Below, in pieces: positions 1-64,000 of a DNA stretch of 64,000 nucleotides. The translations under genes and the position numbers were made by a program. The DNA lies in the sequence record KY555145.1. The stretch is one strand, 5' to 3'. The notes below the pieces were generated by a model. The model had not been told where the DNA came from. It made no database searches and worked only from the letters and a program-made list of their open reading frames with translations. Positions within the stretch are counted from its first letter, which is position 1, and every line of letters begins with the position of its first letter.

Positions 1-2
1 GG

Positions 3-779
3 GCTCTGGGCGAAGTTTTGTGGGACTACTATGACTTGCATTATTTCAAGCGCAAGCGGTCCGAGTGGAAGTACCAAAGATTTGCTTTGGTTTATCAACA
101 ACTTGCCGACGCGGCCTCGGACACCTCCATCGCGTCCAAGTTTCAGACCTACGATCACCTGCCCCACCTGGAGCCGAAGGTGCTCAAGGCCCGGCTTGAC
201 GCGGGTCACGCCGACGAGCGCAGGCGGCCGATTCCGGACCGCAAGGAGCACTTCCGGCGGGTGGTGGTCAGCGTCGACTCGGCCAACAAGCCCGGCGCCC
301 GCAACGACTACAGCGTCGCCCAGGTCTGGGGGGAGACCCACGCCCGCAAGCACTACCTGATCTACCAGGAGCGCAAGAAGGTCGACATCACCGGCCTGAC
401 CGAGATGATCGAGCGGGTGGCCAAGCGCTACGAGGTCGACGCCATCCTGGTCGAAGACAAGGGCAACGGCACCGCCTACATCCAGGCGCGGGGCCAGACC
501 GACAGCCAGCGGCGGCTCGCCCCGGCCCCGATCGAGGCGATCCAGGTCCCGAGCACCTATTCCAAGGAGTTCCGCTTCAACGAGATCGTCCCGATGATCG
601 AGGCCGGCGAGGTCTTCCTGCCGGGCAAGGCTCCGTGGCTCGACCTGCTGATCCGTGAAATCGGTCAGTTCCCCGAAGGCGCCCATGACGACCAAGTCGA
701 CGCCATGACGCAGTACCTCCGCTGGGCCAAGTCCAAGCGCACGCGGTTCGGGGCGCGCAAGGTCGGCTCGATGGGCTGA
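3..779 (+). CDS. terL: terminase large subunit, C-terminal RNase H-like nuclease domain (5' partial)
   Basis: Frame open from the window edge; motifs VSVDSA..DYSVAQVWG, LVEDKGNG, FPEGAHDDQVDAMTQ. Confidence 0.93.
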   Translation, partial: ALGEVLWDYYDLHYFKRKRSEWKYQRFALVYQQLADAASDTSIASKFQTYDHLPHLEPKVLKARLDAGHADERRRPIPDRKEHFRRVVVSVDSANKPGARNDYSVAQVWGETHARKHYLIYQERKKVDITGLTEMIERVAKRYEVDAILVEDKGNGTAYIQARGQTDSQRRLAPAPIEAIQVPSTYSKEFRFNEIVPMIEAGEVFLPGKAPWLDLLIREIGQFPEGAHDDQVDAMTQYLRWAKSKRTRFGARKVGSMG

Positions 780-851
780 CGAGGCCCGTTAACCACGTTT
801 GTTAACCTCCGCCGGGGCCTTAACCCTAACACGGCGAGGGTTAACAGGCCA

Positions 852-1005
852 GGGACCCTGGGGAATTAACCCTCCGGGGACCCTTGGAAATCGAAAGACG
901 GGGACCCTGGGCATTTTCCGCCTGGGGACCCTCCAAAATCCACCGTCGGGGACCCTGGGAAATTCATCTTCCGGGGACCCTGGGAAATTCAAAGCCGGGG
1001 ACCCT
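852..1005 (+). repeat. 7 x GGGACCCT at ~24-bp period
   Basis: Starts at 852, 877, 901, 925, 949, 974, 998. Confidence 0.9.
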
Positions 1006-1013
1006 GGCGAATC

Positions 1014-1217
1014 ATGGAGCCGACGATGGCCGGATTTCTCAACCTGATCCCGAACCTCGCGCCGTTCGCGCTCTGGGGCGTCCTGCTCTGGATCGCGGCC
1101 GAGGTCGTCTGGTCGATCAGCCTGTGGGTCTATGGCCTGCGGACCCTGTTCAAGCTGCACCGCGACGATGTGGCCGAGGCCCTGACCCTGGAGCGGGCTC
1201 TGGCACCGTTCGACTGA
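1014..1217 (+). CDS. small membrane protein
   Basis: 67 aa, hydrophobic LAPFALWGVLLWIAAEVVWSISLW. Confidence 0.7.
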   Translation: MEPTMAGFLNLIPNLAPFALWGVLLWIAAEVVWSISLWVYGLRTLFKLHRDDVAEALTLERALAPFD

Positions 1218-1286
1218 CCCAAGTCACAGACTGTAGGTTTCATGACAAGGTGAGATATTTCACAACGATTTCAAGGGCTTATTGCC

Positions 1287-1523
1287 ATGTCGCTCCGCAC
1301 GTTCTTCCACGATCTGGCCGTCCGCTTCGTCGTTTTGGGGTGGATTTTTGCCCAAAAACCCCGAAAAACCCCTCCAAAAGGGCATAATTTTCAGCCCCAT
1401 CCGCCGGCCCAGGCCCGAGACCCGGACGACATCCTGATCTGGTCGATCTCACTCGCGGCGGCGGCCGTCTGGTTCGCGCTCACAGTCAGGCCGATTCGTC
1501 AAGCCATCTCGACCACCGCCTGA
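1287..1523 (+). CDS. small membrane protein
   Basis: 78 aa, two hydrophobic stretches; IWSISL shared with previous ORF (VWSISL). Confidence 0.6.
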   Translation: MSLRTFFHDLAVRFVVLGWIFAQKPRKTPPKGHNFQPHPPAQARDPDDILIWSISLAAAAVWFALTVRPIRQAISTTA

Positions 1524-1596
1524 CCTAAGTCATAGACCGTGGGCTTCGTGACAGGATCACGCTTTCGTTACCGCTCCAGCCCTTGTGAGGCCTCGG

Positions 1597-1701
1597 ATGT
1601 TCGCCTTTCTCCGCCGGCTCAGCCTCGCCGCCGTCCATGGCGCGCTCTGGGCGATCCTGCTGGCGATGGTCGCCGTGGGCGGCCCGCGCCGCGCGCCCTA
1701 A
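1597..1701 (+). CDS. 34-aa hydrophobic peptide
   Basis: MFAFLRRLSLAAVHGALWAILLAMVAVGGPRRAP; GAGG upstream. Confidence 0.55.
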   Translation: MFAFLRRLSLAAVHGALWAILLAMVAVGGPRRAP

Positions 1702-1783
1702 AGCGCCATATCTGACGCATAAGGCCCTCTAAGGCCTCATCTGTGAGACATTCAACGCCCTCGTGTTCCTCTGAACGCGGGGG

Positions 1784-1895
1784 CGTTTTGACGTCGGCGC
1801 GTTTTCGACTTGACGCGCGAGCGTTTTGACGCGGGCGCATTTTTGATTCGACGCGCGAGCGTTTTGACGTCCGCGCATTTTTCAACTTGACGTCG
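1784..1895 (+). repeat. 3 x 38-bp imperfect tandem repeat with TTGACG motifs and T-tracts
   Basis: CGTTTTGACG units at 1784, 1822, 1860. Confidence 0.85.
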
Positions 1896-1920
1896 TTTCA
1901 TTTACCGGGAGCGCCTTAGG

Positions 1921-2110
1921 GTTAACGCCGGCCGCCGAGCCCTGGGGCGATTTACCACCGCAGCGTTAACCTAACGCCTGTTAACCTATCGGTTGTTAAG
2001 GTTAACGCCCCGTTAGGGTTAACGCCCCGTTAGGGTTAACGCCCCTTAACCCTGCGCCCGTTAAGGTTAACGCGCCCCGGCCCCGGCCCAGGCCGCCGGC
2101 GTTAACCTTA
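1921..2110. repeat. GTTAAC-rich cluster with 17-bp repeats (CtrA half/full sites)
   Basis: GTTAACGCCCC at 2001, 2018, 2035; many more TTAAC. Confidence 0.8.
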
Positions 2111-2232
2111 ACCGCCAGACCCCCGCGCCCAGGCCATACCCGGTAGGGCCTGACGGCCCTACCGGGTATGACTCCGCCCCGGCCGGGGCCAGGGACTCGC
2201 GCGGCGAGCCCGGCGCTGATTTGCGCCCCGCG

Positions 2233-2262
2233 TTTACGGTTTGTTAACGTCTGGCCTCTAGG
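2233..2262 (+). promoter_or_regulatory. early promoter with CtrA-type box
   Basis: TTTA-CGGTTTG-TTAA followed by CTCTAGGG. Confidence 0.7.
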
Positions 2263-2311
2263 GTCGCCCTTGTCCCGGCGCGATCCCGCGCCATGCAAGG
2301 AGCCGCCCGCC

Positions 2312-2497
2312 ATGATCCCCGACTCGATCATGAACCCCCGCGACCATTTCCACCGCCTGCGCGAGGAAACCGCCCGCGCTCTGGTCGAGGCCTTCGCCGA
2401 AACCGACCCCGGCGAGGATTACCGCGCCGAAGAGAAGGCCGGCGCGTGGGTTGTCGCCTATTACGACGAGTCCGGCGCTTTCGTCGCCTATCTCTAG
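2312..2497 (+). CDS. hypothetical early protein
   Basis: AAGGAG RBS, 61 aa acidic. Confidence 0.7.
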   Translation: MIPDSIMNPRDHFHRLREETARALVEAFAETDPGEDYRAEEKAGAWVVAYYDESGAFVAYL

Positions 2498-2520
2498 CCG
2501 CCTTCGCCCCTGGCGCCGCG

Positions 2521-2552
2521 TTAACGGTTTGTTAACATGTTGGCGCCAGGGT
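2521..2552 (+). promoter_or_regulatory. early promoter with CtrA box
   Basis: TTAA-CGGTTTG-TTAA. Confidence 0.75.
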
Positions 2553-2595
2553 CGCCCTTGCCCGGCGCCGCCGCGCGCCTTCGGAGAAAAGCCCC

Positions 2596-3399
2596 ATGCT
2601 CTACACCCCCGCCGCTCGCCGCCTTCGCGCCTATCGCGAAACCGCCGCGAAGAACGCCGAAATTCACGCCCGCCCGCATATGGCCGGCAACGTCGCCGGC
2701 TATAACGAATCGGTTTGGCCGACGACGGCGCTAGGCGTCGCCGCCAAGGCCGGCGCCTTCAAGCGCCCCGAAACCGCCGGCAACTGGTCGGAAGATCGCA
2801 AGGCCTATCACGCCCCCGCGTGGCCGGCCGGCTGGCGCGTGCTGGGCACGGCCGAAGAGGTCTGCCGCAAGGAAGGATCGCGCCGGGTGGAACATTCGGG
2901 ATGGTACACGACGCCCGACGACTACAGCGCCACCCTTTCGGGCTATGTGCTGCAAATCCCCGCCCGCGACGGGGTCGCCCAATACGTCGCCGGGGTCGCC
3001 CATAGCGAGTTTGACAGGGTCACCGTCTACCCCTCGCGCCGTTTCGACAACCCGCTAGACGCGGCGAGCGCCGCCGACCAAATCGCCGAACGCGACGCCG
3101 AAGAGGAACGCGAATATCAAAGCGCGTGGCAAGCGGGCGTGCGCTTCGCCGAACTGGGCGCCGAGGTCAAGGAGGCCCGCGCCGAAGCCCTGGCGATCCT
3201 TGGCGAGCGCCGCAAGGTCAAGGGGCTGGAAACCCCCGCCTTGTGCGGCGCGATCCGGGCGCAAGTCGAGTCCTTGCTGGAGAAGATCGAAGAGGCCCGC
3301 GCCAAGCGCGACGCCCTGGCGCAAGGCAATGACCCCGGCCTCATGTTCTACCCCTCGCCGCGTCTGGTCGCGGCGTTCAATGAGGGGGCCGCGTCGTGA
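2596..3399 (+). CDS. hypothetical early protein
   Basis: 267 aa, GGAG RBS, typical codon bias. Confidence 0.8.
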   Translation: MLYTPAARRLRAYRETAAKNAEIHARPHMAGNVAGYNESVWPTTALGVAAKAGAFKRPETAGNWSEDRKAYHAPAWPAGWRVLGTAEEVCRKEGSRRVEHSGWYTTPDDYSATLSGYVLQIPARDGVAQYVAGVAHSEFDRVTVYPSRRFDNPLDAASAADQIAERDAEEEREYQSAWQAGVRFAELGAEVKEARAEALAILGERRKVKGLETPALCGAIRAQVESLLEKIEEARAKRDALAQGNDPGLMFYPSPRLVAAFNEGAAS

Positions 3400-3605
3400 G
3401 GGTCGCCCGCGATAGCTTCGCCGTGTTCTGGTCGCGTCCTGGCCAGAAATGGGGGTTTCACGCCGACATGAAACGGGCGCTTTACCCGACCCCCAAAGCC
3501 GCCGCCGACGCCTTCCGCGTCATGTTCCCGCGTGACGTGGTTCGGAGCGTCCGCGACGCTTCCGGCCGCTTCCTCGCCTTCAAGGAGTCCGCCCCGTGCG
3601 CCTGA
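3396..3605 (+). CDS. hypothetical protein
   Basis: GTGA overlap with upstream stop. Confidence 0.65.
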   Translation: MRVARDSFAVFWSRPGQKWGFHADMKRALYPTPKAAADAFRVMFPRDVVRSVRDASGRFLAFKESAPCA

Positions 3606-3877
3606 TCAGCTACAACGTCAACGGAACCGGTTTCAAGGGCGGCTCTGCCCCGCCCGCCCCATGCCCTGGCCTCGCCGGTCACGCCGACGACGCGGGGCTA
3701 TGGGTTCCCGACCGTGAGACGGTCGCCGCGCTTCTCCCCCGGCGCTGGCGCCACGCCTTCGCCCGCGCGGCGTTTTGGTATGACGCCCGCGACAACAAAA
3801 AGCCTTGCCGCGCCGACCTCTACGACGCGCGCGGCCGGTACCTGACTCAGGTCTGGGCGCATCCGGTTTTCGCCTGA
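3596..3877 (+). CDS. hypothetical protein
   Basis: AAGGAG RBS; terminator follows. Confidence 0.7.
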   Translation: MRLISYNVNGTGFKGGSAPPAPCPGLAGHADDAGLWVPDRETVAALLPRRWRHAFARAAFWYDARDNKKPCRADLYDARGRYLTQVWAHPVFA

Positions 3878-3883
3878 CCAGAC

Positions 3884-3909
3884 GCCCCGGAAAATCTTCC
3901 GGGGCATTT
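3884..3909 (+). terminator. intrinsic terminator
   Basis: GCCCCGG/CCGGGGC stem then ATTT. Confidence 0.55.
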
Positions 3910-3937
3910 ACCTTTTGTTAAGGAATGGCCTCTAGGT
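3907..3937 (+). promoter_or_regulatory. early promoter with CtrA-type box
   Basis: TTTA-CCTTTTG-TTAA ... CTCTAGGT. Confidence 0.7.
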
Positions 3938-3986
3938 TAGCCCTTGCCGCCGGGCAATCCCGCCCGCCGCTTCGGAGTTTCGGCCC

Positions 3987-4505
3987 ATGCCTCAATTCGT
4001 TCTGGACACGTCGGGCCAAGTCGCCCCGCCCGCTTCGGCCAAGCTTTGGCCCTATCCCCTCGCTTGGGATCAACTGAGCCCCTTCGCGCAAGGCTATATC
4101 GAGGCCCTGTTTTTCACCGAATCGTCGCTGGCCTATAATCGCGCCGAATGGTTCGGCGCCGAGTGTCAAGAGGCCTTGGAGGAAGGCACGTCGGGCGGGA
4201 ACATTCCGGGCGACGTCGGGTTTTCCGACCTCGCGCCCGACACCCTCAACCGCATCTTGAACGATTGCGCCCGCTTCCAACGCGAGCACGCCGACACCCT
4301 GGCCAAGGCCTATAACCACGGGGGCGACGCGGGCGACTATGACGAAACCGCCGCCGGCCGTGATTACTGGTACACCCGCAACGGCCATGGCGTCGGGTTC
4401 TGGGATCGCGGCCTAGGCGAGATTGGCGAGGCCCTGGCCAGCGCCGCCCGCTACAGCGAACAAAACGCCTCTTTTGAAGAGGACGGAAAAGTCTACCTCT
4501 CTTAA
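3987..4505 (+). CDS. conserved phage protein of unknown function
   Basis: Motif GRDYWYTRNGHGVGFWDR, recalled from many phage hypotheticals. Confidence 0.8.
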   Translation: MPQFVLDTSGQVAPPASAKLWPYPLAWDQLSPFAQGYIEALFFTESSLAYNRAEWFGAECQEALEEGTSGGNIPGDVGFSDLAPDTLNRILNDCARFQREHADTLAKAYNHGGDAGDYDETAAGRDYWYTRNGHGVGFWDRGLGEIGEALASAARYSEQNASFEEDGKVYLS

Positions 4506-4532
4506 CCTTTTGTTAAGACTTGTCCTCTAGGT
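4502..4532 (+). promoter_or_regulatory. early promoter with CtrA box
   Basis: TTAA-CCTTTTG-TTAA ... CTCTAGGT. Confidence 0.75.
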
Positions 4533-4588
4533 TTGACTTCGCCGCCGGGCAATCCCGCCCGGCGGTCCTCTTCTCAGGATCGCCCCTT

Positions 4589-5641
4589 ATGACCTCTCAT
4601 TCCATGGTTGCGCACCGTTGGGCGCAGGACGACGAGAACGGCCGCACCGCGCGCGGCTTCAACATGTATTTCGAGCGCTACGGACGCGGCGCCGACCGCG
4701 TCAACGTGATTTTTTCCTACGGGACTCACTTCCCGGCCGCCGCCTTCGTGACCGACGCGCACGGCCGCCGCGTGGTCCTCTACACGACGCGCCGCCGGAG
4801 CGTTTCGACCGCGAAACACCTTTCGCATATCCGCTACGCTATCCCGTCGGGCGTGCCGGTGTTTTCCGTGCCGAACGTGTCGCGGATGCACAAGCCGGGC
4901 GGCGCGGGCGACTTCCACGGGGACAACCTGCGCGCCTATATCGAGAGCGCCGCCGGCCTCGCCGAAAAGGCCAAGCGCGCCCGCGTCAACGGCCCTTGGC
5001 TGCTTAGCCAAGCCCGCGACCAACTCGCCGAAGCGCAACGCTACGCCGACGCCTTCAAGGTCAAGGGCTTCAAGGTCCCGGCCTTGGAAGACGTCGCCGG
5101 CCAATGGGCGAAGATGACGGCCGCCAAGGCGCGGGCCGAAGCCAAGGCCCGCAAGGAAGCCGAAAAGCGCGCCCGCGAAGCCCGCGAAGCCGAACGGCTC
5201 GCCGACGCCGAAGCCTTCGCCGCGTGGATGCGCGGCGAGCGCCAGAGCGCCCCGTTTAGCTACCGGGTGCGCGATGACGGGACCGTCTATCTTCGCCGCT
5301 TCCGGGGCGTGGTCCGCGACCTGCGCAGCCAAGAGCGCGACGGCTCGCGCGTCGATGAACTGCAAACCTCGCAAGGCGCGGCCGTGCCGTGGGAACACGC
5401 GGTCAAGGCCTTCCGGTTCATCAAGCTTTGCCGCGAACGCGGCGAGAGCTTCCACCGCAACGGCCGGGTGATTCGCGTCGGACACTTCCAAGTTGACGCG
5501 ATCAGCCCGAACGGGGACATGACGGCCGGTTGCCACCGGTTCGCGTGGGATGAAATCGAACGCATCGCCAGGGCCGAAGGGGTTTTCGACCTCCCCGCCG
5601 ACGCTGGCGCCGTCGAAACCCGGCAAGCCGAACCGGCCTAA
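4589..5641 (+). CDS. hypothetical early protein
   Basis: 350 aa, AGGA RBS; ATG at 4589 preferred to the upstream TTG. Confidence 0.8.
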   Translation: MTSHSMVAHRWAQDDENGRTARGFNMYFERYGRGADRVNVIFSYGTHFPAAAFVTDAHGRRVVLYTTRRRSVSTAKHLSHIRYAIPSGVPVFSVPNVSRMHKPGGAGDFHGDNLRAYIESAAGLAEKAKRARVNGPWLLSQARDQLAEAQRYADAFKVKGFKVPALEDVAGQWAKMTAAKARAEAKARKEAEKRAREAREAERLADAEAFAAWMRGERQSAPFSYRVRDDGTVYLRRFRGVVRDLRSQERDGSRVDELQTSQGAAVPWEHAVKAFRFIKLCRERGESFHRNGRVIRVGHFQVDAISPNGDMTAGCHRFAWDEIERIARAEGVFDLPADAGAVETRQAEPA

Positions 5642-5660
5642 GCCTCCCCGCCCCTCTCGC

Positions 5661-5686
5661 GCCCCGGCTCCCCGCCGGGGCGTTTT
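5661..5686 (+). terminator. intrinsic terminator
   Basis: GCCCCGGC/GCCGGGGC then GTTTT. Confidence 0.7.
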
Positions 5687-5696
5687 CGTGTACGCG

Positions 5697-5728
5697 GTAA
5701 CCTTTTGTTAACTTCTGGCTTCTAGGGT
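5697..5728 (+). promoter_or_regulatory. early promoter with CtrA-type box
   Basis: GTAA-CCTTTTG-TTAA ... TTCTAGGG. Confidence 0.7.
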
Positions 5729-5776
5729 GACTTTCGCCGCCGGGCAATCCCGCCCGCCGGCCAAGGATCGCAGACT

Positions 5777-6076
5777 ATGAATCTTTTCGTTGTCGCCATT
5801 GACCCCGCCCTCATCCCTTCGGCCGCCGGCTTCGTGGTCGCCTCCCCCTACGGGTGCGGCAAGTGGCGCGCGTGCGTCGGGAGCGAGGCGGACATGATCG
5901 CGCTTCGCGACAAGATGCGCCGCGCGCACCCGGCCCCGGAAGGCTACAGCGTCCAGCCCCTGGCGTCGTTCCTGGCCTATCTGGAGACGGTCGGGCAAAG
6001 CCCCTACGACCAGTTTCGCGCCCGCGACGCCGCCGCCCGCATCCTTGACACCCTGACAACGCACCTCGCCGCCTAG
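5777..6076 (+). CDS. hypothetical protein
   Basis: AAGGA RBS, 99 aa. Confidence 0.75.
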   Translation: MNLFVVAIDPALIPSAAGFVVASPYGCGKWRACVGSEADMIALRDKMRRAHPAPEGYSVQPLASFLAYLETVGQSPYDQFRARDAAARILDTLTTHLAA

Positions 6077-6083
6077 TCCCGCC

Positions 6084-6112
6084 GCCCCCGGCCGCGCGCC
6101 GGGGGCGCTTTT
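6084..6112 (+). terminator. intrinsic terminator
   Basis: GCCCCCGGC/GCCGGGGGC then TTTT. Confidence 0.65.
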
Positions 6113-6133
6113 CCCTCGAAAGGATCGCCGACC

Positions 6134-6442
6134 ATGACAACCCGTCTTATCGCCGTGCGCGGCCCGACCGCCGCCGAACTCGCCGACCCGTCCAGCCGCG
6201 CGGGCGGCGCCGAAGTCGTTTTCGAGCGGCGCGACCGCGAAGGCCGCACGCGCCTTGTGTTCGCCGCGACCTGCTACGGCTCATATCAGCAATGGGGCGA
6301 AACCCGCGACGTGCTCGCCGACAACGTCGAGGCGGTCACGCTCTGGGCCGAAGGCATGGCGGCCGTTGCCGCCCTCATCGACGAGAGCGACGACGACGAG
6401 GGCGACGACGCCCCGGCCGAAGATGACGACGGGGAGGCGTGA
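6134..6442 (+). CDS. hypothetical protein with acidic tail
   Basis: AAGGA RBS, 102 aa. Confidence 0.75.
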   Translation: MTTRLIAVRGPTAAELADPSSRAGGAEVVFERRDREGRTRLVFAATCYGSYQQWGETRDVLADNVEAVTLWAEGMAAVAALIDESDDDEGDDAPAEDDDGEA

Positions 6443-6445
6443 GCC

Positions 6446-6865
6446 ATGCGCACAACCAAGGCTCAACGCTTCGCCGCCATCGCCTTTGACGCCCTGGCCA
6501 AGGCCCTAAGCGAGCCGCGCCAAGCCGTCGCCCGCGTGACCAAATGGGAGGGCGCGGGCCATAGCTTCGCCAACCTGCAACGCGATTATGAGCGGTACGG
6601 CCCCGGCGCCCGCTCATGGTTCGGCCGGGCTGAAATGCGCTTCTTTGGGACGCGCCTAGAGGCCGCGCCGCTGGATTTCCCGGCGCTGGGCTGCACCCTC
6701 TTTCTGACCTCCGAAACCCCGCCCGGCGCCGGCCGGGTCTGGACCCTTCGCGCCTATGTCTGGGCTTCGGCCGATATCACCACGCTAACCCATGGCGACG
6801 AAACCGACGCGGCGACCGCGCAAGCGGCCTTTGACCTGCTTTGGCGGGTCCTTTCGCAGCGGTAA
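6446..6865 (+). CDS. hypothetical protein
   Basis: GGAGG RBS; SWFGRAEMRFFGTRL. Confidence 0.75.
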   Translation: MRTTKAQRFAAIAFDALAKALSEPRQAVARVTKWEGAGHSFANLQRDYERYGPGARSWFGRAEMRFFGTRLEAAPLDFPALGCTLFLTSETPPGAGRVWTLRAYVWASADITTLTHGDETDAATAQAAFDLLWRVLSQR

Positions 6866-6893
6866 CCTTTTGTTAACTTCTGCCCGCTAGGGT
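6862..6893 (+). promoter_or_regulatory. early promoter with CtrA-type box
   Basis: GTAA-CCTTTTG-TTAA ... CGCTAGGG. Confidence 0.7.
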
Positions 6894-6941
6894 CTTCTTG
6901 CGGCCGGGCAATCCCGCCCGGCCGCTCAAGGATTGGATCGC

Positions 6942-7214
6942 ATGACCCGCGCTCAAGCCCTCGCCGACATGAACGCCCTTCCCGGTATCATCGCCTCCTT
7001 TGAGCGCGAGACGGGTGAATATCGCGTCACCCTGCGCTTTGGCCTGCTCCCCATGGGGCGCGGCGCCCAAGAGTGGATGCACGCGCGCCGCGAAGCCGTC
7101 GCCAGCTACAGCGACGACAAGGCCGACGCCCTGGCCACCGCCCGCGACATGTCCGCCCGCTGGGAGGCGATGAGCGCCGAAGAGCGTTCGCGCCTCTATC
7201 ACAACCCCGCCTAA
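6942..7214 (+). CDS. hypothetical protein
   Basis: 90 aa after promoter and hairpin. Confidence 0.7.
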   Translation: MTRAQALADMNALPGIIASFERETGEYRVTLRFGLLPMGRGAQEWMHARREAVASYSDDKADALATARDMSARWEAMSAEERSRLYHNPA

Positions 7215-7279
7215 AGCCCCCGCGCCGCCCTGGCCTTCGCCGGGGCGGCTCCCTCAACCCCTCGCAAGGATCGCACCCC

Positions 7280-7564
7280 ATGACCGCCCGTAAGCCCCTG
7301 ACCAAGGAACAAAAGGCCCGCCGCCGCGCGACCCGTCGCGCCGCCCGCCTCAACTGGTCGGATGAGCGCCGCGCCCGCGAATTCGAGCGTCAAGCCCGCT
7401 TCTTCCTGATGATCGCCACCCGCGCCCAAGGCGCCGGCCAAGGCCGGGAAGCCGCCCGCCTCGCCACGGCCGCACAACGCAAGGTGACTAGCTGGCGCAT
7501 GGCGCAAGCCTGCGCCCGAATTAACGCCCTGGCCGCGCATCCTTGGGCGGGGGTCGCCGCCTGA
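7280..7564 (+). CDS. basic hypothetical protein (copy 1)
   Basis: MTARKPLTKEQKARRR; duplicated at 9825. Confidence 0.75.
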   Translation: MTARKPLTKEQKARRRATRRAARLNWSDERRAREFERQARFFLMIATRAQGAGQGREAARLATAAQRKVTSWRMAQACARINALAAHPWAGVAA

Positions 7565-7746
7565 TGGCCCGCCGCGTCCGCTACATGCCGTCCGAAGCTC
7601 TGGACCTCGCCGACGCGCTCGGCGAGGGGCTGGACCTCGTCAAGGCGATGAGCGAGGCCCGCCGCGCGGGCGCGCCGATCGCCGACACCCTCGCCGCCCT
7701 CGAAGACTGGGCTTTAACCGCCGTCAACCTCATCGAAGAGGACTAA
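7564..7746 (+). CDS. hypothetical protein (copy 1)
   Basis: TGATG coupling; duplicated at 10109. Confidence 0.75.
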   Translation: MARRVRYMPSEALDLADALGEGLDLVKAMSEARRAGAPIADTLAALEDWALTAVNLIEED

Positions 7747-7751
7747 ACCCG

Positions 7752-7934
7752 ATGACGCACCCTCACGCCCTGGCGCTGATCGCCCTCGCGGAAAAGGTGT
7801 TGCCGCTTACCCGGCTGCACCCGCTGGACCAACGCGCCGCCGCCGTCGATCTAATCGGCGACCTCTACGCCCTCGCCGACTCCATCGACGCCGACCCGCA
7901 ACCCGCCGCCTTGGCGCAACCGAAGGCCGCCTAA
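7752..7934 (+). CDS. hypothetical protein (copy 1)
   Basis: GAGGA RBS; duplicated at 10297. Confidence 0.75.
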   Translation: MTHPHALALIALAEKVLPLTRLHPLDQRAAAVDLIGDLYALADSIDADPQPAALAQPKAA

Positions 7935-7937
7935 GCC

Positions 7938-8522
7938 ATGACCGCACGCCCGACCCCCGCCGCCCTTCTCGCCGCGTCCGACACCCTGGCGAATTATCTT
8001 CGCGGTTCCGCCTCGCATCGCGCCTATCCGGCGCCGGTTCTCGCCGCCCTCGAAGTGCTCGAAGATGAGGGCGCAACCGGCGCCTTTGAGCGAGGCGACC
8101 CGGACTCCGAGCCGACCCCCGGCGCCCTGAAGCTCCTAGCCGGCATGGTTTCGGCCGCCGCGTCCAATGAGGCCGAAATCATCGCCGCGAACCTGACCAA
8201 ATCGGCGACACTGGCCGAAGCCGTGGCCAGTTATGACGCGATGAGCGATCTTGCCGCATGGCTGGAATACCAAGGCGAGGACGCCGCCGCCGACGAAATG
8301 CGCGGCTATTATCTCCCTCTGGAGGGCGAAGTGAACGCCGCCCGCGCGACGGGGGAAGCCCTCGCCGCCGCGATCAAGCCCGACCCGGACGCCATGTCAC
8401 GTCTAACGCAATCGCTCGCCGAATTCGTCGGACCCTCGCGCGCCCTGCAAATCGTTGGCGAACTCCCCGCCGCCCTCAATGACGCGGACCTGATTCTAGT
8501 CCGCAAGCCCAAGGAGGCTTAG
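7938..8522 (+). CDS. hypothetical protein, variable slot allele 1
   Basis: 194 aa, coupled. Confidence 0.75.
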   Translation: MTARPTPAALLAASDTLANYLRGSASHRAYPAPVLAALEVLEDEGATGAFERGDPDSEPTPGALKLLAGMVSAAASNEAEIIAANLTKSATLAEAVASYDAMSDLAAWLEYQGEDAAADEMRGYYLPLEGEVNAARATGEALAAAIKPDPDAMSRLTQSLAEFVGPSRALQIVGELPAALNDADLILVRKPKEA

Positions 8523-8525
8523 ACC

Positions 8526-9014
8526 ATGCCCCGCGACGTTTCCCGCTTCGCCACCCCTGAAAAGATCATCGGGGGTTACCTCATGACCGCCCAACGCGAC
8601 GGGGCCATGACTGAGGCCGCCGACGTCATCGCCACCCTAGAGGCGGCCGGCTATGTGATCGCCCGCCGCCGCGACGTCTACACCGACTCCGGGGTCAAGT
8701 TGGGCGACGCCCTGGCGGCGCTTTACGACGCCGTTCCTAACTACGCCGTGCGCTCGCAACGGCTCGCCGACGCCCTGACCCCGGCGCGGGATTACGTCTA
8801 TCAACCCCGGTTCCGGGTTAAGTTGGACGCCGCCCCCGGCGCGCGCCTGACTGACTGCGAAACCGGCGCGTGCGTCTATTTCCAGCCCGGTGACGACGCC
8901 GAAGCCTTCCGCGCCCTCTTCGCCCCCTGGCTTCGCGATAACGACGAGACGGGCGACGGTAAGGCCCTGGCCTCGATGATGAACGCCACGGCCGAAGAAT
9001 ACTTTTCCGGCTAA
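8526..9014 (+). CDS. hypothetical protein, allele 1
   Basis: AAGGAGG RBS; homologous to 11078..11656. Confidence 0.8.
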   Translation: MPRDVSRFATPEKIIGGYLMTAQRDGAMTEAADVIATLEAAGYVIARRRDVYTDSGVKLGDALAALYDAVPNYAVRSQRLADALTPARDYVYQPRFRVKLDAAPGARLTDCETGACVYFQPGDDAEAFRALFAPWLRDNDETGDGKALASMMNATAEEYFSG

Positions 9015-9124
9015 GTCATCATTCCTACCGTCTATGACTTGTCACCGGCCGAACTCTTGCCCGGTGACAGTCTGGGCAAGTAAAGCTCACTCTGGATTTT
9101 ATGACTTAGCGCAAAGGATTGAAA

Positions 9125-9199
9125 TTGCTCGAAAAATTCCTAGAAGCTCACAAAGTCGTTTTCTGGCTGCTCTTGCTGGCCTGTTTGTGGCGCTTTTAA
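9125..9199 (+). CDS. 24-aa membrane peptide (copy 1)
   Basis: AAAGGA RBS plus TTG; MLEKFLEAHKVVFWLLLLACLWRF. Confidence 0.45.
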   Translation: MLEKFLEAHKVVFWLLLLACLWRF

Positions 9200-9227
9200 C
9201 GGTTTGTTAACCCCTGGCCCTCTAGGG
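9196..9227 (+). promoter_or_regulatory. early promoter with CtrA box
   Basis: TTAA-CGGTTTG-TTAA ... CTCTAGGG. Confidence 0.75.
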
Positions 9228-9282
9228 TCGAATTCCCGGCGCGGCAATCCCGCCGCCCCGGCCTTCCTTCGGAGCTTCCAAA

Positions 9283-9729
9283 ATGTTCGCTTCCGTGACC
9301 CTTCCCGCCCATGACGCCCAAGGCCTGAGCCTCGAAACCGTCCACATGGTTTTCGCCCGCGAACTGGCGCAACATTTCGACCACGTGACTTCCGCCCCCG
9401 TGGTCGAAAGCTGGACCGACGAGGAAACCGGCGCCGACCACGCGCAAGCCGCCGTCTGCTTCACCGTTTCGGCGACCCCGGCCGCGTGGGAAGCCAAGGG
9501 CGGGCGGCTCGCGCGCCGGCTGGAAAACCTCGCCGCGCGCTATGCCGCCGACTGCGACGCCCCGGCCCTGACTGTCACCCATTGCGACGGGCAAACGGTC
9601 TATGTCGGCGCTCTGGAAGCCCTGGCGCGCCCCGCTCCGGTGCAAGGCCCGACCCGCGACGCGGACCCGGCTTTCCTCCCCCGCCAGCGTGAGGACAAGG
9701 CCGCCCGCTTCGATCGCCTGACCGCCTAG
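9283..9729 (+). CDS. hypothetical protein (copy 1)
   Basis: GGAG RBS; near-identical to 11925..12371. Confidence 0.8.
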   Translation: MFASVTLPAHDAQGLSLETVHMVFARELAQHFDHVTSAPVVESWTDEETGADHAQAAVCFTVSATPAAWEAKGGRLARRLENLAARYAADCDAPALTVTHCDGQTVYVGALEALARPAPVQGPTRDADPAFLPRQREDKAARFDRLTA

Positions 9730-9746
9730 CCCCTGGCCTTCCCCTA

Positions 9747-9780
9747 GCGCACCGCCCCTAGAAAGGCGGTGCGCTTTTCT
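9747..9780 (+). terminator. intrinsic terminator
   Basis: GCGCACCGCC/GGCGGTGCGC then TTTTCT. Confidence 0.8.
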
Positions 9781-9787
9781 GTGTCTG

Positions 9788-9820
9788 TTTACTTGTTGTT
9801 AAGGAATAGCCTGCTAGTGT
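9788..9820 (+). promoter_or_regulatory. early promoter with CtrA-type box
   Basis: TTTA-CTTGTTG-TTAA ... TGCTAGTG. Confidence 0.65.
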
Positions 9821-9824
9821 CTCC

Positions 9825-10109
9825 TTGACCGCCCGTAAGCCCCTGACCAAGGAACAAAAGGCCCGCCGCCGCGCGACCCGTCGCGCCGCCCGCCTCAACT
9901 GGTCGGATGAGCGCCGCGCCCGCGAATTCGAGCGTCAAGCCCGCTTCTTCCTAATGATCGCCACCCGCGCCCAAGGCGCCGGCCAAGGCCAGGAAGCCGC
10001 CCGCCTCGCCACGGTCGCACAACGCAAGGTGACAAACTGGCGCATGGCGCAGGCCTGCGCCCGGATTAACGCCCTGGCCGTGCATCCTTGGGCGGGGGTC
10101 GCCTCCTAA
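9825..10109 (+). CDS. basic hypothetical protein (copy 2, TTG start at the junction)
   Basis: Homolog of 7280..7564; RBS lost. Confidence 0.6.
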   Translation: MTARKPLTKEQKARRRATRRAARLNWSDERRAREFERQARFFLMIATRAQGAGQGQEAARLATVAQRKVTNWRMAQACARINALAVHPWAGVAS

Positions 10110-10291
10110 TGGCCCGCCGCGTCCGCTACATGCCGTCCGAAGCTCTGGACCTCGCCGACGCGCTCGGCGAGGGGCTGGACCTCGTTAAGGCGATGAGCGA
10201 GGCCCGCCGCGCGGGCGCGCCTATCGCCGACACCCTCGCCGCCCTCGAAGACTGGGCTTTAACCGCCGTCAACCTCATAGAAGAGGACTAA
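10109..10291 (+). CDS. hypothetical protein (copy 2)
   Basis: Identical protein to 7564..7746. Confidence 0.75.
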   Translation: MARRVRYMPSEALDLADALGEGLDLVKAMSEARRAGAPIADTLAALEDWALTAVNLIEED

Positions 10292-10296
10292 ACCCA

Positions 10297-10479
10297 ATGA
10301 CGCACCCTCACGCCCTGGCGCTGATCGCCCTCGCCGAAAAGGTGTTGCCGCTTACCCGGCTGCACCCGCTCGACCAACGCGCCGCCGCCGTCGACCTAAT
10401 CGGCGACCTCTACGCCCTCGCCGACTCCATTGACGCCACCCCGCAAGCCGCCGCCCTGGCGCAACCGAAGGCCGCCTAA
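10297..10479 (+). CDS. hypothetical protein (copy 2)
   Basis: Near-identical to 7752..7934. Confidence 0.75.
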   Translation: MTHPHALALIALAEKVLPLTRLHPLDQRAAAVDLIGDLYALADSIDATPQAAALAQPKAA

Positions 10480-10482
10480 GCC

Positions 10483-11073
10483 ATGAACCCGAACCGCTAC
10501 CGCCTCGCGCCCCGCGACCGCTTCAGCCGCGAGCTTGCCGAAACGCTCTATCAGGCGGCCGAAGCCGTCGCCCGCGTGATTCCGCTAGTGCCGGAGTCCG
10601 TCCCCGATGAGCGCCGCGCGCTGGGCAAGGTCCGCGCCGACCTGCTAACCCATAGCGCCGGCGCCCTTGTTCCCAAGCCGCCGGCCGCCGTGCTCGCAAC
10701 CCTCGTTTGGGTTGTCGAGATGGCGCAAGATCGCGCGACCAACGCCGATTTCAACACCGCCCAAGAGGGACTCGACGAACACGAGTCCCTAGCCTTTGTC
10801 GCCGACTGGCTGGAAGCCGAAGGCCAGGACGTGACGCCGATTCGCAACGCGCAACCGTCCGCCGACGCCCTGGCCGAACTCGCCGCCCGTCGCGACGCCG
10901 AACAAGAGGCGCTAGACGCCTTGGAGGCCGCCGCCCTGGCCGAAGCGCCGGGCGACGTGATCACCGAAGCCTTGCGCCCCTATCTGGGCGCCACCCTGGC
11001 CGAAAACCACGCCGACGACGTGCTAGACGCCCTCACGCGCGCCGGCTTCCAAATCACCCGCAAGGAGGCTTAA
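10483..11073 (+). CDS. hypothetical protein, variable slot allele 2
   Basis: 196 aa in the same slot as 7938..8522 but highly diverged. Confidence 0.75.
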   Translation: MNPNRYRLAPRDRFSRELAETLYQAAEAVARVIPLVPESVPDERRALGKVRADLLTHSAGALVPKPPAAVLATLVWVVEMAQDRATNADFNTAQEGLDEHESLAFVADWLEAEGQDVTPIRNAQPSADALAELAARRDAEQEALDALEAAALAEAPGDVITEALRPYLGATLAENHADDVLDALTRAGFQITRKEA

Positions 11074-11077
11074 GACC

Positions 11078-11656
11078 ATGTCCCGCGCCGTTTCCACCTT
11101 CGCCACCCCTGAAAAGCTCATCGGGGGTTACCTCATGTCGGCGGCCCGTCACGGGGCCATGACCGAAGCCGCCGAAGTCATCGCCACCCTAGAGGCGGCC
11201 GGCTATGTGATCGCCCGCCGCCGCGACGTCTTCACCGATGAGGGCGAGAAGCTGGGCGACCTGTTGGCGGCGCTTTATGACGCCGTCCCGAACTACGCCG
11301 TAAGATCGCAGCGCCTCGCCGACGCCCTCAAGCCGGCGCGAGACTACGTCTATCAGCCCCGGTTCCGGGTCAAGCTGGACGCCGCGCCCGGCGCGCGCCT
11401 GACCGACTGCGACACGGGCGCAACGGTCTATTTCCAGCCGGGCGACGACGCCGACGCCTTCCGGGCCGAATTCGCCCCGTGGGTTCACGACGCCAATGTG
11501 ACGGCCGAAGGCGCGGCCCTGGCCTCGATGATGAACCCGACGGCCGAAGAGTATTTCAGCGCCAGCGGGGAAGATGACGACTTGCCCGGCGCGCTTTCCG
11601 CCTTCGATTCCGCCGGCTCCGGCCAAAGACTGGGCTACGTTCGCCCGCCTCGCTAA
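11078..11656 (+). CDS. hypothetical protein, allele 2
   Basis: Homolog of 8526..9014 with a 30-aa extension. Confidence 0.8.
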   Translation: MSRAVSTFATPEKLIGGYLMSAARHGAMTEAAEVIATLEAAGYVIARRRDVFTDEGEKLGDLLAALYDAVPNYAVRSQRLADALKPARDYVYQPRFRVKLDAAPGARLTDCDTGATVYFQPGDDADAFRAEFAPWVHDANVTAEGAALASMMNPTAEEYFSASGEDDDLPGALSAFDSAGSGQRLGYVRPPR

Positions 11657-11766
11657 GTCATCATTCCTACCGTCTATGACTTGTCACCGGCCGAAGTCTT
11701 ACCCGGTGACAGTCTGGGCAAGTAAAGCTCACTCTGGATTTTATGACTTAGCGCAAAGGATTGAAA

Positions 11767-11841
11767 TTGCTCGAAAAATTCCTAGAAGCTCACAAAGTCG
11801 TTTTCTGGCTGCTCTTGCTGGCCTGTTTGTGGCGCTTTTAA
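11767..11841 (+). CDS. 24-aa membrane peptide (copy 2)
   Basis: Identical to 9125..9199. Confidence 0.45.
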   Translation: MLEKFLEAHKVVFWLLLLACLWRF

Positions 11842-11869
11842 CGGTTTGTTAACCCCTGGCCCTCTAGGG
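11838..11869 (+). promoter_or_regulatory. early promoter with CtrA box (copy 2)
   Basis: TTAA-CGGTTTG-TTAA. Confidence 0.75.
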
Positions 11870-11924
11870 TCGAATTCCCGGCGCGGCAATCCCGCCGCCC
11901 CGGCCTTCCTTCGGAGCTTCCAAA

Positions 11925-12371
11925 ATGTTCGCTTCCGTGACCCTTCCCGCCCATGACGCCCAAGGCCTGAGCCTCGAAACCGTCCACATGGTTTTCGCCC
12001 GCGAACTGGCGCAACATTTCGACCACGTGACTTCCGCCCCCGTGGTCGAAAGCTGGACCGACGAGGAAACCGGCGCCGACCACGCGCAAGCCGCCGTCTG
12101 CTTCACCGTTTCGGCGACCCCGGCCGCGTGGGAAGCCAAGGGCGGCCGGCTCGCGCGCCGGCTGGAAAACCTCGCCGCGCGCTATGCCGCCGACTGCGAC
12201 GCCCCGGCCCTGACTGTCACCCATTGCGACGGGCAAACGGTCTATGTCGGCGCTCTGGAAGCCCTGGCGCGCCCCGCCCCGGTGCAAGGCCCGACCCGCG
12301 CGGCGGACCCGGCTTTCCTCCCCCGCCAGCGCGAGGACAAGGCCGCCCGCTTCGATCGCCTGACCGCCTAG
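11925..12371 (+). CDS. hypothetical protein (copy 2)
   Basis: Near-identical to 9283..9729. Confidence 0.8.
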   Translation: MFASVTLPAHDAQGLSLETVHMVFARELAQHFDHVTSAPVVESWTDEETGADHAQAAVCFTVSATPAAWEAKGGRLARRLENLAARYAADCDAPALTVTHCDGQTVYVGALEALARPAPVQGPTRAADPAFLPRQREDKAARFDRLTA

Positions 12372-12389
12372 CCCCTGGCCTTCCCCCTA

Positions 12390-12423
12390 GCGCACCGCCC
12401 CTAGAAAGGCGGTGCGCTTTTCT
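12390..12423 (+). terminator. intrinsic terminator (copy 2)
   Basis: Same stem as 9747. Confidence 0.8.
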
Positions 12424-12430
12424 GTGTCTG

Positions 12431-12463
12431 TTTACTTGTTGTTAAGGAATAGCCTGCTAGTGT
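12431..12463 (+). promoter_or_regulatory. early promoter with CtrA-type box
   Basis: TTTA-CTTGTTG-TTAA ... TGCTAGTG. Confidence 0.65.
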
Positions 12464-12514
12464 CTCCTTGTCGGCGGACGCATCCCGCGCCCGCCCCTCT
12501 CTGGATCGCTCCCC

Positions 12515-12907
12515 ATGGCCCGCCCCTCTGACCTGCTCAACGTCAACGCCGCCCGCGTCCTGGCTTGCCTTGAGCCTATCGCCGCCGCCGCTAAGACGGC
12601 CCCGGCCGCCGACCGCGCCGCCCTTTCCTACCTGCTCGACGCTGGCGAGTATGTCGCCGCGTGGCGCCGCAACCTCACGGAAACCGACCGCCGCAAGGCC
12701 TATGGCGCGGCCTGCGCCGCCGAAGCCCTGGCGCTCGCCAACGCCTATCAGCCCGCCACCCTGCAAGGCGGCGCCGTCCGCCGCGCTCTGGGCGCCTATG
12801 CCGCCGCCCTAAAGGTCCTGCTAGACGGGGAGCCGGTCAAGGCGGTGCGCGCCGCCGAAGGCGCGGCGCTTTCGGTCCGCGCCCGCTACGCCAACACCCG
12901 CCTTTAA
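12515..12907 (+). CDS. Ala-rich hypothetical protein
   Basis: 130 aa, typical codon bias. Confidence 0.75.
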   Translation: MARPSDLLNVNAARVLACLEPIAAAAKTAPAADRAALSYLLDAGEYVAAWRRNLTETDRRKAYGAACAAEALALANAYQPATLQGGAVRRALGAYAAALKVLLDGEPVKAVRAAEGAALSVRARYANTRL

Positions 12908-12935
12908 CCTCTTGTTAACACCCCCCGGCTATGGT
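12904..12935 (+). promoter_or_regulatory. early promoter with CtrA box
   Basis: TTAA-CCTCTTG-TTAA ... GGCTATGG. Confidence 0.7.
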
Positions 12936-12961
12936 CGGGGGGTCGCAAGGAGACACCCGAC

Positions 12962-13156
12962 ATGACCCGCCCCGGCCCCGCCTCGCTCTTGACCCCGCAA
13001 GCCCGCTTCTCGTCGTCGCGCGTCCTGATCCTTCCGGGCGCGGCGCCTATGCCGATTCGCCAGCCGCGCGGCCTTAGCGCCGTCGAGTGCGTCGCCCTTG
13101 GCGTGACGCTGGGCGCGGCGCTCTACCTCGCCGCCCGCGTGTTCGGTCTGGTCTGA
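12962..13156 (+). CDS. small membrane protein
   Basis: AAGGAG RBS; C-terminal hydrophobic helix. Confidence 0.7.
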   Translation: MTRPGPASLLTPQARFSSSRVLILPGAAPMPIRQPRGLSAVECVALGVTLGAALYLAARVFGLV

Positions 13157-13499
13157 CCAGACCCCCGCCCCGGCCCTACCGGTAGGGCCGGGGGTGTGTC
13201 CCATAATGAGACACCCCCCGCCACCTAGTATCTTTTTTGATTCGGAGGGACCCAAAGGCCCCCTACGTTAACCATTTTTCGCGGCGCCCCCCGGCGCCTA
13301 CGGATCATTTTGAAAAATCGCGTTGACAAAACCAGCAATCAACGTCAAGGATCGTGACGTCGAGCAGCCCCGCCCGACACGGGCGGCCCGCCCCCCATTC
13401 GCCGCCCGACGGCCCCATCTCCGACGTCCACCGGGGGTGGGGCCTTTTCATTTTCCAGCCGGGGGACCCAAGGCCCCCTGGCTTTGTAAATCGGACCGC

Positions 13500-13571
13500 C
13501 AAAAGGTCCCTCCAAAAATTTTCAAAACCAGAAACGACAGGTTGACACTTCCAGACTTGGCTTCTAAGTGT
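13500..13571 (+). promoter_or_regulatory. sigma70-type promoter with A-tract UP element
   Basis: TTGACA 13542, 17 bp, TAAGTG. Confidence 0.7.
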
Positions 13572-13602
13572 TGCGCGACGACACGCAATCGAGGAGCCCG
13601 TC

Positions 13603-14349
13603 ATGACCGACGACATCGCCGCCGCCACCCCGCTGACCAAGTTCCAGCCCTACGACTGGCGCGGCTATATCGAGTTCCCCGCCACGCTCGATCTGGCCAA
13701 GCTGGTCCAGGCCGTCTACGCCCGCTCGGTCCCCAAGGGCCTGGGCTTCCTCCACTTCGCCCCCGGCGATCTGGACGAGGGCCGCGTCACCACCGCCATC
13801 TATGACGCCCAGGAGCGCTTCACCGAGGCCGAAGCCCAGTCGGCGCTCGATTTCAACGGCGAACCCCGCGACAGCCGTCACCGCTTCTTCGACTTCGACT
13901 ATGTCGACGGCCGGGCGGTGAAGTTCAACCTCTACCGCGACCTCAACGATCGCCGCTTCTACAGCGAACTCGACTGGTATGACCATTCCGAGTACGACGT
14001 CTTCGATCTGGTCGCCACCCTGCGCGACCTGTCCGATGCCGACACCAAGGCCTATCTTGACGCGGTCGCCGCCGCCAAGGCCCAGAAAAAGGCCGACGAG
14101 TTCGCCGCGACCGAAGCGCGCGCCCTCCTCCTGGTCCGCGCCCTGAAAAACGTCATGGGCGGCTCGGAGACCATCCCCCGCGAGGAGTTCTATCGCCGCT
14201 ATGGCGGCAAGCCGAGCGTCATGTACGCCGCCGACGCCCAGGATCGCCCCTATTTCGACTACGCGTTCAACCGCGACCACACCATTGTCACCGTCCGGCC
14301 GGACGAGGGCGGCGAGACCCTCTACGCCCGCGACGCCGTCCCGGCCTGA
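13603..14349 (+). CDS. hypothetical protein
   Basis: GAGGAG RBS, 248 aa. Confidence 0.85.
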   Translation: MTDDIAAATPLTKFQPYDWRGYIEFPATLDLAKLVQAVYARSVPKGLGFLHFAPGDLDEGRVTTAIYDAQERFTEAEAQSALDFNGEPRDSRHRFFDFDYVDGRAVKFNLYRDLNDRRFYSELDWYDHSEYDVFDLVATLRDLSDADTKAYLDAVAAAKAQKKADEFAATEARALLLVRALKNVMGGSETIPREEFYRRYGGKPSVMYAADAQDRPYFDYAFNRDHTIVTVRPDEGGETLYARDAVPA

Positions 14350-14353
14350 TCCC

Positions 14354-14581
14354 ATGAGCGACGAACGCGGCCCCGGCCACACCAAGTTCTACGCCTCCGA
14401 GGACGGCAAGCACGTCATGCGCTGCCTGAACAACGACCCGGCCTGGGTCAGTCCGGTCGTCCATGACGAGGCCCCGTTGCCGGCCTGGAAGATCGCCTCG
14501 ATGTTGCAGGACGCCTATAATCTCGGCCGGCGCGAGCAGCAGGAGATCATCCGCCGCGCCATTGGAGCCTCTTCGAAATGA
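14354..14581 (+). CDS. hypothetical protein
   Basis: 75 aa, coupled. Confidence 0.7.
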   Translation: MSDERGPGHTKFYASEDGKHVMRCLNNDPAWVSPVVHDEAPLPAWKIASMLQDAYNLGRREQQEIIRRAIGASSK

Positions 14582-15252
14582 CCGACCTGACCCTTGGCGA
14601 GCGCTATGCGCGGGAGGCCCTGGCGGTCGCCCTGTTCAGTCTGCGGAGCATGCCCGCGACGATTGGCGGCGCCTCGACCGCGTTCTGGCACGAGATCACA
14701 CCCCAGCAGCGCGGAAGCTGGCGCGAGCAGGCCGATCGCCTCGTCGCCGAGCAGGGCGGCGACGCCACGGCCGTCACCAAGGACCAGAAGCGCAAGCTGG
14801 AGCGCTGGGAAGGCGAACTGCTCGCCCTGGCCAGCGGCCTGGACCCGGACGGCTATCACGACGCCAAGGACCACCGCGCCGACAAGGACATCGCCTCCTA
14901 CTATCAGGAGATGCAGCCCTACGACTACAAGCTCTCCAACGAGGTGCTGCTGAACGCCCACTCGCACGCCGACGCCCTGGGCCTGGACCTCCCGGCCTTT
15001 CCGACCGACTACTTCTCGCCCCAAGCGGTCGAGTCGGTCAGCCGGCGCGTCCTGACCGACTGGGAGGCCTGCGTCATGGCCGTGTCGCAGAAAGACATCC
15101 CGCGCCGCTACGAGAACTACAAGTTCTCCGTCCCCTTCGCCTTCCGCTTCACCGAAGAGACCCTGGCCCTCTTCAACGCCGTCATTCCCCTGGGAACCGA
15201 CCGCGACGTCCCCAACCGCACGCCGGCCGACAACAAGAGGTACCCCGCCTGA
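14578..15252 (+). CDS. hypothetical protein
   Basis: 224 aa, ATGA overlap. Confidence 0.8.
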   Translation: MTDLTLGERYAREALAVALFSLRSMPATIGGASTAFWHEITPQQRGSWREQADRLVAEQGGDATAVTKDQKRKLERWEGELLALASGLDPDGYHDAKDHRADKDIASYYQEMQPYDYKLSNEVLLNAHSHADALGLDLPAFPTDYFSPQAVESVSRRVLTDWEACVMAVSQKDIPRRYENYKFSVPFAFRFTEETLALFNAVIPLGTDRDVPNRTPADNKRYPA

Positions 15253-15524
15253 TGCGCCGTCTCGCCATCCTGACCCTCGCCGCGATCACCCTGACCGCCT
15301 GCGCCGAGCAGACCAAGGTGGACGATCAGGTCTACGCCACGCTGGAGAACGGCTGCGTCGTCCACAAGATCGTCCGCCAGGAGAAGGGCAGCATGTTCGT
15401 CGAGGAGGTCTTCACCACCGTCTGCCCCAACGGGGCGACCCGGACGGAGTGGGAGATCACCAAGATGGTCGGCAAGACGGTGACCGTCGAACGACACGCC
15501 ACCGAAACCCCGGCGGTGCGCTAA
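15252..15524 (+). CDS. predicted lipoprotein
   Basis: MRRLAILTLAAITLTA-C: signal peptide with lipobox. Confidence 0.7.
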   Translation: MRRLAILTLAAITLTACAEQTKVDDQVYATLENGCVVHKIVRQEKGSMFVEEVFTTVCPNGATRTEWEITKMVGKTVTVERHATETPAVR

Positions 15525-16060
15525 TGACCGCCGCCCTGACCCTCGCCCGCCGCTTCACCCCCACCGATCTGGCCGGGGCGATGAAAATGGTCGCCCCTTA
15601 CGGCATCCTGGCCGATCCCCGCGCCGCCAGCCTCGCCGCCTCCATGGGGATGGCCTCGGGCGACGCCCGGCACGAAGACACCATCCTGGGCCTCAAGGTC
15701 CTGCTGTTCAAGAACGTCCCGGTCTGGACCGAGGCGGCGCTGACCCTGGCGCCCGAGCCGCCGCTGGGCGAGGTCCTGCGCTTTCTGATCCTCGGCCGCG
15801 CGGCCCACACCAAATTCATCGCCCGCCGGGCCGAGGCCTGGGGCTGGCGCGAGCAGTACGACCCGATGTTCGCCACGCCCGAGAACTACTGCGCCCTGCG
15901 CGACCAGTTCCAAGCCGACTTCCCCGAGCGCCACTTTGGCGGGACCCACGGACTGAACAAGCAGGGCCTCGCCGATCTCCTGGCCCGTGACGATGTCTTG
16001 GATGTCCAGTTCCACGTCCCCGCCGCCCCGGCCGACGCCATCGAAGACTTCAACCCGTAG
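15524..16060 (+). CDS. hypothetical protein
   Basis: 178 aa, TAATG coupling. Confidence 0.75.
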   Translation: MTAALTLARRFTPTDLAGAMKMVAPYGILADPRAASLAASMGMASGDARHEDTILGLKVLLFKNVPVWTEAALTLAPEPPLGEVLRFLILGRAAHTKFIARRAEAWGWREQYDPMFATPENYCALRDQFQADFPERHFGGTHGLNKQGLADLLARDDVLDVQFHVPAAPADAIEDFNP

Positions 16061-16067
16061 GCGTATC

Positions 16068-16439
16068 ATGAGCGTCAACTACTATATCGAGCGCGCCGTC
16101 CGGGCGCCGGAGAAGGGCTTCGCCAGGGTCCGCCACATCGGGCAGTGGGCCGACGGCCGCTTCCTCTTCCAGGGCGCGACCTTCCGGACCACGCGGGCGT
16201 GGCGTGACCATCTCCGAACCCTGACGGACGACGAGCGCATCGCCAGCGAGAACGGCGTGGTCATGACCCCGAACGAGTTCTGGACCATGGTCGGCCAGAC
16301 CCTGGCCAACGACACCACGCTCGACTACGCTCTGAACGTCGCCCAGGGCTTTGAGCAATACAGCCTCGCGCGCGGCTTCCTGGAGGGACGCTACTGGATG
16401 GACGGCCCCTTCGCCTTCACCAGCAACGAATTCCATTGA
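16068..16439 (+). CDS. hypothetical protein
   Basis: 123 aa. Confidence 0.7.
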   Translation: MSVNYYIERAVRAPEKGFARVRHIGQWADGRFLFQGATFRTTRAWRDHLRTLTDDERIASENGVVMTPNEFWTMVGQTLANDTTLDYALNVAQGFEQYSLARGFLEGRYWMDGPFAFTSNEFH

Positions 16440-16864
16440 TGCCCGGATTTTTCGCCCGCCTGCTTTACCGGATCGCCGGCGTCGCCCCGATTAACACGCC
16501 CAGGACCGCCGCCCTGGTCGCGGCGGTCTGGTGGACGACCCGGATGAACATCGACGCCGCCGTCGACCCTGGCACGAGCGATGCCGAAAAGCTCCAACTG
16601 GCCGACGCCTTCCAGGACGAGCTTTGCCGGCTGATCGACGGGCGCCTGGGGCGGATCGGTAAGCGTTCCGAGGGGCTGGCGATCGACTTCGACTACACGC
16701 CCGACCCGTTGCTGGCCGAGGCCCTGCGCAAGGCCGGCGTCTCGCGCAGCGTCTGGAGCGATCTGTGGCTCAACAAGACCCGCATGGTCGTCCAGTCCCA
16801 CCAGATCAGCGTCAAGCCCGGACTGGCGGGCCAGCGCTACACCATCCCCATCGGAGAGGCCTGA
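16436..16864 (+). CDS. hypothetical protein
   Basis: Coupled, typical codon bias. Confidence 0.75.
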   Translation: MMPGFFARLLYRIAGVAPINTPRTAALVAAVWWTTRMNIDAAVDPGTSDAEKLQLADAFQDELCRLIDGRLGRIGKRSEGLAIDFDYTPDPLLAEALRKAGVSRSVWSDLWLNKTRMVVQSHQISVKPGLAGQRYTIPIGEA

Positions 16865-17166
16865 TGCCCTACTACCGCAAGAAGCCCGTCGTGATCGAGG
16901 CGATCACCTTCGACGAACTCGTCGCCCACGGGATCGCCGAGTACAAGGCCGGGCGGGGGAACTACGTCAACGGCATGCCCTGGTCGTTCGACTACAAGGG
17001 CCAGCGGATCACCCACGAGGACGATGACACCTATCTGATCCCGACTCTGGAGGGGACCATGACCTTCAGCCGAGGCGCGATGCTGATCACCGGGGTCCAG
17101 GGCGAAGTCTACCCGTGCGCGATGGACATCTTCGAAGCAACCTACGAGCGCGTGGAGGCCCCGTGA
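16864..17166 (+). CDS. conserved phage protein (YRKKPVVIEA family)
   Basis: YRKKPVVIEA..IPTLEG..GEVYPC..IFEATYE. Confidence 0.8.
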   Translation: MPYYRKKPVVIEAITFDELVAHGIAEYKAGRGNYVNGMPWSFDYKGQRITHEDDDTYLIPTLEGTMTFSRGAMLITGVQGEVYPCAMDIFEATYERVEAP

Positions 17167-17432
17167 GCAAGTCCCAGCCCAGCAAGGCCGAACTGATGGC
17201 GGTCGGCGAGCGCAAGCACGAGACCTGCCGCTACGGCCGCCTGACCGAGATGTGGACCACCAACCTCGTCACCAACAAGGAGACGGCGGGCGTGGCGCCG
17301 CTCTGCACCTTCGATCCGCCCGGCGATCTCCCGCCGGCCCTCAAGCGGGTCTGGGGCGGCATCATCGACCTGGATCGCGACTGCGCCGTCTGTCTGGCCC
17401 ATCGCGAGGTGCCGGCGGAGCCGCTCCCGTGA
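17163..17432 (+). CDS. hypothetical protein
   Basis: GTGA coupling. Confidence 0.65.
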   Translation: MSKSQPSKAELMAVGERKHETCRYGRLTEMWTTNLVTNKETAGVAPLCTFDPPGDLPPALKRVWGGIIDLDRDCAVCLAHREVPAEPLP

Positions 17433-17725
17433 GCAAGACCTGGGACCACCGCGTCTTCTGCCCTTGCGGCCACAATGACGAGCACTATGGCGGCGATCCG
17501 GCCCTGGCCGGGTACTGGTACAAGAACGACGTCTGCCCCCGCTGCGCCACGCGCGGCGACCGCTGGCGCGTCTTCACCGTCCGCTGGGTCTCGAAGGCCA
17601 AGCTCTGGGCGCCGTGGACCTGGGGCCGGGGCTATTGGGAGGCCGACACCGGCGAGGCGCGCAAGCCCCTGACCGAGGTCTGGCCGGTGCTCGCGGGCAA
17701 GGAGGCGATCCATGCCGAAATCTGA
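17429..17725 (+). CDS. putative Zn-binding protein
   Basis: CPCGH ... CPRC. Confidence 0.65.
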   Translation: MSKTWDHRVFCPCGHNDEHYGGDPALAGYWYKNDVCPRCATRGDRWRVFTVRWVSKAKLWAPWTWGRGYWEADTGEARKPLTEVWPVLAGKEAIHAEI

Positions 17726-18113
17726 GGTCGACGGCGTCCTTGACGCGGCCTTCCCGCCGCTGGTCAAGGTCTGGACCTACGACAAGGCCCCGCGCTACCG
17801 CGCCAAGCGAGTCCTGCGCATGGAGCACCACGCCGCCCCAAGGACCATCTGGGTCGTCGGCCGGCGCCTGCCGCTTCCGTGGATCAACCTCTACTGGCCG
17901 CTGCGCTACTGGTATGTCGAGCCGGGCGAGAAGCCCATCAAGCTCGCCGCCCAGTTCAGCACCCCCGAGGCCGCCGCCAAGTTCATCGTCTCCAAGCCGG
18001 ACTTCTTCCCTCACCGCCCGGCCGTGCGCCTGGATGATGTCCACTACTTCACCCAGCGGGGCGATCCGGCCATCCTGGGCGAGCCCAAGCCCCGCAAGGA
18101 GCGTGTCTTTTGA
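17712..18113 (+). CDS. hypothetical protein
   Basis: AAGGAGG RBS. Confidence 0.75.
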   Translation: MPKSEVDGVLDAAFPPLVKVWTYDKAPRYRAKRVLRMEHHAAPRTIWVVGRRLPLPWINLYWPLRYWYVEPGEKPIKLAAQFSTPEAAAKFIVSKPDFFPHRPAVRLDDVHYFTQRGDPAILGEPKPRKERVF

Positions 18114-18775
18114 GCATCCGGATCGGCGAGCGCCACCTCGAATACACCACCGACAAGGTCTACTGGCTCCCGCGCGGCTATTCCAAGCGGAGCGGCCGGT
18201 ACGTCTACCCGCACCAAGGCTGGTCGTGGACCGAGTGGCGCTCGGAGGTCACCGACACCTACGAGACCCTGGAGCGCGCCCAGCAGGCGATCTCCGGCGG
18301 CTATCTCAAGGACATGATCAAGTCCCAGGAGATCGTCGACATCGTCATCCTCCAGGTTCGCACGGTCCGGGAGATCGTCGAGGACCGCACCATCGTGGCC
18401 CATGACCTCGCCGGCAAGCCACTCGACCGAGCCGAGCCGTCGGTGAGCGCCCAGGGTCATGTCCTGGAGCCGGGCGCCTATGTCTTCCTCAACTATGACG
18501 GCGACGCGGACCCGACCACCTATGCGGTCTATGGCAAGGTCCTGGCCATCCACGAGGACCGCGTCAGCCTGTGGGTGGTCAACGGGGCCTGGACCATGGT
18601 CCTGACCGCCGCCGACGGGACCTTGCGGGTCGCGCCCGAGAGCCACGGCCCCGCCGGGCGCGAGGTCTTCATCCTCTATGCCGGCGAGCCGCCCAACCCC
18701 TTGACCGGGTCGGACTTCTACACCGACCAGTTCAACGCCTATCTCAAGTTGCGCGGCCTGGAAGCCGCCGCCTGA
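18110..18775 (+). CDS. hypothetical protein
   Basis: 221 aa, AAGGAG RBS. Confidence 0.75.
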   Translation: MSIRIGERHLEYTTDKVYWLPRGYSKRSGRYVYPHQGWSWTEWRSEVTDTYETLERAQQAISGGYLKDMIKSQEIVDIVILQVRTVREIVEDRTIVAHDLAGKPLDRAEPSVSAQGHVLEPGAYVFLNYDGDADPTTYAVYGKVLAIHEDRVSLWVVNGAWTMVLTAADGTLRVAPESHGPAGREVFILYAGEPPNPLTGSDFYTDQFNAYLKLRGLEAAA

Positions 18776-18783
18776 AGGACATC

Positions 18784-19395
18784 ATGACCGACTCGCCTCT
18801 TCACCCGACCGACCGCGCGATCCTCGACCTCCTCCAGGAGGAGGCCGCCGAGACCCTGCTGGAATTCGCCCCGGTGATCGGCCGGCTGATCAAGATCGCC
18901 TCCAAGGTCAAGCGCTTCGGCAACGGGACCAACCCGTTCGAGCCGGACGCCAAGCCCAACTTCGAACTCCTCGAAGACGAGATCGGCGATCTGGAGGCCC
19001 TGGTCGACCTCCTGTCCGAGCGCGGTCTGGTCTCTCGCGAGCGGATCAACGCCCGCAAGGTCTGGAAGCGCGGCATGCTCAAGGTCCACAAGACCCTTCC
19101 CGAGGACGCCTTCTCGGTCGAAAACCTCCCGCCGCCCACCGTGCAGGGCCTTGACCTGGACCCGTCCAACCCCATTGTCGCTCTGGCGGCGCACGTCCGC
19201 AACGGCGGCTACACCGCCCTCTTTGGCGGTCACGCCCCGTCGGCCGAGCCGCCCGAGCCGGGCAAGCCGCTCTACATCCGCTACATCGACAGCCAGTCGA
19301 TCCATTCCAACCGCTTCCTGTCCTGGGAAGAACTGAGCAGCGCCGACCGCCGGCGGTGGAACGACGCGGCCCAGGCCGGCAAGATCGCTCCGTAA
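18784..19395 (+). CDS. MazG-like NTP pyrophosphohydrolase domain protein
   Basis: LQEEAAE ... SKVKRFG ... LEDEIGDL pattern. Confidence 0.6.
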   Translation: MTDSPLHPTDRAILDLLQEEAAETLLEFAPVIGRLIKIASKVKRFGNGTNPFEPDAKPNFELLEDEIGDLEALVDLLSERGLVSRERINARKVWKRGMLKVHKTLPEDAFSVENLPPPTVQGLDLDPSNPIVALAAHVRNGGYTALFGGHAPSAEPPEPGKPLYIRYIDSQSIHSNRFLSWEELSSADRRRWNDAAQAGKIAP

Positions 19396-19407
19396 CGAGG
19401 ACCCCCC

Positions 19408-19977
19408 ATGACCCAACTTCTCCCCGACACCCTCTATGTGACGGCCCAGGACCTGCCCGAGGGTCCCGTCTACAGCGCCACGACCCAAGAAGGCCTGTCC
19501 GACGCCGTGCGCTACACGCGGTTCGATCACGACCAGCATATCAAGGCCGCTCAAATGCTTCTGGCCGGCGCCACGATCCACGAGGCCCACGGGCAGTACG
19601 GCATCGCCGCCGGTCTGAAGGCGGCCGTGACCGAGGCCGGCGTCAACATCGTCGGCGAGGCCACCGACATCCTCAAGGCCCAGGAACTGACGATCGCCCA
19701 GATGCGTCGCCAGCGCAACGACCTCCTGGTCGCCAACAACCACTATCTGGCCGACGCCCGCGCCGCGCGGGCCGGCGAGCCGTCCCCGCCGGTGACCCCG
19801 GAGGTCGCCGACGCCATCCGGGCGATCGGGATCGACGCCCTTCAGCGCAAGGCCAAGGACTACCTGGAGGACTACGAGTACCGGGGCGAGTTCGGGACCT
19901 TCCAGCCCGGCCCGCAGGAACGGGTCGTGCTCGACGATCTCCTGCAAGGTTTCCTGGCCCTGATCACCGAGGCCTGA
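19408..19977 (+). CDS. hypothetical protein
   Basis: GAGGA RBS, 189 aa. Confidence 0.75.
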   Translation: MTQLLPDTLYVTAQDLPEGPVYSATTQEGLSDAVRYTRFDHDQHIKAAQMLLAGATIHEAHGQYGIAAGLKAAVTEAGVNIVGEATDILKAQELTIAQMRRQRNDLLVANNHYLADARAARAGEPSPPVTPEVADAIRAIGIDALQRKAKDYLEDYEYRGEFGTFQPGPQERVVLDDLLQGFLALITEA

Positions 19978-19978
19978 C

Positions 19979-20209
19979 ATGGACGAGGCGGCCATCCGAG
20001 AGGAGTTCGAGCGCCGGATGTTGACGCTGATGCGCAACGCCCCGCCCGGCTATGTCCAAGCCGCGCTGGAGCGCCGGCCGGATGGTCGCTACGTCCAGAT
20101 GACCATCCAGCGCAACTACCGCCACTTCCGGATCGGCTTCGAGATGGGCTACATCGCCCGCGCCAAGGACGACGCCCTGAAGGGCATGAAGAAGGGCTCC
20201 AAGCGGTGA
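19979..20209 (+). CDS. hypothetical protein
   Basis: 76 aa, coupled. Confidence 0.7.
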   Translation: MDEAAIREEFERRMLTLMRNAPPGYVQAALERRPDGRYVQMTIQRNYRHFRIGFEMGYIARAKDDALKGMKKGSKR

Positions 20210-20424
20210 TCCCCTACGATCTGCGCCGGCAGCATGACGAGTGGGGTAACGCCGAGCACCTCCTGTCGCCGCTCGACGCGGGCAAGCTGCGCGACAACGA
20301 CTGGCGCCGCGTCTCGGGCGATTGCGTCTGCGCGGTCTGTGGCAAGCTCTACTACGACCATCCGCCCGTCCTGGGCGCGCTCTGGCTCAACCGCATCTGC
20401 GATGGGAACTTGGTGAAGCTCTGA
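20206..20424 (+). CDS. small Zn-ribbon protein
   Basis: CVCAVCG ... ICDG. Confidence 0.65.
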   Translation: MIPYDLRRQHDEWGNAEHLLSPLDAGKLRDNDWRRVSGDCVCAVCGKLYYDHPPVLGALWLNRICDGNLVKL

Positions 20425-20591
20425 TGAAGGACGACAAGGGCCTCCCCATGGCCTTCACCCTGATCGGGGCGATCGCCCTGATCATCATCCTGTCGACGAT
20501 CTTCCTCGGGGTCGCGCGGCGCTATGGCTGGACCGAGCCGAAGCTGGACCTGAATCTGGACCCGCCCGAAACTGTGAGGCCCATTCGATGA
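20424..20591 (+). CDS. small membrane protein
   Basis: 55 aa with one TM helix. Confidence 0.6.
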   Translation: MKDDKGLPMAFTLIGAIALIIILSTIFLGVARRYGWTEPKLDLNLDPPETVRPIR

Positions 20592-20794
20592 TCAATCCCG
20601 ACGGCGTTCTGATCAAGACCTGGGAGGTCCACTGTCGGGCCTGCCAGGAGCCCTATCTGGGCATCCGGGGCGACATGTCCCAGGCCCAGGCGGAGCTTCG
20701 CAAGATGGGCTGGCGCACGCGCGGCGGTCGCTGGGTCTGCGCGGACTGCGAGCCGGGCGTGCCGATCGGCCACCGGTGGACAGATGAGCCCTGA
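20588..20794 (+). CDS. small Zn-finger protein
   Basis: CRAC ... CADC. Confidence 0.65.
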   Translation: MINPDGVLIKTWEVHCRACQEPYLGIRGDMSQAQAELRKMGWRTRGGRWVCADCEPGVPIGHRWTDEP

Positions 20795-20885
20795 ATGACT
20801 TACCTGTCGTCCATATAGGGCCATTACGCCTTACCTGTAAGGCGCCCGGAAATGGGCTAGTCGCGGCTCCAAGCCCTCTGGAGGG

Positions 20886-21089
20886 CTACTTTTCCATGAA
20901 TTTCCGCACCTGGAGGTAGCGCCCAAGCAAGTCGTGCAGCACCTCCGCCTCCCGGAGCGTGATGATCTGCTCGCCGAGCGAGGTCGGCCCCTCTAGGGCG
21001 ACCAGTACCTGATCGTCGACCGCATCCTCGATCGTCACCACGATGGGGTTGCCAAGTTCGTTGATGAACGCCTTCTGAAGCTGTCGCAC
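20886..21089 (-). CDS. hypothetical protein
   Basis: AAGGAG RBS on the minus strand, just downstream of the protease gene. Confidence 0.65.
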   Translation of the reverse strand: MRQLQKAFINELGNPIVVTIEDAVDDQVLVALEGPTSLGEQIITLREAEVLHDLLGRYLQVRKFMEK

Positions 21090-21093
21090 GGTG

Positions 21094-21840
21094 CTACTCC
21101 TTGAGGTAGCCGGCGGCGATCGCCTCGGCCCTGGTGTCGGCTTTGCTCAGGACCGAATAGCCCCGCGCCTGGATGAAACGGACGTCCTCGTAAAGCTGGA
21201 CCTCCAGCTTGCCGTCGAGCGCGATGCGCCCCAGCCGAACGGGCGAGGCCACGAACGGCGCCGGCTCTCCGCCCTTCCAGACATTGATCTCGACCTCGCC
21301 GCGATCGGCCGTCGCCACCACCAGCGAGGCGTGGCCGCCGATCCAGTTGGGATTCCAGATTTCCAGCCACATCGTGTCGCCGCCCGCGCCGGCGTCGGCC
21401 AAGCGGCGCGCCAGCGTCAGGGCGTAGTCCTCGCAGTCGCCGCAGAAGGCGTTTTCGGCCCAAAAATCGCTCTTTTGGTACATCGTGCGGTCGGAAGTGT
21501 ACTGAAAAGTGCTCCTGAGCGCCTTGTCTTGCTCAAAAACCTCTGAAAATGCCAATTTTTGCCCCTTCCTGACCTCGCAGAGGGGATTTTTGGCCCATTT
21601 TTCGCAGAAAACCCGCAGATCGGGGATCGCCACCGCCACTTCGCCGCCATAGGCGGGCGTCTCGTCGCCCGAGCCGCTGGATTTCGGGTCGGCGGGGCAT
21701 TGGTGGTCGACGGCGGCCGGCGCGGTGACGAACGGCAAGTCCTGGCCCGGCGCGGCGAGGGAAAGAGCGCTCCAGGCGAACAAGCCCAGGGCGCCAAACA
21801 GGATCGTTGCGATCGCGACGACGACAAGCCAGAAACGCAT
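21094..21840 (-). CDS. transglutaminase-like cysteine protease (BTLCP/LapG family), N-terminal membrane or signal segment
   Basis: GDCEDYAL catalytic Cys motif, GHASLVV His motif; ATG 21840 (or GTG 21849). Confidence 0.75.
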   Translation of the reverse strand: MRFWLVVVAIATILFGALGLFAWSALSLAAPGQDLPFVTAPAAVDHQCPADPKSSGSGDETPAYGGEVAVAIPDLRVFCEKWAKNPLCEVRKGQKLAFSEVFEQDKALRSTFQYTSDRTMYQKSDFWAENAFCGDCEDYALTLARRLADAGAGGDTMWLEIWNPNWIGGHASLVVATADRGEVEINVWKGGEPAPFVASPVRLGRIALDGKLEVQLYEDVRFIQARGYSVLSKADTRAEAIAAGYLKE

Positions 21841-21910
21841 GATCGACACCCCTTAAGTGTCATTAACCATGACACAAGATGTCGTGAATCGCAACATTCG
21901 CGCATAAGAA

Positions 21911-21943
21911 GAGCCCCGCCTGTCGTGATTCCAGGCGGGGCTC
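21911..21943. terminator. 12-bp hairpin
   Basis: GAGCCCCGCCTG/CAGGCGGGGCTC. Confidence 0.6.
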
Positions 21944-21953
21944 GTGCTGCTTA

Positions 21954-22001
21954 GGAGAAACAGAAGAGAAGAGGTCGATCCCTGGGTGGCGGATCAACCT
22001 C
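21954..22001 (-). terminator. intrinsic terminator (minus strand)
   Basis: 11-bp stem 21971-81/21991-22001 then UUCUCUUCUGUUUCU. Confidence 0.65.
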
Positions 22002-22009
22002 TCGACAGT

Positions 22010-22021
22010 TTACTTGAGCAT
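22010..22021 (-). other. minigene Met-Leu-Lys-stop
   Basis: AAGGAAGGAG RBS then ATG CTC AAG TAA. Confidence 0.5.
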
Positions 22022-22083
22022 ACCGGTCTCCTTCCTTGGTCTGGTCTGTCTGGCGGCCTTGCGTGGCCCCTTGTGCAGATTTG

Positions 22084-22112
22084 AAGCTAAACCGGCAACG
22101 AAACGGCGTCAA
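22084..22112 (-). promoter_or_regulatory. sigma70-type promoter (minus strand)
   Basis: TTGACG, 17 bp, TAGCTT. Confidence 0.6.
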
Positions 22113-22142
22113 GACCTAAATGTGCTGATTCACGACTTCGAA

Positions 22143-22159
22143 TGTCGTGAATCTTGACA
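22143..22159 (+). promoter_or_regulatory. late promoter motif upstream of portal
   Basis: TGTCGTGAATCTTGACA. Confidence 0.75.
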
Positions 22160-22267
22160 ACCGGGCGTTAACCATGCCATTTTCCCGCCTACCTGCCCCA
22201 CCGGTAGGGCCTCCAACGTCAACTTGGGGAGGATGCGTGCGTCCTCCCCTCCTTCTCCGGGCGCCGC

Positions 22268-24166
22268 ATGGCCGGTCAGACGCCGAACTCCCTGAACATC
22301 TCGCGGGTCGCCCGCGCGACCTCGCAGGCCATCTATCTGGTCACCCATCCCGAGTACCAGCACTGGCGCTCGGAGTGGACCAAGCTGCGCGACGTCCTGG
22401 CGGGTCAGCGCGAGATCAAGCGCAAGGGCGAGGCCTATCTGCCGGCCATGAAGGGCGCCGACAAGGACGACTACAAAATCTACCTGGAGCGGGCGACCTT
22501 CTTCAACATGCTCGCCCAGACGCGCGATGGCATGACCGGCATGGTCTTCCGCCGCGACCCGTCGATCAAGAACCTGCCGCCCAAGTTCAAGGACGCCGTG
22601 CGGCGCTTCGCCAAGGACGGCTCCTCGCACGCCACTTTCGCCAAGGCGGTCCTGTCGGACCAGTCGGGCATTGGCCGCTACGGCGTCCTGGTCGACGTCA
22701 CCGATTCCCCGGTCCGCAACGCCCAGCCGTCGAGCTTCGCGGTCGGCTACGCGGCCGAAAACATCCTCGACTGGGACGAGGTGGTCGACACCGCCGGCTT
22801 CTATGTCCCCAGCCGCGTCCTGCTGCGCGAATTCGTCCGCGACCTGCGCTGGAAGAGCGACATCGAGCCCCTGACCACCGCCAAGGCCCGCAAGGCGCGC
22901 GCCGAGGCCCTGGCCTCCGGCTCCTCGTCCAGCCCCCTGGTGCGCCAGACCGCCCGCACCCTGGGCGGCTACAGCTACATCACCGTCTATCGGGAACTGA
23001 AGCTCGAAGAGATCGAGTGGCCGTCCGGCGAGGTCAAGCCCGCCTACGTCCAGTACCTCTACGAAGAAGACCCCGAGTCGACGCCGATCGCCCGCCTCGT
23101 CCCCAATGTCCGGGGCGAGCCGCTCGACTTCATCCCCTTCAAGTTCTTCGGCGCCTCGGGCAACACCGCCGACGTCGAAAAGCCGCCGCTGCTCGACATC
23201 TGCGACCTCAACCTGTCGCACTACCGCACCTACGCCGAACTCGAATACGGCCGCCTGTTCACCGCCCTGCCGGTCTATTACGCGCCGGGCACCGACAGCG
23301 AGGGCACCGGCGAATACCACATCGGCCCGAACATGGTCTGGGAAGTCCCGCAGGGCTCCGAGCCGGGCATCCTGGAATATACCGGCCAGGGCCTGAAGGC
23401 CCTCGAAACCGCCCTCAACGACAAGGAGCGGCAGATCGCCGCGATCGGCGGCCGGATGATGCCCGGCGCCTCCAAGTCGGTGTCGGAGAGCAACAACCAG
23501 ACGACCCTTCGCGAGGCCAACGAGCAGTCGCTGCTCCTCAACATCATCCAGGCCTGCGAGGCGGGGATGACCGACGTCGTCCGCTGGTGGCTGATGTGGC
23601 GCGACGTGCCGCTCGCCGAGACCCAGGACCTGCGCTATGAGATCAACACCGACTTCCTGTCGACGCCGATCGGCGCGCGCGAGATGCGGGCGATCCAGCT
23701 TATGGCCAACGACGGCCTGCTGCCCGACCCGGTCTTCTACGAGTACATGCGCAAGGCCGAGGTCATCTCCTCGGACATGACCTTCGAGGAGTTCCAGGAA
23801 CTGCGCGCCGATCCGGATTCGTTCATCAACAACCCGGACGCCCAGGCCCGCCAGCGCGGCTTCACCAACCGCAGCCAGGAACTCGAACAGACCCGCATGG
23901 CGCGCGAGGCCGACTTCACCCAGCAGAAGATCGACATCCAGGAGCGCGCCGTCGCCGTCCAGGAAGGTCACGCCGAAGTCGCCCACTCCGTCGGTTCGAC
24001 CTCGGTTTCGGCCTCGCGCAAGCTGGGCGATCCCGAGCAGGCCAAGCCGGCGCAGGCCGAGGCCGCCCAGATCGCCAACCAGCGCCGCCAGATCAGCAAC
24101 GCCGCCAAGACCCCGCCGGCGGCGCCGGGCGCTCCCCCCGCCCCGAACCCGAGGACCGCCCGATGA
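22268..24166 (+). CDS. portal protein
   Basis: 632 aa; YLERATFFN, PPLLD...NLSHY motifs; position. Confidence 0.88.
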   Translation: MAGQTPNSLNISRVARATSQAIYLVTHPEYQHWRSEWTKLRDVLAGQREIKRKGEAYLPAMKGADKDDYKIYLERATFFNMLAQTRDGMTGMVFRRDPSIKNLPPKFKDAVRRFAKDGSSHATFAKAVLSDQSGIGRYGVLVDVTDSPVRNAQPSSFAVGYAAENILDWDEVVDTAGFYVPSRVLLREFVRDLRWKSDIEPLTTAKARKARAEALASGSSSSPLVRQTARTLGGYSYITVYRELKLEEIEWPSGEVKPAYVQYLYEEDPESTPIARLVPNVRGEPLDFIPFKFFGASGNTADVEKPPLLDICDLNLSHYRTYAELEYGRLFTALPVYYAPGTDSEGTGEYHIGPNMVWEVPQGSEPGILEYTGQGLKALETALNDKERQIAAIGGRMMPGASKSVSESNNQTTLREANEQSLLLNIIQACEAGMTDVVRWWLMWRDVPLAETQDLRYEINTDFLSTPIGAREMRAIQLMANDGLLPDPVFYEYMRKAEVISSDMTFEEFQELRADPDSFINNPDAQARQRGFTNRSQELEQTRMAREADFTQQKIDIQERAVAVQEGHAEVAHSVGSTSVSASRKLGDPEQAKPAQAEAAQIANQRRQISNAAKTPPAAPGAPPAPNPRTAR

Positions 24167-24489
24167 GCTACCTCCTGTCGCCCTACAAGGCCCCCGAGCC
24201 CGACGCGGTCGCCGCCCACGCCAAGACCCTCCTGGCCCAGCAGGGCTACAGCGCCCGTGACGCGCTGATCGGGCGCTGCCAGGAAGCGAGCGTCGATCTG
24301 GCCCGCACCGCCGGTCTCAACGCCGCCGAGGCCGCCGAGGTCGAGGCGGAGATCGCCAACTTGCAGCGGCTGATCGCCGAACTGGTCGCCACCCAAGCCA
24401 AGCTGGAGGCCGAGGGCCGCAGCGCCTACGAAGCCGCCGCCCTCAACGCCGCGACGGCCGTCTATCTGTCGCGCGGCCTGACGCCGTAA
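24163..24489 (+). CDS. hypothetical protein
   Basis: ATGA overlap with portal. Confidence 0.75.
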   Translation: MSYLLSPYKAPEPDAVAAHAKTLLAQQGYSARDALIGRCQEASVDLARTAGLNAAEAAEVEAEIANLQRLIAELVATQAKLEAEGRSAYEAAALNAATAVYLSRGLTP

Positions 24490-24508
24490 CCCTAGCTTGT
24501 AGAGTAAC

Positions 24509-24688
24509 ATGCCCTCGCGCTACGATTCCCTGGAAGACCTGCTGCACGACCTCGATCACGAGGGCATCGTGGACGATGGCTTTGGCGAACTGGACGAGGA
24601 GGACCTATCCCTTCTCGCCCCGCCGGGCAAGAAGACCGCGCCCGCGCCGGCCGCCAAGAAGCGGGGCCGCCCCAAGAAGGCGACCTGA
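24509..24688 (+). CDS. 59-aa acidic protein with AT-hook-like tail
   Basis: D/E-rich N-half, KKRGRPKK C-terminus. Confidence 0.6.
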   Translation: MPSRYDSLEDLLHDLDHEGIVDDGFGELDEEDLSLLAPPGKKTAPAPAAKKRGRPKKAT

Positions 24689-24927
24689 TGCGCCACGCCT
24701 CCGCTCGCTGGAACGTCCTGACCGTCCGCCTGGACGACGTCGCCCATTGGGTCGACGAGGTCGACGTGGTCATCACCGATCTGGAGACGGGCGAGCACCC
24801 GCGCGGCGAGGACGGCGAGTTCCTCCCCATCCTGTCGGCGACTCCTGAAACCATCACCCTCTACAACGGCCACGCCATCGCCGGCCGCTACGAGATCACC
24901 TCCAGCCTTGAGGCGCCCCGTGTCTGA
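24688..24927 (+). CDS. hypothetical protein
   Basis: TGATG coupling. Confidence 0.65.
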   Translation: MRHASARWNVLTVRLDDVAHWVDEVDVVITDLETGEHPRGEDGEFLPILSATPETITLYNGHAIAGRYEITSSLEAPRV

Positions 24928-25093
24928 GACGACCCTGGTCGGCGATCCGAACGCCGAGCGGACCATCGAGGTCCTGGCCATGCACCCCGACGAGGCTGCG
25001 ACCTTCGTCCCCACGCCCGAGCAGGCCGCCAAGATCGCGGCGGGCGACATGATCATCGGGATCATCCGCTACGGCCCCCCGCCGACGTCGTGA
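24920..25093 (+). CDS. hypothetical protein
   Basis: GAGG RBS, 57 aa. Confidence 0.6.
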   Translation: MSETTLVGDPNAERTIEVLAMHPDEAATFVPTPEQAAKIAAGDMIIGIIRYGPPPTS

Positions 25094-25102
25094 ATCTTGA
25101 CA
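25087..25102 (+). promoter_or_regulatory. late promoter motif
   Basis: GTCGTGAATCTTGACA. Confidence 0.7.
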
Positions 25103-25153
25103 CACCATGTCAGGTGTGATGACGTAGCCCTCGTTAACCACGAGGGCTTTTCC

Positions 25154-25411
25154 ATGACCACCGCCGTCGACATCCAAGCCGCCGGGCACAACCTGATCGT
25201 CTACCTGACGGACATCTATGTCGAAGACGGCGAGGCCCAGGAGCGCGACTCCATCGAGTTCGTCCGCAAGGGCGCCAAGCGGACCTTCCACGTTCACCAG
25301 ACCCGCGACCTCTATGTGACCGAGGTCCGCGACGCCGAGACCGATCTCAACGCCCTGATCGACGCCGGCGACGAGGCGGCGGCCCGCCAGTACATCGCCG
25401 AGGCGACTTAA
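25154..25411 (+). CDS. hypothetical protein
   Basis: 85 aa, GAGGG RBS. Confidence 0.7.
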   Translation: MTTAVDIQAAGHNLIVYLTDIYVEDGEAQERDSIEFVRKGAKRTFHVHQTRDLYVTEVRDAETDLNALIDAGDEAAARQYIAEAT

Positions 25412-25601
25412 GTTCATAGCGGCGCCGATTGCCCAGCGGGCGCATGCCGGACACGCGCTGGGAAACCAAATCGGCCGCGATGCGCGCGAGGGCTTTTTGA
25501 TGCAGGCCTAGCGCGTCAACAGGTGGCGCCGGCTCCTGGGTTCCAGGGGTTCCTTTCAACCTGAATCGCGGCAAGTCCGGGCTCCTTTCCCAGAGGGCTC
25601 C

Positions 25602-26180
25602 ATGAGCGACGATTTCGACAAGCGTTTCGACGAGATGAAGGCGGCCCTGGACGGCGTCGCGCCGGGCCAGCTTCGGCTCCCCTTCCCCGGATCGGCCTCG
25701 GCTTCGGCCGAGGAGTTGATCCGCCGCTTCTCGGCCCTCAATCCCGCCCCGGCCTTCGTGCTCGGGGCGGCCGTCAAGCTCTCGGACGCCCCGCCCGAGC
25801 CGCTGCTGCGCGACGGCCACGCCGACGAGGTCTTCGTCGACCTGCCGTTCGACCACAAGACGGTGGCCGACTGCAAGGCCAAGTTCGTCGACAGCCACAA
25901 GGTTCTCCAGGGCTTTTCGGGCGGGGCGGTCGAGGAAGCGGCGCCCAAGATCACGATCCAGGTCTATCTCAAGAACGGGCAGGTGCGCGAGTACGACGTC
26001 GACACCCAGGCCGCCGCCCGCGAGCACGCCTACGAGATCATCCAGACCGGCTACCGCGCCGTCGACGAGGCCGATCCCTGCACCCTGACCCACTGGCCGC
26101 CGCACGAGATCAAGAAGGTCAAGCTCAAGGCCGCCAAGCCGTGGACGACCCGCTTTTTCGACCGCGTGCGGGGCACCTGA
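25602..26180 (+). CDS. hypothetical protein
   Basis: 192 aa, GAGGG RBS. Confidence 0.75.
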   Translation: MSDDFDKRFDEMKAALDGVAPGQLRLPFPGSASASAEELIRRFSALNPAPAFVLGAAVKLSDAPPEPLLRDGHADEVFVDLPFDHKTVADCKAKFVDSHKVLQGFSGGAVEEAAPKITIQVYLKNGQVREYDVDTQAAAREHAYEIIQTGYRAVDEADPCTLTHWPPHEIKKVKLKAAKPWTTRFFDRVRGT

Positions 26181-26416
26181 TGACCACCGCGTTCGACGCC
26201 GTCCTCGCCCGGATCGAGTCCGGCGAGCCCTTTACCTATGCCGGCCTGAGCGCGGTCAACGACGCGGCTGGCGGGAACGAGGCGCGCGACCGGCTGGCCG
26301 ACCGCACGATCCAGAAGTACCGCCGCAAGGGCTGGATCACCTTCACCCGCGAGGGCCGCTACGTGGTCTGGCGTCCGACGCCGGCCGGCGCCGCCCAGTT
26401 CAACCTCCAAGCTTAG
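26180..26416 (+). CDS. hypothetical protein, possibly winged-helix-like
   Basis: TIQKYRRKGWITF. Confidence 0.65.
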   Translation: MTTAFDAVLARIESGEPFTYAGLSAVNDAAGGNEARDRLADRTIQKYRRKGWITFTREGRYVVWRPTPAGAAQFNLQA

Positions 26417-26426
26417 GAGCCCGTCC

Positions 26427-26810
26427 ATGTGCGTTGTTTCCGCCGTGATGGACTACGGCCGCCGGCAATGGCCCGACCTGATGGGGCCGGGCGGTCCGAC
26501 CATTGTGCCGGGCGTGGATCAGCCCTGGTTCGAGATCGTCTCGCCCGGCCTGCCGCCGGCCCCGGTCCGTCCCCAGCCCAAGGTCCCGACCCGCGCCGAG
26601 ATCGAGGCTTTCCGCCGGCTGGTCCAGGCCGCCAATGAATTCGACCAGCAGACCGGCCAGCCGCACTGCGAGGACCCCGAGAAGATCAAGCTGCTCGACG
26701 CGATCAACAAGCTGGCCGATCGCCTCGACGCCATCGAAAAGCGTCTCGCCGCCCAGGACAGCGCCGACGCCGAGGACGCGGCGGCGATCACCGCCTCGGT
26801 CAAGACGTGA
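26427..26810 (+). CDS. hypothetical protein
   Basis: AGGAG RBS. Confidence 0.75.
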   Translation: MCVVSAVMDYGRRQWPDLMGPGGPTIVPGVDQPWFEIVSPGLPPAPVRPQPKVPTRAEIEAFRRLVQAANEFDQQTGQPHCEDPEKIKLLDAINKLADRLDAIEKRLAAQDSADAEDAAAITASVKT

Positions 26811-27052
26811 GCGTCTTTGATCTCCCGGCCGACGGCTTTGATCGCCGCAAGCCGCTCTATCGGGTCTTCAACATCGACGGCGAGAAGCAGTGGTGGACGG
26901 TGATCGCCGCCCTCAACGCGCCGGGCCGCCGCTGCACCAAGCAGGAGGCCATGGGCTGCGAGGACTATGTCGCCGCCCATGCCTGGGCCGAGCACTTCTG
27001 GAACTGTTACGCCGCCACTGGCAAGGCGACCATCTACGAGAGCACGCGATGA
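26807..27052 (+). CDS. hypothetical protein
   Basis: Coupled. Confidence 0.7.
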   Translation: MSVFDLPADGFDRRKPLYRVFNIDGEKQWWTVIAALNAPGRRCTKQEAMGCEDYVAAHAWAEHFWNCYAATGKATIYESTR

Positions 27053-27333
27053 AACTCACCGTCAGCGGTCAGGACATGAGCGGGACCGAGACCGTCTATC
27101 TGATGCTGGTCCCCCGCGTGGGCGTGCGCCTGGAGAGCGACAAGCCCGTCACCCTGACCTTCGATCCGCTGCCCGGCGCGGCCGGCGCCGTCAGGGTCGA
27201 TCCCAAGACCCCCCTGACCCTGGCCGAGAACCCCAAGCCGAGCGAACTGCGGCTGCTGCCGGCCGGCGCCGAGCAGGTCTTCTACCTCAACGCCAATGGC
27301 CGCTGGATGGTGACCTTCCGGGAGGAGCCGTGA
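27049..27333 (+). CDS. hypothetical protein
   Basis: ATGA coupling. Confidence 0.7.
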   Translation: MKLTVSGQDMSGTETVYLMLVPRVGVRLESDKPVTLTFDPLPGAAGAVRVDPKTPLTLAENPKPSELRLLPAGAEQVFYLNANGRWMVTFREEP

Positions 27334-27569
27334 AACCGGCCCAGCCCATGCCCAACGGCATGCCGTTCGGGCGCGACGGCTTCCCGCGCGTCGAGAAGAT
27401 CGACGCGGTGCGCAACATCGTCACCTTCCACACCGGCGAGACGGCCCCGATCACCAGTTACCTCGCCGGCGGCGAGGAGGTCGGCAACCCGCTGCGCGCC
27501 CAGGTCATCGTCTGCGGCCCCTATCGCGGTAAGTGGCTGGTCATTCCGGTCGAGGAGGGTGACATTTGA
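27330..27569 (+). CDS. hypothetical protein
   Basis: GGAGGAG RBS. Confidence 0.7.
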   Translation: MKPAQPMPNGMPFGRDGFPRVEKIDAVRNIVTFHTGETAPITSYLAGGEEVGNPLRAQVIVCGPYRGKWLVIPVEEGDI

Positions 27570-27805
27570 GCCGCCCCCGCAGCGTCACCGAAGTCCTCTG
27601 CGACGACTTCCGCGCCCTCCTGACCACGGGCTTCTACGTCACCGACGAGCATGGCGAGGTCCATGGGCCGGGCACGCCGCTGGGCGATGCGGCCCTGGCG
27701 GCGACCAAGGCGTGGCGCGGCGATCTCTGGAAGGCCTTCCGCCCGATCGACGACAGCATGTGCCCGGTCCGCGTCCACGAGCGCGAAGCCGCCAAGCGTC
27801 CGTGA
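27566..27805 (+). CDS. hypothetical protein
   Basis: GAGGAGG RBS. Confidence 0.7.
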   Translation: MSRPRSVTEVLCDDFRALLTTGFYVTDEHGEVHGPGTPLGDAALAATKAWRGDLWKAFRPIDDSMCPVRVHEREAAKRP

Positions 27806-28173
27806 CCCATCGTCCCTCGGCCTATCTCCGGACCCCGCCGATGCGCTATCCCGGCCCTTCCGGCTTCGACGAACGGCTGCACCGGGCCGACGGGCGCGCG
27901 ACGCGGCTTTTGGTCGCGCCGCATCTGGCCTGGGCGCTCCACCAGCTACGGCGCTATGGTTCGCCGATCGACTGGCTCTTGCCGGCGACGCGCGAGGGCC
28001 TCGCCGCGCCGGGCGATCGCCCATTCGGCCAGAAGACGGTGCGTCTCAAGCTCGGGCGCCGGCGGCTGACCCGCCTGGGCGACTACCTCGAATACATGCA
28101 GTTCGCGAGTGATGTGGACCTTGCAACCTACAAGCAGTGGCTGAAGGAGACGCCGATTTTTCCGGTGTCGTGA
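27802..28173 (+). CDS. hypothetical protein
   Basis: GTGA coupling; start uncertain. Confidence 0.6.
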   Translation: MTHRPSAYLRTPPMRYPGPSGFDERLHRADGRATRLLVAPHLAWALHQLRRYGSPIDWLLPATREGLAAPGDRPFGQKTVRLKLGRRRLTRLGDYLEYMQFASDVDLATYKQWLKETPIFPVS

Positions 28174-28182
28174 TTCTTGACA
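28166..28182 (+). promoter_or_regulatory. late promoter motif
   Basis: TGTCGTGATTCTTGACA. Confidence 0.7.
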
Positions 28183-28218
28183 CCCTATGTCGTCTGTGGT
28201 GACATCCGCTCGTTAACC

Positions 28219-28584
28219 ATGACGGGCTCCCCGATGATCCGCCTGACCAAATCCCAGCACTACACGAACACGGCGGAGAACGACCGTAGCTGGTATCTCG
28301 ATCCGGGCCTGACCTTCGAGGTCCACGGCCTGCCTCCCGTCAAGCCGGAGCAGAAGATTGGCTACCCGGACGCCGGCGCCCTGGTCGTCCTTCATGGCGA
28401 GGCCCACTATGTCGACGAGGATGTCGAAACCATCCTCACCTTGATCAAGATCGCGCGGAACCCGCAGCGCTATCGACTGGCGACGACCGAGGGGAAGCTG
28501 ATCGCCCACGAGGACCTGATCTACCTCGGCTACTCGGACGGCTCGTTCGATTACGGCCTGATGGGCGAGGAGCGCTACCAGTGA
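28219..28584 (+). CDS. hypothetical protein
   Basis: Follows promoter; start uncertain. Confidence 0.65.
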   Translation: MTGSPMIRLTKSQHYTNTAENDRSWYLDPGLTFEVHGLPPVKPEQKIGYPDAGALVVLHGEAHYVDEDVETILTLIKIARNPQRYRLATTEGKLIAHEDLIYLGYSDGSFDYGLMGEERYQ

Positions 28585-29261
28585 TTGGCAACCTCATCGC
28601 GCTTCGTCAGAACGAAGCCCTGGCCCTGGCGCGCGGCGTGCTGTCGAGCCCCGATCCGGTCGGTCACATCACCCGCAAGCTGGCCCAGGCCCTGGTTGAC
28701 GAAGCCGCGCTCTACGAGGACCGGCGCCTCGCCTTCATGCACCCTTCGATCCTTTGCGCCAACGGTGAGTATTACGACTTCACCGATCCGGACGCCTTTT
28801 CCTGGGACATCGAGGTGATCGCCGCTGGCCTGCGCGCCCCGCGCTTCACCGCCCAGACCCGGAGCCTGGGGACCTATTCGATCCTCCAGCACTCGGTCCT
28901 GGCCAGCTACATCGTCCCCAAGGGCTTCGAACTGGAGGCCCTGCTGCACGACGCCCAGGAGAGCGTGCTCGGCGACAAGGCCACGCCGTTCAAAATCCTC
29001 CTGCCCGACTACAAGCACTACGAGGACGCGGCCGAGCGCGCCGTGCGGCGCAAGTACGGCCTGCCCGAGACGATGTCGCGCGAGGTCAAGCACGCCGACG
29101 TCGTCATGCTCGCCACCGAGAAGCGGGACATCATGCCCAACCCCGAGGACGAGTGGGAAATGCTCAGGGATATCAAGCCCTTGGACTTCCCGATCGAGGT
29201 TTGGGACGTCGAGCACGCCCGCAAGGTCTTCCTCGACCGCTTCGCCGATCTGACGGCCTGA
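28581..29261 (+). CDS. HD-domain 5'-deoxynucleotidase (YfdR/YfbR-like)
   Basis: RFTAQT..YSILQHS..ALLHDAQESVLGD..KHAD..LATEKRD. Confidence 0.85.
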   Translation: MIGNLIALRQNEALALARGVLSSPDPVGHITRKLAQALVDEAALYEDRRLAFMHPSILCANGEYYDFTDPDAFSWDIEVIAAGLRAPRFTAQTRSLGTYSILQHSVLASYIVPKGFELEALLHDAQESVLGDKATPFKILLPDYKHYEDAAERAVRRKYGLPETMSREVKHADVVMLATEKRDIMPNPEDEWEMLRDIKPLDFPIEVWDVEHARKVFLDRFADLTA

Positions 29262-29300
29262 CGTCCGCTCCTGACGTAGAACGATACGAGAACATCCGCT

Positions 29301-29825
29301 ATGCGCCATGTCACCCTCACCCTGGATGGTCCGATCGCCGTCGGCAAGTCGCGGCTGCTGCGCACCATCGCCTTCGCCCTGGAGAAGACCTATCCGGGCA
29401 AGTTCGCCTTCACCGGCGACGTGGTCGACTGCGCGCCCCTGGCGGTCAACACCATCGAGCCGATGACCATCACCGTGGTCGAGAAGACCGACGGCCGCGC
29501 CTATCCCGTGACCCAGGCCGCGCTCTTGAGCGCCGAGGCGGCGCGCGAACTGACCGCCGGCCTGACCAGCGACGAACTCGTGGCCGAAATCTCCAAGGCC
29601 GTCGGCGCCGCCGCCCGCGCCGGCCTGAGCCGCGCGGTGATCGGCAAGGACATCGTGCGCGGGGTCTCCGACTGGAACGGCGACGCCAACGACACCGTGA
29701 TCGGCCGGGCCGCCAAGCAGGCGCGCGCCGCCGGCTACGCGGTCAAGAAGGGCATGGATGGCGACCTCGTCATCGAGTGGAAGACCAAGGTCGCTCCGCC
29801 CTTCGCCGGCTATCTGGACCGCTGA
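29301..29825 (+). CDS. hypothetical protein
   Basis: 174 aa. Confidence 0.75.
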   Translation: MRHVTLTLDGPIAVGKSRLLRTIAFALEKTYPGKFAFTGDVVDCAPLAVNTIEPMTITVVEKTDGRAYPVTQAALLSAEAARELTAGLTSDELVAEISKAVGAAARAGLSRAVIGKDIVRGVSDWNGDANDTVIGRAAKQARAAGYAVKKGMDGDLVIEWKTKVAPPFAGYLDR

Positions 29826-29829
29826 GCCG

Positions 29830-30033
29830 ATGTCGACCCGCATCCAGCCGCATGACCTTCGCCTCCAGTCGGCGATCGCCGACTTCCACGAGCGCAACCT
29901 GATGTGCCCGGAGCCGGACTGCGACTGGGGCGTGATCGAGACCGGGGAAGAGGACCCCGACACCTGCATCCCCATCACCAAGACCTGTCCGGTGTGCGCC
30001 GGCCGGGGCTTCCTGCCGAAGAAGGCCGCCTGA
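29830..30033 (+). CDS. small Zn-finger protein
   Basis: CPEPDC ... CPVC. Confidence 0.65.
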   Translation: MSTRIQPHDLRLQSAIADFHERNLMCPEPDCDWGVIETGEEDPDTCIPITKTCPVCAGRGFLPKKAA

Positions 30034-31091
30034 TGACCGACGTCTACGCCCCCGATCTCTGCATCTACCATGGCAACTGCGCCGACGGGTTCACCGCCGC
30101 CTGGGCGGTCTACCGCCGCTTCGAGGGCGCGGTGCAGTTCCTGCCCGGCGTCTACGGCCGCCAGATCAGCGACGACGTCGTGCTGGGCCGCCACGTCCTG
30201 CTGGTCGACTTCTCCTTCAAGAAGGAGGAGTTGAAGCGCATCGCCCAGATCGCCGCCTCGGTGACCATCATCGACCACCACAAGTCGGCGGCCGAGGACC
30301 TCAAGGACTTCATCGTCTCCGAGGCGCTGATGGACCTGACCCCGGCCGAATACGCCGAACTCTGCCATTTCGCCGGGCGCCTGCCGATCCGCGCCCTGTT
30401 CGACATGGATCGCTCGGGCGCGGGCATGACCTGGGACTTCTTCCACCGCGACACCCCGCGCATGAAGATCATCGACTATGTCGAGGACCGCGACCTGTGG
30501 CGCTTCGACCAGGAAGGCTCGCGCGAGGTCTCGGCCTACATCTTCGCCCACGACTACCGCTTCGACAACTGGGACGCCCTGGCCGGCGAGATCGAGATCG
30601 ACCTCCCGACGGTGATCGCCGCCGGCGCGGCGATCGAGAAGAAGCACCACAAGGACATCGGCGAGCTTCTGCGCCAGACCCAGCGCGAGATGATCATCGG
30701 CGGCTACCGCGTGCCGGTCGCCAACATGCCCTACACCCTGGCCAGCGACGCGGCCAACAAGATGGCCTCCACCCCGCGCGCCGACGGCACCCTGCCGGCC
30801 TTCGCCGCCTGCTACTTCGACAACAACGCCGGCAAGCGGGCCTTCTCGCTGCGGGCGATCGATGGCGGCGCCGACGTCTCGCAGATCGCCAGCCAGTACG
30901 GCGGCGGCGGGCACGCCAAGGCCGCCGGCTTCTCGGCCGACCAGGGCTGGGAGGGCGAGGGCGACGAGGCCTATGACGCGTGGCTGAAGACCAGGGTCGC
31001 CGCCAGCATCGCCGAACTGGAAGCCGGCAAGGGCATCCCCGGCGAACTGGTCGAGGCCGAGTTCGCCAAGCGCCGGGCGGGGACGGCGTGA
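30033..31091 (+). CDS. DHH/DHHA1 phosphoesterase with antitoxin-like C-terminal tail
   Basis: YHGNCADG, VDFS, IDHHKSA, GGGGHAKAAGF. Confidence 0.88.
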   Translation: MTDVYAPDLCIYHGNCADGFTAAWAVYRRFEGAVQFLPGVYGRQISDDVVLGRHVLLVDFSFKKEELKRIAQIAASVTIIDHHKSAAEDLKDFIVSEALMDLTPAEYAELCHFAGRLPIRALFDMDRSGAGMTWDFFHRDTPRMKIIDYVEDRDLWRFDQEGSREVSAYIFAHDYRFDNWDALAGEIEIDLPTVIAAGAAIEKKHHKDIGELLRQTQREMIIGGYRVPVANMPYTLASDAANKMASTPRADGTLPAFAACYFDNNAGKRAFSLRAIDGGADVSQIASQYGGGGHAKAAGFSADQGWEGEGDEAYDAWLKTRVAASIAELEAGKGIPGELVEAEFAKRRAGTA

Positions 31092-31264
31092 CCGAGACCC
31101 GCACCCGGATCGCCAAGGCCGTCCACACCCTCGTCAAGGTGCTGACCGCGCCCGACGTCCCGGACGAACTGACCAAGAAGCTCGTCCTCGCCGATATCAA
31201 ACGCGCCCGCTGGGAACTCCAGGAGATCGAGCAAATCTGCCAACAGGAGATCGCCGGTGGCTGA
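31088..31264 (+). CDS. hypothetical protein
   Basis: GTGA coupling, 58 aa. Confidence 0.65.
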   Translation: MTETRTRIAKAVHTLVKVLTAPDVPDELTKKLVLADIKRARWELQEIEQICQQEIAGG

Positions 31265-31733
31265 TCTGACGATCAATCTCGACGCCCTGCCGGCTCCGCC
31301 CGAGCCGCCGGCCTATGATTTCCGGGACGATCACAACCTCGTCCCCCGAGCCCGGATGATCGCCGACGGCCTCCTGGCCGGCCGCCACATCCTCCATGGC
31401 GACGAGCACACCCTGGCGCGCGCCGTGATCGTGCTGCTGGAGGAGCGGGAGAAGAAGGCCAATTCGCCCTGCACCCTGATCGTCGTCGAGGGCGTGGTCG
31501 AGCGCGATCGGCTGCAAAAGCTGCTCGACCCGACCACCAAGGCCTTCCACGTCATCACCCCGATGCAGCGCGGCGACGCCACGCGGGGCCGGCGCTATGC
31601 GGCGATCTTCGTCCGCTATCCCTCGGCCGCGTGGTTCGACGCCAAGAACGTCGAGACCCACCAGTTCCAGGCCTGGGAACGCGAGCACCTTTTCCCCCGC
31701 CTCCTCAAGGGCGGTCACTTCCAGCACATCTAG
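31257..31733 (+). CDS. hypothetical protein
   Basis: AGGAG RBS. Confidence 0.7.
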   Translation: MADLTINLDALPAPPEPPAYDFRDDHNLVPRARMIADGLLAGRHILHGDEHTLARAVIVLLEEREKKANSPCTLIVVEGVVERDRLQKLLDPTTKAFHVITPMQRGDATRGRRYAAIFVRYPSAAWFDAKNVETHQFQAWEREHLFPRLLKGGHFQHI

Positions 31734-31739
31734 GACCCC

Positions 31740-31904
31740 ATGCAACAGCCCGAAACCATCACCGTCGACGTCCAGCCGGCCGAAGTCCCCGCGCCCAAGC
31801 CGCGCCCGCGCGCCAAGGTCCACGAGCCCCAGCGGTTCAACACCTTCAAGGCCGCCCTGTTCGGCACCACGTCCCTGATCCAGATCACCCGCTACGCCGG
31901 ATGA
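31740..31904 (+). CDS. hypothetical protein
   Basis: 54 aa, AGGA RBS. Confidence 0.55.
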   Translation: MQQPETITVDVQPAEVPAPKPRPRAKVHEPQRFNTFKAALFGTTSLIQITRYAG

Positions 31905-32170
31905 ACCCCTCCCGCCGCCGCGCGATGCTGGCCCAGATCGAGACCTGCAAGCAGTCGAGCTTGGTCGTCGAGGAGGCGACCAAGCACTGGCGGCGCGATT
32001 ACGAGGCCTATCACCACGTGATGGTCTCCGGGCAGGTGGGACGCTATTCCGACGAGGCCATGAAGGCGCTTACCCTCCAAGCCTCCGCCACCTATGAGGC
32101 CCTTCTGGACGCGCTCCGCGTACACGCCAACAACCTCGAACGCCTGCGTTCGCTGCGAGGCTCCTTCTGA
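31901..32170 (+). CDS. hypothetical protein
   Basis: ATGA coupling. Confidence 0.65.
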   Translation: MNPSRRRAMLAQIETCKQSSLVVEEATKHWRRDYEAYHHVMVSGQVGRYSDEAMKALTLQASATYEALLDALRVHANNLERLRSLRGSF

Positions 32171-32610
32171 TGCGCTACTATCTCGACACCGAGTTCAATG
32201 GCTTTGGCGGGGAGTTGATCTCCCTGGCCCTGGTCCGCGAGGACGGCAAATGGCTGTACCTCGTCTACGAGACGCCCAAGGCGGTCGATCCGTGGGTCGC
32301 CGAGAACGTGATCCCGATTGTTCACCTGCCGGGCCTGCTGCCGATCCACGTCTCCCACGAGGCGGGGGCGGAATTCCTCGCCCAGTTCCTGGCGGGCGAC
32401 GACTCGGTCGAGATCATCACCGACTGGCCCGACGACATCCGCTACTTCTGTCAGGCGATCATCGCCGGCCCCGGCATGCTATCGCCCATGGTCCCGAATC
32501 TGAAGTTCTCCATGGTGCGGACCGACGCCTACCCGACCACCTTGCCGGGCGCGGTGCAGCACAACGCCGTCTGGGATGCGCGCGCCCTGCGCCACCTCAT
32601 GCTCTCGTGA
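32170..32610 (+). CDS. DEDDh 3'-5' exonuclease
   Basis: YYLDTEF ... DWPDD ... HNAVWDA. Confidence 0.8.
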   Translation: MRYYLDTEFNGFGGELISLALVREDGKWLYLVYETPKAVDPWVAENVIPIVHLPGLLPIHVSHEAGAEFLAQFLAGDDSVEIITDWPDDIRYFCQAIIAGPGMLSPMVPNLKFSMVRTDAYPTTLPGAVQHNAVWDARALRHLMLS

Positions 32611-33137
32611 GGCCCACGGCTCGGCGCCGGCGTAAGAAGCCGGCGCGCAACTTCCGGATGATGGCGGCGACCTCGACCACGAGCGTCGCCACCCACCGCA
32701 CCTATCCGGGCAAGCTGATCGCCCCGGCGCCGGGCCACTGCCGCTGGTGTACTGGCCCCATCCTCAAACCGGACGGCTCGATCAACCGCCGCAAGACCTT
32801 CTGCTCGCAGGTCTGCGTCTCCCACTACCTGCTGCGCGCCGATCCCGCCGAGATGCGCCGCCACGTCTTCTTCCGCGACCAGGGCGTCTGCGCCATGTGC
32901 AAGAAGCGCTGGCTCTACCTCGACGACGCGTGGCAGGCCGACCACATCGAGCCCCTCTTCCTGGCCTTCGGGGACCTCGCCTACTGGGAGCCGGAGAACG
33001 TCCAGGTCCTCTGCACCGACCCCTGCCACAAGCAGAAATCGGCCGACGACATGCGCAAATACGGCTTCGTCCTGAAGCTGACCCGCGAGCAAAAGAAGCC
33101 CCAGGAGCGGCGCCGGTTAGCCGAAAGGTTGGGTTAA
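32607..33137 (+). CDS. HNH endonuclease with N-terminal Zn finger
   Basis: CRWC..CSQVC; RDQGVCAMC..ADHIEP..NVQVLC..CHKQK. Confidence 0.85.
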   Translation: MRPTARRRRKKPARNFRMMAATSTTSVATHRTYPGKLIAPAPGHCRWCTGPILKPDGSINRRKTFCSQVCVSHYLLRADPAEMRRHVFFRDQGVCAMCKKRWLYLDDAWQADHIEPLFLAFGDLAYWEPENVQVLCTDPCHKQKSADDMRKYGFVLKLTREQKKPQERRRLAERLG

Positions 33138-33150
33138 GTCAAGCGCGTAG

Positions 33151-33167
33151 TGTCGTGAATCTTGACA
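33151..33167 (+). promoter_or_regulatory. late promoter motif upstream of head operon
   Basis: TGTCGTGAATCTTGACA. Confidence 0.75.
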
Positions 33168-33295
33168 TTCGGCGTATTTTTTGCTAGGTTCCCCAGCATC
33201 CCGATAGAGGTTGGCACATCCCGACGCCGCCAGCCGTCTCGCAACGCGACGGGTCGTCGCCCATACCACGGGGTCCGTGGGTAGAGAGAAACTGT

Positions 33296-34087
33296 ATGCC
33301 TGTTCTGTCCTACGATACGCTCGACATGGTCCCCGAGGGCCTGCGCGAGTTCGCGAAGCAAGTCGACGGCAGCGAGAAGTTCCAAGTGAACGTCGTCAGC
33401 GCCGCGAAGATCGACGAGTTCCGCGACAACAACATCAAGATTTCGAAGGAGCGTGACGCGCTCCTGGAGAAGGTGGCCCGGCTGGAGCCGATCGTCGGCG
33501 AAGACCCGGACGCCTTCAGCGCCAAGCTGACGGAACTGCAAGCGATCGCTCAGCGCGTCGCCGACGGTGACCTGAAGGAAGGCCGCGCCCTCGAAGAAGC
33601 GCTCCAGAAGCGCACCGAGGAGATGCGGAAGCAGTACGACGACCGTCTCCAGCAGACGGGCAAGGAACGGGCCGCGTGGCAGTCCAAGCACGATGAACTG
33701 GAGCGCCGGTTCAAGCAGTCGCTGGTCAGCAACGCGATCACCGCCGCCGCGATGGCGCAGGGTTCGGGCATCGACCCGACCGCGATCAGCGAGGTGGTCC
33801 GCTCGGGCCTGGACGTGTTCAAGGCCGACGATCAGGGCCGTCTGACCCCCTATGTGGGCGACGCTCCGCTCTACGGCGCCGACGGTGTCACGCCGATGAC
33901 GCCGAAGGAATGGCTGCAAAAGCTGAAGGAGGAGAAGCCGTTCTTCTTCCTCAACAGCAGCGGCGGCGGGGCCGGCGGCGACAAGACCAAGACGGTTCAC
34001 GGCGTCACGCCGGAGCGTCTGAAGGGCATGTCGGCGGCCGAGCGTCTGGCCATCGCCAATGGCGAGAAGTCGGCGCGGCTGCGCTAA
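33296..34087 (+). CDS. head scaffolding protein
   Basis: Coiled-coil 263 aa directly before capsid; ends FF..SSGGGAGG. Confidence 0.7.
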   Translation: MPVLSYDTLDMVPEGLREFAKQVDGSEKFQVNVVSAAKIDEFRDNNIKISKERDALLEKVARLEPIVGEDPDAFSAKLTELQAIAQRVADGDLKEGRALEEALQKRTEEMRKQYDDRLQQTGKERAAWQSKHDELERRFKQSLVSNAITAAAMAQGSGIDPTAISEVVRSGLDVFKADDQGRLTPYVGDAPLYGADGVTPMTPKEWLQKLKEEKPFFFLNSSGGGAGGDKTKTVHGVTPERLKGMSAAERLAIANGEKSARLR

Positions 34088-34350
34088 GTCACGAAACCCT
34101 GGTTTCGTGATCTGATCTAGGCCCCTCGGGGCGGAGTTGCCGGGCTCTCTTGCAAAAGCCCGGACCGATTTCGCCCGCACGGGCCAGAGCTTGAGCGCCG
34201 ATCCTGGCGATCGCTCGAACAAGTCAAGTCACGAAACTCTGGTTTCGTGACAAGAGAATTCCCTCGGTGACGGCCGGTCGACCGAGGGGCAGACCGAGAC
34301 GGGGTCCGTCTCTCAACCAGACCGGTGCGAACACCAAGAGGAGCAAGCCA

Positions 34351-35286
34351 ATGGCTGCTGTGACCCTGCTGCAAGCGTCCGAAATGGCGCTCGGCAACGA
34401 CGAAGTCAAGCGCGCCGCGATCATCGAACTTTTCGCGACGCCCGACATCCTGCGCGTGATCCCGTTCCTGGACATCCAGGGCGGCGCGTACACCTACCTG
34501 CAAGAAGGCCAGCTCTCGGGCGTCGCCTTCCGGGGTATCAACGAGTCCTACGACACGTCGACCGGCGTGATCAACCCGCAAGTCGAGCGCCTGCGCATCG
34601 TCGGCGGTGACCTGGACGTCGACAAGTCCCTGCTGAAGACCCACGGCGCCAACGTGCGTTCGCAGCAGGAGCGCATGAAGGTCAAGGCCCTGAGCCTGTA
34701 CCTCGCCGGCAAGATCATCAACGGCGACTCGGAAGCCGACCCCCGCGAGTTCGACGGTCTGCGCAAGCGCATCACCGGTTCGCAACTGTTCCCGGCCGGC
34801 GCGACCGCTGGCGGTGACGCCCTGTCGCTGGCCGTCCTGGACGAAGCCATCGACGCGGTCGACGGCGCCACGCACCTGATCATGTCGAAGCGCATGCGCA
34901 ACCTGCTCGCGCAGTCGGCCAACAACCCCAACGTCACCGGCTACGTGACCTGGGACAAGGACGAGTTCGGCATGCGCGTGATGCGCTACGCTGACCTGCC
35001 GATCCTGGTCACCGACTACGACGACAAGAACCAGCAGGTCATCGACTTCAACGAAGCCTGCCCTGGCGGCGGCTCGGCGGTCGGCACCTCGATCTACGTC
35101 GTCAACATCGGCGACGAAGGCGTGGTCGGCCTCCAGAACGGCGTCATGGAGATCGAAGACCTCGGCGAGATCGACGCCAAGCCGGTTCTGCGCACCCGCG
35201 TCGAATGGCTGGTCTCGCTGGCCGTCCTGAGCGGTCGCTCCGCCGCTCGCGTCTGGGGCATCAAGAAGGCCGCCGTCACCCGCTAA
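34351..35286 (+). CDS. major capsid protein
   Basis: GAGGAG RBS, 311 aa, HK97-type pattern (FRGINESY, REFDGL), strong codon bias. Confidence 0.88.
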   Translation: MAAVTLLQASEMALGNDEVKRAAIIELFATPDILRVIPFLDIQGGAYTYLQEGQLSGVAFRGINESYDTSTGVINPQVERLRIVGGDLDVDKSLLKTHGANVRSQQERMKVKALSLYLAGKIINGDSEADPREFDGLRKRITGSQLFPAGATAGGDALSLAVLDEAIDAVDGATHLIMSKRMRNLLAQSANNPNVTGYVTWDKDEFGMRVMRYADLPILVTDYDDKNQQVIDFNEACPGGGSAVGTSIYVVNIGDEGVVGLQNGVMEIEDLGEIDAKPVLRTRVEWLVSLAVLSGRSAARVWGIKKAAVTR

Positions 35287-35363
35287 GGGTGATGGCTCAG
35301 GGGGCTCCTAGCCCCCTGACCTTCCTGGTCCTCTCCACCCCCATCTAAGCAGGAAATCCCCAG

Positions 35364-35810
35364 ATGGAATCCAAGATTCGTCACCAGTACGACGCGCTCC
35401 TGGCGCTTCAGCCGGTCGGCACCGCTGCGGTGACCGCCGACGGCTCGTCCGTCAACGCGGTGGACATCTACCGCATCGCCAACGGTCGCGGCGACGTCGC
35501 CGGCCGCTACGGCATCGGTTCGTTCGACATCGTGTTCTACTTCAAGTCGGCCGTCACCGGCGGCGCGACCCCGGAGACCTACACGATCAACGTCGTGACC
35601 ACCGACGCCGACGGCGCCAACCCCGTGGTGCAGGAGACCTTCACGGTCGAAAGCACCATGATCGGCGACCCCTACGTCCTGGCCTTCCACCCGGCCACGC
35701 TGAAGCTGAAGGACGCCGACGCCGCCAAGGTGAAGCTGACCATCGACGTGGCCGGCACCGCGCCGTCGCTCGACTTCTACGCCTTCGTGGCCCCGCACTC
35801 GCACCAGTAA
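35364..35810 (+). CDS. probable minor capsid/decoration protein
   Basis: Beta-rich 148 aa after capsid. Confidence 0.6.
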   Translation: MESKIRHQYDALLALQPVGTAAVTADGSSVNAVDIYRIANGRGDVAGRYGIGSFDIVFYFKSAVTGGATPETYTINVVTTDADGANPVVQETFTVESTMIGDPYVLAFHPATLKLKDADAAKVKLTIDVAGTAPSLDFYAFVAPHSHQ

Positions 35811-35845
35811 TGGGCGAGCCGGGTTCCCGGCGTTCGGTCAAAGTC

Positions 35846-35878
35846 AACCCCCGGACCCTGGTCCGGGGGTTTTCTTTT
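35846..35878 (+). terminator. intrinsic terminator after head genes
   Basis: CCCCGGAC/GTCCGGGG then T-run. Confidence 0.75.
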
Positions 35879-35897
35879 GGGCGATACGGCCCAGAAA

Positions 35898-35914
35898 TGT
35901 CGTGAATCTTGACA
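35898..35914 (+). promoter_or_regulatory. late promoter motif
   Basis: TGTCGTGAATCTTGACA. Confidence 0.75.
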
Positions 35915-36001
35915 CAAGGGCCGTTTCATGCCAGAAGTCAAGTCTCTTTTGAGCGCGGCATAGAAGGGCCGTGCCGGTCTCCCCCGAAACGGAAAATCCC
36001 C

Positions 36002-36388
36002 ATGAGCAACAAGAACCTCGTGCCCGTCTACTCGCCGGAAGGCAAGAAGGAACTGCACACCCGCCTGAACGCCTACGACCTCGTCAATGGCGCCGGCTGG
36101 ACCTGGAAGCCGGGCATCGAGACCACGCCGGCCGCGATCCCGCCCTACCGCGCTCCGGCCGTCGGCGCTGAACCGGCCCAAGCCGTGCTGGATCGCGCCG
36201 GTCACCGCAACGATCGCACCCTGACCGAAGTGGTCGGCGACGAAGCCGAGGCCGACGCTGATCTGGACGTCGCCGAGGACGAAGTCGTCGAGGACGCCGC
36301 TGACGAGGCTCCGGTCGCCGAAGAAGCCCCCGCCGCCCCTGCCGCCCCGGCGGCGCGCGGTCGTGGCCGTAAGCCCACGGCGGCCTAA
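36002..36388 (+). CDS. hypothetical late protein
   Basis: 128 aa, acidic/Ala-rich then basic tail. Confidence 0.7.
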   Translation: MSNKNLVPVYSPEGKKELHTRLNAYDLVNGAGWTWKPGIETTPAAIPPYRAPAVGAEPAQAVLDRAGHRNDRTLTEVVGDEAEADADLDVAEDEVVEDAADEAPVAEEAPAAPAAPAARGRGRKPTAA

Positions 36389-36391
36389 GCC

Positions 36392-36673
36392 ATGGTGGAA
36401 CTCGGCTACTTCAGCAAGACCTGGGTCGTGGACGTCACCTCGACCTCCGACGTCTTCCCCAACCCCGGCAACGGGCAGACCTTCATGCTGCGCGCCGACC
36501 GCAAGATTCACCTCGCGCGGTCGGTGGACAACAACGCCGAGGCCACCACGGGCGACTGCCTCCTCCTGGCCGACGAGCCCGCCAGCTTCGCTATGGAAGT
36601 CGGCGGCTCGATCGCCTTCATCCTGGCCGCCGGCGAGACCGACGGCAAAATCTTCATCACCCAGGTGAACTAA
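36392..36673 (+). CDS. probable virion protein
   Basis: 93 aa in late operon. Confidence 0.65.
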   Translation: MVELGYFSKTWVVDVTSTSDVFPNPGNGQTFMLRADRKIHLARSVDNNAEATTGDCLLLADEPASFAMEVGGSIAFILAAGETDGKIFITQVN

Positions 36674-36676
36674 GCC

Positions 36677-37069
36677 GTGGCGAACCAGTCCTACAAGCTG
36701 CACGACGTGATCATCGCCTACGTCAAGGCCAGCAACCCGGAACTCGGGCTGCTGACCGCCGCCCCGAGCCCGGACGGCACCGGCGTGGTCGAGCCCAACA
36801 GCGTCTTTGGCTACGGACGTCAACCCATCGTGTTTGGCACGACCGTGCGCATGACCGGCGTCGACGCCGGCAAGTCCTCGATCTCCAACACCGTGCCGAT
36901 CGTCTTCGGCCCGACCGTCACCGACGGCTGGCCGACGGTCACCCACTGGGGCGTGTTCGACGAGAACGGCGACCTGCTCGACTACGGCCCGCTGCCGGCG
37001 ACCCGCACCCTGCCGGTCGGCGACTCGATCTCGTTCGGTGTGGGGGCGGTGCAACTCCGCTACGCCTAA
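36677..37069 (+). CDS. probable virion structural protein
   Basis: YGRQPI..N...F....W.TVTHWGVFD pattern of phage tail-associated proteins. Confidence 0.7.
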   Translation: MANQSYKLHDVIIAYVKASNPELGLLTAAPSPDGTGVVEPNSVFGYGRQPIVFGTTVRMTGVDAGKSSISNTVPIVFGPTVTDGWPTVTHWGVFDENGDLLDYGPLPATRTLPVGDSISFGVGAVQLRYA

Positions 37070-37072
37070 GTC

Positions 37073-39016
37073 ATGGCCCGCGTCTGGACCGCACGCGCTG
37101 GCGCCCTGGTCCGCTCCGAAGCGGTCCTGGTCTCCAATCTCCAGCAGGCGACCGAGTTCGTCGGCGAGATCGCGTTCGACGCCACCCTCAAGCCCTATTC
37201 GGGGCAGTCCTCCACCATCGTCGCCGAGTTCGGCCTCGATGGCGACTCGGTCTGGTGGCCGGGCTATCCGGTCGCGTTCGATCCGCCGTTCCTGATCATC
37301 GGCGAGTTCGGGCTGAGCCTGTCGAAGGGCGCCTCGTCGATCTTCCCGTTCGAGTTCGACCGGGGCATCGACGACAAGACCTCCCTGGTCCAGGCCCTGA
37401 ACGACGCCGGCTACACGGGCGGCGGGGGCGGCACGCCCTTCGATGACAGCTTCGACATCGTCCTGAGCGACGGCGACGAGGATGTCTCGCAAGGCGCACT
37501 GGACCTCACCGGCCTGTCGGTCGGCGAGTCGATCGTCAATCTCGACGTCCTGCTCGGCAAGCTGATCCCGCCGATGCCGCCGGCCTTCCCGAACGGCACC
37601 CTGTCGATCAGCAACACCGCCGGCAACGACCCGCGACTGGCGAGCGGCTTCACCGACAACATCGGCTCGGGCCTGACGGCGGGGACCTCGGTCACCCGCA
37701 TCACCGCCGCCGGCGTCTCGACCTTCGCCTTCAACGATGTCGGTCCGGGCAACACCGGCGTCCTACAGGCCCTGCTCAACGGCGCGGTCGCCGCCACCCG
37801 CACCCTGACCGGGACGGATGAAGGGACCTATTCGGGGCTGGTGATCGCCGACCAGAAGGACTACCCGACCGATCGGCCGGGCTTCTGGAAGTCGATGGAC
37901 GTCAGCCTCAACCTGCTGGCGGTTCCGGTCGGGGTCGACAAGATCAGGCTCAATCATACGGCGGCGGGCCAGACCAACGAGGTCGTGTTCATCCGTGACA
38001 CCCTGACGGCGACCCCGACGGTGACGGCCGGCAGCGTGGTGCAGGAGACCGCCGGAACCCTGGCCTATTCGTCGAGCGTGCCTCACTACGGGACGGGCGC
38101 CACCCTGACGGTGGGCATGTCCTACAACAACATCGCAGGGGAGACCTATTACGGCGGCGCGGACCCAGTGTCCATCTCCGGCTCCAACTCGATCATGACG
38201 ACCAAGACGCTGAGCTACGGCGCCATTGGCTTCACCACGCCGTTCGCGCGCAACACCACCGCCGCCCAGGCCATCACGCCCCAATCGGTCGCCATCGACG
38301 GCACCAACGTCCACACCTCGGGCGTGATCCAGGGCACGGCGCGCAACGTCAACGGGGCCTCGGCCACGGCGACCCTGTCGTCGACGGTGATCCTGGTCAA
38401 GCGAGGCACGGCGACCGGCAAGCTCGACGAGCTTTCGATCCCGGTCACGGGCATGGGCTCCACCCCCAACGGCCTCAACGCCATCCGGGTGGGCCTGGGC
38501 GCGGGCGACACCCCGGCCGGCACGCCTCAGTCCTGGGATCAGACGGCGGCGCTCGCCTCGCATGAAGCGGCGGTCGTCGCCGGCATCATGGGGCACAACC
38601 AGAACAACTACGCCACCGGCTACCTCCCGGTGGGTCCCAACCTCTCGGTGGGCCGCACCGGGGCGCAGTACGTCACCCTGTCGTTCAAGCGCGCCTCGCG
38701 TTCGACGTTCCGGATCGCCATCACCGGGTCCTACGCGGGCTGCTGGATCAAGCTGCCGGGCGTCTCGGACGTCCAGCCCAACGCCCCGAACGGCTGGTGG
38801 AATGGCTTCCAGGCCTATGATGGCGCCGGCATCCCCGGCGAGGCCGGCGACCCGAACGCCGGCTGCGCGCTCGGCGCGGTCATGACCGGAGCCTCCGGGA
38901 CGTTCCAGATGACCTTCGGTACGGAGTCCTCGACCAACGCGACCAACAACGAAATCCTGGTCCGCTTGAAGTTCAACGCGGGCCAGAGCCTCACGGCTCT
39001 GTCGTTCACGAGCTAA
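37073..39016 (+). CDS. probable virion structural protein
   Basis: 647 aa Thr/Gly-rich beta protein. Confidence 0.75.
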   Translation: MARVWTARAGALVRSEAVLVSNLQQATEFVGEIAFDATLKPYSGQSSTIVAEFGLDGDSVWWPGYPVAFDPPFLIIGEFGLSLSKGASSIFPFEFDRGIDDKTSLVQALNDAGYTGGGGGTPFDDSFDIVLSDGDEDVSQGALDLTGLSVGESIVNLDVLLGKLIPPMPPAFPNGTLSISNTAGNDPRLASGFTDNIGSGLTAGTSVTRITAAGVSTFAFNDVGPGNTGVLQALLNGAVAATRTLTGTDEGTYSGLVIADQKDYPTDRPGFWKSMDVSLNLLAVPVGVDKIRLNHTAAGQTNEVVFIRDTLTATPTVTAGSVVQETAGTLAYSSSVPHYGTGATLTVGMSYNNIAGETYYGGADPVSISGSNSIMTTKTLSYGAIGFTTPFARNTTAAQAITPQSVAIDGTNVHTSGVIQGTARNVNGASATATLSSTVILVKRGTATGKLDELSIPVTGMGSTPNGLNAIRVGLGAGDTPAGTPQSWDQTAALASHEAAVVAGIMGHNQNNYATGYLPVGPNLSVGRTGAQYVTLSFKRASRSTFRIAITGSYAGCWIKLPGVSDVQPNAPNGWWNGFQAYDGAGIPGEAGDPNAGCALGAVMTGASGTFQMTFGTESSTNATNNEILVRLKFNAGQSLTALSFTS

Positions 39017-39025
39017 GGGGCGGCC

Positions 39026-39724
39026 ATGGCGATCAACAGCACTGAACTCGTCGACCGGCTGATCAAGCTGGTCGCCTTCGGGGTCACCAAGACCGGCAAG
39101 GCCTCCGACAAGACCGGCTCCAACGAGTCGATCCCCTCGCCGACCGTGGTGTTCCCCGAGAACATCTGGAACGAGAAGGCGCTGCTGCCGGCGACGCCGC
39201 CGACGGCCGACACCGCCCAGGTCAAGGTCTATTCAGGCGCCACCCGCATCCGGGCGACCGCCGATCCGACCGCCCAGCCCAACGAGACGTGGCTGGCGAC
39301 CTCGACCTTCGGCACGCCGTCCACCCGGCTGACGAACTTCATCGCCCCCTCGGTGGCGGGCTCGGGCTACGCGGCCCGCGTCTTCATCGGGGACCCCAAT
39401 ACCGGCCCGGCGGCCCGTATCTTCCCCGACACCACGGGCGAGGAATGGACCTTCGACTACATCGCCGGCGTCCTCAACTTCCCGACCGCCGTGCCGGGCT
39501 CCAAGACCGCCACCATCGGTTCGGGGAGCGTGAGCATCGCGGCCAACGGCATCTATCTCGAACTCTACCGCTACATCGGGGCTACCGGCGGCGGCGGAGG
39601 CGGGGTCGACCCCGGCAGTCTCGGCACCATGGCCTACCAGGACGCCGACGCGGTCGCCATCACCGGAGGCGACATCAGCAATGTCGTCTTCACCAACGTC
39701 ACCATCGACGGTGGAACCTTCTAA
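39026..39724 (+). CDS. probable virion structural protein
   Basis: 232 aa, ends LGTMAYQDA..VAITGG fibre-like repeat. Confidence 0.7.
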   Translation: MAINSTELVDRLIKLVAFGVTKTGKASDKTGSNESIPSPTVVFPENIWNEKALLPATPPTADTAQVKVYSGATRIRATADPTAQPNETWLATSTFGTPSTRLTNFIAPSVAGSGYAARVFIGDPNTGPAARIFPDTTGEEWTFDYIAGVLNFPTAVPGSKTATIGSGSVSIAANGIYLELYRYIGATGGGGGGVDPGSLGTMAYQDADAVAITGGDISNVVFTNVTIDGGTF

Positions 39725-39743
39725 CCCCCAGGAGCCCTGAACC

Positions 39744-40160
39744 ATGGCCTCTCTCGTCTATAACTCCATGCTGCACGATCTGGTCAACGGCGACATCGCC
39801 TTTGACACCGACACCTTCAAGGTGATGCTGGTGACCTCGGCCTACACGCCGAACAAGGACACCCACACCCGCAAGAACCAAGTCACCAACGAGGTGACGG
39901 GCGCGGGCTACACCGCTGGCGGACAGAACTCGGCCGTGACCATCACGCCCGACACCGCCAACGACCGCGAGGACCTGTCCTTCGCCACGGTCACCTGGAC
40001 CAGCGCCACCATCACCGCCCGCGCGGCCGTGATCTACAAGGACACCGGCACGGCCGCGACCTCGCCGCTGATCGCCTATGTCGACTTCGGCACGGACGTG
40101 TCGTCGACCAACGCGAACTTCGCCGTGTCGTTCTCGTCGCCGCTGCGCTTCCAGAACTAA
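39744..40160 (+). CDS. probable virion structural protein
   Basis: DTDTFKVML..NEV.G.GYTAGG..ITARAAVIY..LIAYVDF. Confidence 0.75.
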   Translation: MASLVYNSMLHDLVNGDIAFDTDTFKVMLVTSAYTPNKDTHTRKNQVTNEVTGAGYTAGGQNSAVTITPDTANDREDLSFATVTWTSATITARAAVIYKDTGTAATSPLIAYVDFGTDVSSTNANFAVSFSSPLRFQN

Positions 40161-40233
40161 GCCCTAAGTCACGATCCTCTGAGATCGTGACTTAGTCCGC
40201 CTCCTCGTCTCCGCCGCCTCAAGGGTCTTCGCG

Positions 40234-43200
40234 TTGGTCGATATCGTCGCCGGCACGCCTGTGTCCGTCTCCTATTCGGGGGCGTCGACGACCTATGTCG
40301 CGGCGGAAACGGGCCAGATGACCGTCCACCTGTGGGGCGGCGCGGGCGCGGGCGGCTACTATTCGAATGGCGCGGGCGCCGCCAACAAGTACGGCGGCGC
40401 GGGCGGCTACGCCACGCTCTCCTTCCTGGTCAAGCAAGGCGATATCCTGACGATCGAGGTTGGCCAGGGCGGGCAGGTCGCCACGGGCTCGGGCACCACG
40501 GCGACGGCGGGTGGCGCCGGAGGCTGGCCCGATGGCGGCTATGGCGGCAAGTCGACCAACGCCTATATCGGCTTTGGCGGCGGCGGCGGCTCGACCCGCC
40601 TCTACCGCAACGGCGAACTGATCGGCGTCGCGGGCGGCGGCGGCGGCGCGACCGGTCTCTATAACGGCGGCAATGGCGGCGGTGTTGCCGGCTTGGCCTC
40701 GGCCGACGCCAACTCCGGTGCGGGCGGCACCCAGAGCGCGGGGGGCACGGCGGGTACGGGCACCCTGGCGATCCAGACCGGCCTTGGGTTCCAAGGCGGT
40801 CGCGGCGGCACGACCGCCTCGACCGCCCATGCCTATGCTGGCGGCGGCGGCGGCGGCGGCCTTTACGGCGGGGCCTCTAACGGCGGCGGGTCGCTGGGCG
40901 GCGGCTCGGGCGGCGGCGGCTCGGGCTACATCAACCAGAACCTCCTCTACACCGGACGCCTCCAGGCGGCGCGGGCTGATACGAACGGCGTGCCGTTCGA
41001 TGTCGCCGGCATCCGTCCTGCCGGGGTCGCCGAGGGCGGCACGGGACCGACGGTCGCGAGCACCGGCTGGGGCTCGATCACGCCGGGCGGTGACGGTTTC
41101 GCCTATCTGTCCCTGACCTCCGTGGCTTCGGCGACGGCCTTCCCGACCACGGGTACGACCACGCTCGCCTATAGCGGCGCGCGGCAGGTCTACACCGTCA
41201 CCCAGCTTTCCACGGTCGACATCGAGATGTGGGGTGCGGGTGGTGGCGGCGGCTTCTACACCACCGGCGGCGCTTCGCCGCGCTACGGCGGGGCGGGCGG
41301 CTATACCAAGTTCACCAAGGTCTTGTTCCCCGGTGATGTCGTCGAGATCGAGGTGGGTCAGGGCGGGCAGGCCCCGGACGGGGTCGGCGGCAATATCGGC
41401 GGCGCGGGCGGCTGGCCCAATGGCGGGGACGCGGGACGTCCGTCCGCTAACGTCAATGCCTATATGGGCGGCGGCGGCGGCTCGACCAACATCTACGTCA
41501 ACGGGCGGCTGCTGGGCGTGGCCTCGGGCGGCGGCGGCGGGACCGGCTTCCTGAACGGCGGCAACGGCGGTGGCAAGTGGGGCCTCGCCGACGCCAATGG
41601 CGCGTCCGGCACGGCCGCCACCTGGGCGCGGGACAACAGCACCAGCACGGGTCTGGCGCGTGGCTTCCTGCTGCGCGGCGGCCACGGCTCGCCGAACGAA
41701 ACCCGTGACATCGCCCACGCCAATGCGGGCGCGGGCGGCGGCGGCGGTTACTGGGGCGGCGGCGGCGCGCGGGGCAGTGTCGGCGGCGGCGGCGGCGGCT
41801 GCGGCTACATCAACGGCGACCTGACCTGGAATCGCGATTATCAGTGGGGCACCCAAGGCACCGGCCAGCCTTACACCGGCGGCGCCTATGCGTCTGGCGT
41901 GGGCGTGGGAGGCACGTGCGGCACCAGCGCCGGCACCACGACCAATGGCGGCGACGGCCAGATCGTCTTCACCGTCACGGCCGCCAGCACCACGACCCTG
42001 CCGACCGACAAGAACGCCCTGACCTATAGTGGCGCGGTCCAGCACTATGACGTCCCGTCCGCCGGCGTGATCGACCTGAAGATGTGGGGCTCGGGCGGCG
42101 GCTCGGCGGTGCGCTCCACTGGCACGCCAGCGCGGGGCGGCGGTGGCGGCTGCACGCAGGTCCCCTTCATTCCGATCAAGCCGGGTGACATCATCACCTT
42201 CGTCGTGGGGCAGGGGGGACGCGGCGCGGTCGACGCCAACTCCATCTCGCCGGGTGGCTGGCCTAACGGGGGCTATTCGGGACCTTCGGCCTCGGCGGGC
42301 GGCGGCGGTGCCAGCCTGTGCTACCTCAACGGCGAACTGGTCGCGGTCGCCGGCTCGGGCGCGGGCGCGGGTATCTCCAACGGCGGGTTCGCCGGCGGCG
42401 CGGCCTCGTGCGATCCCGGCTATGTCAACTTCACCTCGCATGGCGGCACCCAGACCACCGCCGGCTGGTGCCCGACGCGCGTGCTCGAAGGCACCACCTA
42501 CGGCACCTACATGCTGGGCGGCGATGGCCAGATCGACGGCGTCGCGCCCAACAACGTCAACGTCAACACGGGCGGCGGCGGCGGCGGCGGCTATTATGGC
42601 GGCGGCGGCAACGCCACCAACTCCAGCCGCTATTGGGGCGGCGGTGGCGGCTCGGGCTACATCAACCCGAAGTTCGCCGGCACCATCACCGGCTCGACCA
42701 GCGTCAACGCCGCCAACAACACCGATCCCGACTATGTCGCGGGCGTCGGCGTCGCGGGCGTCGGCTCGACGACCTATAACAACCCCGTCACCAATGGCGG
42801 CGATGGCCGGATCGTCTTCACCTATGATATCCCGCCCAATCTGGTCGAAAGCCTGACCACGGCGGTGCCGGTCGACGGTACGGTCAAGACCTATATCGTT
42901 GGCGCCGACGGCGATCTTGTCCTCGATCTGTGGGGCGGCGGTGGCGGCGCGGCGACCATGTTGGCCGCCGGCGGCAGCGAGCGCGGCGGCGGCGGCGGCT
43001 ATGTCGGCGGTACCTACCCGGTCACCGCCGGGCAGGTCATCCGGTTCTATAATGGTCGCGGCGGCGGCGGTGGGGTCTATACCAGCGGCACGGCCACGAC
43101 CCTGGTCGGGACGGGTGGTCCTGGCGGCTGGCCCGACGGTGGTCCTGGCGGTTATTACGCTGGTGCGGTGAGCCCGGCTCAGAACGGCATCCTGGCGGGC

Positions 43201-46200
43201 GCTGGCGGTGGCTCGTCGCGGGTCTATGTCGACGATCAACTGATCCTGGTGGCTGGTGGTGGAGGCGGCGGCGGTGACGGGGGGACTACCCGCACGCCGG
43301 GCGGCGGCGGCGGCCTGACGGGTGGAGATTCCGATGCGCCGTCGGGGCGTAACTTTGGCGCCACGCAAATTAGAGGGGGCTATAATAGTAACCGACCGAC
43401 TGATCAAACGTCGTCTGGTGGGCTGCTGCGTGGCGGCTCGGGCTTTGCTACTGGTGCTTCGAATAGCACCAGCAGCGCCTCGGCAGGCGGTGGCGGCGGC
43501 GGCGGCCTGTTTGGTGGCGCTGGTTCTGGTAACTCGGTCATCTTCATTGGCGGCTCTGGCGGCTCGGCCTTCATCTACGACGGTCTGACGGTCGCGAAGA
43601 GCGATCCTTTCCGCGCCGAGGTCATCGCCCAGATGACCTTTGAAAGCGGCGGGGTCATTGACGATGGCCGGCTCCGTGAAATCTTGCCGGTCGATACTGC
43701 ACCGACGGCTGTCACCACTTCGCCCAAGTACGGTACCTATTGTGGCAACTACCCCGGTAGCGGCCATACTACCATGTCCGTGCCGGCCTTCGGCTTGCAG
43801 AATTTCACGATCGAAGCTTGGTTCAACCCACCTTCGCTGAGCAATGGCGTGCTGTTCGCCTACGGCAACAGTGGTGTCGGCGGGTTTACGCTGCACTATG
43901 CGGGCACGACGCTCTACCTGCGTCACAATGGTGACGCGGCGACCGATGTGACCTGGGCCGACACGGGGCGCACCGCCAACGTCTGGGCGCACTACGCTGT
44001 CGTGCGCGACATGGCGGGCACCCGCGTCTACAAGGATGGCCGGCTGGTCATTACCTATGTCAACTCGATCGGCACGAGCTTCACCGCCACCCAACTAACC
44101 CTGGCCAACTACACTGGTGCCTCGGGCAACAGCACGCGCTTCACCGGTCGGATCGACGAGTTCCGCGCCACCCTCGGCGCGGCGCGTTATGTCAAGCCGT
44201 TCACCCCGGCGTCGTTCGCGGCGACGTCCCCGGCGGTTCCGACGTTGACGTCCACCGTCCAGGCCCCGCAGGGCTCGTCGGGCAACGCAGCCAACAATAC
44301 CTCGCCCAATTATATCGCCGGACGCGGCGTCGGCGCTCAGACGCGTCTGTCGGCGGGCACCGCCCCGTCGGGCGGCGATGGTCAGATCAGTTATTTCATC
44401 GCCACCTCGACCATCTCGGCGTCCGGGCCGATCGGCACGGTCACGGTCTCGGGCCTGACCGACGCCGCCGCCGGCGCCTTCTATCCCCTGCCCGGCGTGG
44501 GCTCGGTCGTCGTCGAGCCCTACACGGGCGCACGCGTCAACTACGAGGTCACCGAGCCCGGCGGCGCGCGGATCAAGGTCGAGATGTGGGGTGCCGGGGG
44601 CGGCGGCAGTTCGGCCAATAACACCCTGACCACCAACGGCGGCGGCGGCGGCGGGTACACCGTCATCGAACTCGATCTCGTCCAGGGCGACCGGATCACC
44701 GTCCAGACGCCGTCGGGCGGCGCGGGCGGCGTCAACGCCGGCAGTGGTTCGGCGATCAACCTCGGCGGCTACCCCGACGGTGGCGATGGTTATCGTCCGG
44801 CCTTCACGGCGCTCAACTGCGGCGGCGGCGGCTCGGCGCGCCTGTGGGCGCAAGGCAATCTGGCGGCGGTCGCCGGCGGCGGCGGCGGCGCGGCCTATGG
44901 CGGCGGCGGCTATGACTTCCCTGGCGGCGCGGGCGGCGGCAACCTCGGCGGCCCTGGCGCCTATGACGGCGTCAACGCCCCCTTCCCCAATGGCGGCGGC
45001 ACCCAGGTCGCGGGCGGCGCGGGTACGGCCAACGGCGTCAATGGGACGTCGCTGCAAGGCGGGCACGGCGGCACCGTTTCGGGGATCGCCAACAACGGCT
45101 GCGGCGGCGGCGGCGGCTATTATGGCGGCGGCGGCGGCGGCGCCTATAAGTCGGGTGGCGGCGGCTCGGGCTACGTCAACACGGGCCTGCCGGGCTACCG
45201 CACGGGCTCCACCACGGGCGGCTCGGGCAACTTGCCGGCCGGCATGTCCTCGCCCAACTACGTTTCGGGCATTGGCGTCGGCTCGAACGGCAAGGGCGGG
45301 GCGTTCACCAACGGCGGCAACGGCCGGATCGTCATCTCGGTCATCACCCCGACGCCGGGCAACGCGTCGGGCTCGATCGGCACCGTCAACGTCTCGGGCC
45401 TGAACAATTTCGGTCTGTTGATCGGCGTTCCGACCGGGCCGCTCGACACCATCGACGTCGTTGTTCCGGTCGGCGTCTCGGGCCAGCCCGGTTTCGCCGA
45501 AGGCCCGCTGACCACCATTGGCGTCGGCCCGGCCGAGACGATTCCCCGGGCCCAGGCGATCGTCATCGTCCCGATCAACGATCAGACCTCGATCCTGATC
45601 GAACCGCCGATCAACGCGCCACTGGAGGTCCCTGGCGACGGGATCGGCGAGCTTGACACGATCCTCGTCTCGCCGTTCGATTCGACCCAGACGGCGGGTG
45701 TCGCCTTCGATGTGGCGGACCTGCCGACCATCATCCTGACCGCGCCCGAGGGCGAGGCGGTCGAGATTCCCCCGGTCTTGACGTCCGGCGATATCGGCAC
45801 GGTCGTGGTCACCACGCCCGAGGCGACGACCCAGATCATTCCGCCGGTCGAGACCAGCGGGGCCATCGGCACCATCACCGTGGTGACGGTGACGGGCGAG
45901 GCGTCGTGGAATAACAACGTCTCGGCCTCGGGCGATATCGGCACGATCACCCTCGCCGCGCCGACCGCCGACGCCGTGGGCGACGATCTAGCCATGGGCG
46001 ATATCGGCACGATCACGGTGATCGCGCCCGAGGGCGTGGCGCTCCAGGACGCCGCCGTCGCGGCCGACATCGGCACCATCTCGGTCTATCCGATCGAGGG
46101 TGGTCAACCCGGCGACGCGGTCGGCGACATCCCCTATATTCAGGTGGTCACGCCGGGCGCGACGGTCAACGCCTCGTCGGGCGACGACATCTCGCTCTAC

Positions 46201-47787
46201 GCCGATATCGGCACGATCTATGTCCTTCAGGTCTACGGCCAGGGCTTCTGGATTTCCGAGGACAACTACGTCCACGCCCTGCCGGACCCGCTGATCGTCA
46301 GCATCACCGCCGCGCCGCAAGCCTCGGCGCGCGGCGACGTCCATATCGTCCAGCCGCTGCCGACCATCGTCGTCACCGCGCCGGTCCCGGTCGCGGCCGG
46401 TAATGCCCTGGCCGACGCCTATACGGGCGATTTCATCATCCTGGTCGCCGCGCCGGTTCCGCAAACGGAACTGAACGCGAACGTCAACGTGGCGATGCCG
46501 CCGCCGATCGTCATCAACGGCAATGACGCGGAAGCCTCGCTTGACGTCACCGTCCCGTTCAGCGACACGGCGGTGTTCATCACCGGCCCCGAGGCTCTGG
46601 GTCTGGGCTTCCACGGGGCGGACCTTGGTCCGCCGATCGTGGTCACGCCGCCGCAGGGCGGTCCGGAGATTTCGGTCGAAATCTTTGTCGATCCCGGCAC
46701 GATCCTGGTGGAGGCCCCGCGCTTCCACTATATCCCGCCGATCACGGTTCTGCCGCCCGAAGGCGTGGCGCTCGACGCCAAGTCGGCCGAGGCCTCCGGT
46801 GATCTCGGCACCATCACCATCGGGGTCCCGACCGGCGGCTACCAAGCCAACGTCGCCATCAACCTGCCGCTGCCGACGATCTTCGTCAACGTCCCGCAGG
46901 TCATGGTCTTCGCCTCGGTCGCCGTCTCGGGCGACATCGGGACGATCACCCTCACCCCGCCGGCCGCCACCCTGACCACCGGCGCGGACGCGGCCTTCAC
47001 CCTGCCCGGCCCGATCGTCGTCACCGCGCCCGAGGCGACGGCGACGGCGGGCACGGCGGCGGCGACCTCCGGCGCCCTGACCACGATCACCCTGACGTCA
47101 ACGCCGGTAGTGGCTCGGCGATCAACCTCGGTGGTTATCCCGACGGCGGTGACGGTTATCGGCCGGCCTTCACGGCGCTCAACTGCGGTGGCGGCGGCTC
47201 GGCGCGTCTGTGGGCGCAAGGCAATCTGGCGGCCGTCGCCGGCGGCGGCGGCGGCGCGGCCTATGGCGGCGGCGGCTATGACTTCCCTGGCGGCGCGGGC
47301 GGCGGCAACCTCGGCGGCCCTGGCGCCTATGACGGCGTCAACGCCACCTTCCCCAATGGCGGCGGCACCCAGATCGCCGGCGGCGTCGGCACGGCCAACG
47401 GCGTCAACGGAACGTCGCTGCAAGGCGGTCACGGCGGCACCGTTTCGGGGATCGCCAACAACGGCTGCGGCGGCGGCGGAGGCTATTACGGCGGCGGCGG
47501 CGGCGGCGCCTACAAATCTGGCGGCGGCGGCTCGGGCTACGTCAACACCGGCCTGCCGGGCTACCGCACGGGCTCGACCACGGGTGGCTCTGGCAACCTG
47601 CCGGCCGGCATGTCCTCGCCCAACTATGTCTCGGGCATCGGCGTCGGCTCGAACGGCAAGGGCGGGGCGTTCACCAACGGCGGCAACGGCCGTATCGTCA
47701 TCTCGGTCATCACCCCGACCCCCGGCAATGCCTCAGGTACGATCGGCACTGTTGACGTCTCGGGCCTGGACAACTTCGGCCTGCTGA
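40234..47787 (+). CDS. giant Gly-rich fibre protein with LamG-like domain, N-terminal part (out of frame after 47096)
   Basis: Five W-G-x-GGG modules, LamG-like FTIEAWFNP..WAHYAVVR..GRIDEFR; last ~230 codons are frameshifted. Confidence 0.75.
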   Translation: MVDIVAGTPVSVSYSGASTTYVAAETGQMTVHLWGGAGAGGYYSNGAGAANKYGGAGGYATLSFLVKQGDILTIEVGQGGQVATGSGTTATAGGAGGWPDGGYGGKSTNAYIGFGGGGGSTRLYRNGELIGVAGGGGGATGLYNGGNGGGVAGLASADANSGAGGTQSAGGTAGTGTLAIQTGLGFQGGRGGTTASTAHAYAGGGGGGGLYGGASNGGGSLGGGSGGGGSGYINQNLLYTGRLQAARADTNGVPFDVAGIRPAGVAEGGTGPTVASTGWGSITPGGDGFAYLSLTSVASATAFPTTGTTTLAYSGARQVYTVTQLSTVDIEMWGAGGGGGFYTTGGASPRYGGAGGYTKFTKVLFPGDVVEIEVGQGGQAPDGVGGNIGGAGGWPNGGDAGRPSANVNAYMGGGGGSTNIYVNGRLLGVASGGGGGTGFLNGGNGGGKWGLADANGASGTAATWARDNSTSTGLARGFLLRGGHGSPNETRDIAHANAGAGGGGGYWGGGGARGSVGGGGGGCGYINGDLTWNRDYQWGTQGTGQPYTGGAYASGVGVGGTCGTSAGTTTNGGDGQIVFTVTAASTTTLPTDKNALTYSGAVQHYDVPSAGVIDLKMWGSGGGSAVRSTGTPARGGGGGCTQVPFIPIKPGDIITFVVGQGGRGAVDANSISPGGWPNGGYSGPSASAGGGGASLCYLNGELVAVAGSGAGAGISNGGFAGGAASCDPGYVNFTSHGGTQTTAGWCPTRVLEGTTYGTYMLGGDGQIDGVAPNNVNVNTGGGGGGGYYGGGGNATNSSRYWGGGGGSGYINPKFAGTITGSTSVNAANNTDPDYVAGVGVAGVGSTTYNNPVTNGGDGRIVFTYDIPPNLVESLTTAVPVDGTVKTYIVGADGDLVLDLWGGGGGAATMLAAGGSERGGGGGYVGGTYPVTAGQVIRFYNGRGGGGGVYTSGTATTLVGTGGPGGWPDGGPGGYYAGAVSPAQNGILAGAGGGSSRVYVDDQLILVAGGGGGGGDGGTTRTPGGGGGLTGGDSDAPSGRNFGATQIRGGYNSNRPTDQTSSGGLLRGGSGFATGASNSTSSASAGGGGGGGLFGGAGSGNSVIFIGGSGGSAFIYDGLTVAKSDPFRAEVIAQMTFESGGVIDDGRLREILPVDTAPTAVTTSPKYGTYCGNYPGSGHTTMSVPAFGLQNFTIEAWFNPPSLSNGVLFAYGNSGVGGFTLHYAGTTLYLRHNGDAATDVTWADTGRTANVWAHYAVVRDMAGTRVYKDGRLVITYVNSIGTSFTATQLTLANYTGASGNSTRFTGRIDEFRATLGAARYVKPFTPASFAATSPAVPTLTSTVQAPQGSSGNAANNTSPNYIAGRGVGAQTRLSAGTAPSGGDGQISYFIATSTISASGPIGTVTVSGLTDAAAGAFYPLPGVGSVVVEPYTGARVNYEVTEPGGARIKVEMWGAGGGGSSANNTLTTNGGGGGGYTVIELDLVQGDRITVQTPSGGAGGVNAGSGSAINLGGYPDGGDGYRPAFTALNCGGGGSARLWAQGNLAAVAGGGGGAAYGGGGYDFPGGAGGGNLGGPGAYDGVNAPFPNGGGTQVAGGAGTANGVNGTSLQGGHGGTVSGIANNGCGGGGGYYGGGGGGAYKSGGGGSGYVNTGLPGYRTGSTTGGSGNLPAGMSSPNYVSGIGVGSNGKGGAFTNGGNGRIVISVITPTPGNASGSIGTVNVSGLNNFGLLIGVPTGPLDTIDVVVPVGVSGQPGFAEGPLTTIGVGPAETIPRAQAIVIVPINDQTSILIEPPINAPLEVPGDGIGELDTILVSPFDSTQTAGVAFDVADLPTIILTAPEGEAVEIPPVLTSGDIGTVVVTTPEATTQIIPPVETSGAIGTITVVTVTGEASWNNNVSASGDIGTITLAAPTADAVGDDLAMGDIGTITVIAPEGVALQDAAVAADIGTISVYPIEGGQPGDAVGDIPYIQVVTPGATVNASSGDDISLYADIGTIYVLQVYGQGFWISEDNYVHALPDPLIVSITAAPQASARGDVHIVQPLPTIVVTAPVPVAAGNALADAYTGDFIILVAAPVPQTELNANVNVAMPPPIVINGNDAEASLDVTVPFSDTAVFITGPEALGLGFHGADLGPPIVVTPPQGGPEISVEIFVDPGTILVEAPRFHYIPPITVLPPEGVALDAKSAEASGDLGTITIGVPTGGYQANVAINLPLPTIFVNVPQVMVFASVAVSGDIGTITLTPPAATLTTGADAAFTLPGPIVVTAPEATATAGTAAATSGALTTITLTSTPVVARRSTSVVIPTAVTVIGRPSRRSTAVAAARRVCGRKAIWRPSPAAAAARPMAAAAMTSLAARAAATSAALAPMTASTPPSPMAAAPRSPAASARPTASTERRCKAVTAAPFRGSPTTAAAAAEAITAAAAAAPTNLAAAARATSTPACRATARARPRVALATCRPACPRPTMSRASASARTARAGRSPTAATAVSSSRSSPRPPAMPQVRSALLTSRAWTTSAC

Positions 47788-49462
47788 TTGGTGTCCCGAC
47801 GGGTGACATCGGGACGATCGATGTCGTCGTTCCGGTGGGGCAGTCGGGCCAGCCGGGCTTTGCCGAAGGTCCGCTGACCACCATTGGCGTGGGTCCGCCG
47901 GAAACGATTCCCCAGGCCCAGGCCGTCGTCATCGTTCCGATCAACGATCAGACCTCGATCCTGATCGAGCCGCCGATCAACGCGCCGCTGGAGGTTCCTG
48001 GCGAGGGCATTTGCGAGCTTCCGACGATCGTCGTCACGGGATTTGAGTCCAGCCTCGAAGCGGGCGCGACCTTCGACGCCACCGATCTCGGGACGATCCT
48101 CCTCGTCGCCCCTGAGGCCGATGCGGTCGAGATTCCGCCGGTCGAAACCAGCGGCGCCATCGGCACGGTCATCGTCACCGCGCCCGAGGCGTCGACCCAG
48201 GTCATTCCGCCGGTCGAAACCAGCGGCGACATCGGCACCATCACCGTTGTGACGGTGACGGGCGCGGCGTCGTGGAACAACGATGTCTCGACCAGCGGCG
48301 ACATCGGCACGATCGTCGTCACCTCGCCGGAGGCCGATGCCGTTGGCGACGATCTGGCCACGGGGGACCTCGGCACGATCATCGTGACCGCGCCCGAAGG
48401 CGTCGCACATCAGGACGCCAATGTTTCGAGTGACATCGGCACCATCTCGGTCTATCCGATCGAGGGTGGCCAGCCTGCCGACGTGGTCGGTGATGTTCCT
48501 TATATTCAGGTCGTCACGCCGGGCGCCACGGTTAGTGCCTCGTCGGGCGACGATATCGCGCTCTATGCCGACATCGGCACGATCTATCTTCTGCAAGTCT
48601 ACGGCCAGGGCTACATCATCTCGGACGACAACTTCGTCCACGCCCTGCCCGACCCGCTGATCATCAGCATCACGGCCGCACCCGAGGCCTCGGCGCGCGG
48701 CGACGTCCACGTCGTCCAGTCGCTGCCGGTCATTAACGTCGACCCGCCGGTCCCGCTGTCGACGGGCGAGGGTTTTGTTGACGGTTACACGGGCGACTTC
48801 ATCATCCTGGTCGACCCGCCGGTTCCGCTGACGGAACTGAACGCGAACGTCAACGTGGCGATGCCGCCGCCGATCGTCATCAATGGCAATGACGCGGAAA
48901 CCTCGCTCGACGTCACGATCCCGTTCAGCGATACGGCGGTGTTCGTCTCCGGTCCCGAGGCCCTGGGCCTGGGCTTCCATGGCGGCGAGATGGGGCCGCC
49001 GATCCTGGTCACGCCGCCGGAAGGCGGGCCTGAGATTTCGGTCGAAATCTTTGTTGACCCCGGCACGATCCTGGTGGAGGCCCCGCGCTTCCACTACATC
49101 CCGCCGATCACGGTGCTCCCGCCTGAAGGGGTGGCGCTGGACGCGCACTCGGCCGAGGCCTCCGGCGATCTGGGCACCATCACCATCGGGGTCCCGACTG
49201 GCGGCTATCAAGCCAACGTCGCCATCAACCTGCCGCTGCCGACGATCTTCGTCAATGTCCCGCAGGTCGTGGTCTTCGCCTCGGTCGCCGTCTCAGGTGA
49301 CGTCGGGACCATCACGCTCACGCCGCCTGACGCCACGCTGACGGCGGGCGTCGATGCGTCGTTCGCCCTGCCCGGCCCGATTGTCGTCTCGACGCCCGAA
49401 GCCACGGCGACGGCGGGCTCCTCGGCGGCGACGTCCGGCGCCCTGGGCACGATCACGATCAC
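44731..49462 (+). repeat. 2366-bp tandem duplication of diverged alleles inside the fibre gene
   Basis: Offset 2366 at 44731/47097, 45244/47610 and 47074/49440. Confidence 0.92.
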
Positions 49463-50993
49463 GCCGCCCGAGGGCTTGGTCTCGACCGGCACGGCAGCGG
49501 CGACCTCGGGCGCGATCGGCACGATCGTCGTGTCGCCGTTCGACGGCAGCGTCTTCATCTCCTATCCGGGCAACGCGTCGGGCGCGATCGGCACGATCAT
49601 CGTCACCCCGCCGGCGGTGAGCCTCACCCACGGGCACGACCTGTCGATCGCCCTGCCCGGCCCGATTATCATCACCGCGCCTGAGGCTCAACCGCAGGCG
49701 GGCGCGACGGTCTCGGGTGATATCGGCACGATCATCGTCACCCCGCTCGACGGGCATGCCACCGGCGATACCGTCCTGGCTTCGGGGGATATCGGCACGA
49801 TCGTCGTCTCCACCCCGGACGGCGAGGCGACGGGACGTGGTCTGGGCTCGGGTGCGATCGGCACGATCGTCATCACCCCGCCGGCCGCGACCCTGACGGC
49901 GGAGGCCAACAAGGCGGTCGCCCTGCCCGGCCCGATCATCGTCACCCCGCCGACCGGCGTGGGTCAGGTCCCCGCTGCGGCGGCGGGTGATCTGGCGACG
50001 ATCACGATCACCAGCGTCCCCGAGGCGACGCTGTCGATCGGCCAGGACATCTCGGGCCAGATCGGAACCATCACGGTCACCCCGCCTGAGGCGTTCCCGC
50101 AAGGCTCGGTGTTCGTCGATCCGACCGACGAGATGGTCGTGCAGCTTCTGCCGCCGCAGGCCATCCTCTTCCAGGAAGCCACGGTCATCGTCGGCTTCCC
50201 GACGGTCTACCTGATCGCGCCCGAGGCCATCACCTATTCGCTGGCCGAGTTCGCCTCGATCACCTTGCTGCCGCCGGACGCCTATGTCGACGTTCCGCTG
50301 CCGCTGGGCAAGAACCGCATCCGCTATCGCCGCAACAACACCGCCGGGCTCGCTCCGACCAGCCTGCGGCCCAACGAAATCGCGCTGAACGAGACCGACG
50401 GCCTGCTGTTCACGCGTGACGGGTCCGGCGCGGTCAAGGCCACGCCGCTGGGCTTCCTGACTGGCGCAGGCGTGCCGCCGCCGGTCACCGACAACGGCAA
50501 GGTCCTGTCGGGCGGCCTGTCGTGGGAAACGCCCAACACCCGCTATCTCCTGCCGGTGCGCAACGCGCCGCCGGCTGGTACGCGCATCGCCCTGGGCGAG
50601 GGCGTCGTGGGGGTCTCGACCTTCACCCCGACGGTCGACGTCGTCTATACGCGGCCGTTCTTCGTGGCCAAGACCATCGACATCCAGGCGCTGTCGGTCG
50701 ACGTCGTCACCGCCGCCGCCGCCACCGCCGAACTTGGGCTGATCGGCTGGTCCCTGGCCGGCGCGCCCGGCGCGACCCTGGCTCTGGGCACGGTCAGCAC
50801 GGCGACCACGGGGATCAAGACCGCGACCGGCACGGCCGTGACCTTGACGCCGGGCTGGTATGCCTCCACCTTCAAGGTCACCGGCGCGGCGGGGGCGGCG
50901 TTCCGGGCTCCGACCGCACCGACGGCGATCGCGCCGGACTTCACCGTGACGCCGGGCGCCCCGGCGCCGGTCATGGCTGACCTGGAGGCCTAA
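47610..50993 (+). CDS. giant fibre protein, C-terminal part (frame open from 47097)
   Basis: Second allele continues into SGDIGTITV repeats and the C-terminal domain. Confidence 0.7.
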   Translation: MSSPNYVSGIGVGSNGKGGAFTNGGNGRIVISVITPTPGNASGTIGTVDVSGLDNFGLLIGVPTGDIGTIDVVVPVGQSGQPGFAEGPLTTIGVGPPETIPQAQAVVIVPINDQTSILIEPPINAPLEVPGEGICELPTIVVTGFESSLEAGATFDATDLGTILLVAPEADAVEIPPVETSGAIGTVIVTAPEASTQVIPPVETSGDIGTITVVTVTGAASWNNDVSTSGDIGTIVVTSPEADAVGDDLATGDLGTIIVTAPEGVAHQDANVSSDIGTISVYPIEGGQPADVVGDVPYIQVVTPGATVSASSGDDIALYADIGTIYLLQVYGQGYIISDDNFVHALPDPLIISITAAPEASARGDVHVVQSLPVINVDPPVPLSTGEGFVDGYTGDFIILVDPPVPLTELNANVNVAMPPPIVINGNDAETSLDVTIPFSDTAVFVSGPEALGLGFHGGEMGPPILVTPPEGGPEISVEIFVDPGTILVEAPRFHYIPPITVLPPEGVALDAHSAEASGDLGTITIGVPTGGYQANVAINLPLPTIFVNVPQVVVFASVAVSGDVGTITLTPPDATLTAGVDASFALPGPIVVSTPEATATAGSSAATSGALGTITITPPEGLVSTGTAAATSGAIGTIVVSPFDGSVFISYPGNASGAIGTIIVTPPAVSLTHGHDLSIALPGPIIITAPEAQPQAGATVSGDIGTIIVTPLDGHATGDTVLASGDIGTIVVSTPDGEATGRGLGSGAIGTIVITPPAATLTAEANKAVALPGPIIVTPPTGVGQVPAAAAGDLATITITSVPEATLSIGQDISGQIGTITVTPPEAFPQGSVFVDPTDEMVVQLLPPQAILFQEATVIVGFPTVYLIAPEAITYSLAEFASITLLPPDAYVDVPLPLGKNRIRYRRNNTAGLAPTSLRPNEIALNETDGLLFTRDGSGAVKATPLGFLTGAGVPPPVTDNGKVLSGGLSWETPNTRYLLPVRNAPPAGTRIALGEGVVGVSTFTPTVDVVYTRPFFVAKTIDIQALSVDVVTAAAATAELGLIGWSLAGAPGATLALGTVSTATTGIKTATGTAVTLTPGWYASTFKVTGAAGAAFRAPTAPTAIAPDFTVTPGAPAPVMADLEA

Positions 50994-50996
50994 GAC

Positions 50997-51665
50997 ATGC
51001 CGACCAACATCAACATGCCGCCGGACTCCACCCTGCTGGCGGACATCCTGCTCAATGGTGGGGCGGGCGCGCCGGCGGACCTGGAGGACGGCGAACTCTA
51101 CATCGACGAGGCGGGCCGCACGCTCTATGTCGAGACCGTGGTCGGCGTCCAGCCTATCCCACTCGACGTCGGCTATGTCCCGCGCCGCCCCAGCGGCACG
51201 CCGCTCGACTACGTGGTCAACAAGACCGAGACGGGCGCCGAGTGGGGGCCGCTGGACGGCGGCGCGGGCGGCTCGCCGTTCGATGCGGCCGAGTTCCGCG
51301 TCCCCGGTCTGGCTCCCACGGGCCTGGACACGGTCGTCATGCCCGGCGCGTCCGGTGGGCTGGGATTGTTCGAGATGCCGATCCAGGACGTGCTCCTGAG
51401 CATCCGCGTACACGCTTCGGCCGGCGCGGGGTCCGTCACCGTCGCGCTCTACCCGTTCAACGGCTCGCTGGGCTCGTTGATCTTCAGCCAGACCCTGACG
51501 TTCGCCGCGCCCGAAGCCCAGGTCGTGCCTGTGTCCGTGCCTCTCCCTCCCGGAATCTACGCCTGGGTCTGGACCGGGACCGATGGGCTGACCCTCGACG
51601 CGGTCAAGGGATCGTTGCCCTGGGCGACGCGCGAGCAAGTCCATCCCGTGGCGATGAAGTTCTAA
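50997..51665 (+). CDS. fibre-associated protein
   Basis: GGAGG RBS; DGELYIDE..LY motif. Confidence 0.7.
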   Translation: MPTNINMPPDSTLLADILLNGGAGAPADLEDGELYIDEAGRTLYVETVVGVQPIPLDVGYVPRRPSGTPLDYVVNKTETGAEWGPLDGGAGGSPFDAAEFRVPGLAPTGLDTVVMPGASGGLGLFEMPIQDVLLSIRVHASAGAGSVTVALYPFNGSLGSLIFSQTLTFAAPEAQVVPVSVPLPPGIYAWVWTGTDGLTLDAVKGSLPWATREQVHPVAMKF

Positions 51666-51667
51666 AG

Positions 51668-52444
51668 ATGGCCATCCAGAACCCCCATTCCACGACGCCG
51701 GGCGTGATGCCGCACCTGACTCCCGGAGAGGTCGGCGTCAACAAGGCCGACGACATTCTCTGGTTCCGCTCCCAGGGCCGGCGCGTGCCGATCATCCTGA
51801 GCGACCTCACCCGCGCCCCGCCGGCGGACGGCTATGTGGGCGCGCCCCTGGCCCTGGAGGGCGGCGCGCCGGTCTGGAACGTCAAGCTCTTGCCGTCCTC
51901 GATTGTCGCCGGCGCGGTCAAGGTCGACCTGCCGCCCGCCGCCGGCCTGCACGCCATGCCCAGCGTCCTGCTCCAAGGCCTGGGAACCGACCGCGTCCTG
52001 GCGGCCAACGACCTGGACCTCACCCCCTTCTATGTCCGCTCCGACTCCATCACCCTGACCCATCTGGCCTTCAGCGTGCGCTCGGCGGGCGCGCCGGCCA
52101 TGCGCGTGGGGATCGTCGATAGCTTCGGCGTCGTCCAGGCCGACATCCTGGTCGCCGCGCCGGTCGTGGGGGCCAATGTCGTGGCGCTCTCGCCGGTCCT
52201 GACCCTCCAGCGCGGCGTCTACCGCACCATCCTGGCGACGACCGGAGCGGTGACCGTGGGGATCGCCACGGGCGCGCGCATGGAACAGGGCTGGGACATC
52301 ATCGCCGACGCCCCGTCGTTCATCCACGGCTACAGCGGCAGCAAGAACACCGCTGGCGGCATCGGGAGCCTGCCGGCGCTGACCCCGCGCCGCGACCCCG
52401 CGCCGGGCCAGGATCACGCCGTCCTCCTGCGCTGGACGGCGTGA
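51668..52444 (+). CDS. fibre-associated protein
   Basis: PGEVGVNKADDILWF motif, paralogous C-domain. Confidence 0.7.
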   Translation: MAIQNPHSTTPGVMPHLTPGEVGVNKADDILWFRSQGRRVPIILSDLTRAPPADGYVGAPLALEGGAPVWNVKLLPSSIVAGAVKVDLPPAAGLHAMPSVLLQGLGTDRVLAANDLDLTPFYVRSDSITLTHLAFSVRSAGAPAMRVGIVDSFGVVQADILVAAPVVGANVVALSPVLTLQRGVYRTILATTGAVTVGIATGARMEQGWDIIADAPSFIHGYSGSKNTAGGIGSLPALTPRRDPAPGQDHAVLLRWTA

Positions 52445-52453
52445 ATCTTGACA
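52439..52453 (+). promoter_or_regulatory. late promoter motif
   Basis: GCGTGAATCTTGACA, TTAACC downstream. Confidence 0.7.
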
Positions 52454-52506
52454 CTCGGTCGAAATACGGTTAACCTGCGCGCTCATCTGGAGTTTCGAGC
52501 GCCAAC

Positions 52507-52773
52507 ATGGCCGAGCTTGTCCGCATCTATCACCCCGAGACGAACGAGCCGTTCGACGTGATTCCGTCGACCGCCGAACGTCTGCGCCTGGGTCAAGGTC
52601 TGGACGGTCTGGTGTGGCTCTCGCAGCCCTTCTCCCGCGCCGCTGCCGAAGAGCCGGCGCCGGAAGCCCCCAAGGGGCGAGGTCGTAAGCGCGTCGCCGC
52701 GCCCGTCTCGGACGAAGCCGAAGACGATGGCTGGCGTGACGCGCCGACCGAGGACGCTTCCGAAGCCGCGTAA
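52507..52773 (+). CDS. hypothetical protein
   Basis: 88 aa. Confidence 0.7.
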   Translation: MAELVRIYHPETNEPFDVIPSTAERLRLGQGLDGLVWLSQPFSRAAAEEPAPEAPKGRGRKRVAAPVSDEAEDDGWRDAPTEDASEAA

Positions 52774-52817
52774 GGCGCTTCCCCGTCCACTCTGCTGAAA
52801 TTCGGTCTCAGTCCCAT

Positions 52818-52893
52818 GTCGGTCTAGCTCATGGGGTAGAGCGGCGGTCTCCAAAACCGCGCGTGGCAGGTTCGAGTCCTGCGACCGGCGCCA
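52818..52893 (+). tRNA. tRNA-Trp(CCA)
   Basis: Cloverleaf, loop CT-CCA-AA, CCA end. Confidence 0.9.
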
Positions 52894-52898
52894 TTTCC

Positions 52899-52973
52899 GC
52901 GTCCATCGTATATGGGTTATTGCTTCGCGTTGCCAACGCGACGAACCGGGTTCGAGTCCCGGTGGACGCTCCA
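52899..52973 (+). tRNA. tRNA-Gly(GCC)
   Basis: Loop TT-GCC-AA, CCA end. Confidence 0.9.
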
Positions 52974-52979
52974 ATTCAT

Positions 52980-53053
52980 GCGGGTATAGCTCAAAGGGAG
53001 AGCTACTGCCTTCCAAGCAGAAGATGCGGGTTCGAGCCCCGCTATCCGCTCCA
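52980..53053 (+). tRNA. tRNA-Gly(TCC)
   Basis: Loop CT-TCC-AA, CCA end. Confidence 0.9.
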
Positions 53054-53074
53054 AATTTTTCTTCCACGACAAGC

Positions 53075-53103
53075 TTGACAGCCGTCGAGTTTTGTGAGAG
53101 CCT
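53075..53103 (+). promoter_or_regulatory. sigma70-type promoter, tRNA operon 1
   Basis: AAATTTTT UP tract, TTGACA, TTGTGAGAGCCT. Confidence 0.65.
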
Positions 53104-53112
53104 TCAACCACT

Positions 53113-53175
53113 ATGACGCACCTCCTGACCCGTTACGAACGCGAGGCCACCGGCCTCGATACCACCACCGCCTAA
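53113..53175 (+). CDS. leader peptide 1 (20 aa)
   Basis: MTHLLTRYEREATGLDTTTA overlapping the terminator hairpin. Confidence 0.6.
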   Translation: MTHLLTRYEREATGLDTTTA

Positions 53176-53202
53176 AAGCGGTTCTGGTAACCGAGGCCTT
53201 TT
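53152..53202 (+). terminator. attenuator terminator 1
   Basis: GGCCTCG/CGAGGCC outer stem, ACCA/TGGT and ACCGC/GCGGT inner stems, TTTT. Confidence 0.6.
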
Positions 53203-53209
53203 GTCATGT

Positions 53210-53287
53210 GGCCCGGTCGTCTAGCGGTTTGCAGGATTCGTGACTTTCAATCACGAGAGCGGAGTTCGAGTCTCCGTCGGGCCTCCA
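53210..53287 (+). tRNA. tRNA-Glu(TTC)
   Basis: Loop CT-TTC-AA, CCA end. Confidence 0.9.
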
Positions 53288-53308
53288 CCCAAAGTCTCCT
53301 CTGAGCTT

Positions 53309-53383
53309 GGTGCGTTCGTATATCGGTCAATACTCCGGATTGTCGATCCGGCAAGAGGGGTTCGATTCCCCTACGCACCGCCA
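53309..53383 (+). tRNA. tRNA-Asp(GTC)
   Basis: Loop TT-GTC-GA, CCA end. Confidence 0.9.
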
Positions 53384-53395
53384 GGGCTCCTCCCT

Positions 53396-53554
53396 ATGCC
53401 TCTTCAGTCGGGTTCGAGCGACGCCGTCGTCTCGCACAACATCGCCAAGCTGATCGACGAAGGCTACTCCAAGGAGCAGGCCGTGGCGATCGCCCTGTCC
53501 CAGGCGCGCAAGCCGCGCCGTCCGAAGGTCTCGCGCGGCTCACGCCGGCGCTGA
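53396..53554 (+). CDS. small basic protein (52 aa)
   Basis: [31 protein letters not shown], recalled phage family. Confidence 0.7.
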
Positions 53555-53623
53555 CCTCGCCTCGCTAAAGCACCCCAGTTCCCGGCCTCGTCGTGAGGCC
53601 GCCTGCGGTCGCGCGAGGCTTCC

Positions 53624-53848
53624 ATGACCTTTCTTGATCTTCGTTCGCAGTCGAGCGCCGCGCTCCTGCGCCATGTGTCTTCCCGATCCCCGATGGCGGA
53701 AGCGGCTCGCACCGAGTTGCTGACCCGAGGCCTCGTCCCGCTCCTCACGCGGCACAACGGCTGGCGCCTCGCCCCGAGCGAGCCCTTTCCGCAGCATCTC
53801 ATCCCGCGCCCCGATCCGCTCGCGAGGTTCACGTGGCGGGCGGGATGA
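53624..53848 (+). CDS. hypothetical protein
   Basis: GAGG RBS, 74 aa. Confidence 0.55.
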   Translation: MTFLDLRSQSSAALLRHVSSRSPMAEAARTELLTRGLVPLLTRHNGWRLAPSEPFPQHLIPRPDPLARFTWRAG

Positions 53849-53868
53849 AGATTTTTCTCACGACATGC

Positions 53869-53897
53869 TTGACATCCGTCTGAAGTTGTGAGAGCCT
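53869..53897 (+). promoter_or_regulatory. sigma70-type promoter, tRNA operon 2
   Basis: TTGACA ... TTGTGAGAGCCT, same design as 53075. Confidence 0.65.
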
Positions 53898-53991
53898 GTC
53901 CAACGTCACGGGTCACGACACTCCTCGTAGTGCAAAAGCGCGATCCTTCGTTATTCCCAGGCCGCCAGCGGGCGGCCGTTCGAGAGTCATC

Positions 53992-54138
53992 ATGTTCGCC
54001 TTGTCGCATAACAGCCTGAGCCTGAAAGCCGCCTCTCCGGCGACGCTTTCGCTTGCGCTGTCTCCGACGGCCGCGACGGCCGCGACGCCCTCGACCAAGC
54101 CGACCCACTCGGCCTCGCACTCGACGGATCACCTCTAG
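53992..54138 (+). CDS. leader peptide 2 (48 aa)
   Basis: MFALSHNSLSLKAASPATLSLALSPTAATAATPSTKPTHSASHSTDHL. Confidence 0.65.
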   Translation: MFALSHNSLSLKAASPATLSLALSPTAATAATPSTKPTHSASHSTDHL

Positions 54139-54203
54139 GGTATCTCGTCTCAGGTGCAGGCCTTGGAGCCGCACCCGCTACCAACATCCTGTTGACCTAG
54201 CGC

Positions 54204-54240
54204 AAGGCGGCTCCCAGCAAGGAGACCGCCTTTTCTTTTT
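54204..54240 (+). terminator. attenuator terminator 2
   Basis: AAGGCGGCTCC/GGAGACCGCCTT then TTCTTTTT. Confidence 0.8.
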
Positions 54241-54252
54241 CGCGTTGATCAT

Positions 54253-54328
54253 CGGGGTGTAGCTCAGTCGGTAGAGCGCTCGGTTCGGGACCGAGAGGCC
54301 GTGGGTTCGAGTCCCGCCACCCAGACCA
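54253..54328 (+). tRNA. tRNA-Pro(CGG)
   Basis: Loop TT-CGG-GA, CCA end. Confidence 0.9.
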
Positions 54329-54335
54329 ACGCCAT

Positions 54336-54410
54336 CGGGATGTAGCTCAGCGGTAGAGCGCGCGGCTGGGGGCCGCGAGGCCGCAGGTTCGAGACCTGCC
54401 ACCCCGACCA
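54336..54410 (+). tRNA. tRNA-Pro(GGG)
   Basis: Loop CT-GGG-GG, CCA end. Confidence 0.88.
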
Positions 54411-54415
54411 ACAAC

Positions 54416-54488
54416 GCTGCTGCGCCTGGATCGGCGCCGGCCCCTTGGTATGGGGAAGTAGAAGGTTCAATTCCTTCCAGCAGCACCA
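54416..54488 (+). tRNA. atypical tRNA-Thr(GGT)
   Basis: Perfect 7-bp acceptor G1-C72/C2-G71, loop TT-GGT-AT, aberrant D-arm. Confidence 0.6.
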
Positions 54489-54493
54489 ACAAC

Positions 54494-54563
54494 GCCGATG
54501 CCTCTAGGAGGACACGTCTTTCGTAATGACGTCAGGTGGGTGCGATCCCCACTTTCGGCTCCA
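54494..54563 (+). tRNA. atypical tRNA-Thr(CGT)
   Basis: GCC/GGC acceptor, ACGTC/GACGT stem, TT-CGT-AA closed by a T.T pair, small D-arm, CCA end. Confidence 0.55.
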
Positions 54564-54600
54564 TCAAGAGATGATCAAGGAGAGATCAGACGAAACAAAT

Positions 54601-54687
54601 GGATGTGTCACCTCAGTGGCGAGAGGACCGGGCTCTTAATCCGGCAGCGAAAGCTCATCGTGGGTTCGAGTCCCACCACATCCTCCA
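54601..54687 (+). tRNA. tRNA-Lys(CTT) with long variable arm
   Basis: Loop CT-CTT-AA; variable arm AGC-GAAA-GCT. Confidence 0.8.
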
Positions 54688-54692
54688 ATAAT

Positions 54693-54783
54693 GCACGAGT
54701 GACCCGAGTGGCGAAGGGCGTCGACTTTTAATAGACTAGGCGTCCGCGCCTCACCGAGGGTTCGAGTCCCTCCTCGTGCTCCA
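54693..54783 (+). tRNA. tRNA-Lys(TTT) with long variable arm
   Basis: Loop CT-TTT-AA; variable arm AGGCG-TCCG-CGCCT. Confidence 0.8.
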
Positions 54784-54789
54784 GGTTGT

Positions 54790-54873
54790 GCGAAAGTGGC
54801 GGAACGGCAGACGCACTGGTCTCAGGTACCAGCGACTTCGGTCATGAGGGTTCGAATCCCTCCTTTCGTACCA
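54790..54873 (+). tRNA. tRNA-Leu(CAG)
   Basis: Class II cloverleaf, CCA end. Confidence 0.9.
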
Positions 54874-54880
54874 ACGACAT

Positions 54881-54965
54881 GCCGGTCTGGCGGAAATGGC
54901 AGACGCAGTGGCTTCAAGTCCCACCGCCTTCGGGCGTCCCGGTTCGAGGCCGGGGACCGGCACCA
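54881..54965 (+). tRNA. tRNA-Leu(CAA)
   Basis: Class II cloverleaf, CCA end. Confidence 0.88.
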
Positions 54966-54970
54966 TTTGA

Positions 54971-55059
54971 TGCGAAGTGGCGGAACTTTGGTAGACGCAC
55001 CGGCATGAGAGGCCGGCGCCCTTCGGGGCGTGAGGGTTCGAGTCCCTTCTTCGCGACCA
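54971..55059 (+). tRNA. tRNA-Leu(GAG)
   Basis: Class II cloverleaf, loop AT-GAG-AG. Confidence 0.88.
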
Positions 55060-55066
55060 ATATAAT

Positions 55067-55138
55067 GCCGGACGGCGCAGGCGCGCGGGGGAGGTTGTGT
55101 CCCTCCTTGGCTCCGATCGTTACGGAGGTTCGGTTCCA
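55067..55138 (+). tRNA. atypical tRNA-His(GTG)
   Basis: GGAGG/CCTCC stem, loop TT-GTG-TC; non-canonical T-loop ATCGTTA. Confidence 0.55.
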
Positions 55139-55142
55139 TTAC

Positions 55143-55213
55143 GGGGTATGCGCAGGGCGCAGGCATCCTTTGCAAGGAAGTCGGGGTGGGTTCGAGTCCC
55201 ACATACTCCACCA
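55143..55213 (+). tRNA. tRNA-Ala(TGC)
   Basis: G3:U70 identity pair, loop TT-TGC-AA. Confidence 0.82.
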
Positions 55214-55217
55214 ACAT

Positions 55218-55305
55218 GGTAGGTTGGCTGAGAGGCCGAAGGCGCCCGTTTCGAAAACGGGAGGACCGCAAGGTTCCGTGGGTTCGAATCCCACACCTAC
55301 CTCCA
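55218..55305 (+). tRNA. tRNA-Ser(CGA)
   Basis: Class II cloverleaf. Confidence 0.9.
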
Positions 55306-55309
55306 ACAT

Positions 55310-55397
55310 GGATGTATGGCTGAGAGGCCGAAGGCGCCCGCTTGGAAAGCGGGTGAACCGCAAGGTTCCGTAGGTTCGAATCCTACTGCATCCGCCA
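55310..55397 (+). tRNA. tRNA-Ser(GGA)
   Basis: Class II cloverleaf. Confidence 0.9.
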
Positions 55398-55401
55398 ATA
55401 T

Positions 55402-55488
55402 GGTAGGTGGTTCCGGCCTGGGGCCGGACCCGGTTGCTAACCGGCCGGAGCCGCAAGGCTTGGGGTTCGATTCCTCCTCCTACCGCCA
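55402..55488 (+). tRNA. tRNA-Ser(GCT)
   Basis: Class II cloverleaf. Confidence 0.85.
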
Positions 55489-55531
55489 CTTCGATGTTGA
55501 CACCCGCAACGCGGCCTGTCATACGTCACGA

Positions 55532-55745
55532 CAGAGCGAACACCCCCCGGCCGGGTTTGTTGTCATACCGGGTCGTCACGCCCCGTCGGGGCTCTAGTAG
55601 CTCTTCGTGTGGAGTTTTCCGCCTCCCTCCCAGACAAGGAGGCGGACCCAACCAACATCGCGATCTCCCGTGATCGTCGGCGACGGGCGCCGTCAGAGAC
55701 CTTTGCCTGCGCGGCTTCGCTGCGGCCCTGGTCTCGTCCCGACCA
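55532..55745 (+). ncRNA. candidate structured small RNA
   Basis: Own promoter (TTGACA 55497, CATACG 55520); several hairpins; no convincing ORF. Confidence 0.4.
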
Positions 55746-55764
55746 AATTTTTTCGTCGTGGTGC

Positions 55765-55793
55765 TTGACACTGCGAAACTGTTCTGCTAGGGT
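55765..55793 (+). promoter_or_regulatory. sigma70-type promoter, tRNA operon 3
   Basis: AAATTTTTT, TTGACA, GCTAGGGT. Confidence 0.7.
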
Positions 55794-55800
55794 TCACGTC

Positions 55801-55899
55801 ATGAGCAAGACCTATCGTCAATTTGTGCGCCAGATTCAGGTCGTCCGGAATATCCGGGCGGGCCGCTCGCGCATGGCTGACGAAGGGTTCCGGGACTAG
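55801..55899 (+). CDS. leader peptide 3 (32 aa)
   Basis: MSKTYRQFVRQIQVVRNIRAGRSRMADEGFRD, nearly leaderless ATG. Confidence 0.7.
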   Translation: MSKTYRQFVRQIQVVRNIRAGRSRMADEGFRD

Positions 55900-55928
55900 G
55901 TCCCACTCCACGTTCAACCAGTTTCGCG

Positions 55929-55960
55929 AAGGCCCGCCTGGACACCCAGGCGGGCCTTTT
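55929..55960 (+). terminator. attenuator terminator 3
   Basis: AAGGCCCGCCTGG/CCAGGCGGGCCTT then TT. Confidence 0.85.
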
Positions 55961-56001
55961 CGCATTTCAGCTTCAGATCACGGAGATCGCCAAACAGACA
56001 C

Positions 56002-56086
56002 GGATGCTTAAAGCTGGAGGGCTCCAGCCGGGGACTGTAAATCCCCTCTCTTCGGAGGAGTGGTTCGATCCCACAAGCATCCACCA
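56002..56086 (+). tRNA. tRNA-Tyr(GTA)
   Basis: Loop CT-GTA-AA, long variable arm. Confidence 0.85.
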
Positions 56087-56091
56087 ACCAC

Positions 56092-56167
56092 GGACTCGTA
56101 GCTCAGCAGGTAGAGCGCCGGCTTGAAACCCCGGAGGTCGGAGGTTCGACTCCTCCCGTTTCCACCA
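56092..56167 (+). tRNA. tRNA-Phe(GAA)
   Basis: Cloverleaf, two acceptor mismatches. Confidence 0.85.
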
Positions 56168-56172
56168 ACAAC

Positions 56173-56248
56173 GCCCGATGAGCCAGATGGGAAGGCGCCG
56201 CCGCGACATGGCGGGATTGAGAAGGTTCGATTCCTTCATCAGGCACCA
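56173..56248 (+). tRNA. tRNA-Val(GAC)
   Basis: Loop GC-GAC-AT. Confidence 0.85.
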
Positions 56249-56250
56249 AT

Positions 56251-56326
56251 GCAAGTGTAGCTCAGTTGGTAGAGCAGCGGACCGATAATCCGCCCGTCCC
56301 TGGTTCGAGTCCAGGCATTTGCACCA
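56251..56326 (+). tRNA. tRNA-Ile(GAT)
   Basis: Loop CC-GAT-AA. Confidence 0.88.
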
Positions 56327-56333
56327 ATTCTGA

Positions 56334-56408
56334 TGTGGCATAGCTCAGGGGTAGAGCGCGCGCTTGATAAGCGTGAGGACGGGGGTTCGAAGCCCTCTGC
56401 CACTACCA
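56334..56408 (+). tRNA. tRNA-Ile(GAT)
   Basis: Loop TT-GAT-AA. Confidence 0.88.
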
Positions 56409-56441
56409 GTTTCCAGGCCGGCGGAGATGCGCCGGACCTGA

Positions 56442-56517
56442 TGGCGTTTAGCATAGTGGGAGTGCAGGGGTGTCACATACCTCGATCGAACTGGTTCGAT
56501 TCCAGTAACGCCAACCA
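56442..56517 (+). tRNA. tRNA-Val(CAC)
   Basis: Loop GT-CAC-AT. Confidence 0.85.
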
Positions 56518-56522
56518 ATCGT

Positions 56523-56596
56523 TGAGGGTTCGTCTAACGGTAGGACGGCTGGGTCTGGTCCAGCTAATCTAGGTTCGAGTCCTAGCCCCTCATCCA
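56523..56596 (+). tRNA. tRNA-Gln(CTG)
   Basis: Loop GT-CTG-GT. Confidence 0.87.
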
Positions 56597-56604
56597 AATA
56601 CTGT

Positions 56605-56680
56605 TCAGGGTTAGTTTAGCTGGTAAAACACTGGGTTTTGGCCCCGGCGTCGCTAGGTTCGAAGCCTGCACCCTGATCCA
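56605..56680 (+). tRNA. tRNA-Gln(TTG)
   Basis: Loop TT-TTG-GC. Confidence 0.85.
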
Positions 56681-56691
56681 TTTGAGTTTAT

Positions 56692-56766
56692 TCCAGTCAA
56701 TGCACAAGGTGTGCAGCGGCACTGTTAATGCCTGTGAGCCCGGTTCGATTCCGGGGTCTGGAGCCA
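56692..56766 (+). tRNA. tRNA-Asn(GTT)
   Basis: Loop CT-GTT-AA. Confidence 0.87.
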
Positions 56767-56792
56767 ACACGCCGGCCGAGGCCGGCACAAGC

Positions 56793-56875
56793 GCCCTGGT
56801 AACCGAGGGGGACTACGAATCCCTTAGTCGTAGCAGGAGTTGAAAAGGGTGGTTCGAATCCACTCCAGGGTGCCA
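56793..56875 (+). tRNA. atypical tRNA-Arg(ACG)-like, D-arm-less
   Basis: 7-bp acceptor, GGGGA/TCCCT with loop CT-ACG-AA, canonical T-loop, CCA end. Confidence 0.5.
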
Positions 56876-56882
56876 AATTCAT

Positions 56883-56965
56883 AGCGCGCAGGCCGAGCAG
56901 GATCATCGTCAGGCGTCGCCCTCCGAAGGCGAAGAGGCCCGGTTCGAGTCCGGGGCGCGCTGCCA
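56883..56965 (+). tRNA. tRNA-Arg(CCG) with enlarged D-loop
   Basis: Loop CT-CCG-AA; 17-nt D-loop. Confidence 0.8.
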
Positions 56966-56968
56966 TTC

Positions 56969-57046
56969 GCGCAGGTAGCTCAACGGACCCAGAGCGACCG
57001 TCTTCTACACGGAGGGTTGGGGGTTCGAATCCCTCCCTGCGCGCCA
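56969..57046 (+). tRNA. tRNA-Arg(TCT)
   Basis: Loop CT-TCT-AC. Confidence 0.9.
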
Positions 57047-57327
57047 AGCTTGACGAGTGATGCCGAATCGCTCAGCCTCCCGATCGGCTCTCGATGGGCC
57101 TCCACAAACCCAGTTCCGGACGATCTTCGAACGCGGCCTGCCGTGGAGGGGTGCTGGAAGGGCCGGGGTTGTGGAAACCGTCGAGCATCTCCTACATCCG
57201 GATCGGGCCTCCTGGGGGCTCCTCCGGTCAACCAGGGCCTGACCCGACCCCGGAGATGCGCCGTCTACGATCACCCAGGACCGTCCTGGCGGTGGAAAGG
57301 GTCTGAAATTTTTCTGGCGCTGATGTG

Positions 57328-57460
57328 TTGACACTCCTCGGAGGTTCGTCTAAAACCAGCAGCGTCAGAGCGGCGTTGGACCACGAGGTCCGCCGCGAGC
57401 TTCTGCGTTGTCGTCAGGAACGGCCCGTCAGCAATCCCGCTGGCGGGTCGTTTCGTTTTG
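57328..57460 (+). ncRNA. candidate ~100-nt small RNA with promoter and AAUCCC-loop terminator
   Basis: TTGACA, 17 bp, TAAAAC; hairpin CCCGTCAGC-AATCCC-GCTGGCGGG then T-rich tail. Confidence 0.5.
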
Positions 57461-57494
57461 GGCGCAATGCGACGTTCAGTCCAACCATGGGTAG

Positions 57495-57511
57495 TGTCAT
57501 GAATCTTGACT
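57495..57511 (+). promoter_or_regulatory. late promoter motif
   Basis: TGTCATGAATCTTGACT. Confidence 0.65.
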
Positions 57512-57579
57512 TTCGGCACTTATTCCGGTAGCTTTCCCGACATCAGCAAACGCTCACAAGTCGGGGACCGAGAGCCGTC

Positions 57580-57996
57580 ATGTCGCAAGACCACAACGGC
57601 TCGTCCTCGGGCCAAGAACGCATCTACCAGAAACTGGATGAGCTTGGCTCCATGCACGCGCGCACCCGTGAAGATATTGCCCGCATCCAGGAGATGATGC
57701 GAGCGGTCGGTTCGTCGCAGGAGCGGATCGAAAAGCGCCAGGATCATTTCGAGCGCGAAATCTGGCGTGAGATGGAAGACCGCGCCGCGCGCACGAGCGC
57801 CCAACTCGACGAAATCAAGAGCCACACCAACCTGCGCATCGAGGAGATCGAGGCCAAGGTCGACACGATCCGCGAGGAACGGATCGCCGAGAAGGCCCAG
57901 TGGCGCGGCCCCGAGAAGGCCATCGCCGCCCTGGTCGCCGTCGCCGGGGCCATCGCCGCCTTCGCCACGATCCTCACTTTCCTGAAGGGACACTAA
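57580..57996 (+). CDS. coiled-coil protein with C-terminal TM helix (holin/XhlA-like candidate)
   Basis: Coiled coil plus AIAALVAVAGAIAAFATILTFL. Confidence 0.6.
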   Translation: MSQDHNGSSSGQERIYQKLDELGSMHARTREDIARIQEMMRAVGSSQERIEKRQDHFEREIWREMEDRAARTSAQLDEIKSHTNLRIEEIEAKVDTIREERIAEKAQWRGPEKAIAALVAVAGAIAAFATILTFLKGH

Positions 57997-58088
57997 GGCT
58001 TATAGTCAAGCTTGCGCACCTGCGGCCAGAAGTCGCGCTTCTTGACACCCGATCTGGGCCGGCATAACCATAGGGCCATCGTTCCTGG

Positions 58089-58310
58089 GTGGAGTTTTCC
58101 CTAATGGCTGTCGCGCTTACTGTCGTCTCGGTTGAGACCGAATCTACCATCCAAGGTGTTGACCCCGACGCGGCGCATGGGCGCCTGATCGAGGTCCTGC
58201 ATACCGCCGCAGAAGCGGGTCTTGGGGAAATGACGTTGGAAGTCAAAGCGGAGATCGCGGCGCTGCTCCAGCAGGCGTCCGTGGAACTCTCCCACTGCCG
58301 GCCGGTGTAG
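58089..58310 (+). CDS. hypothetical protein
   Basis: 73 aa; start may be ATG 58104. Confidence 0.5.
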   Translation: MEFSLMAVALTVVSVETESTIQGVDPDAAHGRLIEVLHTAAEAGLGEMTLEVKAEIAALLQQASVELSHCRPV

Positions 58311-58344
58311 GGGTCCCGTAAATCGCCATCCCAGAGGGAGCGAC

Positions 58345-59211
58345 GTGTCCGAGTCTGCTGAGTTCAACCCGCTCGACCAAAATCAGTTCCCTCCTCGCCT
58401 CACCAAGGCTGCTGCGCGACAGGCGCGGCGCCAGGAGCGCAGCCAGAAAAAGGACCCCACGGCCAACAAGCCGAACTACAAGGCGCTCGAAGCCAAGACC
58501 GAACGCCAACGTCGCTATATCCAGGCCCTCAAGGCCGGTGAAAGCGTCATCGCCATTGGCGGAGCCGGCACGGGGAAGACCTATATCCCGTCCCGGCTCT
58601 TCGCCAAGAAGCTGATCGAGGCGAAGATCGAACGCCTGATCATCGCCCGCGTCACCGCCTCGCGCCCCAAGCACGCCCTGGGCTTCCTGCCCGGCAAGCT
58701 GGAAGCCAAGCTCGCGCCGTGGCTCGTCCCGGTGATCGAGGGCGTCAAGGCCGAGATGAACGCCCAGACCTACACGCAGTTGCAGGAAGCCGGCAAGATC
58801 GAGTTCGCCTCGTTCGAGCACATGCGCGGGCGGACTTTCGCCGAGTGCTGCGTCCTGCTCGACGAGGCCCAGAACGCCGACTACAAGGACCTGAAGATGG
58901 TCCTGACCCGCTGGGGCGAGAACGCCCAATACGCGGTCACCGGCGACATCGACCAGATCGACGTCGACGATTCGGGCCTGGAGACGGTCGTCGACATCGT
59001 CGAGACCCACGACATCCCGATCCACGTGATCGAGTTCACCGACGAGGACGTGGTCCGCTCGCCCATGGCCAAGGCCTGGGTCAAGGCGTTCTCCGCCCAC
59101 GAAGGCAAGGACGAACGGGCGCGGCGCTTCCACCGTCCCGCTGTCAGGAATCTTGACGTCCTGCCAGCTTTTATCGATAATGGCCGTGTCACGAAACCCG
59201 TGGCGTCGTGA
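58345..59211 (+). CDS. phoH: PhoH-family ATPase
   Basis: GGAGTGKT Walker A, LGFLPG, HMRGRTF, LDEAQNA, TRWGE, GDIDQID, DVVRS. Confidence 0.93.
   Translation: MSESAEFNPLDQNQFPPRLTKAAARQARRQERSQKKDPTANKPNYKALEAKTERQRRYIQALKAGESVIAIGGAGTGKTYIPSRLFAKKLIEAKIERLIIARVTASRPKHALGFLPGKLEAKLAPWLVPVIEGVKAEMNAQTYTQLQEAGKIEFASFEHMRGRTFAECCVLLDEAQNADYKDLKMVLTRWGENAQYAVTGDIDQIDVDDSGLETVVDIVETHDIPIHVIEFTDEDVVRSPMAKAWVKAFSAHEGKDERARRFHRPAVRNLDVLPAFIDNGRVTKPVAS
59142..59158 (+). promoter_or_regulatory. late promoter motif inside phoH
   Basis: TGTCAGGAATCTTGACG. Confidence 0.55.
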
Positions 59212-59228
59212 CAAAGACGTAGCGCACC

Positions 59229-59750
59229 ATGGCCTTCACCTTCGTTGTTGAGACTGGCGCCGGGGACCCGGCCGCGAACTCGTACTGCGACGTGCAGTTC
59301 GCGGACGACTACATCTACGCCAATGTCTACGCCAACACCGCCTGGGACGCGCTGGATCAGGACGGCAAGGAACGCTTCCTGGTCCGGGCGTCCAAGTACC
59401 TGGACCGGTCGATCGCCTGGGCCGGGGAGAAGGTCGATGAGGACTCCGGCCTGCGCTGGCCGCGCGCTGGCGTCTATGACGTCGACGGCTTCCTGATCCC
59501 CAGCGACGCCATCCCGCAGCAACTCATGGAGGCCACCGCCGAGATGGCGGCGGCCCTCATGAACAACGACTGGACCTCGCCGCAGACCACGCGCGGCATG
59601 AAGGAAATCCAGGTCGACGTCATCGAACTGAAGTTCGACAGCGAAATCCAGCGCGGCTCCATGCCCGACATCGTCATGTCGATCCTCGAAGGTCTGGGGG
59701 TCGTCAAGACCGGCACCCGTCCGGCCTTCAAGAAGATCATCCGCCACTAA
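59229..59750 (+). CDS. head-tail adaptor (DnaT-like family)
   Basis: ANSYCDV..ADDY..RASKYLD..GLRWPR..IPQQLMEAT. Confidence 0.8.
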   Translation: MAFTFVVETGAGDPAANSYCDVQFADDYIYANVYANTAWDALDQDGKERFLVRASKYLDRSIAWAGEKVDEDSGLRWPRAGVYDVDGFLIPSDAIPQQLMEATAEMAAALMNNDWTSPQTTRGMKEIQVDVIELKFDSEIQRGSMPDIVMSILEGLGVVKTGTRPAFKKIIRH

Positions 59751-60142
59751 TGGCCCTCGAAGCCTTCATCCGTTCGCAGGTCGTCGTCGCCTTCAACCAG
59801 CTAGACGACATCGCCAAGCGTTGGACCTACGTCCAGCGCTCGGGCGATCCGGTGCGTGACGTCGAGACCGGCGTGACCACCTACCCGTCGACCGAGATCG
59901 TCATTCCCAAGGCGGTCAAGGTCCGGTTCAAGAAGGACGAGAAGGACGCCCACGGCCAGACCCTGGTGGGCGAGAAGGTCCTGTTCCCCCGCGTCTACCT
60001 GCCGGGGGATTTCGAGACCGCCACGTCCGACTATCTCGTCGACGAGAAGGACATCATCTGGGAGATCATGAGCGACCTGGGCGACCCGGCCTCGGCGCTG
60101 GCGATGTTCCAGGTCCGCAGCACGCGGAAGAAGACCCCGTGA
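59750..60142 (+). CDS. head-closure/head-tail joining protein
   Basis: Position and size. Confidence 0.6.
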   Translation: MALEAFIRSQVVVAFNQLDDIAKRWTYVQRSGDPVRDVETGVTTYPSTEIVIPKAVKVRFKKDEKDAHGQTLVGEKVLFPRVYLPGDFETATSDYLVDEKDIIWEIMSDLGDPASALAMFQVRSTRKKTP

Positions 60143-60612
60143 AGACGGGCGGAGCCAAGCTCAGCTTCTACACCGACGGGAACCTGGAGGCGGCGTTCAA
60201 GCGCTTCTTCGCCACCGCCGAGAAGCGCTATGACGAGCGCGCCGATCGCCTGCTGATCAAGCTGAACGAACTGATCCTGGCGCGCACGCCCGTCTGGGAG
60301 GGCGACACGATCCACAACTGGCGCTGGTCGACGCGGGCGCCGGACATGCGTCACGAAGCCCCGCTCGACAATGGCGATCCGGGCCGCACGAGCGAGATGA
60401 GCCTGGGCGAGGAGCCGCGCCGCCGCGTCAACGAGACGCGCCCGCGCCAGTCTCTGGCCGGCGCGCTGCGCGCCAAGGAGCCGATCGACATCTATCTGAC
60501 CAACACCGCCGAGAGCGCGGTCGATCTCGAATACGGCCTGCTCCCGACCAGGGCGCAGAGCCGAAACAAAATGGGCATGGTCCGAATCTCCATTAAAGAG
60601 GTGTTCGGGTGA
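60139..60612 (+). CDS. neck/tail completion protein (HK97 gp10-like)
   Basis: RTPVWEG...NW..S ... IYLTN...Y/LEYG. Confidence 0.7.
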   Translation: MKTGGAKLSFYTDGNLEAAFKRFFATAEKRYDERADRLLIKLNELILARTPVWEGDTIHNWRWSTRAPDMRHEAPLDNGDPGRTSEMSLGEEPRRRVNETRPRQSLAGALRAKEPIDIYLTNTAESAVDLEYGLLPTRAQSRNKMGMVRISIKEVFG

Positions 60613-60683
60613 TCCCCGCCCTCATCATTCTGCCGCGCGTCTATCTCGCCGCGTGGCTGTCGTTCTGGCTGGGAGAGGACTGA
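60609..60683 (+). CDS. 24-aa hydrophobic peptide
   Basis: MIPALIILPRVYLAAWLSFWLGED, coupled at both ends. Confidence 0.4.
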   Translation: MIPALIILPRVYLAAWLSFWLGED

Positions 60684-61138
60684 TGCTCGAACACGACATG
60701 CTCCGGCAAGTCCTGGAGCAGCAGGCGGTCACCGCCGCCCCGACGATCGGGCTGAAGCTGAGCTTCGACAACTCCGAATTCGTCCAGCCGAAGGATGGCC
60801 TGCACTGGGCCGAGTTCTGGGTCCAGACGGGCAACACCGTCCCGTGCGAGGTCGCCGGCCCGCGCGGCTACGAAAAGACCTCCGGGCTGATCCAGTTCAC
60901 CCTCAAGGCTCCGGAGGAAGAGGGCAACGGCGCGATCCTCAAGAAGGCGGGCGCGCTCAAGAAGGTCTTCAACCGCCGGCAATGGGTCGTGCCGCCGGAT
61001 GGCTATGTCACCCTCGACCCGATCTCGGTTCAGTCGCACGGCAAGCCGATCGACGGCTTCTATAATGTCGTGGTCTGGGCGACCCTCTGGTTCCACCACC
61101 GCGATCCCGACGCCGACGATCGCTGGATTCGCGGTTGA
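60683..61138 (+). CDS. tail terminator protein
   Basis: DNSEF..P, G.IQFTLKAP..EG; position before tail tube. Confidence 0.7.
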   Translation: MLEHDMLRQVLEQQAVTAAPTIGLKLSFDNSEFVQPKDGLHWAEFWVQTGNTVPCEVAGPRGYEKTSGLIQFTLKAPEEEGNGAILKKAGALKKVFNRRQWVVPPDGYVTLDPISVQSHGKPIDGFYNVVVWATLWFHHRDPDADDRWIRG

Positions 61139-61160
61139 CCACGTCTTTCACGCCGGCTAA

Positions 61161-61177
61161 GGTCGTGAATCTTGACA
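61161..61177 (+). promoter_or_regulatory. late promoter motif upstream of tail tube
   Basis: GGTCGTGAATCTTGACA. Confidence 0.75.
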
Positions 61178-61281
61178 TTTCCCAAAGTCTAGGGTAGGGT
61201 CACCACACTTGCGATGCAGGGCCGGGTCGGCACGCTCGCTGACCCCCTTTTGTCACAAAACCGTGGATTGGTGACCTGCCC

Positions 61282-63114
61282 ATGGCTGCATCGTTCTTCG
61301 CCGACTCCAACCGCGCGCGGATGCGCTACATCAAGGAGAACAACGTTGTCTGGGGCGTGACCCCCGCCAGCGGCGTCTCCCGTGAACTGCGGTACACCGG
61401 CTCCACCGTCAACGCCCAGAAGGACACGACCCTCTCGGAAGAAATCCGTGCTGACCGCATGGTGTCCGAGATCGTCGAGGTCGCCGCGCGCACGACGGGC
61501 GAAATCAACATCGAATTCTCGGCCGGCTCGCACGACGACCTGCTGGAAGCCTTCATGTATGGCGCCTGGACGCGCCCGATGACCTTCGACTCGGTCCAAG
61601 GCGTCTCGCTCGAATGGGGCGACACCGACACCCTGTACGTCAAGGGCAAGAACGTCACGCCCTACTTCTTCGCCGGCCGCCGCGTCCGCACCCAGGGCTT
61701 CATCAACGTCGCCAACAACGGCTACTGGCAGATCGACACGATCACCTTCAACGCCGGCGCCAACCGCACCGAGATCAACATGTCGACGTCGACCGCTGTC
61801 GCTGAGCGCGGCACGGCCTACTCGGCGCTGTACGACGCCAACGACGTCATCGTGCTGAACAACACCGCCATCCGCGCCGGCACCGCCGGCGAGGCGGCGT
61901 TCGACTCCAACGGCTCCAACGCCTTCGCTGCGGCGATCGCGGCGGGCCAACTGTCGGTCGGCCAGAAGATTTTCGTCGAAGGCCTGGGCTTCGAGACCGG
62001 CACGGTCGTCCTGGCTGGTCTGCCGACCGCCGGAGCCCGCGTCCAGATCAGCGACGGCGTCAAGACGGTGCCCTTCCAGTTCGGCGGCTCGGCGGCTCAG
62101 CCGACCGTGGTCGTCACCCTCGGCGCCGACGAGACGGAGACCGCCCAGAACCTCGCCGACGCGATCAACAAGCTGCGCGTGCGCAAGCAACTGGAAGTCG
62201 GGGCCTCGGCCGCGACCGGCACCGTGACCCTGCGCAACCTGCTGGTCACCGGCGGCTCGATCATCGAGACCGTGGCCGACGCCAATGTCACCGTGACCAA
62301 CTTCTCGGGCGGCGACGCCTCGCTGCGCGGCGTGTTCACGATCGAAGCGCTGACCGACGACAAGATCACCGTCAACCCCGCGCCCGCGACCCTGGCCAAC
62401 ACGACGGCCAAGGTCAACATCAAGGGCTCGATGCTCCGCAACCCGTTCGACCCGGACGTGATCACGGCGCAGTCGTTCACCTTCGAGACCGGCTTCGAGG
62501 ACGTCGACCAATACTACCTCGCCGACGGCATGCGGATCGGCACGATCGCGCTGAACATCGCCGCCAACTCGATCCTGACGGGCTCGTTCGGTCTGCAAGG
62601 CCGCGCCTCGACCCGCCAGAACACCTCCAAGCTCGGCGAAGCGCCCTACACCGCGCTCCAGACGACCGCGACGCCCGTGGCCAACGCCACCGTCAACGTC
62701 GGCAAGATCGCGATGAACGGCGAAGAACTGTCGACCGCCGTGCAGTCGATCGCCATCAACGGCACGAACAACCTGCGTGACCAGATGGCCGTGGGCTACA
62801 AGTTCCCCGCCGGCATCGGCGCGGGCCGCATGGAAATCTCCGGCTCGCTGGTCGCCTACTTCGCCGACGGCAACCTGTGGGACAAGTTCATCAACCACGA
62901 GACCGTCTCGGTGAGCTTCCCGCTGACCGACGTGCTGGGCAACCACTACGAGTTCACGATCCCGGCGGCGAACTTCTCGACCGACACCGTGAACCCGGCC
63001 GGCGGCAACCAGGACATCATGGAGAACCTGGAATACACCGCCAAGCGCGACCCGGTCACCGACTGCCAGTTCCAGATCGACCGCTACTCGTCGATCTTCG
63101 CGAACACGAACTAA
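61282..63114 (+). CDS. major tail tube protein
   Basis: 610 aa; WGVTP..LRYTG, SEEIRADR, GRMEISGSL..YF. Confidence 0.85.
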   Translation: MAASFFADSNRARMRYIKENNVVWGVTPASGVSRELRYTGSTVNAQKDTTLSEEIRADRMVSEIVEVAARTTGEINIEFSAGSHDDLLEAFMYGAWTRPMTFDSVQGVSLEWGDTDTLYVKGKNVTPYFFAGRRVRTQGFINVANNGYWQIDTITFNAGANRTEINMSTSTAVAERGTAYSALYDANDVIVLNNTAIRAGTAGEAAFDSNGSNAFAAAIAAGQLSVGQKIFVEGLGFETGTVVLAGLPTAGARVQISDGVKTVPFQFGGSAAQPTVVVTLGADETETAQNLADAINKLRVRKQLEVGASAATGTVTLRNLLVTGGSIIETVADANVTVTNFSGGDASLRGVFTIEALTDDKITVNPAPATLANTTAKVNIKGSMLRNPFDPDVITAQSFTFETGFEDVDQYYLADGMRIGTIALNIAANSILTGSFGLQGRASTRQNTSKLGEAPYTALQTTATPVANATVNVGKIAMNGEELSTAVQSIAINGTNNLRDQMAVGYKFPAGIGAGRMEISGSLVAYFADGNLWDKFINHETVSVSFPLTDVLGNHYEFTIPAANFSTDTVNPAGGNQDIMENLEYTAKRDPVTDCQFQIDRYSSIFANTN

Positions 63115-63264
63115 GGGCTTAGTCACGATTCCCCCGAATCGTGACAGCCCCACCCGCTTCCCCCGATAGACCAAAGTCCCCAGGACAGAAGTCTCAGCGC
63201 TGAGCAGGGCCGCCCGGAAATCGGGGCCGGGCGGCCCACCCTCCCCGATACGGAATCCCCGAAC

Positions 63265-63693
63265 ATGACCGACAAGATCAAGATCGACATGCTGGACCTC
63301 TTCTCGACCGATCGCGAGTCGGAAGAAGCGGGCGTCTGGATTTACCTGGACGAGGCCGAGCAGACCGGTTTCAAGATTCGCGCCCTGGGCGCCAAGGCGG
63401 TCCTCGACCTGCGCGAGGAACTGACCAAGAAGTACCAGTCTCTGATCCGCGCGGGCGGCAAGCTCCCGGACGAGAAGGTCGAGGAAATCAACCTGAAGGT
63501 CATCGCCGGCGGCGTGCTGGCGGACTGGAAGGGTATCATCGTCGGCGGCGAGGAAATCCCCTACAGCGCCGAGGCGGCCTATACGGTCCTGAGCAACCCG
63601 AAGCTGGGCAAGATGTCCGCCTTCATCGCCCAGCACTCGATGGACGCCCAGAACTATCGCGACGACGCCCGTGAGGACGCCGCAAAAAACTAA
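63265..63693 (+). CDS. tail assembly chaperone (gpG-like)
   Basis: After tail tube; ends GCA AAA AAC TAA. Confidence 0.8.
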   Translation: MTDKIKIDMLDLFSTDRESEEAGVWIYLDEAEQTGFKIRALGAKAVLDLREELTKKYQSLIRAGGKLPDEKVEEINLKVIAGGVLADWKGIIVGGEEIPYSAEAAYTVLSNPKLGKMSAFIAQHSMDAQNYRDDAREDAAKN

Positions 63694-64000
63694 CGGCGGC
63701 TCTGGAGTTCACGCTCAGCCAGAAGCACGGGGGCAGTGGGCGCGTCAAGTCGGCGGCCCGCGCCCCCAATGCTGAATCGCCTGACGACTGGCTGGCGCGG
63801 ATCAAGGCTCAGAACTCCGCTCCTCCGCCGAGCGCGGACGACGAGTTCGACCTGAACGCAGAGCCGAAGGGGATTGAGCCCTATCCGGACCTCCTGTGGG
63901 TCTGGGACGGTTTCTGGCGCCTCTCGAACAAACGCCCCAACGGCATGTCCGGCCCGATGCGGATTCCGACCTCGGAGATCGAGGCCTTCACCCGCATCCG
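63684..64000 (+). CDS. -1 frameshift extension (gpGT-like), 3' partial
   Basis: Slippery A-AAA-AAC; -1 frame open to the window end, WDGFWRLSNKRPNGMSGPMRIPTSEI. Confidence 0.8.

Follow-up and report, generated by a model that had tools for sequence, protein, structure and literature searches.

What controls the expression of phage-encoded tRNA genes? These tRNAs are usually seen as constitutive codon-usage helpers or as spares against host tRNA nucleases, and to our knowledge the expression of their genes is largely unknown. The question is raised by a locus in the 64-kb stretch of DNA that we analyzed (the window), which comes from the phiCbK-like Caulobacter phage Ccr29 (genome GC content, 66%). 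There, a promoter-like element, a 48-codon leader ORF (leader 2), a strong terminator, and a block of 14 tRNA genes follow one another on the plus strand, and all features of this locus described below are on that strand. A preliminary description had proposed that the ORF is tuned to the tRNA block and that terminator, antiterminator, and anti-antiterminator elements lie behind it. This proposal is backed by the composition of the leader, its substitution pattern, six diverged lineages, two sister leaders, and the distant Erythrobacter phage XM05. From the sequence and from folding models, positions 53869-54240 probably constitute a ribosome-mediated (leader-peptide) transcription attenuator of the second tRNA block.

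The genes that would be regulated, cluster B (54253..55488), were assigned with ARAGORN, Rfam, and homology. Their order is Pro CGG, Pro GGG, Thr GGT, a CGT-like Thr, Lys CTT, Lys TTT, Leu CAG, Leu CAA, Leu GAG, a GTG-like His, Ala TGC, Ser CGA, Ser GGA, and Ser GCT. ARAGORN reported Pro CGG/GGG, Thr GGT, Lys CTT/TTT, Leu CAG/CAA/GAG, Ala TGC, and Ser CGA/GGA. The Ser GCT gene (55402-55488) was seen at a lower threshold and was also an Rfam tRNA-clan match. Two entries are less secure. The Thr CGT gene (~54492-54563) is assigned by homology to the Colossus tRNA-Thr(CGT) only, and the His GTG gene (55065-55148) is a doubtful one, with a weak match that is possibly degenerate. The leader still has four His codons, which weighs against the attenuator model. 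The first gene of the cluster, a tRNA-Pro, starts 12 nt past the end of the terminator. This leaves no space for a promoter, and therefore cluster B is expected to be transcribed only by read-through. A cmscan search of positions 50000-60000 against Rfam (E ≤ 1) returned only tRNA-clan and chance matches, with nothing in 53869-54240, and neither the His, Leu, Thr, and Trp leader families nor the T-box gave a covariance-model match at the locus.

Does the leader ORF mirror these tRNAs? The ORF, Ccr29_gp089, spans 53992..54138 with a TAG stop codon at 54136-54138 and encodes 48 amino acids (MFALSHNSLSLKAASPATLSLALSPTAATAATPSTKPTHSASHSTDHL). An invariant SD-like GAGAG lies at 53982-53986, 6 to 10 nt upstream of the ATG at 53992. 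In the databases, the product is named "hypothetical protein." The downstream tRNAs serve seven amino acids, {P,T,K,L,H,A,S}, and these account for 44 of the 47 residues. Among the 57,906 stop-free windows in the 64 kb, this was the sole one to reach 44 (null, 20.5 ± 5.6), so at the amino acid level the composition is not that of random GC-rich ORFs. The match is also cluster specific, since the cluster-C set accounts for only 2/47 residues and the Glu/Asp set for 1/47. The residues outside the set are one each of Met, Phe, Asn, and Asp.

An ordinary small protein gene with its own terminator, a GC-rich, low-complexity bias toward Ala, Ser, Thr, Pro, and Leu, and a coincidental position next to the tRNAs would be a simpler reading of gp089. 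All records annotate it as a CDS, and it is a member of PHROG 12742, whose profile HMM matches the peptide over residues 1-48 (E = 2.5e-24). In addition, when His was left out of the set, the leader scored 40/47, which four low-complexity off-frame windows elsewhere in the 64 kb matched, one of them exceeding it at 41. However, the 48 codons include no Gly, Arg, Val, Glu, Ile, or Gln despite the 66% GC content, rare codons are enriched, and the residues stay strictly within the set in relatives even though the dN/dS-like pattern is above 1 (see below). Such a gene's terminator would, moreover, shut off the 14 tRNA genes, which lack a promoter of their own. We therefore regard a plain small protein gene as very improbable. 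PHROG 12742 is a family of uncharacterised function and is uninformative on role. The Colossus and Kikimora leader peptides did not match PHROG 12742, and so the family probably groups phiCbK-type leader peptides.

The preliminary description had placed the match at the level of codons. Its codon tally was exact, as were its coordinates for the leader, antiterminator, terminator arm, and GGTGC/GCACC. The counts are TTG1/CTG3/CTT2/CTC1 for Leu, TCG6/AGC2/TCT2 for Ser, CCG3/CCC1 for Pro, ACG5/ACC2 for Thr, AAA1/AAG1 for Lys, CAC3/CAT1 for His, and GCC6/GCG4 for Ala. The amino acid part of that claim stands, with its unique score of 44/47, but tuning of synonymous codons to the cluster tRNAs was rejected. 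Under strict wobble, the cluster tRNAs can read 38/47 codons, compared to 37.3 ± 1.6 expected from phage usage (P = 0.44). Similarly, the absence of CTA, TTA, TCA, CCA, and ACA is not tRNA matching but GC bias only, as codon usage predicts. The six GCC Ala codons are not decoded by tRNA-Ala(UGC) under strict wobble, and this weighs against the model, as does an overall readability that does not exceed the expectation from codon usage. A codon-level signal of another kind was found. The leader has 7 rare codons where 1.9 are expected (P ≈ 0.001), it samples all 14 cluster isoacceptors (P ≈ 0.008), and its AAA codon goes together with tRNA-Lys(UUU).

If the leader senses tRNAs, its relatives should follow their own tRNA content. 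Ten close relatives retain the ORF with its start and stop at the same positions, along with a 9-nt in-frame indel, and the ORF also persists in five further lineages. Changes in the ORF among the 10 close phages include only 3 to 4 synonymous ones, giving the dN/dS-like pattern above 1, and all 13 of the 13 replacements at in-set positions remain in the set, compared to 47% for random single-base changes. This suggests that amino acid identity is free to vary but set membership is not. Analogous leader ORFs are present in Colossus/PW, Bertelyvirus, three Brevundimonas-phage lineages, and Bajun. In six diverged lineages the set bias is 86 to 94%, although peptide identity to the Ccr29 leader is just 27 to 42%. 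The leader was top ranked or nearly so in nine of the nine phages tested (86 to 94%, against a null of 44 ± 11%), and 38/41 residues are in the set in the tenth phage, Bajun.

Relatives that lack particular tRNAs had been suggested as a check. An AAA codon is present in all three lineages with tRNA-Lys(UUU) and in none of the three without it (6/6 consistent). The TCA and CTA codons did not co-vary with the Ser(UGA) and Leu(UAG) tRNAs across lineages. The CcrSC/BL9 leader contains TGG, and its block ends with tRNA-Trp. That the leader's composition matches the tRNA block and co-varies with tRNA content across phages is directly observed. In Ruegeria phage vB_RpoS-V10, we found no convincing leader ORFs upstream of the tRNAs.

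Transcription might start at a putative promoter at 53869..53894, which consists of TTGACA (53869-53874), 11 nt, and TTGTGAGAG (53886-53894). It is invariant in the 10 relatives, and the homologous position in Colossus carries TTGACA-N11-CTGTGAGAG. The 26-nt pattern has five matches in the window, compared to 0.55 expected, including an exact copy at 53075 before the Glu/Asp tRNAs and a looser copy at 55765 before another leader, leader 3. The resulting 5' UTR of 90 nt is structured. A GGCCGCC-AGCG-GGCGGCC hairpin (53960..53977; ΔG, -14.9 kcal/mol) sits 14 nt upstream of the leader ATG. In 10 phages its pairing is complete (100%); three of these carry a compensatory C-G to A-U change, and there are also two G-U changes. 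This hairpin could possibly serve in RNA polymerase pausing or timing.

Four structures follow. The intrinsic terminator (54204..54240) has an 11-bp stem (54204-54214/54221-54232; ΔG, -17.9 to -18.5 kcal/mol) and a T-run, TTTTCTTTTT, at 54231-54240. It is invariant in 10 phages, and TransTermHP annotations of phiCbK, Karma, and Swift put a rho-independent terminator at the corresponding site. Overlapping its 5' arm is an antiterminator domain (regions 3:4; 54165..54214), in which GGAGCCGC (54165-54172) pairs with GCGGCTCC (54207-54214) in the 5' arm of the terminator. The preliminary description had noted this 8-bp pairing, and the complementarity is perfect. It arises in only 0.8% of dinucleotide shuffles (P ≈ 0.008). 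The domain encloses two nested hairpins (54176-54202), is part of the minimum free energy (MFE) fold (ΔG, -26.0 kcal/mol), and is mutually exclusive with the terminator. At 54183/54193 in its inner hairpin, three phages have U-A in place of A-U, a compensatory change, and an antiterminator around an inner hairpin is also the layout in Kikimora, Bambus, Bajun, and Colossus.

The antiterminator could in turn be sequestered by an anti-antiterminator hairpin (regions 2:3; 54153..54175), GGTGC.GGC paired with GCC GCACC (GGTGC at 54153-54157 and GCACC at 54171-54175; ΔG, -12.9 kcal/mol). This was also anticipated in the preliminary description, and folding models agree with it, because the hairpin is in the MFE fold whenever a ribosome mask covers region 1. 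The hairpin does not vary among 10 phages, and CcrSC/BL9 has the same GGGTGC...GCACCC pair. The logic after the stop codon had been called unresolved, and in silico it can be resolved by a helix that had been missed. This helix, P1 (regions 1:2; 54111..54162), pairs the last nine codons of the leader (54111-54134) with 54138-54162 and puts the stop codon at the hairpin loop. P1 is part of the MFE fold (ΔG, -26.4 kcal/mol), its pairing competes with the GGTGC..GCACC hairpin, and it is 94 to 100% paired across 10 phages with one compensatory pair (54129/54142). A stop codon in or at a hairpin loop recurs with other sequence in CcrSC/BL9, Kikimora/Gurke, Bambus, and Bajun. Altogether, four to five lineages have in common the order ORF, hairpin with the stop codon in its loop, antiterminator around an inner hairpin, terminator, and tRNA. 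The parts, their complementarity, and their conservation are directly observed. Because the 2:3, antiterminator, and terminator helices are invariant in the ten alignable phages, covariation does not add support for them within that set.

Another possibility is that the ORF is incidental. The locus might be a structured, untranslated 5' leader or small RNA, with a phage or host antitermination factor overcoming the terminator and so providing temporal control. The sequence 3' of the leader stop codon is almost invariant in nucleotides, several hairpins have compensatory changes, folding stability exceeds that of shuffled sequences (z = -3.3 to -4.4), and substitutions in the ORF are not biased to synonymous sites. 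However, this would leave unexplained why six lineages with 27 to 42% peptide identity maintain the reading frame with its start and stop, why replacements are confined to seven amino acids, and why three different leaders in two phage groups mirror their own blocks. There is also no Rfam family match in the region. We consider an untranslated element to be quite unlikely.

How could the leader-peptide attenuator choose between the folds? In what follows, translation of the ORF, function of the promoter and of the terminator, and the direction and kinetics of the switch are inferred. Transcription would start at the promoter-like site at 53869, and a ribosome would then enter the 48-codon leader, the first ~38 codons of which specify almost only the seven amino acids of the 14 downstream tRNAs. 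If decoding were fast throughout, the ribosome would reach the last ~10 codons and melt P1 (54111-54134 with 54138-54162). With P1 open, GGTGC...GGC would pair with GCC...GCACC (54153-54175) and hide the antiterminator arm, and the terminator at 54204-54240 would form and keep the tRNA genes off. If charged Pro, Thr, Lys, Leu, His, Ala, or Ser tRNA were scarce, decoding would be slow and the ribosome would stall upstream, leaving P1 closed. GGAGCCGC (54165) would then be free to pair with GCGGCTCC (54207), preventing the terminator, and polymerase would enter the tRNA block. The net effect would be negative feedback, with tRNAs produced during the cell's shortage.

Folding of the Ccr29 leader with a ribosome mask is consistent with this scheme. 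The predicted terminator probability was ~0.1 to 0.4 over most of codons 4-38 and 0.91 to 0.99 from codon 39 to the stop. The helix energies sum to -52 kcal/mol for P1 plus the antiterminator domain, -26 for the antiterminator domain alone, and -38 kcal/mol for the 2:3 hairpin plus the inner hairpins and the terminator. When the Ccr29 RNA was cut before region 5, the antiterminator was favoured at every ribosome position, and therefore the off state would have to be kinetic. Equilibrium mask folding gave a clear switch in Ccr29, Colossus, and Bambus but was flat or erratic in Rogue, Kikimora, and CcrSC. Due to this inconsistency across lineages, we count the mask-folding results as support for Ccr29, Colossus, and Bambus only.

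The same inconsistency fits an alternative in which translation of the leader matters but its read-out or polarity differs, acting through Rho or nuclease protection or pre-tRNA processing, or with a stall lowering tRNA transcription. The composition match requires only that the ribosome senses codons and is silent on the next step. Furthermore, in Colossus/PW and Bertelyvirus the terminator is weak or absent, and Colossus/PW and CcrSC/BL9 have no convincing U-tract behind the last hairpin, which weighs against the attenuator model. However, Ccr29, the Brevundimonas phages, and Bajun have textbook terminators right before the first tRNA, and the antiterminator overlaps the terminator arm exactly. 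A different read-out also has to contend with leader 3, in which a segment of the ORF co-varies with the terminator 5' arm, and with the fit of all leader types to read-through upon stalling. This makes it unlikely, but it is the alternative to which we give the most weight.

The sister leaders extend the argument for attenuation beyond cluster B. Leader 3 (55765-55966) precedes a Tyr/Phe/Val/Ile/Gln/Asn/Arg block. In nine phages, 14 to 15 of the 15 residues of its core (YRQFVRQIQVVRNIR) come from {Y,F,V,I,Q,N,R}, the very set that this block serves. The co-varying segment within its ORF and the terminator 5' arm are GGGCGGGCC/GGCCCGCC in Ccr29 and GGACGGGCC/GGCCCGTCC in CcrSC and Bajun. Most of the database records matched carry no annotation for the leader-3 ORF. 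An IMG/VR scan with a 17-base pattern common to all leader-3 copies yielded nothing beyond the known isolates and five unrelated chance matches without tRNAs. Leader 1b (53075-53205) precedes the Glu/Asp tRNAs, but just three of its 20 codons specify these amino acids (two Glu, one Asp), which weighs against the model. We also evaluated gp087 (52507-52773), upstream of the Trp-Gly-Gly tRNAs, and rejected it as a leader. Its 26/87 residues in {W,G,E,D} are unremarkable, and the Kikimora Trp-Gly-Gly block lies directly behind an ordinary gene.

In the distant Erythrobacter phage XM05, the tRNAs are partitioned differently, and three leaders each follow their own block. MFTQTALHLLTQTPLYCQWQYSCSSL precedes Ser, Tyr, Leu, Thr, His, Gln, Cys, and Trp, with 22/25 residues in the set as the unique top score. 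MTYGFTKRDRREGDERGFTS precedes Lys, Gly, Asp, Glu, Arg, and Phe, and a leader with the core VVAFMNNPAPAIMVPAV precedes Pro, Met, Val, Ile, Asn, and Ala. For gp089 to be just a small protein gene, the coincidence would have to repeat, with other sets, for leader 3 and the three XM05 leaders. Leader 3, leader 1b, and the XM05 leaders resemble leader 2 in having a TTGACA promoter, a short ORF, a hairpin/terminator, and a tRNA block mirrored by the composition of the ORF. The amino acid sets differ. Leaders 3 and 1b would also have nearly leaderless mRNAs with an antiterminator or terminator arm inside the ORF, whereas leader 2 has a structured 5' UTR and a helix relay past its stop codon. Even so, all three leader types are compatible with a stall giving read-through. 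On balance, we favor the view that in CbK-like phages of Caulobacter, Brevundimonas, and Erythrobacter each tRNA block is under its own leader peptide, which samples exactly its tRNAs, so that only the needed blocks are switched on.

This looks like leader-peptide attenuation of phage tRNA genes that matches tRNA production to demand, and by literature search it is apparently the first case. If true, leader-peptide attenuation would for the first time be seen acting on tRNA genes, and for the first time an attenuator would sense seven or eight amino acids at once. It would mean that a phage gauges the host's decoding capacity per amino acid group and adds only the missing tRNAs, and it would provide a reason for the conserved partition of tRNAs into blocks in this phage subfamily. 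Classical attenuation would be extended from metabolic operons to tRNA genes, and the leaders would be natural sensors of many charged tRNAs. The model is open to direct test with phiCbK or Ccr29 on C. crescentus NA1000.

Among known systems, T-box riboswitches also tie translation-related genes to the supply of particular charged tRNAs by a choice between terminator and antiterminator. However, T-boxes bind a single uncharged tRNA directly and have no ORF, whereas leader 2 has a conserved ORF and no Rfam T-box match. In a full-text literature search, no account of tRNA genes controlled by a leader peptide was found, and the paper on the phiCbK genome gives just the tRNAs and predicted terminators (PMC3556154). 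A long, stress-induced cyanobacterial tRNA array, the "cryptic tRNA gene operon," is described as having a role in survival under translational stress (PMC8421152). That array is chromosomal and bacterial rather than phage encoded, and the text of the paper mentions no attenuation, leader, terminator, or leader peptide.

The closest relatives in mechanism would be the proteobacterial attenuators (trp, his, leu, thr, ilvGMEDA, ilvBN, pheA, and also pheST). Like leader 2, they have a short ORF of regulatory codons and an intrinsic terminator, and, as in the model for leader 2, exclusive hairpins are chosen by ribosome position, with a stall leading to read-through. Sensing of several amino acids has precedents in thr (Thr and Ile) and ilvGMEDA (Leu, Val, and Ile), and the proposed leader 2 relay (1:2, 2:3, 3:4, 4:5) resembles the his leader, which has six segments. 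The differences are also clear. Classical leaders have a run of one to three amino acids, whereas leader 2 has seven amino acids and 14 isoacceptors over ~38 codons. An untranslated trp leader gives termination, but read-through is predicted for untranslated leader 2, with its five segments. Finally, leader 2 is phage encoded, and the genes that it would regulate are not those of biosynthesis enzymes or aminoacyl-tRNA synthetases. Because 14 tRNA genes lie downstream instead, leader 2 would work like a member of the attenuator family but represent a new variant of it.

In Caulobacter phage Ccr29 (KY555145.1), where window and genome coordinates coincide, the tRNA genes are arranged in + strand blocks: Trp-Gly-Gly, Glu-Asp, block B (54253-55488; Pro, Pro, Thr, Thr-like, Lys, Lys, Leu x3, His-like, Ala, and Ser x3), and block C (Tyr-like, Phe, Val, Ile, Ile, Val, Gln, Gln, Asn, and Arg x3). 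Leader 2 is the 385 nt preceding block B. It contains a promoter-like site (53869), a 48-codon ORF annotated in Ccr29 as hypothetical protein gp089 (53992-54138), and a hairpin (54204-54240) for which the phiCbK, Karma, and Swift annotations give a predicted rho-independent terminator. The 12 nt from the T-run (54231-54240) to tRNA-Pro (54253) are too short for a promoter. Therefore, block B can be expressed only by read-through of the terminator. The leader-2 region is 100% identical in Ccr10 and Ccr2 and 93-98% identical in phiCbK, Karma, Magneto, Swift, Ccr5, and RBC57. Just 5' of the leader-2 promoter, phiCbK carries ~570 bp that Ccr29 lacks (3383-3880 of the phiCbK locus; window ~53850), including a minus-strand ORF, gp336; this insertion leaves promoter and leader intact.

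ARAGORN at default settings recovered 11 of the block B tRNAs listed in the preliminary description. Ser(GCT) required a relaxed threshold and was also an Rfam tRNA-clan match, and the Thr(CGT)-like gene (54492-54563) was supported by alignment to Colossus tRNA-Thr(CGT). His(GTG) was a weak match and may be a decayed gene. Several tRNA genes are absent or misnamed in annotations (56002-56087, 56692-56766, 54492-54563, 55402-55488, and 56793-56965). They comprise the Thr(CGT)-like and Ser(GCT) genes, two additional Arg tRNAs (CCT and CCG), a tRNA-Tyr(GTA)-like gene homologous to Kikimora Tyr, and an ARAGORN "Ile(aat)" call that has the anticodon loop CTGTTAA and is really Asn(GTT). The tRNAs with Lys anticodons CUU and UUU (54601-54687 and 54693-54783; 87 and 91 nt) both have a stem-loop variable arm, which is the class II shape; long "Lys" tRNAs are conserved at this position throughout the subfamily. 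In bacteria, class II tRNAs are normally those for Leu, Ser, and Tyr only. The amino acid carried by the two is doubtful, since neither LeuRS nor SerRS reads the anticodon.

The leader-2 peptide is MFALSHNSLSLKAASPATLSLALSPTAATAATPSTKPTHSASHSTDHL. After Met1, 44 of its 47 residues are among the seven amino acids of the block B tRNAs (Pro, Thr, Lys, Leu, His, Ala, and Ser). All stop-free 47-residue windows in the six frames of the 64-kb window scored 20.5 ± 5.6 on average, and the leader-2 ORF was the only one to reach 44. With His left out it scored 40, which was matched by four low-complexity off-frame stretches at other places in the window, with one higher at 41. Because of these stretches, the composition of this ORF taken alone is strong but not overwhelming evidence for a tRNA match. 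The match is block specific: only 2/47 residues fall in the block C set and 1/47 in Glu/Asp. The proposal that the leader matches its tRNA cluster is supported at the amino-acid level.

We compared ten alignable phages of Shapirovirus and Poindextervirus. Leader 2 is 93% identical among them, with a nearly invariant sequence after the stop codon. This is far above the conservation of their genomes overall; those of Rogue and phiCbK are 62.6% identical (PMC3556154). Fourteen codon positions vary, with just 3 or 4 synonymous changes. All 13 replacements at in-set positions remained in the set (L/T, T/S/K, L/P/S, A/P, A/L, A/T, T/K/S, H/T, and L/H), several of them requiring two or three base changes, whereas 47% of random nonsynonymous single-base changes would be expected to do so. 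The sole indel in the ORF is 9 nt and in frame. This substitution pattern would be unlike that of a folded protein and as expected for a peptide constrained only by the tRNAs that it calls for.

More distant lineages have a 39- to 45-codon ORF at the same place, in the order promoter, ORF, hairpins, tRNA-Pro. Counterparts were found in Colossus/CcrPW (MTFSTHKPSTLKPATGAASLAHASLLTPATSKPSLSRSL), Bertelyvirus CcrSC/BL9 (MTRIHTTLPTAKPASTGALTLASWPASSKPLLRHSAVLA), the Brevundimonas phages Kikimora/Gurke and Bambus, and Bajun (VTTLSHKLSLKSAPSALLSLAHAPATLKSTPATVASTSETFS). Their peptides are only 27-42% identical to that of Ccr29, yet 86-94% of the residues are in the set, and each ORF is the top or near-top composition window of its locus. 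Out-of-set residues are concentrated at the C-terminal end of the leader, where the RNA makes a helix described below (P1).

The promoter-like motif TTGACA-N11-TTGTGAGAG is present at 53075 and 53869. Looser copies lie at 55765 and, distant from the tRNA region, at 33162-33187 (TTGACATTCGGCGTATTTTTTGCTAG). The site at 55765 begins leader 3 (55765-55966), which has an ORF at 55801-55899 (MSKTYRQFVRQIQVVRNIRAGRSRMADEGFRD) and a terminator at ~55931-55966, followed by block C. The ORF is largely unannotated and has no annotation in Ccr29. Its core, YRQFVRQIQVVRNIR, has 15/15 residues in the set Tyr, Phe, Val, Ile, Gln, Asn, and Arg, uses all seven, and was the unique top among 95,203 windows. The core has diverged in eight other phages (YRNNVRQIRVRQFNL, YRQNVQNIRVVRFYR, and others) and still has 14-15/15 residues in the set. 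The leader-3 ORF also contains a copy of the terminator 3' arm that covaries with the terminator 5' arm (CGGGCGGGCC/GGCCCGCC in Ccr29; GGACGGGCC/GGCCCGTCC in CcrSC and Bajun). Leader 1b (53075-53205) has the same promoter motif, a conserved 20- to 21-codon ORF (53113-53175; MTHLLTRYEREATGLDTTTA), and a long terminator hairpin (53152-53198) whose 5' arm includes the stop and the final codons of the ORF. The Glu and Asp tRNA genes follow directly. Here the composition match is weak, with only Glu x2 and Asp x1 conserved.

Erythrobacter phage XM05 (152 kb) provides an independent replicate: its tRNA grouping differs from that of Ccr29, and its three leaders mirror its own blocks. The short ORFs, at 4839-4934, 5915-5977, and ~7315-7395 of the XM05 locus, are each upstream of a tRNA block, and a clear terminator follows the first. 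MFTQTALHLLTQTPLYCQWQYSCSSL, before Ser, Tyr, Leu x3, Thr, His, Gln x2, Ser, Cys, and Trp, scored 22/25, was the unique top of 14,587 windows, and contains Cys x2, Trp x1, and Tyr x2. MTYGFTKRDRREGDERGFTS, before Lys x2, Gly x2, Asp, Glu x2, Arg x2, and Phe, scored 14/19. The core VVAFMNNPAPAIMVPAV, before Pro x2, Met, Val, Ile, Asn, Val, and Ala, scored 16/17. In XM05, the Gln and Tyr tRNAs are grouped with Leu/Ser/Thr, and the leader of that block has Q and Y; in Ccr29 they are in block C, and leader 2 has neither residue. A check of relatives had been suggested earlier, and the XM05 comparison agrees with the proposal. Adjoining the XM05 tRNA region, positions 3897-4381 match GOLLD RNA (RF02032; 120 bits, E = 2e-32, under the gathering score of 150), with an embedded tRNA. 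Between two tRNA blocks, at ~7059-7260, a ~110-nt element (ATGTTCCCGATCGGGATCAGCCCCGG...) is duplicated in tandem, and the duplication ends with a tRNA-like T-arm/acceptor/CCA and then an A10 run.

The preliminary description had placed the match at the codon level, and its codon tally was exact. By strict wobble, block B tRNAs can read 38 leader-2 codons, against 37.3 ± 1.6 expected from the peptide and phage codon usage (P = 0.44). Because readability equals this expectation, the absence of CTA, TTA, TCA, CCA, and ACA, which had been taken as a signal, is uninformative. Other observations favor a codon-level match. Rare codons (CTT, TTG, TCT, AAA, and CAT, a set picked post hoc) occur 7 times versus 1.9 expected (P≈0.001), and all 14 isoacceptors are sampled (P≈0.008). 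AAA, 4.5% of Lys codons, coincides with tRNA-Lys(UUU): the leaders of all three lineages with this tRNA contain it, at differing positions, and those of the three with only tRNA-Lys(CUU) do not (Fisher P≈0.05 ignoring phylogeny, with small numbers from six lineages). In CcrSC/BL9, tRNA-Trp is the last of the block, and the leader includes a Trp codon. The codon-level claim is partly supported.

The leader-2 RNA is predicted to fold more stably than shuffled sequences (341 nt, z = -3.3; final 146 nt, z = -4.4). In the MFE structure, P1 (regions 1:2; ΔG -26.4 kcal/mol) is formed by the last nine codons (54111-54134) together with 54138-54162 and has the stop codon at its loop. Pairing of the antiterminator GGAGCCGC (54165) with GCGGCTCC (54207) closes a domain of two nested hairpins (3:4; 54165-54214; ΔG -26.0 kcal/mol, with the inner hairpins at -7.6 kcal/mol). 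The alternatives are the GGTGC..GCACC hairpin (2:3; 54153-54175; ΔG -12.9 kcal/mol) and the terminator (ΔG -17.9 kcal/mol). Antiterminator, sequestering hairpin, and terminator arm had been described exactly, as had the stop, at 54136-54138, and the earlier interpretation is supported in its anatomy.

We simulated a ribosome by masking a 29-nt footprint at each codon and computing pair probabilities for Ccr29. Over most of codons 4-38, the terminator was at ~0.1-0.4 and the antiterminator at ~0.6-0.9. From codon 39 (CAC, 54106) to the stop, the terminator rose to 0.91-0.99, and the GGTGC..GCACC hairpin was present. A ribosome near the ORF end would open P1, rather than covering anything 3' of the stop, and this opening would free region 2, which would trap the antiterminator arm. 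However, when the transcript was ended before region 5, equilibrium folding preferred the antiterminator at any ribosome position. Therefore, the off state must be kinetic. Hairpin 2:3 may form first, and the local terminator hairpin may then close quicker than the long-range antiterminator. The switching logic after the stop, previously left open, is accounted for in silico by P1 opening; we infer its kinetic step.

Across the ten alignable phages, the helices of the switch are invariant, and compensatory changes are confined to two hairpins (5' UTR and inner) and to the inner part of P1. More distant lineages share a layout despite their different sequences. The stop codon lies within or at the loop of a hairpin, and a 2:3 hairpin is available as an alternative. 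The antiterminator pairs with the terminator 5' arm and has an inner hairpin enclosed within it, and tRNA-Pro immediately follows a U-tract terminator. This layout was found in Kikimora/Gurke, Bambus, and Bajun and, in part and with a poor U-tract, in CcrSC/BL9 and Colossus/PW. Equilibrium ribosome-mask simulations of these lineages had mixed outcomes.

No Rfam family matches leader 2, and the only family found for its peptide is a PHROG of unknown function. A full-text literature search, whose incomplete coverage leaves novelty unproven, found no account of tRNA genes controlled by a leader peptide. We infer, on good grounds, that leader 2 acts by attenuation. It probably works like the trp, his, leu, thr, ilv, and pheA leader-peptide attenuators, with which it has in common an ORF, regulatory codons, a terminator, and an antiterminator. 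It differs from them, and would be new, in controlling tRNA genes, in sensing seven amino acids, in being phage encoded, and in its predicted default state, in which the untranslated leader reads through.

Follow-up and report, generated by a model that had tools for sequence, protein, structure and literature searches.

The sequence record KY555145.1 belongs to Caulobacter phage Ccr29, a phiCbK-like siphophage of the Dolichocephalovirinae, and the window analyzed here is a 64,000-nucleotide stretch of that record. The window contains a tRNA array in which two neighboring genes encode tRNAs with the Lys anticodons CUU and UUU and with long variable arms (Table 1). These are the only Lys tRNAs of the array, and a short-arm Lys tRNA is absent from the 25 ARAGORN calls. 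Against the Rfam tRNA model (RF00005), Lys(CUU) scores 51.5 bits (E = 3.5e-9) and Lys(UUU) 36.8 bits (E = 4e-5), both above the gathering score of 29. Because both genes are called by ARAGORN and also exceed the Rfam threshold, the observation is real and far above chance.

Table 1. The tRNA array of Ccr29 and the parts of its two Lys tRNA genes, in window positions
Feature	Position	Strand	Description
tRNA array	52818..57046	+	25 genes, all on the + strand (ARAGORN, Rfam, annotation); contains both Lys genes
tRNA-Lys(CUU) gene	54601..54687	+	87 nt, long variable arm, U73, encoded CCA; ARAGORN and Rfam
Lys(CUU) anticodon CTT	54635..54637	+	within the 7-nt loop 54633-54639; ARAGORN (position 35)
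Lys(CUU) variable region	54645..54659	+	15 nt: 1-nt spacer, 3-bp stem with GAAA loop (54646-54655), 4-nt CATC
Lys(CUU) discriminator U73	54684..54684	+	followed by CCA 54685-54687; direct reading of the sequence
tRNA-Lys(UUU) gene	54693..54783	+	91 nt, long variable arm, U73, encoded CCA; ARAGORN and Rfam
Lys(UUU) anticodon TTT	54727..54729	+	within the loop 54725-54731; ARAGORN (position 35)
Lys(UUU) variable region	54737..54755	+	19 nt: 1-nt spacer, 5-bp stem with TCCG loop (54738-54751), 4-nt CACC
Lys(UUU) discriminator U73	54780..54780	+	followed by CCA 54781-54783; direct reading of the sequence

The case matters for annotation. The CUU gene is given as tRNA-Lys-CTT in KY555145, and one and the same UUU gene is labeled 'tRNA-Ser' in KY555145 (Ccr29), tRNA-Lys (AAA) in phiCbK, and is left without annotation in the records of several relatives. 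GenBank also marks several members of the array as pseudo. In the phiCbK genome paper the tRNAs are listed but their structure is not discussed, and no tRNA repair or charging genes are annotated near the array, either in the record or in that paper.

According to their bracket structures, both Lys tRNAs have a 7-bp acceptor stem, a 5-bp anticodon stem, and a 5-bp T stem with the usual T loop, i.e. a 7/5 acceptor/T branch, together with G18-G19 in the D loop and a 7-nt anticodon loop with U33 and A37. The anticodon loops read CTCTTAA and CTTTTAA and carry the YUU anticodon of bacterial tRNA-Lys. Bacterial tRNA-Lys is a class I tRNA, and any statement that the phage tRNAs differ from those of the host depends on this. 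Neither phage tRNA has the class I format, a variable loop of 4-5 nt: their variable regions span 15 and 19 nt with a hairpin in each, which is the class II format, i.e. a variable-region stem-loop of at least 10 nt. The discriminator is U73 in both, instead of the A73 of bacterial tRNA-Lys. Long paired variable arms and U73 on tRNAs with CUU and UUU anticodons were the starting claim of the original prediction, and ARAGORN, Rfam, the bracket structures, and direct reading of the sequence all confirm it. As far as we know, the textbook rule confines the long variable arm to Leu, Ser and, in bacteria, Tyr tRNAs.

The linker between acceptor and D stem counts 3 bases instead of 2 if A14 stays in register. 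In Lys(CUU) this 3-nt 7/10 connector leads into a D arm like that of ordinary tRNAs (4-bp stem, 8-nt loop), and Lys(UUU) has a 3-bp D stem and a 10-nt D loop. The Leu and Ser tRNAs of Ccr29 itself have 3-bp D stems, D loops of 10-11 nt, and 0-2 bases on the 3' side of the arm.

A cloverleaf with five arms is the minimum-energy fold of Lys(CUU). The cloverleaf of Lys(UUU) lies within 1 kcal/mol of the energy minimum in the phiCbK copy and about 7 kcal/mol above the minimum-energy fold in the Ccr29 copy, where one position of the anticodon stem is unpaired. We count this weakened stem against our main reading of the genes, which is that they encode working Lys tRNAs. The mismatch, the energy difference, and the pseudo flags on several array members would be expected if the RNAs have no role in translation and are decaying pseudogenes, or decoys or sponges for tRNA-binding host factors; inhibition of the nuclease AriB through competition by overexpressed viral tRNAs has been suggested as a possibility (PMC12409363). 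We consider such an origin very unlikely, given that the parts needed for translation are all retained (U33, A37, G18-G19, T-loop motifs, 7/5 stems, and the encoded CCA), that compensatory changes are found in all stems, and that the CUU cloverleaf is the most stable fold.

Geometry and covariation of the variable arm

Both arms follow one plan, i.e. a stem of 3-5 bp with a tetraloop, preceded by a 1-nt spacer and followed by the 4 nt CAYC. The plan recurs in 105 long-arm tRNAs of class I isotypes, in which 1 base is followed by a stem of 3-4 bp, a tetraloop, and a spacer of 3-4 bases, most commonly CACC or CATC. In the same arrays, the Leu, Ser, and Tyr tRNAs are built differently, with stems of 4-6 bp and a 3' spacer of 0-1 base. 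Specifically, the Ser tRNAs have a stem of 5-6 bp and a spacer of 0-1 nt, compared with 3-4 bp and 3-4 nt in the long arm of Lys tRNAs.

Covariation was analyzed in 41 phage tRNAs that were picked solely for a 15-nt variable region, and not for pairing, and aligned with MAFFT. The 1-3-4-3-4 layout of the Lys(CUU) arm is present in 27 of the 41, and the three arm pairs are 91% paired over the alignment. Both sides have changed in 17, 20, and 10 sequences at the three pairs, respectively, with 4-6 pair types per position, and none of the shuffled or slid controls comes near the observed covariation. We find that the arm stem is under structural selection. When 40 long-arm Lys tRNAs are aligned with MAFFT, RNAalifold does not predict the arm stem, because arms of unequal length are misaligned there; the equal-length set and the named structure were used instead. 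Removal of the arm as an intron was also considered and is rejected, since the hairpin covaries like a structural helix and since the bacterial tRNA introns known to us belong to group I and interrupt the anticodon loop, unlike hairpins of 10-14 nt in the variable region.

The D arm of many long-arm tRNAs is class II-like as well. A 3-bp D stem is found in 54% of the long-arm tRNAs compared with 24% of the short ones, the commonest D-loop length is 11 nt, and 43% have G9. The D-loop motif GG(N)YCGA, common to several isotypes, occurs in 32% of long-arm, 1% of short, and 7% of Leu/Ser/Tyr tRNAs, figures that, like the isotype statistics below, describe related sequences gathered by pattern and not independent samples. 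Because class II-like D arms are found in many members of the family, 'class II format' is a fair description of it and 'Ser/Leu/Tyr scaffold' is not. The original prediction had spoken of class II bodies on Leu/Ser/Tyr-like scaffolds; the first half stands for the family, whereas the second has to be dropped, as the geometry of the arm, the discriminator, and the acceptor stem go with the isotype. With bacterial class II Ser, Leu, and Tyr tRNAs the long-arm tRNAs share the variable-region stem-loop and, in many members, the 3-bp D stem, the 11-nt D loop, and G9. They differ from them in the shorter stem (3-4 bp), the longer spacer (3-4 nt against 0-2), the distinct D-loop motif, and in an anticodon, acceptor stem, and N73 that belong to other amino acids.

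Conservation and spread among phages

Both tRNAs are present in 23 phage records, at 93.6-100% identity. Within the Dolichocephalovirinae, comparison of Ccr29 with CcrRogue, Gurke, and Kikimora reveals that pairs of the acceptor, anticodon, and arm stems have changed in a compensatory way. Gurke and Kikimora are Brevundimonas phages, which retain the CUU gene only; CcrBL10 and BL57 retain only the UUU gene, which Caulobacter phages conserve better than the CUU gene. The Lys(UUU) arm of CcrRogue and CcrBL10 is a 4-bp version with another loop, and CcrColossus has a 90-nt Lys(CUU) with U73.

Lys tRNAs of 82-91 nt occur in the Brevundimonas phages, and a sensitive DNA search with the two genes also recovers them in unrelated phages. 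For example, long Lys tRNAs are found by this search in Rhodobacter phage RcXuper, Roseobacter phage DSS3P8, and Ruegeria phage V10, and others occur in two huge uncultured phages. Mesorhizobium phage Cp1R7A-A1 has two long Lys tRNAs and one long Asn tRNA, and Xanthomonas phages XacN1 and X1 have a long Lys tRNA beside a normal one. Long Asn tRNAs are present in phages of Erwinia, Mesorhizobium, and Xanthomonas.

The IMG/VR contigs were scanned with two patterns. The first (an NTT anticodon loop, a GAAA hairpin, and a T arm) matches at least 120 contigs, and among the matches listed at least 54 contigs have a tRNA of at least 80 nt that is not Leu, Ser, or Tyr. The long tRNAs among these listed matches are Asn (32), Lys(UUU) (17), and Lys(CUU) (7), with long Met, Ile(UAU), Thr(UGU), Pro, Trp, His, and Cys tRNAs as by-catch. 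The second pattern leaves the anticodon free and asks for GAAA, 3-5 bases, CAYC, and a fixed T arm; it matches 113 contigs, with 27 Lys, 16 Thr(UGU), 9 Met, 6 Cys, and 4 each of Asn, Trp, and Gly. A further 22 Ser(UGA) tRNAs from the second scan were set aside, the CAYC letters being part of a 5-bp Ser stem there, i.e. of a different architecture. Altogether, more than 150 IMG/VR contigs carry the long-arm format, which is also present in huge phages and in unrelated phages that infect alpha- and gammaproteobacteria. A survey of related phages had been proposed with the original prediction, and long-arm Lys tRNAs do turn up in the relatives, in unrelated phages, and on IMG/VR contigs.

The two Ccr29 genes thus belong to a class that is widespread in phages, apparently undescribed, and made up mainly of Lys, Asn, Thr-UGU, Ile-UAU, and Met tRNAs; a full-text literature search found no description of long-arm Lys or Asn tRNAs of phages. 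Behind the two genes stands a large class, conserved and covarying, in which amino acids other than those of the textbook rule appear in long-arm format.

In unrelated phages, the stretch that comprises the anticodon, variable, and T arms matches at 76-87% among long-arm Lys and Asn tRNAs, and arrays with one long-arm tRNA frequently contain several. The match and the shared D-loop motif suggest common descent or exchange. These observations, and the presence of the arm on many isotypes, are also what would be expected of a tolerated structural variant that arose once or a few times and spread by descent and gene exchange without a special role, its pairing merely preventing misfolding. Several other results make this account rather unlikely. 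The arm is kept with covariation over very distant phages and hosts, and its spread over isoacceptors is not random, as it is carried by Thr UGU and not GGU or CGU, and by Ile UAU and not GAU. No Phe, Gln, or Arg tRNA has it, and no His tRNA has it in one of two sets. Lys(UUU), moreover, is kept in a genome that hardly uses AAA: among the 7542 codons of 14 annotated genes, 178 are AAG and 6 are AAA. With AAA nearly unused, codon supply cannot explain the retention of the Lys(UUU) gene.

Amino acid identity, codon meaning, and position 73

Long and short forms of most isotypes have the same discriminator, i.e. G in Trp, A in Met, Ile, and Pro, U in Cys and Gly, C in His, and U or A in Thr. G73 is found in 35 of 37 long and 44 of 49 short Asn tRNAs. 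The isotype-typical acceptor stems are also alike in the two forms, e.g. GCC/GGC in Thr and C1-A72 in some Met tRNAs. Matching N73 and acceptor stems are to be expected under cognate charging, and a common Ser chassis would not yield them.

Lys is the exception to the shared discriminator. Short phage Lys tRNAs have A73 in 107 and U73 in 3 of 112 cases, compared with 38 and 23 of 61 long-arm Lys tRNAs. A73, the base of every Leu and almost every Tyr tRNA of these arrays, is missing from both Lys tRNAs of Ccr29. Among the named phages, long-arm Lys tRNAs with U73 are limited to those with Caulobacter, Brevundimonas, and Mesorhizobium hosts, and we take Brevundimonas to use the class I LysRS (LysRS1). 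Caulobacter and Mesorhizobium are LysRS1 users, and Xanthomonas hosts, like other gammaproteobacteria, have a class II LysRS (PMC1475646). Long-arm Lys tRNAs of Xanthomonas phages have A73, as do those of Rhodobacterales phages, though the hosts of the latter also have LysRS1. The determinants of class I LysRS are U35 and U36, with a marginal part for N73 (PMC9976931). Because this enzyme reads U35 and U36 and barely position 73, U73 is best read as tolerated under LysRS1. Ordinary-length chromosomal tRNA-Lys genes with U73 exist as well: a genome scan gives at least 120 matches, and the matches listed are mostly in Saccharibacteria and Chloroflexota, with about 10 alphaproteobacterial genomes and no Caulobacter among them.

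Adaptation to the class I LysRS, another suggestion of the original prediction, therefore divides into two parts. Tolerance of U73 agrees with the LysRS1 hosts and the marginal N73. That the arm itself is an adaptation to the alphaproteobacterial enzyme is, by contrast, extremely unlikely. Many long-arm carriers do infect LysRS1 hosts, but the same arm is found on the A73 Lys tRNAs of Xanthomonas phages, whose hosts have the class II enzyme, and in Erwinia phages and many uncultured phages, where Asn, Thr, Met, Trp, and Cys tRNAs carry it. Its presence on isotypes whose synthetases are unrelated to LysRS1 largely refutes the proposal. Since the variable region lies on the far side of the tRNA from an approaching class I synthetase, the arm should be harmless with LysRS1. 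From the cognate marks across the family and from the meaning of AAG, described next, we infer that both Lys tRNAs are most likely charged with lysine by the class I LysRS of the host.

We analyzed the meaning of AAG in one gene, which encodes a conserved DHH phosphoesterase (30033-31091) with 12 AAG columns and 115 homologues of at most 57% identity. In these homologues the AAG columns hold 41% K and 20% R, with Ser outside the top five, and four of the 12 columns are at least 97% K. Judged from this one gene, AAG is Lys in the Ccr29 genome. Since the AAG columns align with Lys or Arg, systematic recoding is unsupported, and the suggestion in the original prediction that mischarging recodes Lys codons is disfavored to the extent that one gene and its 115 homologues can speak to it.

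A milder form of mischarging is that SerRS charges one or both RNAs and some Lys codons are read as Ser, i.e. ambiguous decoding as proposed for allo-tRNAs and nev-tRNAs. SerRS recognizes mainly the long arm and ignores the anticodon, and in allo-tRNAs a long arm with G73 or U73 has been taken as Ser identity (PMC5389517). Lys(CUU) starts GGA.../...UCC, as do 82 phage Ser tRNAs, and its G1-C72, G2-C71, A3-U70, and C11-G24, together with the long arm and U73, resemble the Ser identity set (PMC5389517). U73 is found in 28 of 118 phage Ser tRNAs, Ccr29 Ser(CGA) included, and its enrichment in long-arm over short Lys tRNAs (23/61 vs 3/112) points the same way. We nevertheless regard serine charging as improbable. 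The Lys arm has a non-Ser geometry (3-4 bp and a 4-nt 3' spacer vs 5-6 bp and 0-1 nt in the same arrays), and U73 and A73 long-arm Lys tRNAs have one architecture in common. The C2-G71 pair of Lys(UUU) is an antideterminant for E. coli SerRS (PMC9976931), and the AAG columns are Lys or Arg in the homologues and never mainly Ser. Other long-arm isotypes have non-Ser discriminators (A, U, and C), each in agreement with the isotype that carries it. The CUU species may still be serylated at a low level, and if some long-arm tRNAs do receive serine, ambiguous decoding in infection would have a natural source in them.

The long arm and tRNA-cutting nucleases

Given these results, we see about an even chance that the two genes encode working Lys tRNAs in a recurrent, phage-specific format, charged with Lys and set apart from host tRNA-Lys by the arm. 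Lys(CUU) and Lys(UUU) would read AAG and AAA, and the host class I LysRS would load them with lysine. The format consists of the anticodon and acceptor stem of the tRNA's own isotype, with its discriminator where the synthetase cares, plus an extra hairpin in the variable region, a 3-4-nt CAYC spacer after it, and a D arm that is usually enlarged and class II-like. Such an arm would make the phage tRNA structurally unlike host tRNA-Lys, the hairpin being expected to project beside the 3' strand of the anticodon stem, where tRNA-Lys nucleases cut or bind. We propose that nucleases that disable host tRNA-Lys during infection cannot dock there, so that a supply of Lys-tRNA would be kept for the phage.

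Escape from tRNA-cutting defense nucleases is the likeliest benefit of the arm, a candidate role that we infer from its position and company and rate at less than even odds, and escape from tRNA-Lys nucleases is the most attractive of the options given in the original prediction. More tentatively, the whole class may represent 'armored' tRNAs of phages from many host groups, i.e. class-II-format versions of the isoacceptors that nucleases destroy (Lys, Thr-UGU, Asn, and others), with cognate charging and with the hairpin as a steric shield.

The PARIS nuclease AriB cuts Lys(UUU), Thr(UGU), and Asn(GUU) tRNAs between positions 40 and 41, and the AriB dimer has been modeled as reaching from the cut site to D-loop positions 16-17 (PMC12409363). 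The arm leaves the tRNA body between the D arm and the 3' strand of the anticodon stem, a location that fits a place in the modeled path of AriB. Lys, Asn, and Thr, i.e. the isotypes that AriB targets, are the most frequent in the long-arm class, and this fits a shield. Two further patterns agree with a shield. Among Thr tRNAs, only those with UGU have the arm (5/39 and 6/31 in two sets), compared with 0/33 and 0/32 for GGU and CGU together.

The second of these patterns is that the bases of the target site are kept. U36AAUC, a site at which phage T5 had to change bases, is present in 43 of 61 long-arm Lys tRNAs compared with 33 of 112 short phage Lys tRNAs; by anticodon, the long and short counts are 23/24 vs 14/46 for CUU and 20/37 vs 19/66 for UUU. 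Lys(CUU) of Ccr29 retains U36AAUC followed by C41, and the identical six bases make up the weakly cleaved site of E. coli tRNA-Asn. Base changes of the T5 type, at positions 39, 41, and 16 of the D loop, are not what we find here. Counting against the shield, the arm is also present on Ile(UAU) (10/16 in one set), Met, Trp, Cys, and Pro tRNAs, a set that, to our knowledge, no single nuclease targets.

If the arm does block tRNA nucleases, it would be a second, structural route past PARIS-like defenses, distinct from the point mutations of T5, and the retention of tRNAs for hardly used codons would be explained. In T5, escape comes from altered bases at 39, 41, and 16 of the Lys, Thr, and Asn tRNAs that the phage encodes (PMC11464382, PMC12409363). 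These PARIS-neutralizing tRNAs would be the closest functional analogue, judged by likeness: they are phage copies of isoacceptors that a nuclease destroys, Lys, Thr-UGU, and Asn being the dominant members of the long-arm class too, and codon supply does not explain their function. The means of escape would differ, as the T5 tRNAs are of ordinary class I format with base changes, whereas long-arm Lys tRNAs keep U36AAUC and have an extra arm that would confer the putative resistance. Mycobacteriophage tRNAs have likewise been proposed to evade toxins by differing where host nucleases recognize them, although the difference there is a changed anticodon-loop sequence and not an added arm as in the Ccr29 class (PMC10264068).

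The closest structural analogues are the allo-tRNAs and the nev-tRNAs of nematodes. The nev-tRNAs and other eukaryotic V-arm tRNAs also combine the class II format with class I anticodons (Gly CCC, Ile UAU), but they have Leu identity and are leucylated in vitro, whereas long-arm phage tRNAs carry cognate marks; they also belong to another domain of life and another genomic setting (PMC4300185). For tRNA engineering, the phage class offers natural cases in which an extra arm is tolerated by the synthetases of other amino acids.

Allo-tRNAs and (8/4) tRNA-Ser and tRNA-His share with the Ccr29 Lys tRNAs the long arm, a non-Ser anticodon, U73 or G73, and an occurrence in phage tRNA clusters (PMC5389517). 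They differ in having 8/4 or 9/3 branches, a long D stem with a tetraloop, and Ser identity (PMC5389517); the Ccr29 Lys tRNAs have 7/5 branches, ordinary D arms, and discriminators that, in our description of the class, follow the isotype of the anticodon. An (8/4) tRNA-Ser of alphaproteobacterial phages was reported by Mukai et al. 2017 (PMC5389517), and the Ccr29 array has such a tRNA-Ser(GCU). It lies 620 bases downstream, at 55402-55487, as an unannotated gene whose 8/4 structure was judged by eye.

Codon demand and the tRNA set

Codon usage was counted in 14 annotated genes of the window lying between positions 2596 and 50993 (7542 codons). In these genes, AAA is nearly absent, with 6 occurrences vs 178 for AAG, and ACA is also rare (5 occurrences). 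AAC (Asn) and TAC/TAT (Tyr) are common codons for which the phage's set includes no tRNA. Given this lack, the tRNA set is not simply matched to codon demand.

Aberrant and unannotated members of the array

Several members of the window array look aberrant or decayed (see Ala(TGC), Ile(AAT), and the weak tRNA-Sec-like match in the table). In the Lys(UUU) gene, which GenBank names tRNA-Ser in Ccr29, a single position of the anticodon stem is left unpaired in the copy found in Ccr29, Ccr2, and Ccr10; in the phiCbK copy this stem is fully paired. The cloverleaf of the Ccr29 copy has a predicted energy of -28.9 kcal/mol vs a minimum of -36.2 kcal/mol, and that of phiCbK -34.9 vs -35.9 kcal/mol. 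The tRNA-Ser(CGA) of the window carries U73 where G73 is usual, and U73 is likewise present in 28 of the 118 phage Ser tRNAs from the collected arrays.

We also find a tRNA-like gene with neither an ARAGORN call nor a GenBank annotation (anticodon GCT). Read by eye, its structure comprises an acceptor stem of 8 bp (including one U-U), a T stem of 4 bp, a D stem of 6 bp with a short D loop, and a long arm, with G73 followed by CCA. Rfam scores it as tRNA-Sec at 44 bits, i.e. below the threshold of 47. As judged from this structure, the gene fits the (8/4) tRNA-Ser described in alphaproteobacterial phages by Mukai et al. (2017, PMC5389517).

Separately, a tRNA-like remnant is called by neither ARAGORN nor Rfam. 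Its acceptor starts with GCC, its end is TCCA, and its anticodon loop appears oversized.

Features of the window array and of collected contigs
Feature	Location	Strand	Remark
tRNA-like remnant	54494-54570	+	Between Thr(GGT) and Lys(CTT)
Lys(UUU)	54693-54783	+
Ala(TGC)	55143-55213	+	Rfam only 23 bits, under threshold
tRNA-Ser(CGA)	55218-55305	+
tRNA-like gene, GCT (Ser AGY)	55402-55487	+	Directly 3' of Ser(GGA)
Ile(AAT)	56692-56766	+	ARAGORN alone
Weak tRNA-Sec-like match	56792-56872		25 bits; 3' of Ile(AAT)
21-tRNA phage-like array	L154 1158-5250		Hyphomicrobiaceae MAG
10-tRNA phage-like array	L193 2047-3114		Rickettsiales MAG
Long-arm tRNA, CAT	L261 3886-3973		Complete, 88 nt

Related tRNAs on other contigs

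The arrays of the bacterial contigs L154 and L193, which are probably prophages, each include one Lys tRNA with U73. In L154, the D arm is class-II-like and the variable loop short, and in L193 a Met(CAT) of 84 nt bears an arm.

At four IMG/VR loci (L276, L321, L334, and L351), a fragment of a long-arm tRNA with a CAT anticodon, its 3' half, lies at the end of a prophage; a complete tRNA of this type is found on contig L261. The tRNA at these prophage ends looks like an integration-site tRNA, and as such, long-arm tRNA(CAU) may be present in cellular chromosomes. Lastly, two long-arm tRNAs of 92 nt with the amber-reading anticodon CTA and A73 lie within phage arrays of the IMG/VR contigs L275 and L326.

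Follow-up and report, generated by a model that had tools for sequence, protein, structure and literature searches.

A candidate ribosome-mediated attenuator upstream of tRNA genes in phiCbK-like phages

The tRNA region of Caulobacter phage Ccr29 (KY555145; phiCbK-like, subfamily Dolichocephalovirinae), which lies within the 64,000-nt window analysed here (that is, the whole stretch of DNA under study), raises the question of why a tRNA operon would carry a short open reading frame (ORF) and an intrinsic terminator between its promoter and its first tRNA gene. The window agrees with the Ccr29 record in every base and coordinate. Bacterial tRNA genes are thought to be regulated at their promoters (through growth rate and ppGpp), and the tRNA clusters of phages are usually regarded as cargo that is expressed constitutively. 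From the layout of this locus (termed Leader 3) and its conservation in related phages, we consider it likely that the stretch is a ribosome-mediated (that is, leader-peptide) transcription attenuator on a leaderless mRNA, gating the phage tRNA operon behind it. An initial annotation had recognized classical attenuator geometry here, and this description holds up: a promoter, a sole open short ORF, cognate codons, a terminator, a co-varying antiterminator and an anti-antiterminator are all present and conserved.

Organization of the Leader 3 module

The Ccr29 tRNA region (52818-57046, entirely on the + strand) is divided into sub-clusters by short non-tRNA stretches that start with CTTGACA, a motif with 15 copies in the window against 3.6 expected (13 of them on the + strand). 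Four + strand copies fall in the tRNA region (at 52447, 53074, 53868 and 55764), and the motif heads each tRNA module. The order in Leader 3 is promoter, 32-codon ORF, intrinsic terminator (55931-55960) and 12 tRNA genes (Table 1). As the preceding tRNA unit is closed by a terminator-like hairpin and T-run of its own, the module appears to form a separate transcription unit.

The promoter read from the sequence combines a -35 hexamer, TTGACA, with a -10-like hexamer, TAGGGT, that fits TATAAT poorly and is not listed by a consensus promoter scan; the 41 nt from the terminator to the first tRNA gene are likewise free of promoter-like sites in that scan, a result to be read in view of its missing the module's own weak promoter. 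TTGAC[A/C/G] occurs 36-37 nt upstream of the ATG in 21/21 genome-derived phages (with a spacer whose sequence is not conserved) and TTGAC[A/G] also lies upstream in 8/8 metagenomic loci, TAnnnN occupies the -10 position in most relatives, and the ATG follows the -10 position by 7 nt in all 21 genome-derived phages. These 7 nt are pyrimidine-rich in Ccr29 and hold no Shine-Dalgarno sequence, and the ATG stands at the expected transcription start, on which basis the leader mRNA is predicted to be leaderless. In Caulobacter, 375 leaderless mRNAs have been described, and their translation is as efficient as that of leadered ones (PMC4117421).

The ORF that would be translated from this start measures 31-33 codons across 21 sequences, with the stop at codon 32-34, and its indels are in-frame only. 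It is the sole forward frame (frame 1) that is open in 15/15 phage sequences analysed, the other forward frames carrying stops; a conserved reverse-strand ORF was considered and rejected, as no reverse frame is open in all relatives.

Downstream of Leader 3, ARAGORN assigned the anticodons GAA, GAC, GAT (twice), CAC, CTG, TTG, CCG and TCT. Up to four Ccr29 tRNAs (Tyr-GTA, Asn-GTT, Arg-ACG and Arg-CCG), which have long variable or D arms, were missed or miscalled by the program, and homologues of the atypical tRNAs in related phages are called by it. The phiCbK genome paper reports no functional RNA element besides tRNAs, and states that Tyr tRNAs are absent (PMC3556154).

Table 1. Features of the Leader 3 module and its sister Leader 2 in the Ccr29 window
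Feature	Position	Strand	Remarks
Leader 2 promoter CTTGACA	53868	+	
Leader 2 ORF	53992-54138	+	
Leader 2 terminator	about 54205-54240	+	
Terminator-like hairpin and T-run ending the preceding tRNA unit	55729-55753	+	Consensus scan; TGGTCTCGTCCCGACCA then AATTTTTT
-35 hexamer TTGACA	55765-55770	+	Read from sequence
-10-like hexamer TAGGGT	55788-55793	+	17 nt past the -35 hexamer, 7 nt ahead of the ATG
Leader ORF, 32 codons and TAG	55801-55899	+	ATG 55801-55803, stop 55897-55899; peptide MSKTYRQFVRQIQVVRNIRAGRSRMADEGFRD
Outer P1 helix, 5' strand	55809-55833	+	Over control codons 3-11; pairs with 55866-55889 in the MFE structure
Control-codon run, codons 5-19	55813-55857	+	YRQFVRQIQVVRNIR; productive stalls predicted at about codons 5-15
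Region 1, 5' strand of the inner 1:2 hairpin (anti-antiterminator)	55841-55849	+	Pairs with 55853-55861
Region 2	55853-55871	+	55853-55861 pairs with region 1, or 55854-55864 with region 3
Outer P1 helix, 3' strand	55866-55889	+	Closed P1 hides the putative antiterminator nucleation site 55866-55871
Small hairpin with the stop codon in its loop	55892-55904	+	GGGAC-UAG-GUCCC; in every lineage, with differing stem sequences
Region 3	55925-55941	+	Terminator 5' arm GGCCCGCCTGG (55931-55941) and upstream CGCGA (55925-55929)
Region 4	55946-55960	+	Terminator 3' arm CCAGGCGGGCC (55946-55956), then TTTT
12 tRNA genes	56002-57046	+	Tyr-GTA, Phe-GAA, Val-GAC, Ile-GAT x2, Val-CAC, Gln-CTG, Gln-TTG, Asn-GTT, Arg-ACG, Arg-CCG, Arg-TCT
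tRNA Tyr-GTA	56002-56087	+	Atypical; anticodon loop read by hand
tRNA Asn-GTT	56692-56766	+	Atypical; miscalled Ile-aat by ARAGORN; anticodon loop read by hand
tRNA Arg-ACG	about 56793-56875	+	Atypical; anticodon loop read by hand
tRNA Arg-CCG	56883-56965	+	Long variable or D arm, like Tyr-GTA, Asn-GTT and Arg-ACG

Control codons match the downstream tRNAs

Codons 5-19 of the leader ORF stand in the sequence exactly as the initial annotation had quoted them, and its further statement that they are read by anticodons of the downstream cluster is borne out by the ARAGORN calls together with the hand-read GTA, GTT and ACG loops. The run encodes only Tyr, Phe, Val, Ile, Gln, Asn and Arg, that is, the amino acids of the downstream tRNAs. 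This set makes up 30.2% of the residues in the window's gene-like ORFs, and the probability that a peptide of 32 residues contains a run of at least 15 set members is low (P = 2e-7). None of the six frames of the 64 kb contains a longer run than that at 55813, the runner-up reaching 12.

Many of these codons had also been described as T/A-ending and rare in the genome. Six of the 15 do end in A or T, compared with 14.6% in genes (P = 0.015), but the excess is modest and is not conserved codon by codon. TTT, ATT and CGT each account for <10% of their own codon family, and the rare ATT at codon 12, which is unpaired in the long leader hairpin (P1; see below), is invariant in the first 15 sequences. 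Codons 16-19 constitute weaker evidence because the inner hairpin of the leader itself shapes them, with CGG in its stems and an A/U-rich loop that tends to encode Asn, Ile, Phe and Tyr; the sole Asn codon of the Ccr29 run falls within these codons.

Conservation of codon class in related phages

Counting distinct sequences, the module occurs 21 times, in five phage lineages and eight metagenomic contigs, and was found in every Dolichocephalovirinae lineage reached, namely Shapirovirus, Poindextervirus, Bertelyvirus and Colossusvirus together with the Brevundimonas phages Gurke, Kikimora, Kabachok, Domovoi and Bajun. The eight contigs were found by a peptide profile search, and the synteny deformylase ... 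leader-tRNAs ... PhoH is common to all. Even where the upstream neighbours are protein genes and not tRNAs, the tRNA block stays with the module. No tRNA cluster lies next to phoH in the more distant CbK-like phages RcXuper, DSS3P8 and XM05; viral contigs scanned by pattern yielded the already identified phages and one chance match (in a coding region without tRNAs), and a strict pattern scan of metagenome contigs gave no match. A hit in a Chloroflexota MAG from a genome-contig scan was dismissed as chance, given that no tRNAs accompany it. The supplements of the phiCbK RNA-seq paper hold no entries that can be matched to the genes neighbouring the module.

Within the run columns of the 21 distinct sequences, 304/309 codons belong to the set and every run contains all seven amino acids. 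Minority amino-acid states fall in the set in 23 of 28 cases, where random non-synonymous change would lead one to expect 23-30% (P about 1e-8); the corresponding count is 16/18 (P <= 3e-7) when only codons 5-15 are considered, on which the inner hairpin places no constraint. Chemically, the amino acids exchanged are very unlike each other (F to N, V to R, and I to N, Y or F; that is, TTT to AAC, GTC to CGC, and ATC to AAC, TAC or TTC), and codon positions 1, 2 and 3 contribute about equally to the variable columns (8, 9 and 10 of 15, respectively). Such reshuffling within the set, combined with the even use of codon positions, points to selection on which tRNA reads each codon and not on the peptide.

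These patterns bear directly on whether the ORF might instead encode a functional small basic protein, in which case the hairpin and T-run would be its terminator or insulator and the tRNAs would be expressed through constitutive leakage. A protein-coding function could account for the conservation of the ORF (annotated as a hypothetical protein in the S2L and RBC57 records) and for the presence of Y5, V9, G21 and S23 among the invariant residues of a six-sequence protein alignment. We regard it as very unlikely, however, given the radical replacements at single positions, the equal distribution of variable columns over the three codon positions, and the coincidence of the invariant GRS segment with region 2 of the RNA helices described below; the peptide also has no family in Pfam or PHROGs, and the complementarity and covariation between regions 2 and 3 would be left without a role.

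A sister leader with a different codon set

In all relatives, the tRNAs downstream of Leader 3 serve Tyr, Phe, Val, Ile, Gln, Asn and Arg without variation, so that leader composition can be contrasted with a changed set only in the sister Leader 2, which is non-homologous and precedes other tRNAs. Of the 48 residues in its peptide, 44 are drawn from {P,T,K,L,H,A,S}, the amino acids of the tRNAs that it precedes (P = 4e-12), provided that His is counted on the strength of a tRNA annotated there in BL10 and Bajun; without His, the figures are 40/48 and P = 9e-9. Only two of its residues are from the Leader 3 set, and its relatives have 91-93% set content. On sequence grounds, we consider Leader 2 to be the nearest thing to a test of leader-tRNA covariation. 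It matches a PHROG without an assigned function. Despite its conservation, Leader 1 (53113-53175, before Glu and Asp) was not accepted as support, as its content of Glu and Asp does not stand out statistically.

The comparison of the two leaders also informs the possibility of a translation-dependent attenuator that reports general capacity (that is, ribosome availability or host shut-off) and in which codon identity is incidental. The same alternative helices would serve such a device, any ribosome that opens P1 would modulate termination, and a leaderless start needs free 70S ribosomes (background in PMC4117421). Yet the run is held to the seven amino acids of the downstream tRNAs in 21/21 sequences despite its reshuffling, and the sister leader is held to a different set that matches its own tRNAs, which makes an indifference to codon identity improbable in our view.

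Mutually exclusive RNA helices

Compared with shuffled sequences, the fold of the leader has z = -6.1, and its MFE structure consists of the long hairpin P1 and the terminator. Compensatory changes accompany the conservation of three helices that exclude one another: 1:2, 2:3 (the antiterminator, 11 + 5 bp) and 3:4 (the terminator). In the 15-sequence alignment, the terminator (an 11-bp G+C-rich stem, the 4-nt loop ACAC and a T-run) is 99.4% paired with 4 covarying pairs, the antiterminator reaches 98.2% pairing with two-sided changes in 3 pairs, and the inner 1:2 hairpin is 90.7% paired, again with two-sided changes in 3 pairs (CCGG/CCGG, CCGA/TCGG and CCAG/CTGG); in the outer P1 helix, 79.9% of cells are paired and 3 pairs covary (15 sequences). 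Slid controls for 2:3, in which the partner was shifted by 1-3 columns, gave 24-55% pairing and 0-1 pairs changed on both sides. The phiCbK record annotates the same Leader 3 hairpin as a rho-independent terminator, and places such terminators directly upstream of three tRNA blocks.

The 11-bp pairing first proposed between CCGGGCGGGCC (55854-55864) and the terminator 5' arm GGCCCGCCTGG (55931-55941) exists, with 10 Watson-Crick pairs and one G.U pair, but the helix proved to be longer than described, as TCGCG (55867-55871) pairs with CGCGA (55925-55929); this extension accounts for the conserved CGAA/GCGAA block just before the terminator. The position given for the antiterminator strand, immediately after the control run, has to be corrected, as the strand instead includes the third nucleotide of codon 18 and all of codon 19. 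Both the anti-antiterminator (55841-55849 with 55853-55861) and the outer helix over the control codons were absent from the initial annotation.

Complementarity of the 11-mer alone was rejected as sufficient evidence: copies with <=1 mismatch number 13 in the window against 14 expected, and the chance of finding one within 100 nt upstream is ~0.01. The weight of the pairing comes from conservation and covariation and not from the match itself. The same region-3 columns co-vary with both region 2 and region 4. In CcrSC and BL9, a G to A change in region 2, a C to U change in region 3 and a G to A change in region 4 occur together; in Bajun, only regions 2 and 3 have changed and the terminator is left with a U.G pair. 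As the Bajun change is confined to regions 2 and 3, it speaks for 2:3 pairing specifically, as opposed to a region 2 that simply duplicates region 4.

A structured RNA need not be translated, and the very stable fold and conserved helices (including the covarying stop-codon hairpin) would also suit an sRNA that ends at the terminator, or an element for the processing or stability of tRNA precursors, with a fortuitous reading frame. Terminated attenuator RNAs can act in trans in alpha-proteobacteria (rnTrpL, PMC6614838). We nevertheless find it hard to credit that the frame is fortuitous, given the fixed distance between promoter and ATG, the restriction to in-frame indels, the stop at codon 32-34, the closure of the other frames and the appearance of the amino-acid-class constraint in the leader frame only.

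Folding during transcription

In folds of nascent Ccr29 transcripts, P1 is the MFE structure up to position 134 and the antiterminator takes over from 137 to 150 (-60.7 versus -50.6 kcal/mol for P1 alone); once region 4 is present, the MFE structure is P1 with the terminator, at -76.6 kcal/mol. Transcripts ending before region 4 adopt the antiterminator fold in 25/26 sequences folded. For the phages, 17/18 sequences have the antiterminator as MFE structure before region 4 (with a gain of 6.6-16.6 kcal/mol over P1) and P1 with the terminator at full length, and in the eighteenth, CcrSC, the antiterminator is already the MFE structure at full length. Seven of the eight metagenomic sequences fold like those of the phages; the one that does not (L039) has a degenerate region 2. 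Region 2 pairs with its own region 3 at -31.2 kcal/mol compared with -26.8 kcal/mol for those of other sequences, a value reached by 0/20,000 permutations (P <= 5e-5), although shuffle and permutation P-values are inflated here because the sequences are phylogenetically related. Independent compensatory events are few (roughly 5-8).

To relate these folds to ribosome position, we used a footprint model in which the ribosome covers 10 nt beyond the A-site codon. In this model, A-site stalls up to codon 14 leave region 2 wholly free, those at codons 11-15 cover region 1, and with the A site at codons 12-14 the antiterminator is occupied to an appreciable degree even when the full-length RNA is at equilibrium. 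The proposal that a ribosome stalled in the run leaves the antiterminator strand free is therefore retained for A sites up to about codon 14-15, but not for the end of the run, as stalls at codons 16-19 cover region 2 in the model and should favour termination. Stalls at about codons 11-15 are predicted to have the strongest effect, and those at codons 16-19 to have none or one of opposite sign.

Proposed mechanism

We envision that host RNA polymerase starts at the TTGACA-type promoter, at or next to the ATG, and would thereby produce a leaderless mRNA in which the control run (the 5' half of the ORF) forms the 5' strand of P1 and region 2 lies in the P1 3' strand. With ample aminoacyl-tRNA, the ribosome would reach the stop codon, 1:2 would re-form behind it, 3:4 would pair and transcription would end at 55960; as the stop codon is 33 nt past region 2, regions 1 and 2 would be free to re-pair. 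If any tRNA of the set is scarce, the ribosome would stall in the run and hold P1 open, region 2 and TCGCG could capture the emerging region 3, and the antiterminator thus formed would block the terminator, allowing the polymerase to read into the tRNA genes. Stalls at codons 5-10 would open the outer helix only and so free 55866-55871, the first segment that region 3 can meet, which we infer to be the nucleation site from which region 3 displaces region 1.

The sensor ORF is written almost only in codons of the downstream tRNAs, which suggests that the phage probably makes more tRNA when it is short of it. A build-up of phage tRNA would then relieve the stall, resulting in negative feedback on tRNA supply. 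Depletion of the pool by tRNA-cleaving defence systems, by host shut-off or by the demand of late genes could, for example, cause the shortage. Where the amino acid itself is lacking, additional tRNA cannot release the stalled ribosome, and we therefore treat this physiological logic as an assumption. With less confidence, we lean towards a broader arrangement in which each tRNA sub-operon of the phiCbK-like phages is under its own attenuator, written in codons of the tRNAs behind it (Tyr/Phe/Val/Ile/Gln/Asn/Arg for Leader 3 and Pro/Thr/Lys/Leu/His/Ala/Ser for Leader 2), such that decoding would be gauged per codon class and only what is missing would be topped up.

Relation to known attenuators

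Among known systems, Leader 3 comes closest to the enterobacterial ilvL/ilvGMEDA and ilvBN leaders, which it resembles in its short peptide, multivalent control codons, 1:2, 2:3 and 3:4 helices and intrinsic terminator. The ilvL leader peptide has 32 amino acids. Unlike these leaders, Leader 3 would target tRNA genes and not biosynthetic enzymes, is phage-encoded, is predicted to be leaderless and would read seven amino-acid classes where the ilv leaders read two or three; no sequence or Rfam relationship connects them. Caulobacter itself uses an ilvBN leader attenuator (PMC4117421). With trpL, hisL, leuL, thrL and pheL, Leader 3 would share the architecture and the inferred logic (a stall on region 1 frees region 2, which captures region 3), whereas those leaders respond to a single amino acid through tandem identical codons. 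In trp, moreover, the ribosome at the stop codon covers region 2; the Leader 3 stop is placed beyond that region, and the re-formation of 1:2 must substitute.

In target class, the nearest system is the pheM leader of pheST, where leader-peptide attenuation acts on translation machinery specific to the amino acid being sensed. That E. coli system is cellular, reads one amino acid and controls a synthetase, whereas Leader 3 would control tRNA genes. T-box riboswitches are functional analogues, in that a terminator/antiterminator switch reads specific tRNAs and controls the same decoding pathway, but they bind uncharged tRNA directly and need neither a ribosome nor an ORF, unlike our model of Leader 3. 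Searches with Rfam leader families and T-box models yielded nothing at gathering score in the window, and at E <= 1 gave no leader or T-box match in 52400-57600 or in seven related loci, only tRNAs and noise. Full-text searches of the literature (including for Dolichocephalovirinae tRNAs), the coverage of which is incomplete, turned up no account of phage or bacterial tRNA genes controlled by attenuation. New in Leader 3 would be the target, tRNA genes, and the sensing of seven amino acids; the kind of mechanism is known.

If our reading is correct, Leader 3 would be the first case of ribosome-mediated attenuation of tRNA genes and the most multivalent attenuator known, and would constitute a direct feedback loop, with the output of the tRNAs for a codon class set by the capacity to decode that class. 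It would explain why the clusters are divided into sub-operons that each have a promoter and a terminator ahead of their tRNAs, give a purpose to the small "hypothetical" ORFs between tRNA genes and account for the report of no RNA element other than tRNAs in the phiCbK genome. Such a module would also provide a compact and tractable sensor of tRNA availability in a model host, and would bear on why phages carry tRNAs (that is, for codon supply or to compensate for the loss of host tRNAs).

Two further activities may accompany attenuation. The terminated 160-nt RNA or the leader peptide could act in trans, and the small hairpin that presents the stop codon in its loop has a possible role in pausing or synchronizing the polymerase and the ribosome.

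Sister modules upstream of Leader 3

Two sister modules lie upstream of Leader 3, the leader-peptide element described above. Leader 2 precedes tRNAs for Pro, Pro, Thr, Lys, Lys, Leu (three), (His), Ala and Ser (three), and 44 of its 48 residues fall within the amino-acid set of these downstream tRNAs (P = 4e-12). This module is kept among relatives, and its PHROG counterpart is phrog_12742. In Leader 1, whose ORF is identical across phiCbK, Rogue and BL10, the Glu/Asp share of the peptide is statistically not distinctive. Its codons 14–16 are themselves the terminator 5′ arm (GGCCTCG), with tRNA-Glu and tRNA-Asp directly downstream of the terminator, and a direct-occlusion geometry is possible for this leader.

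Sister leader modules and structurally atypical tRNA genes
Feature	Position	Remarks
Leader 1 module	53074-53205	Promoter and 20-codon ORF (53113-53175), peptide MTHLLTRYEREATGLDTTTA
Leader 2 module	53868-54240	CTTGACA promoter, 48-codon ORF (53992-54138) and terminator-like hairpin, ahead of tRNAs
Two Lys tRNAs	54601-54783	87-91 nt, long variable arms
His-GTG tRNA	55067-55140	Atypical; possibly degenerate
Ser-GCT tRNA	55402-55488	Atypical structure
Tyr-GTA tRNA	56002-56087	Atypical structure
Asn-GTT tRNA	56692-56766	Atypical structure; tool call Ile-aat
Arg-ACG tRNA	56793-56875	Atypical structure
Arg-CCG tRNA	56883-56965	Atypical structure

Atypical tRNA genes

Structurally atypical tRNA genes in the window are overlooked or miscalled by standard tools. 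The phiCbK publication lists Tyr and Thr tRNAs as absent in 6/6 phages and Asn as found in Colossus only (PMC3556154).

Variation and flanks of Leader 3

The stop codon of the leader lies in the loop of a small hairpin (55892-55904), as it does at the corresponding position in every relative; the stem sequences differ by lineage (GGGAC/GUCCC, GAGGGU/GCCCUC, GUGGGC/GCCCAC and CAGAU/AUCUG). In the metagenomic member L039 (805-971), region 2, the strand that would build the antiterminator, is degenerate (CCGGCGGCGC), the last codon of the control run encodes Pro and RNA folding did not form the antiterminator. This contig, too short to reveal its tRNAs, may hold a decaying copy or one that uses a different register.

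Between the terminator and tRNA-Tyr lies a GATC...GGAGATCGCC block (55975-55992), conserved at the same place in L003, L009, L012 and L021; it is a strong Shine-Dalgarno-like sequence, followed in most relatives by a 5-codon mini-ORF (MNNGG*, MTGGD*), the ATG of which is missing in Ccr29. On the other flank (55498-55753), TTGACA at 55498 resembles a promoter, and a hairpin with T-run at 55729-55753 resembles a terminator. The stretch of about 230 nt that they enclose contains no convincing ORF or tRNA and has a fold z-score of only -2.0. In Karma and Swift, this site is interrupted by an insertion that includes a hypothetical gene.

Other structured RNAs in relatives

A skipping-rope RNA (Rfam RF02924, above the gathering score) directly follows tRNA-Gly in CcrRogue (L003, 1394-1490) and CcrBL10 (L006, 1452-1548). 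In CcrSC (L004, 204-619, minus strand), a GOLLD-like match reaches 120 bits and so falls short of the gathering score (150); phage C1 has a partial one (L010, 1-244, minus strand).
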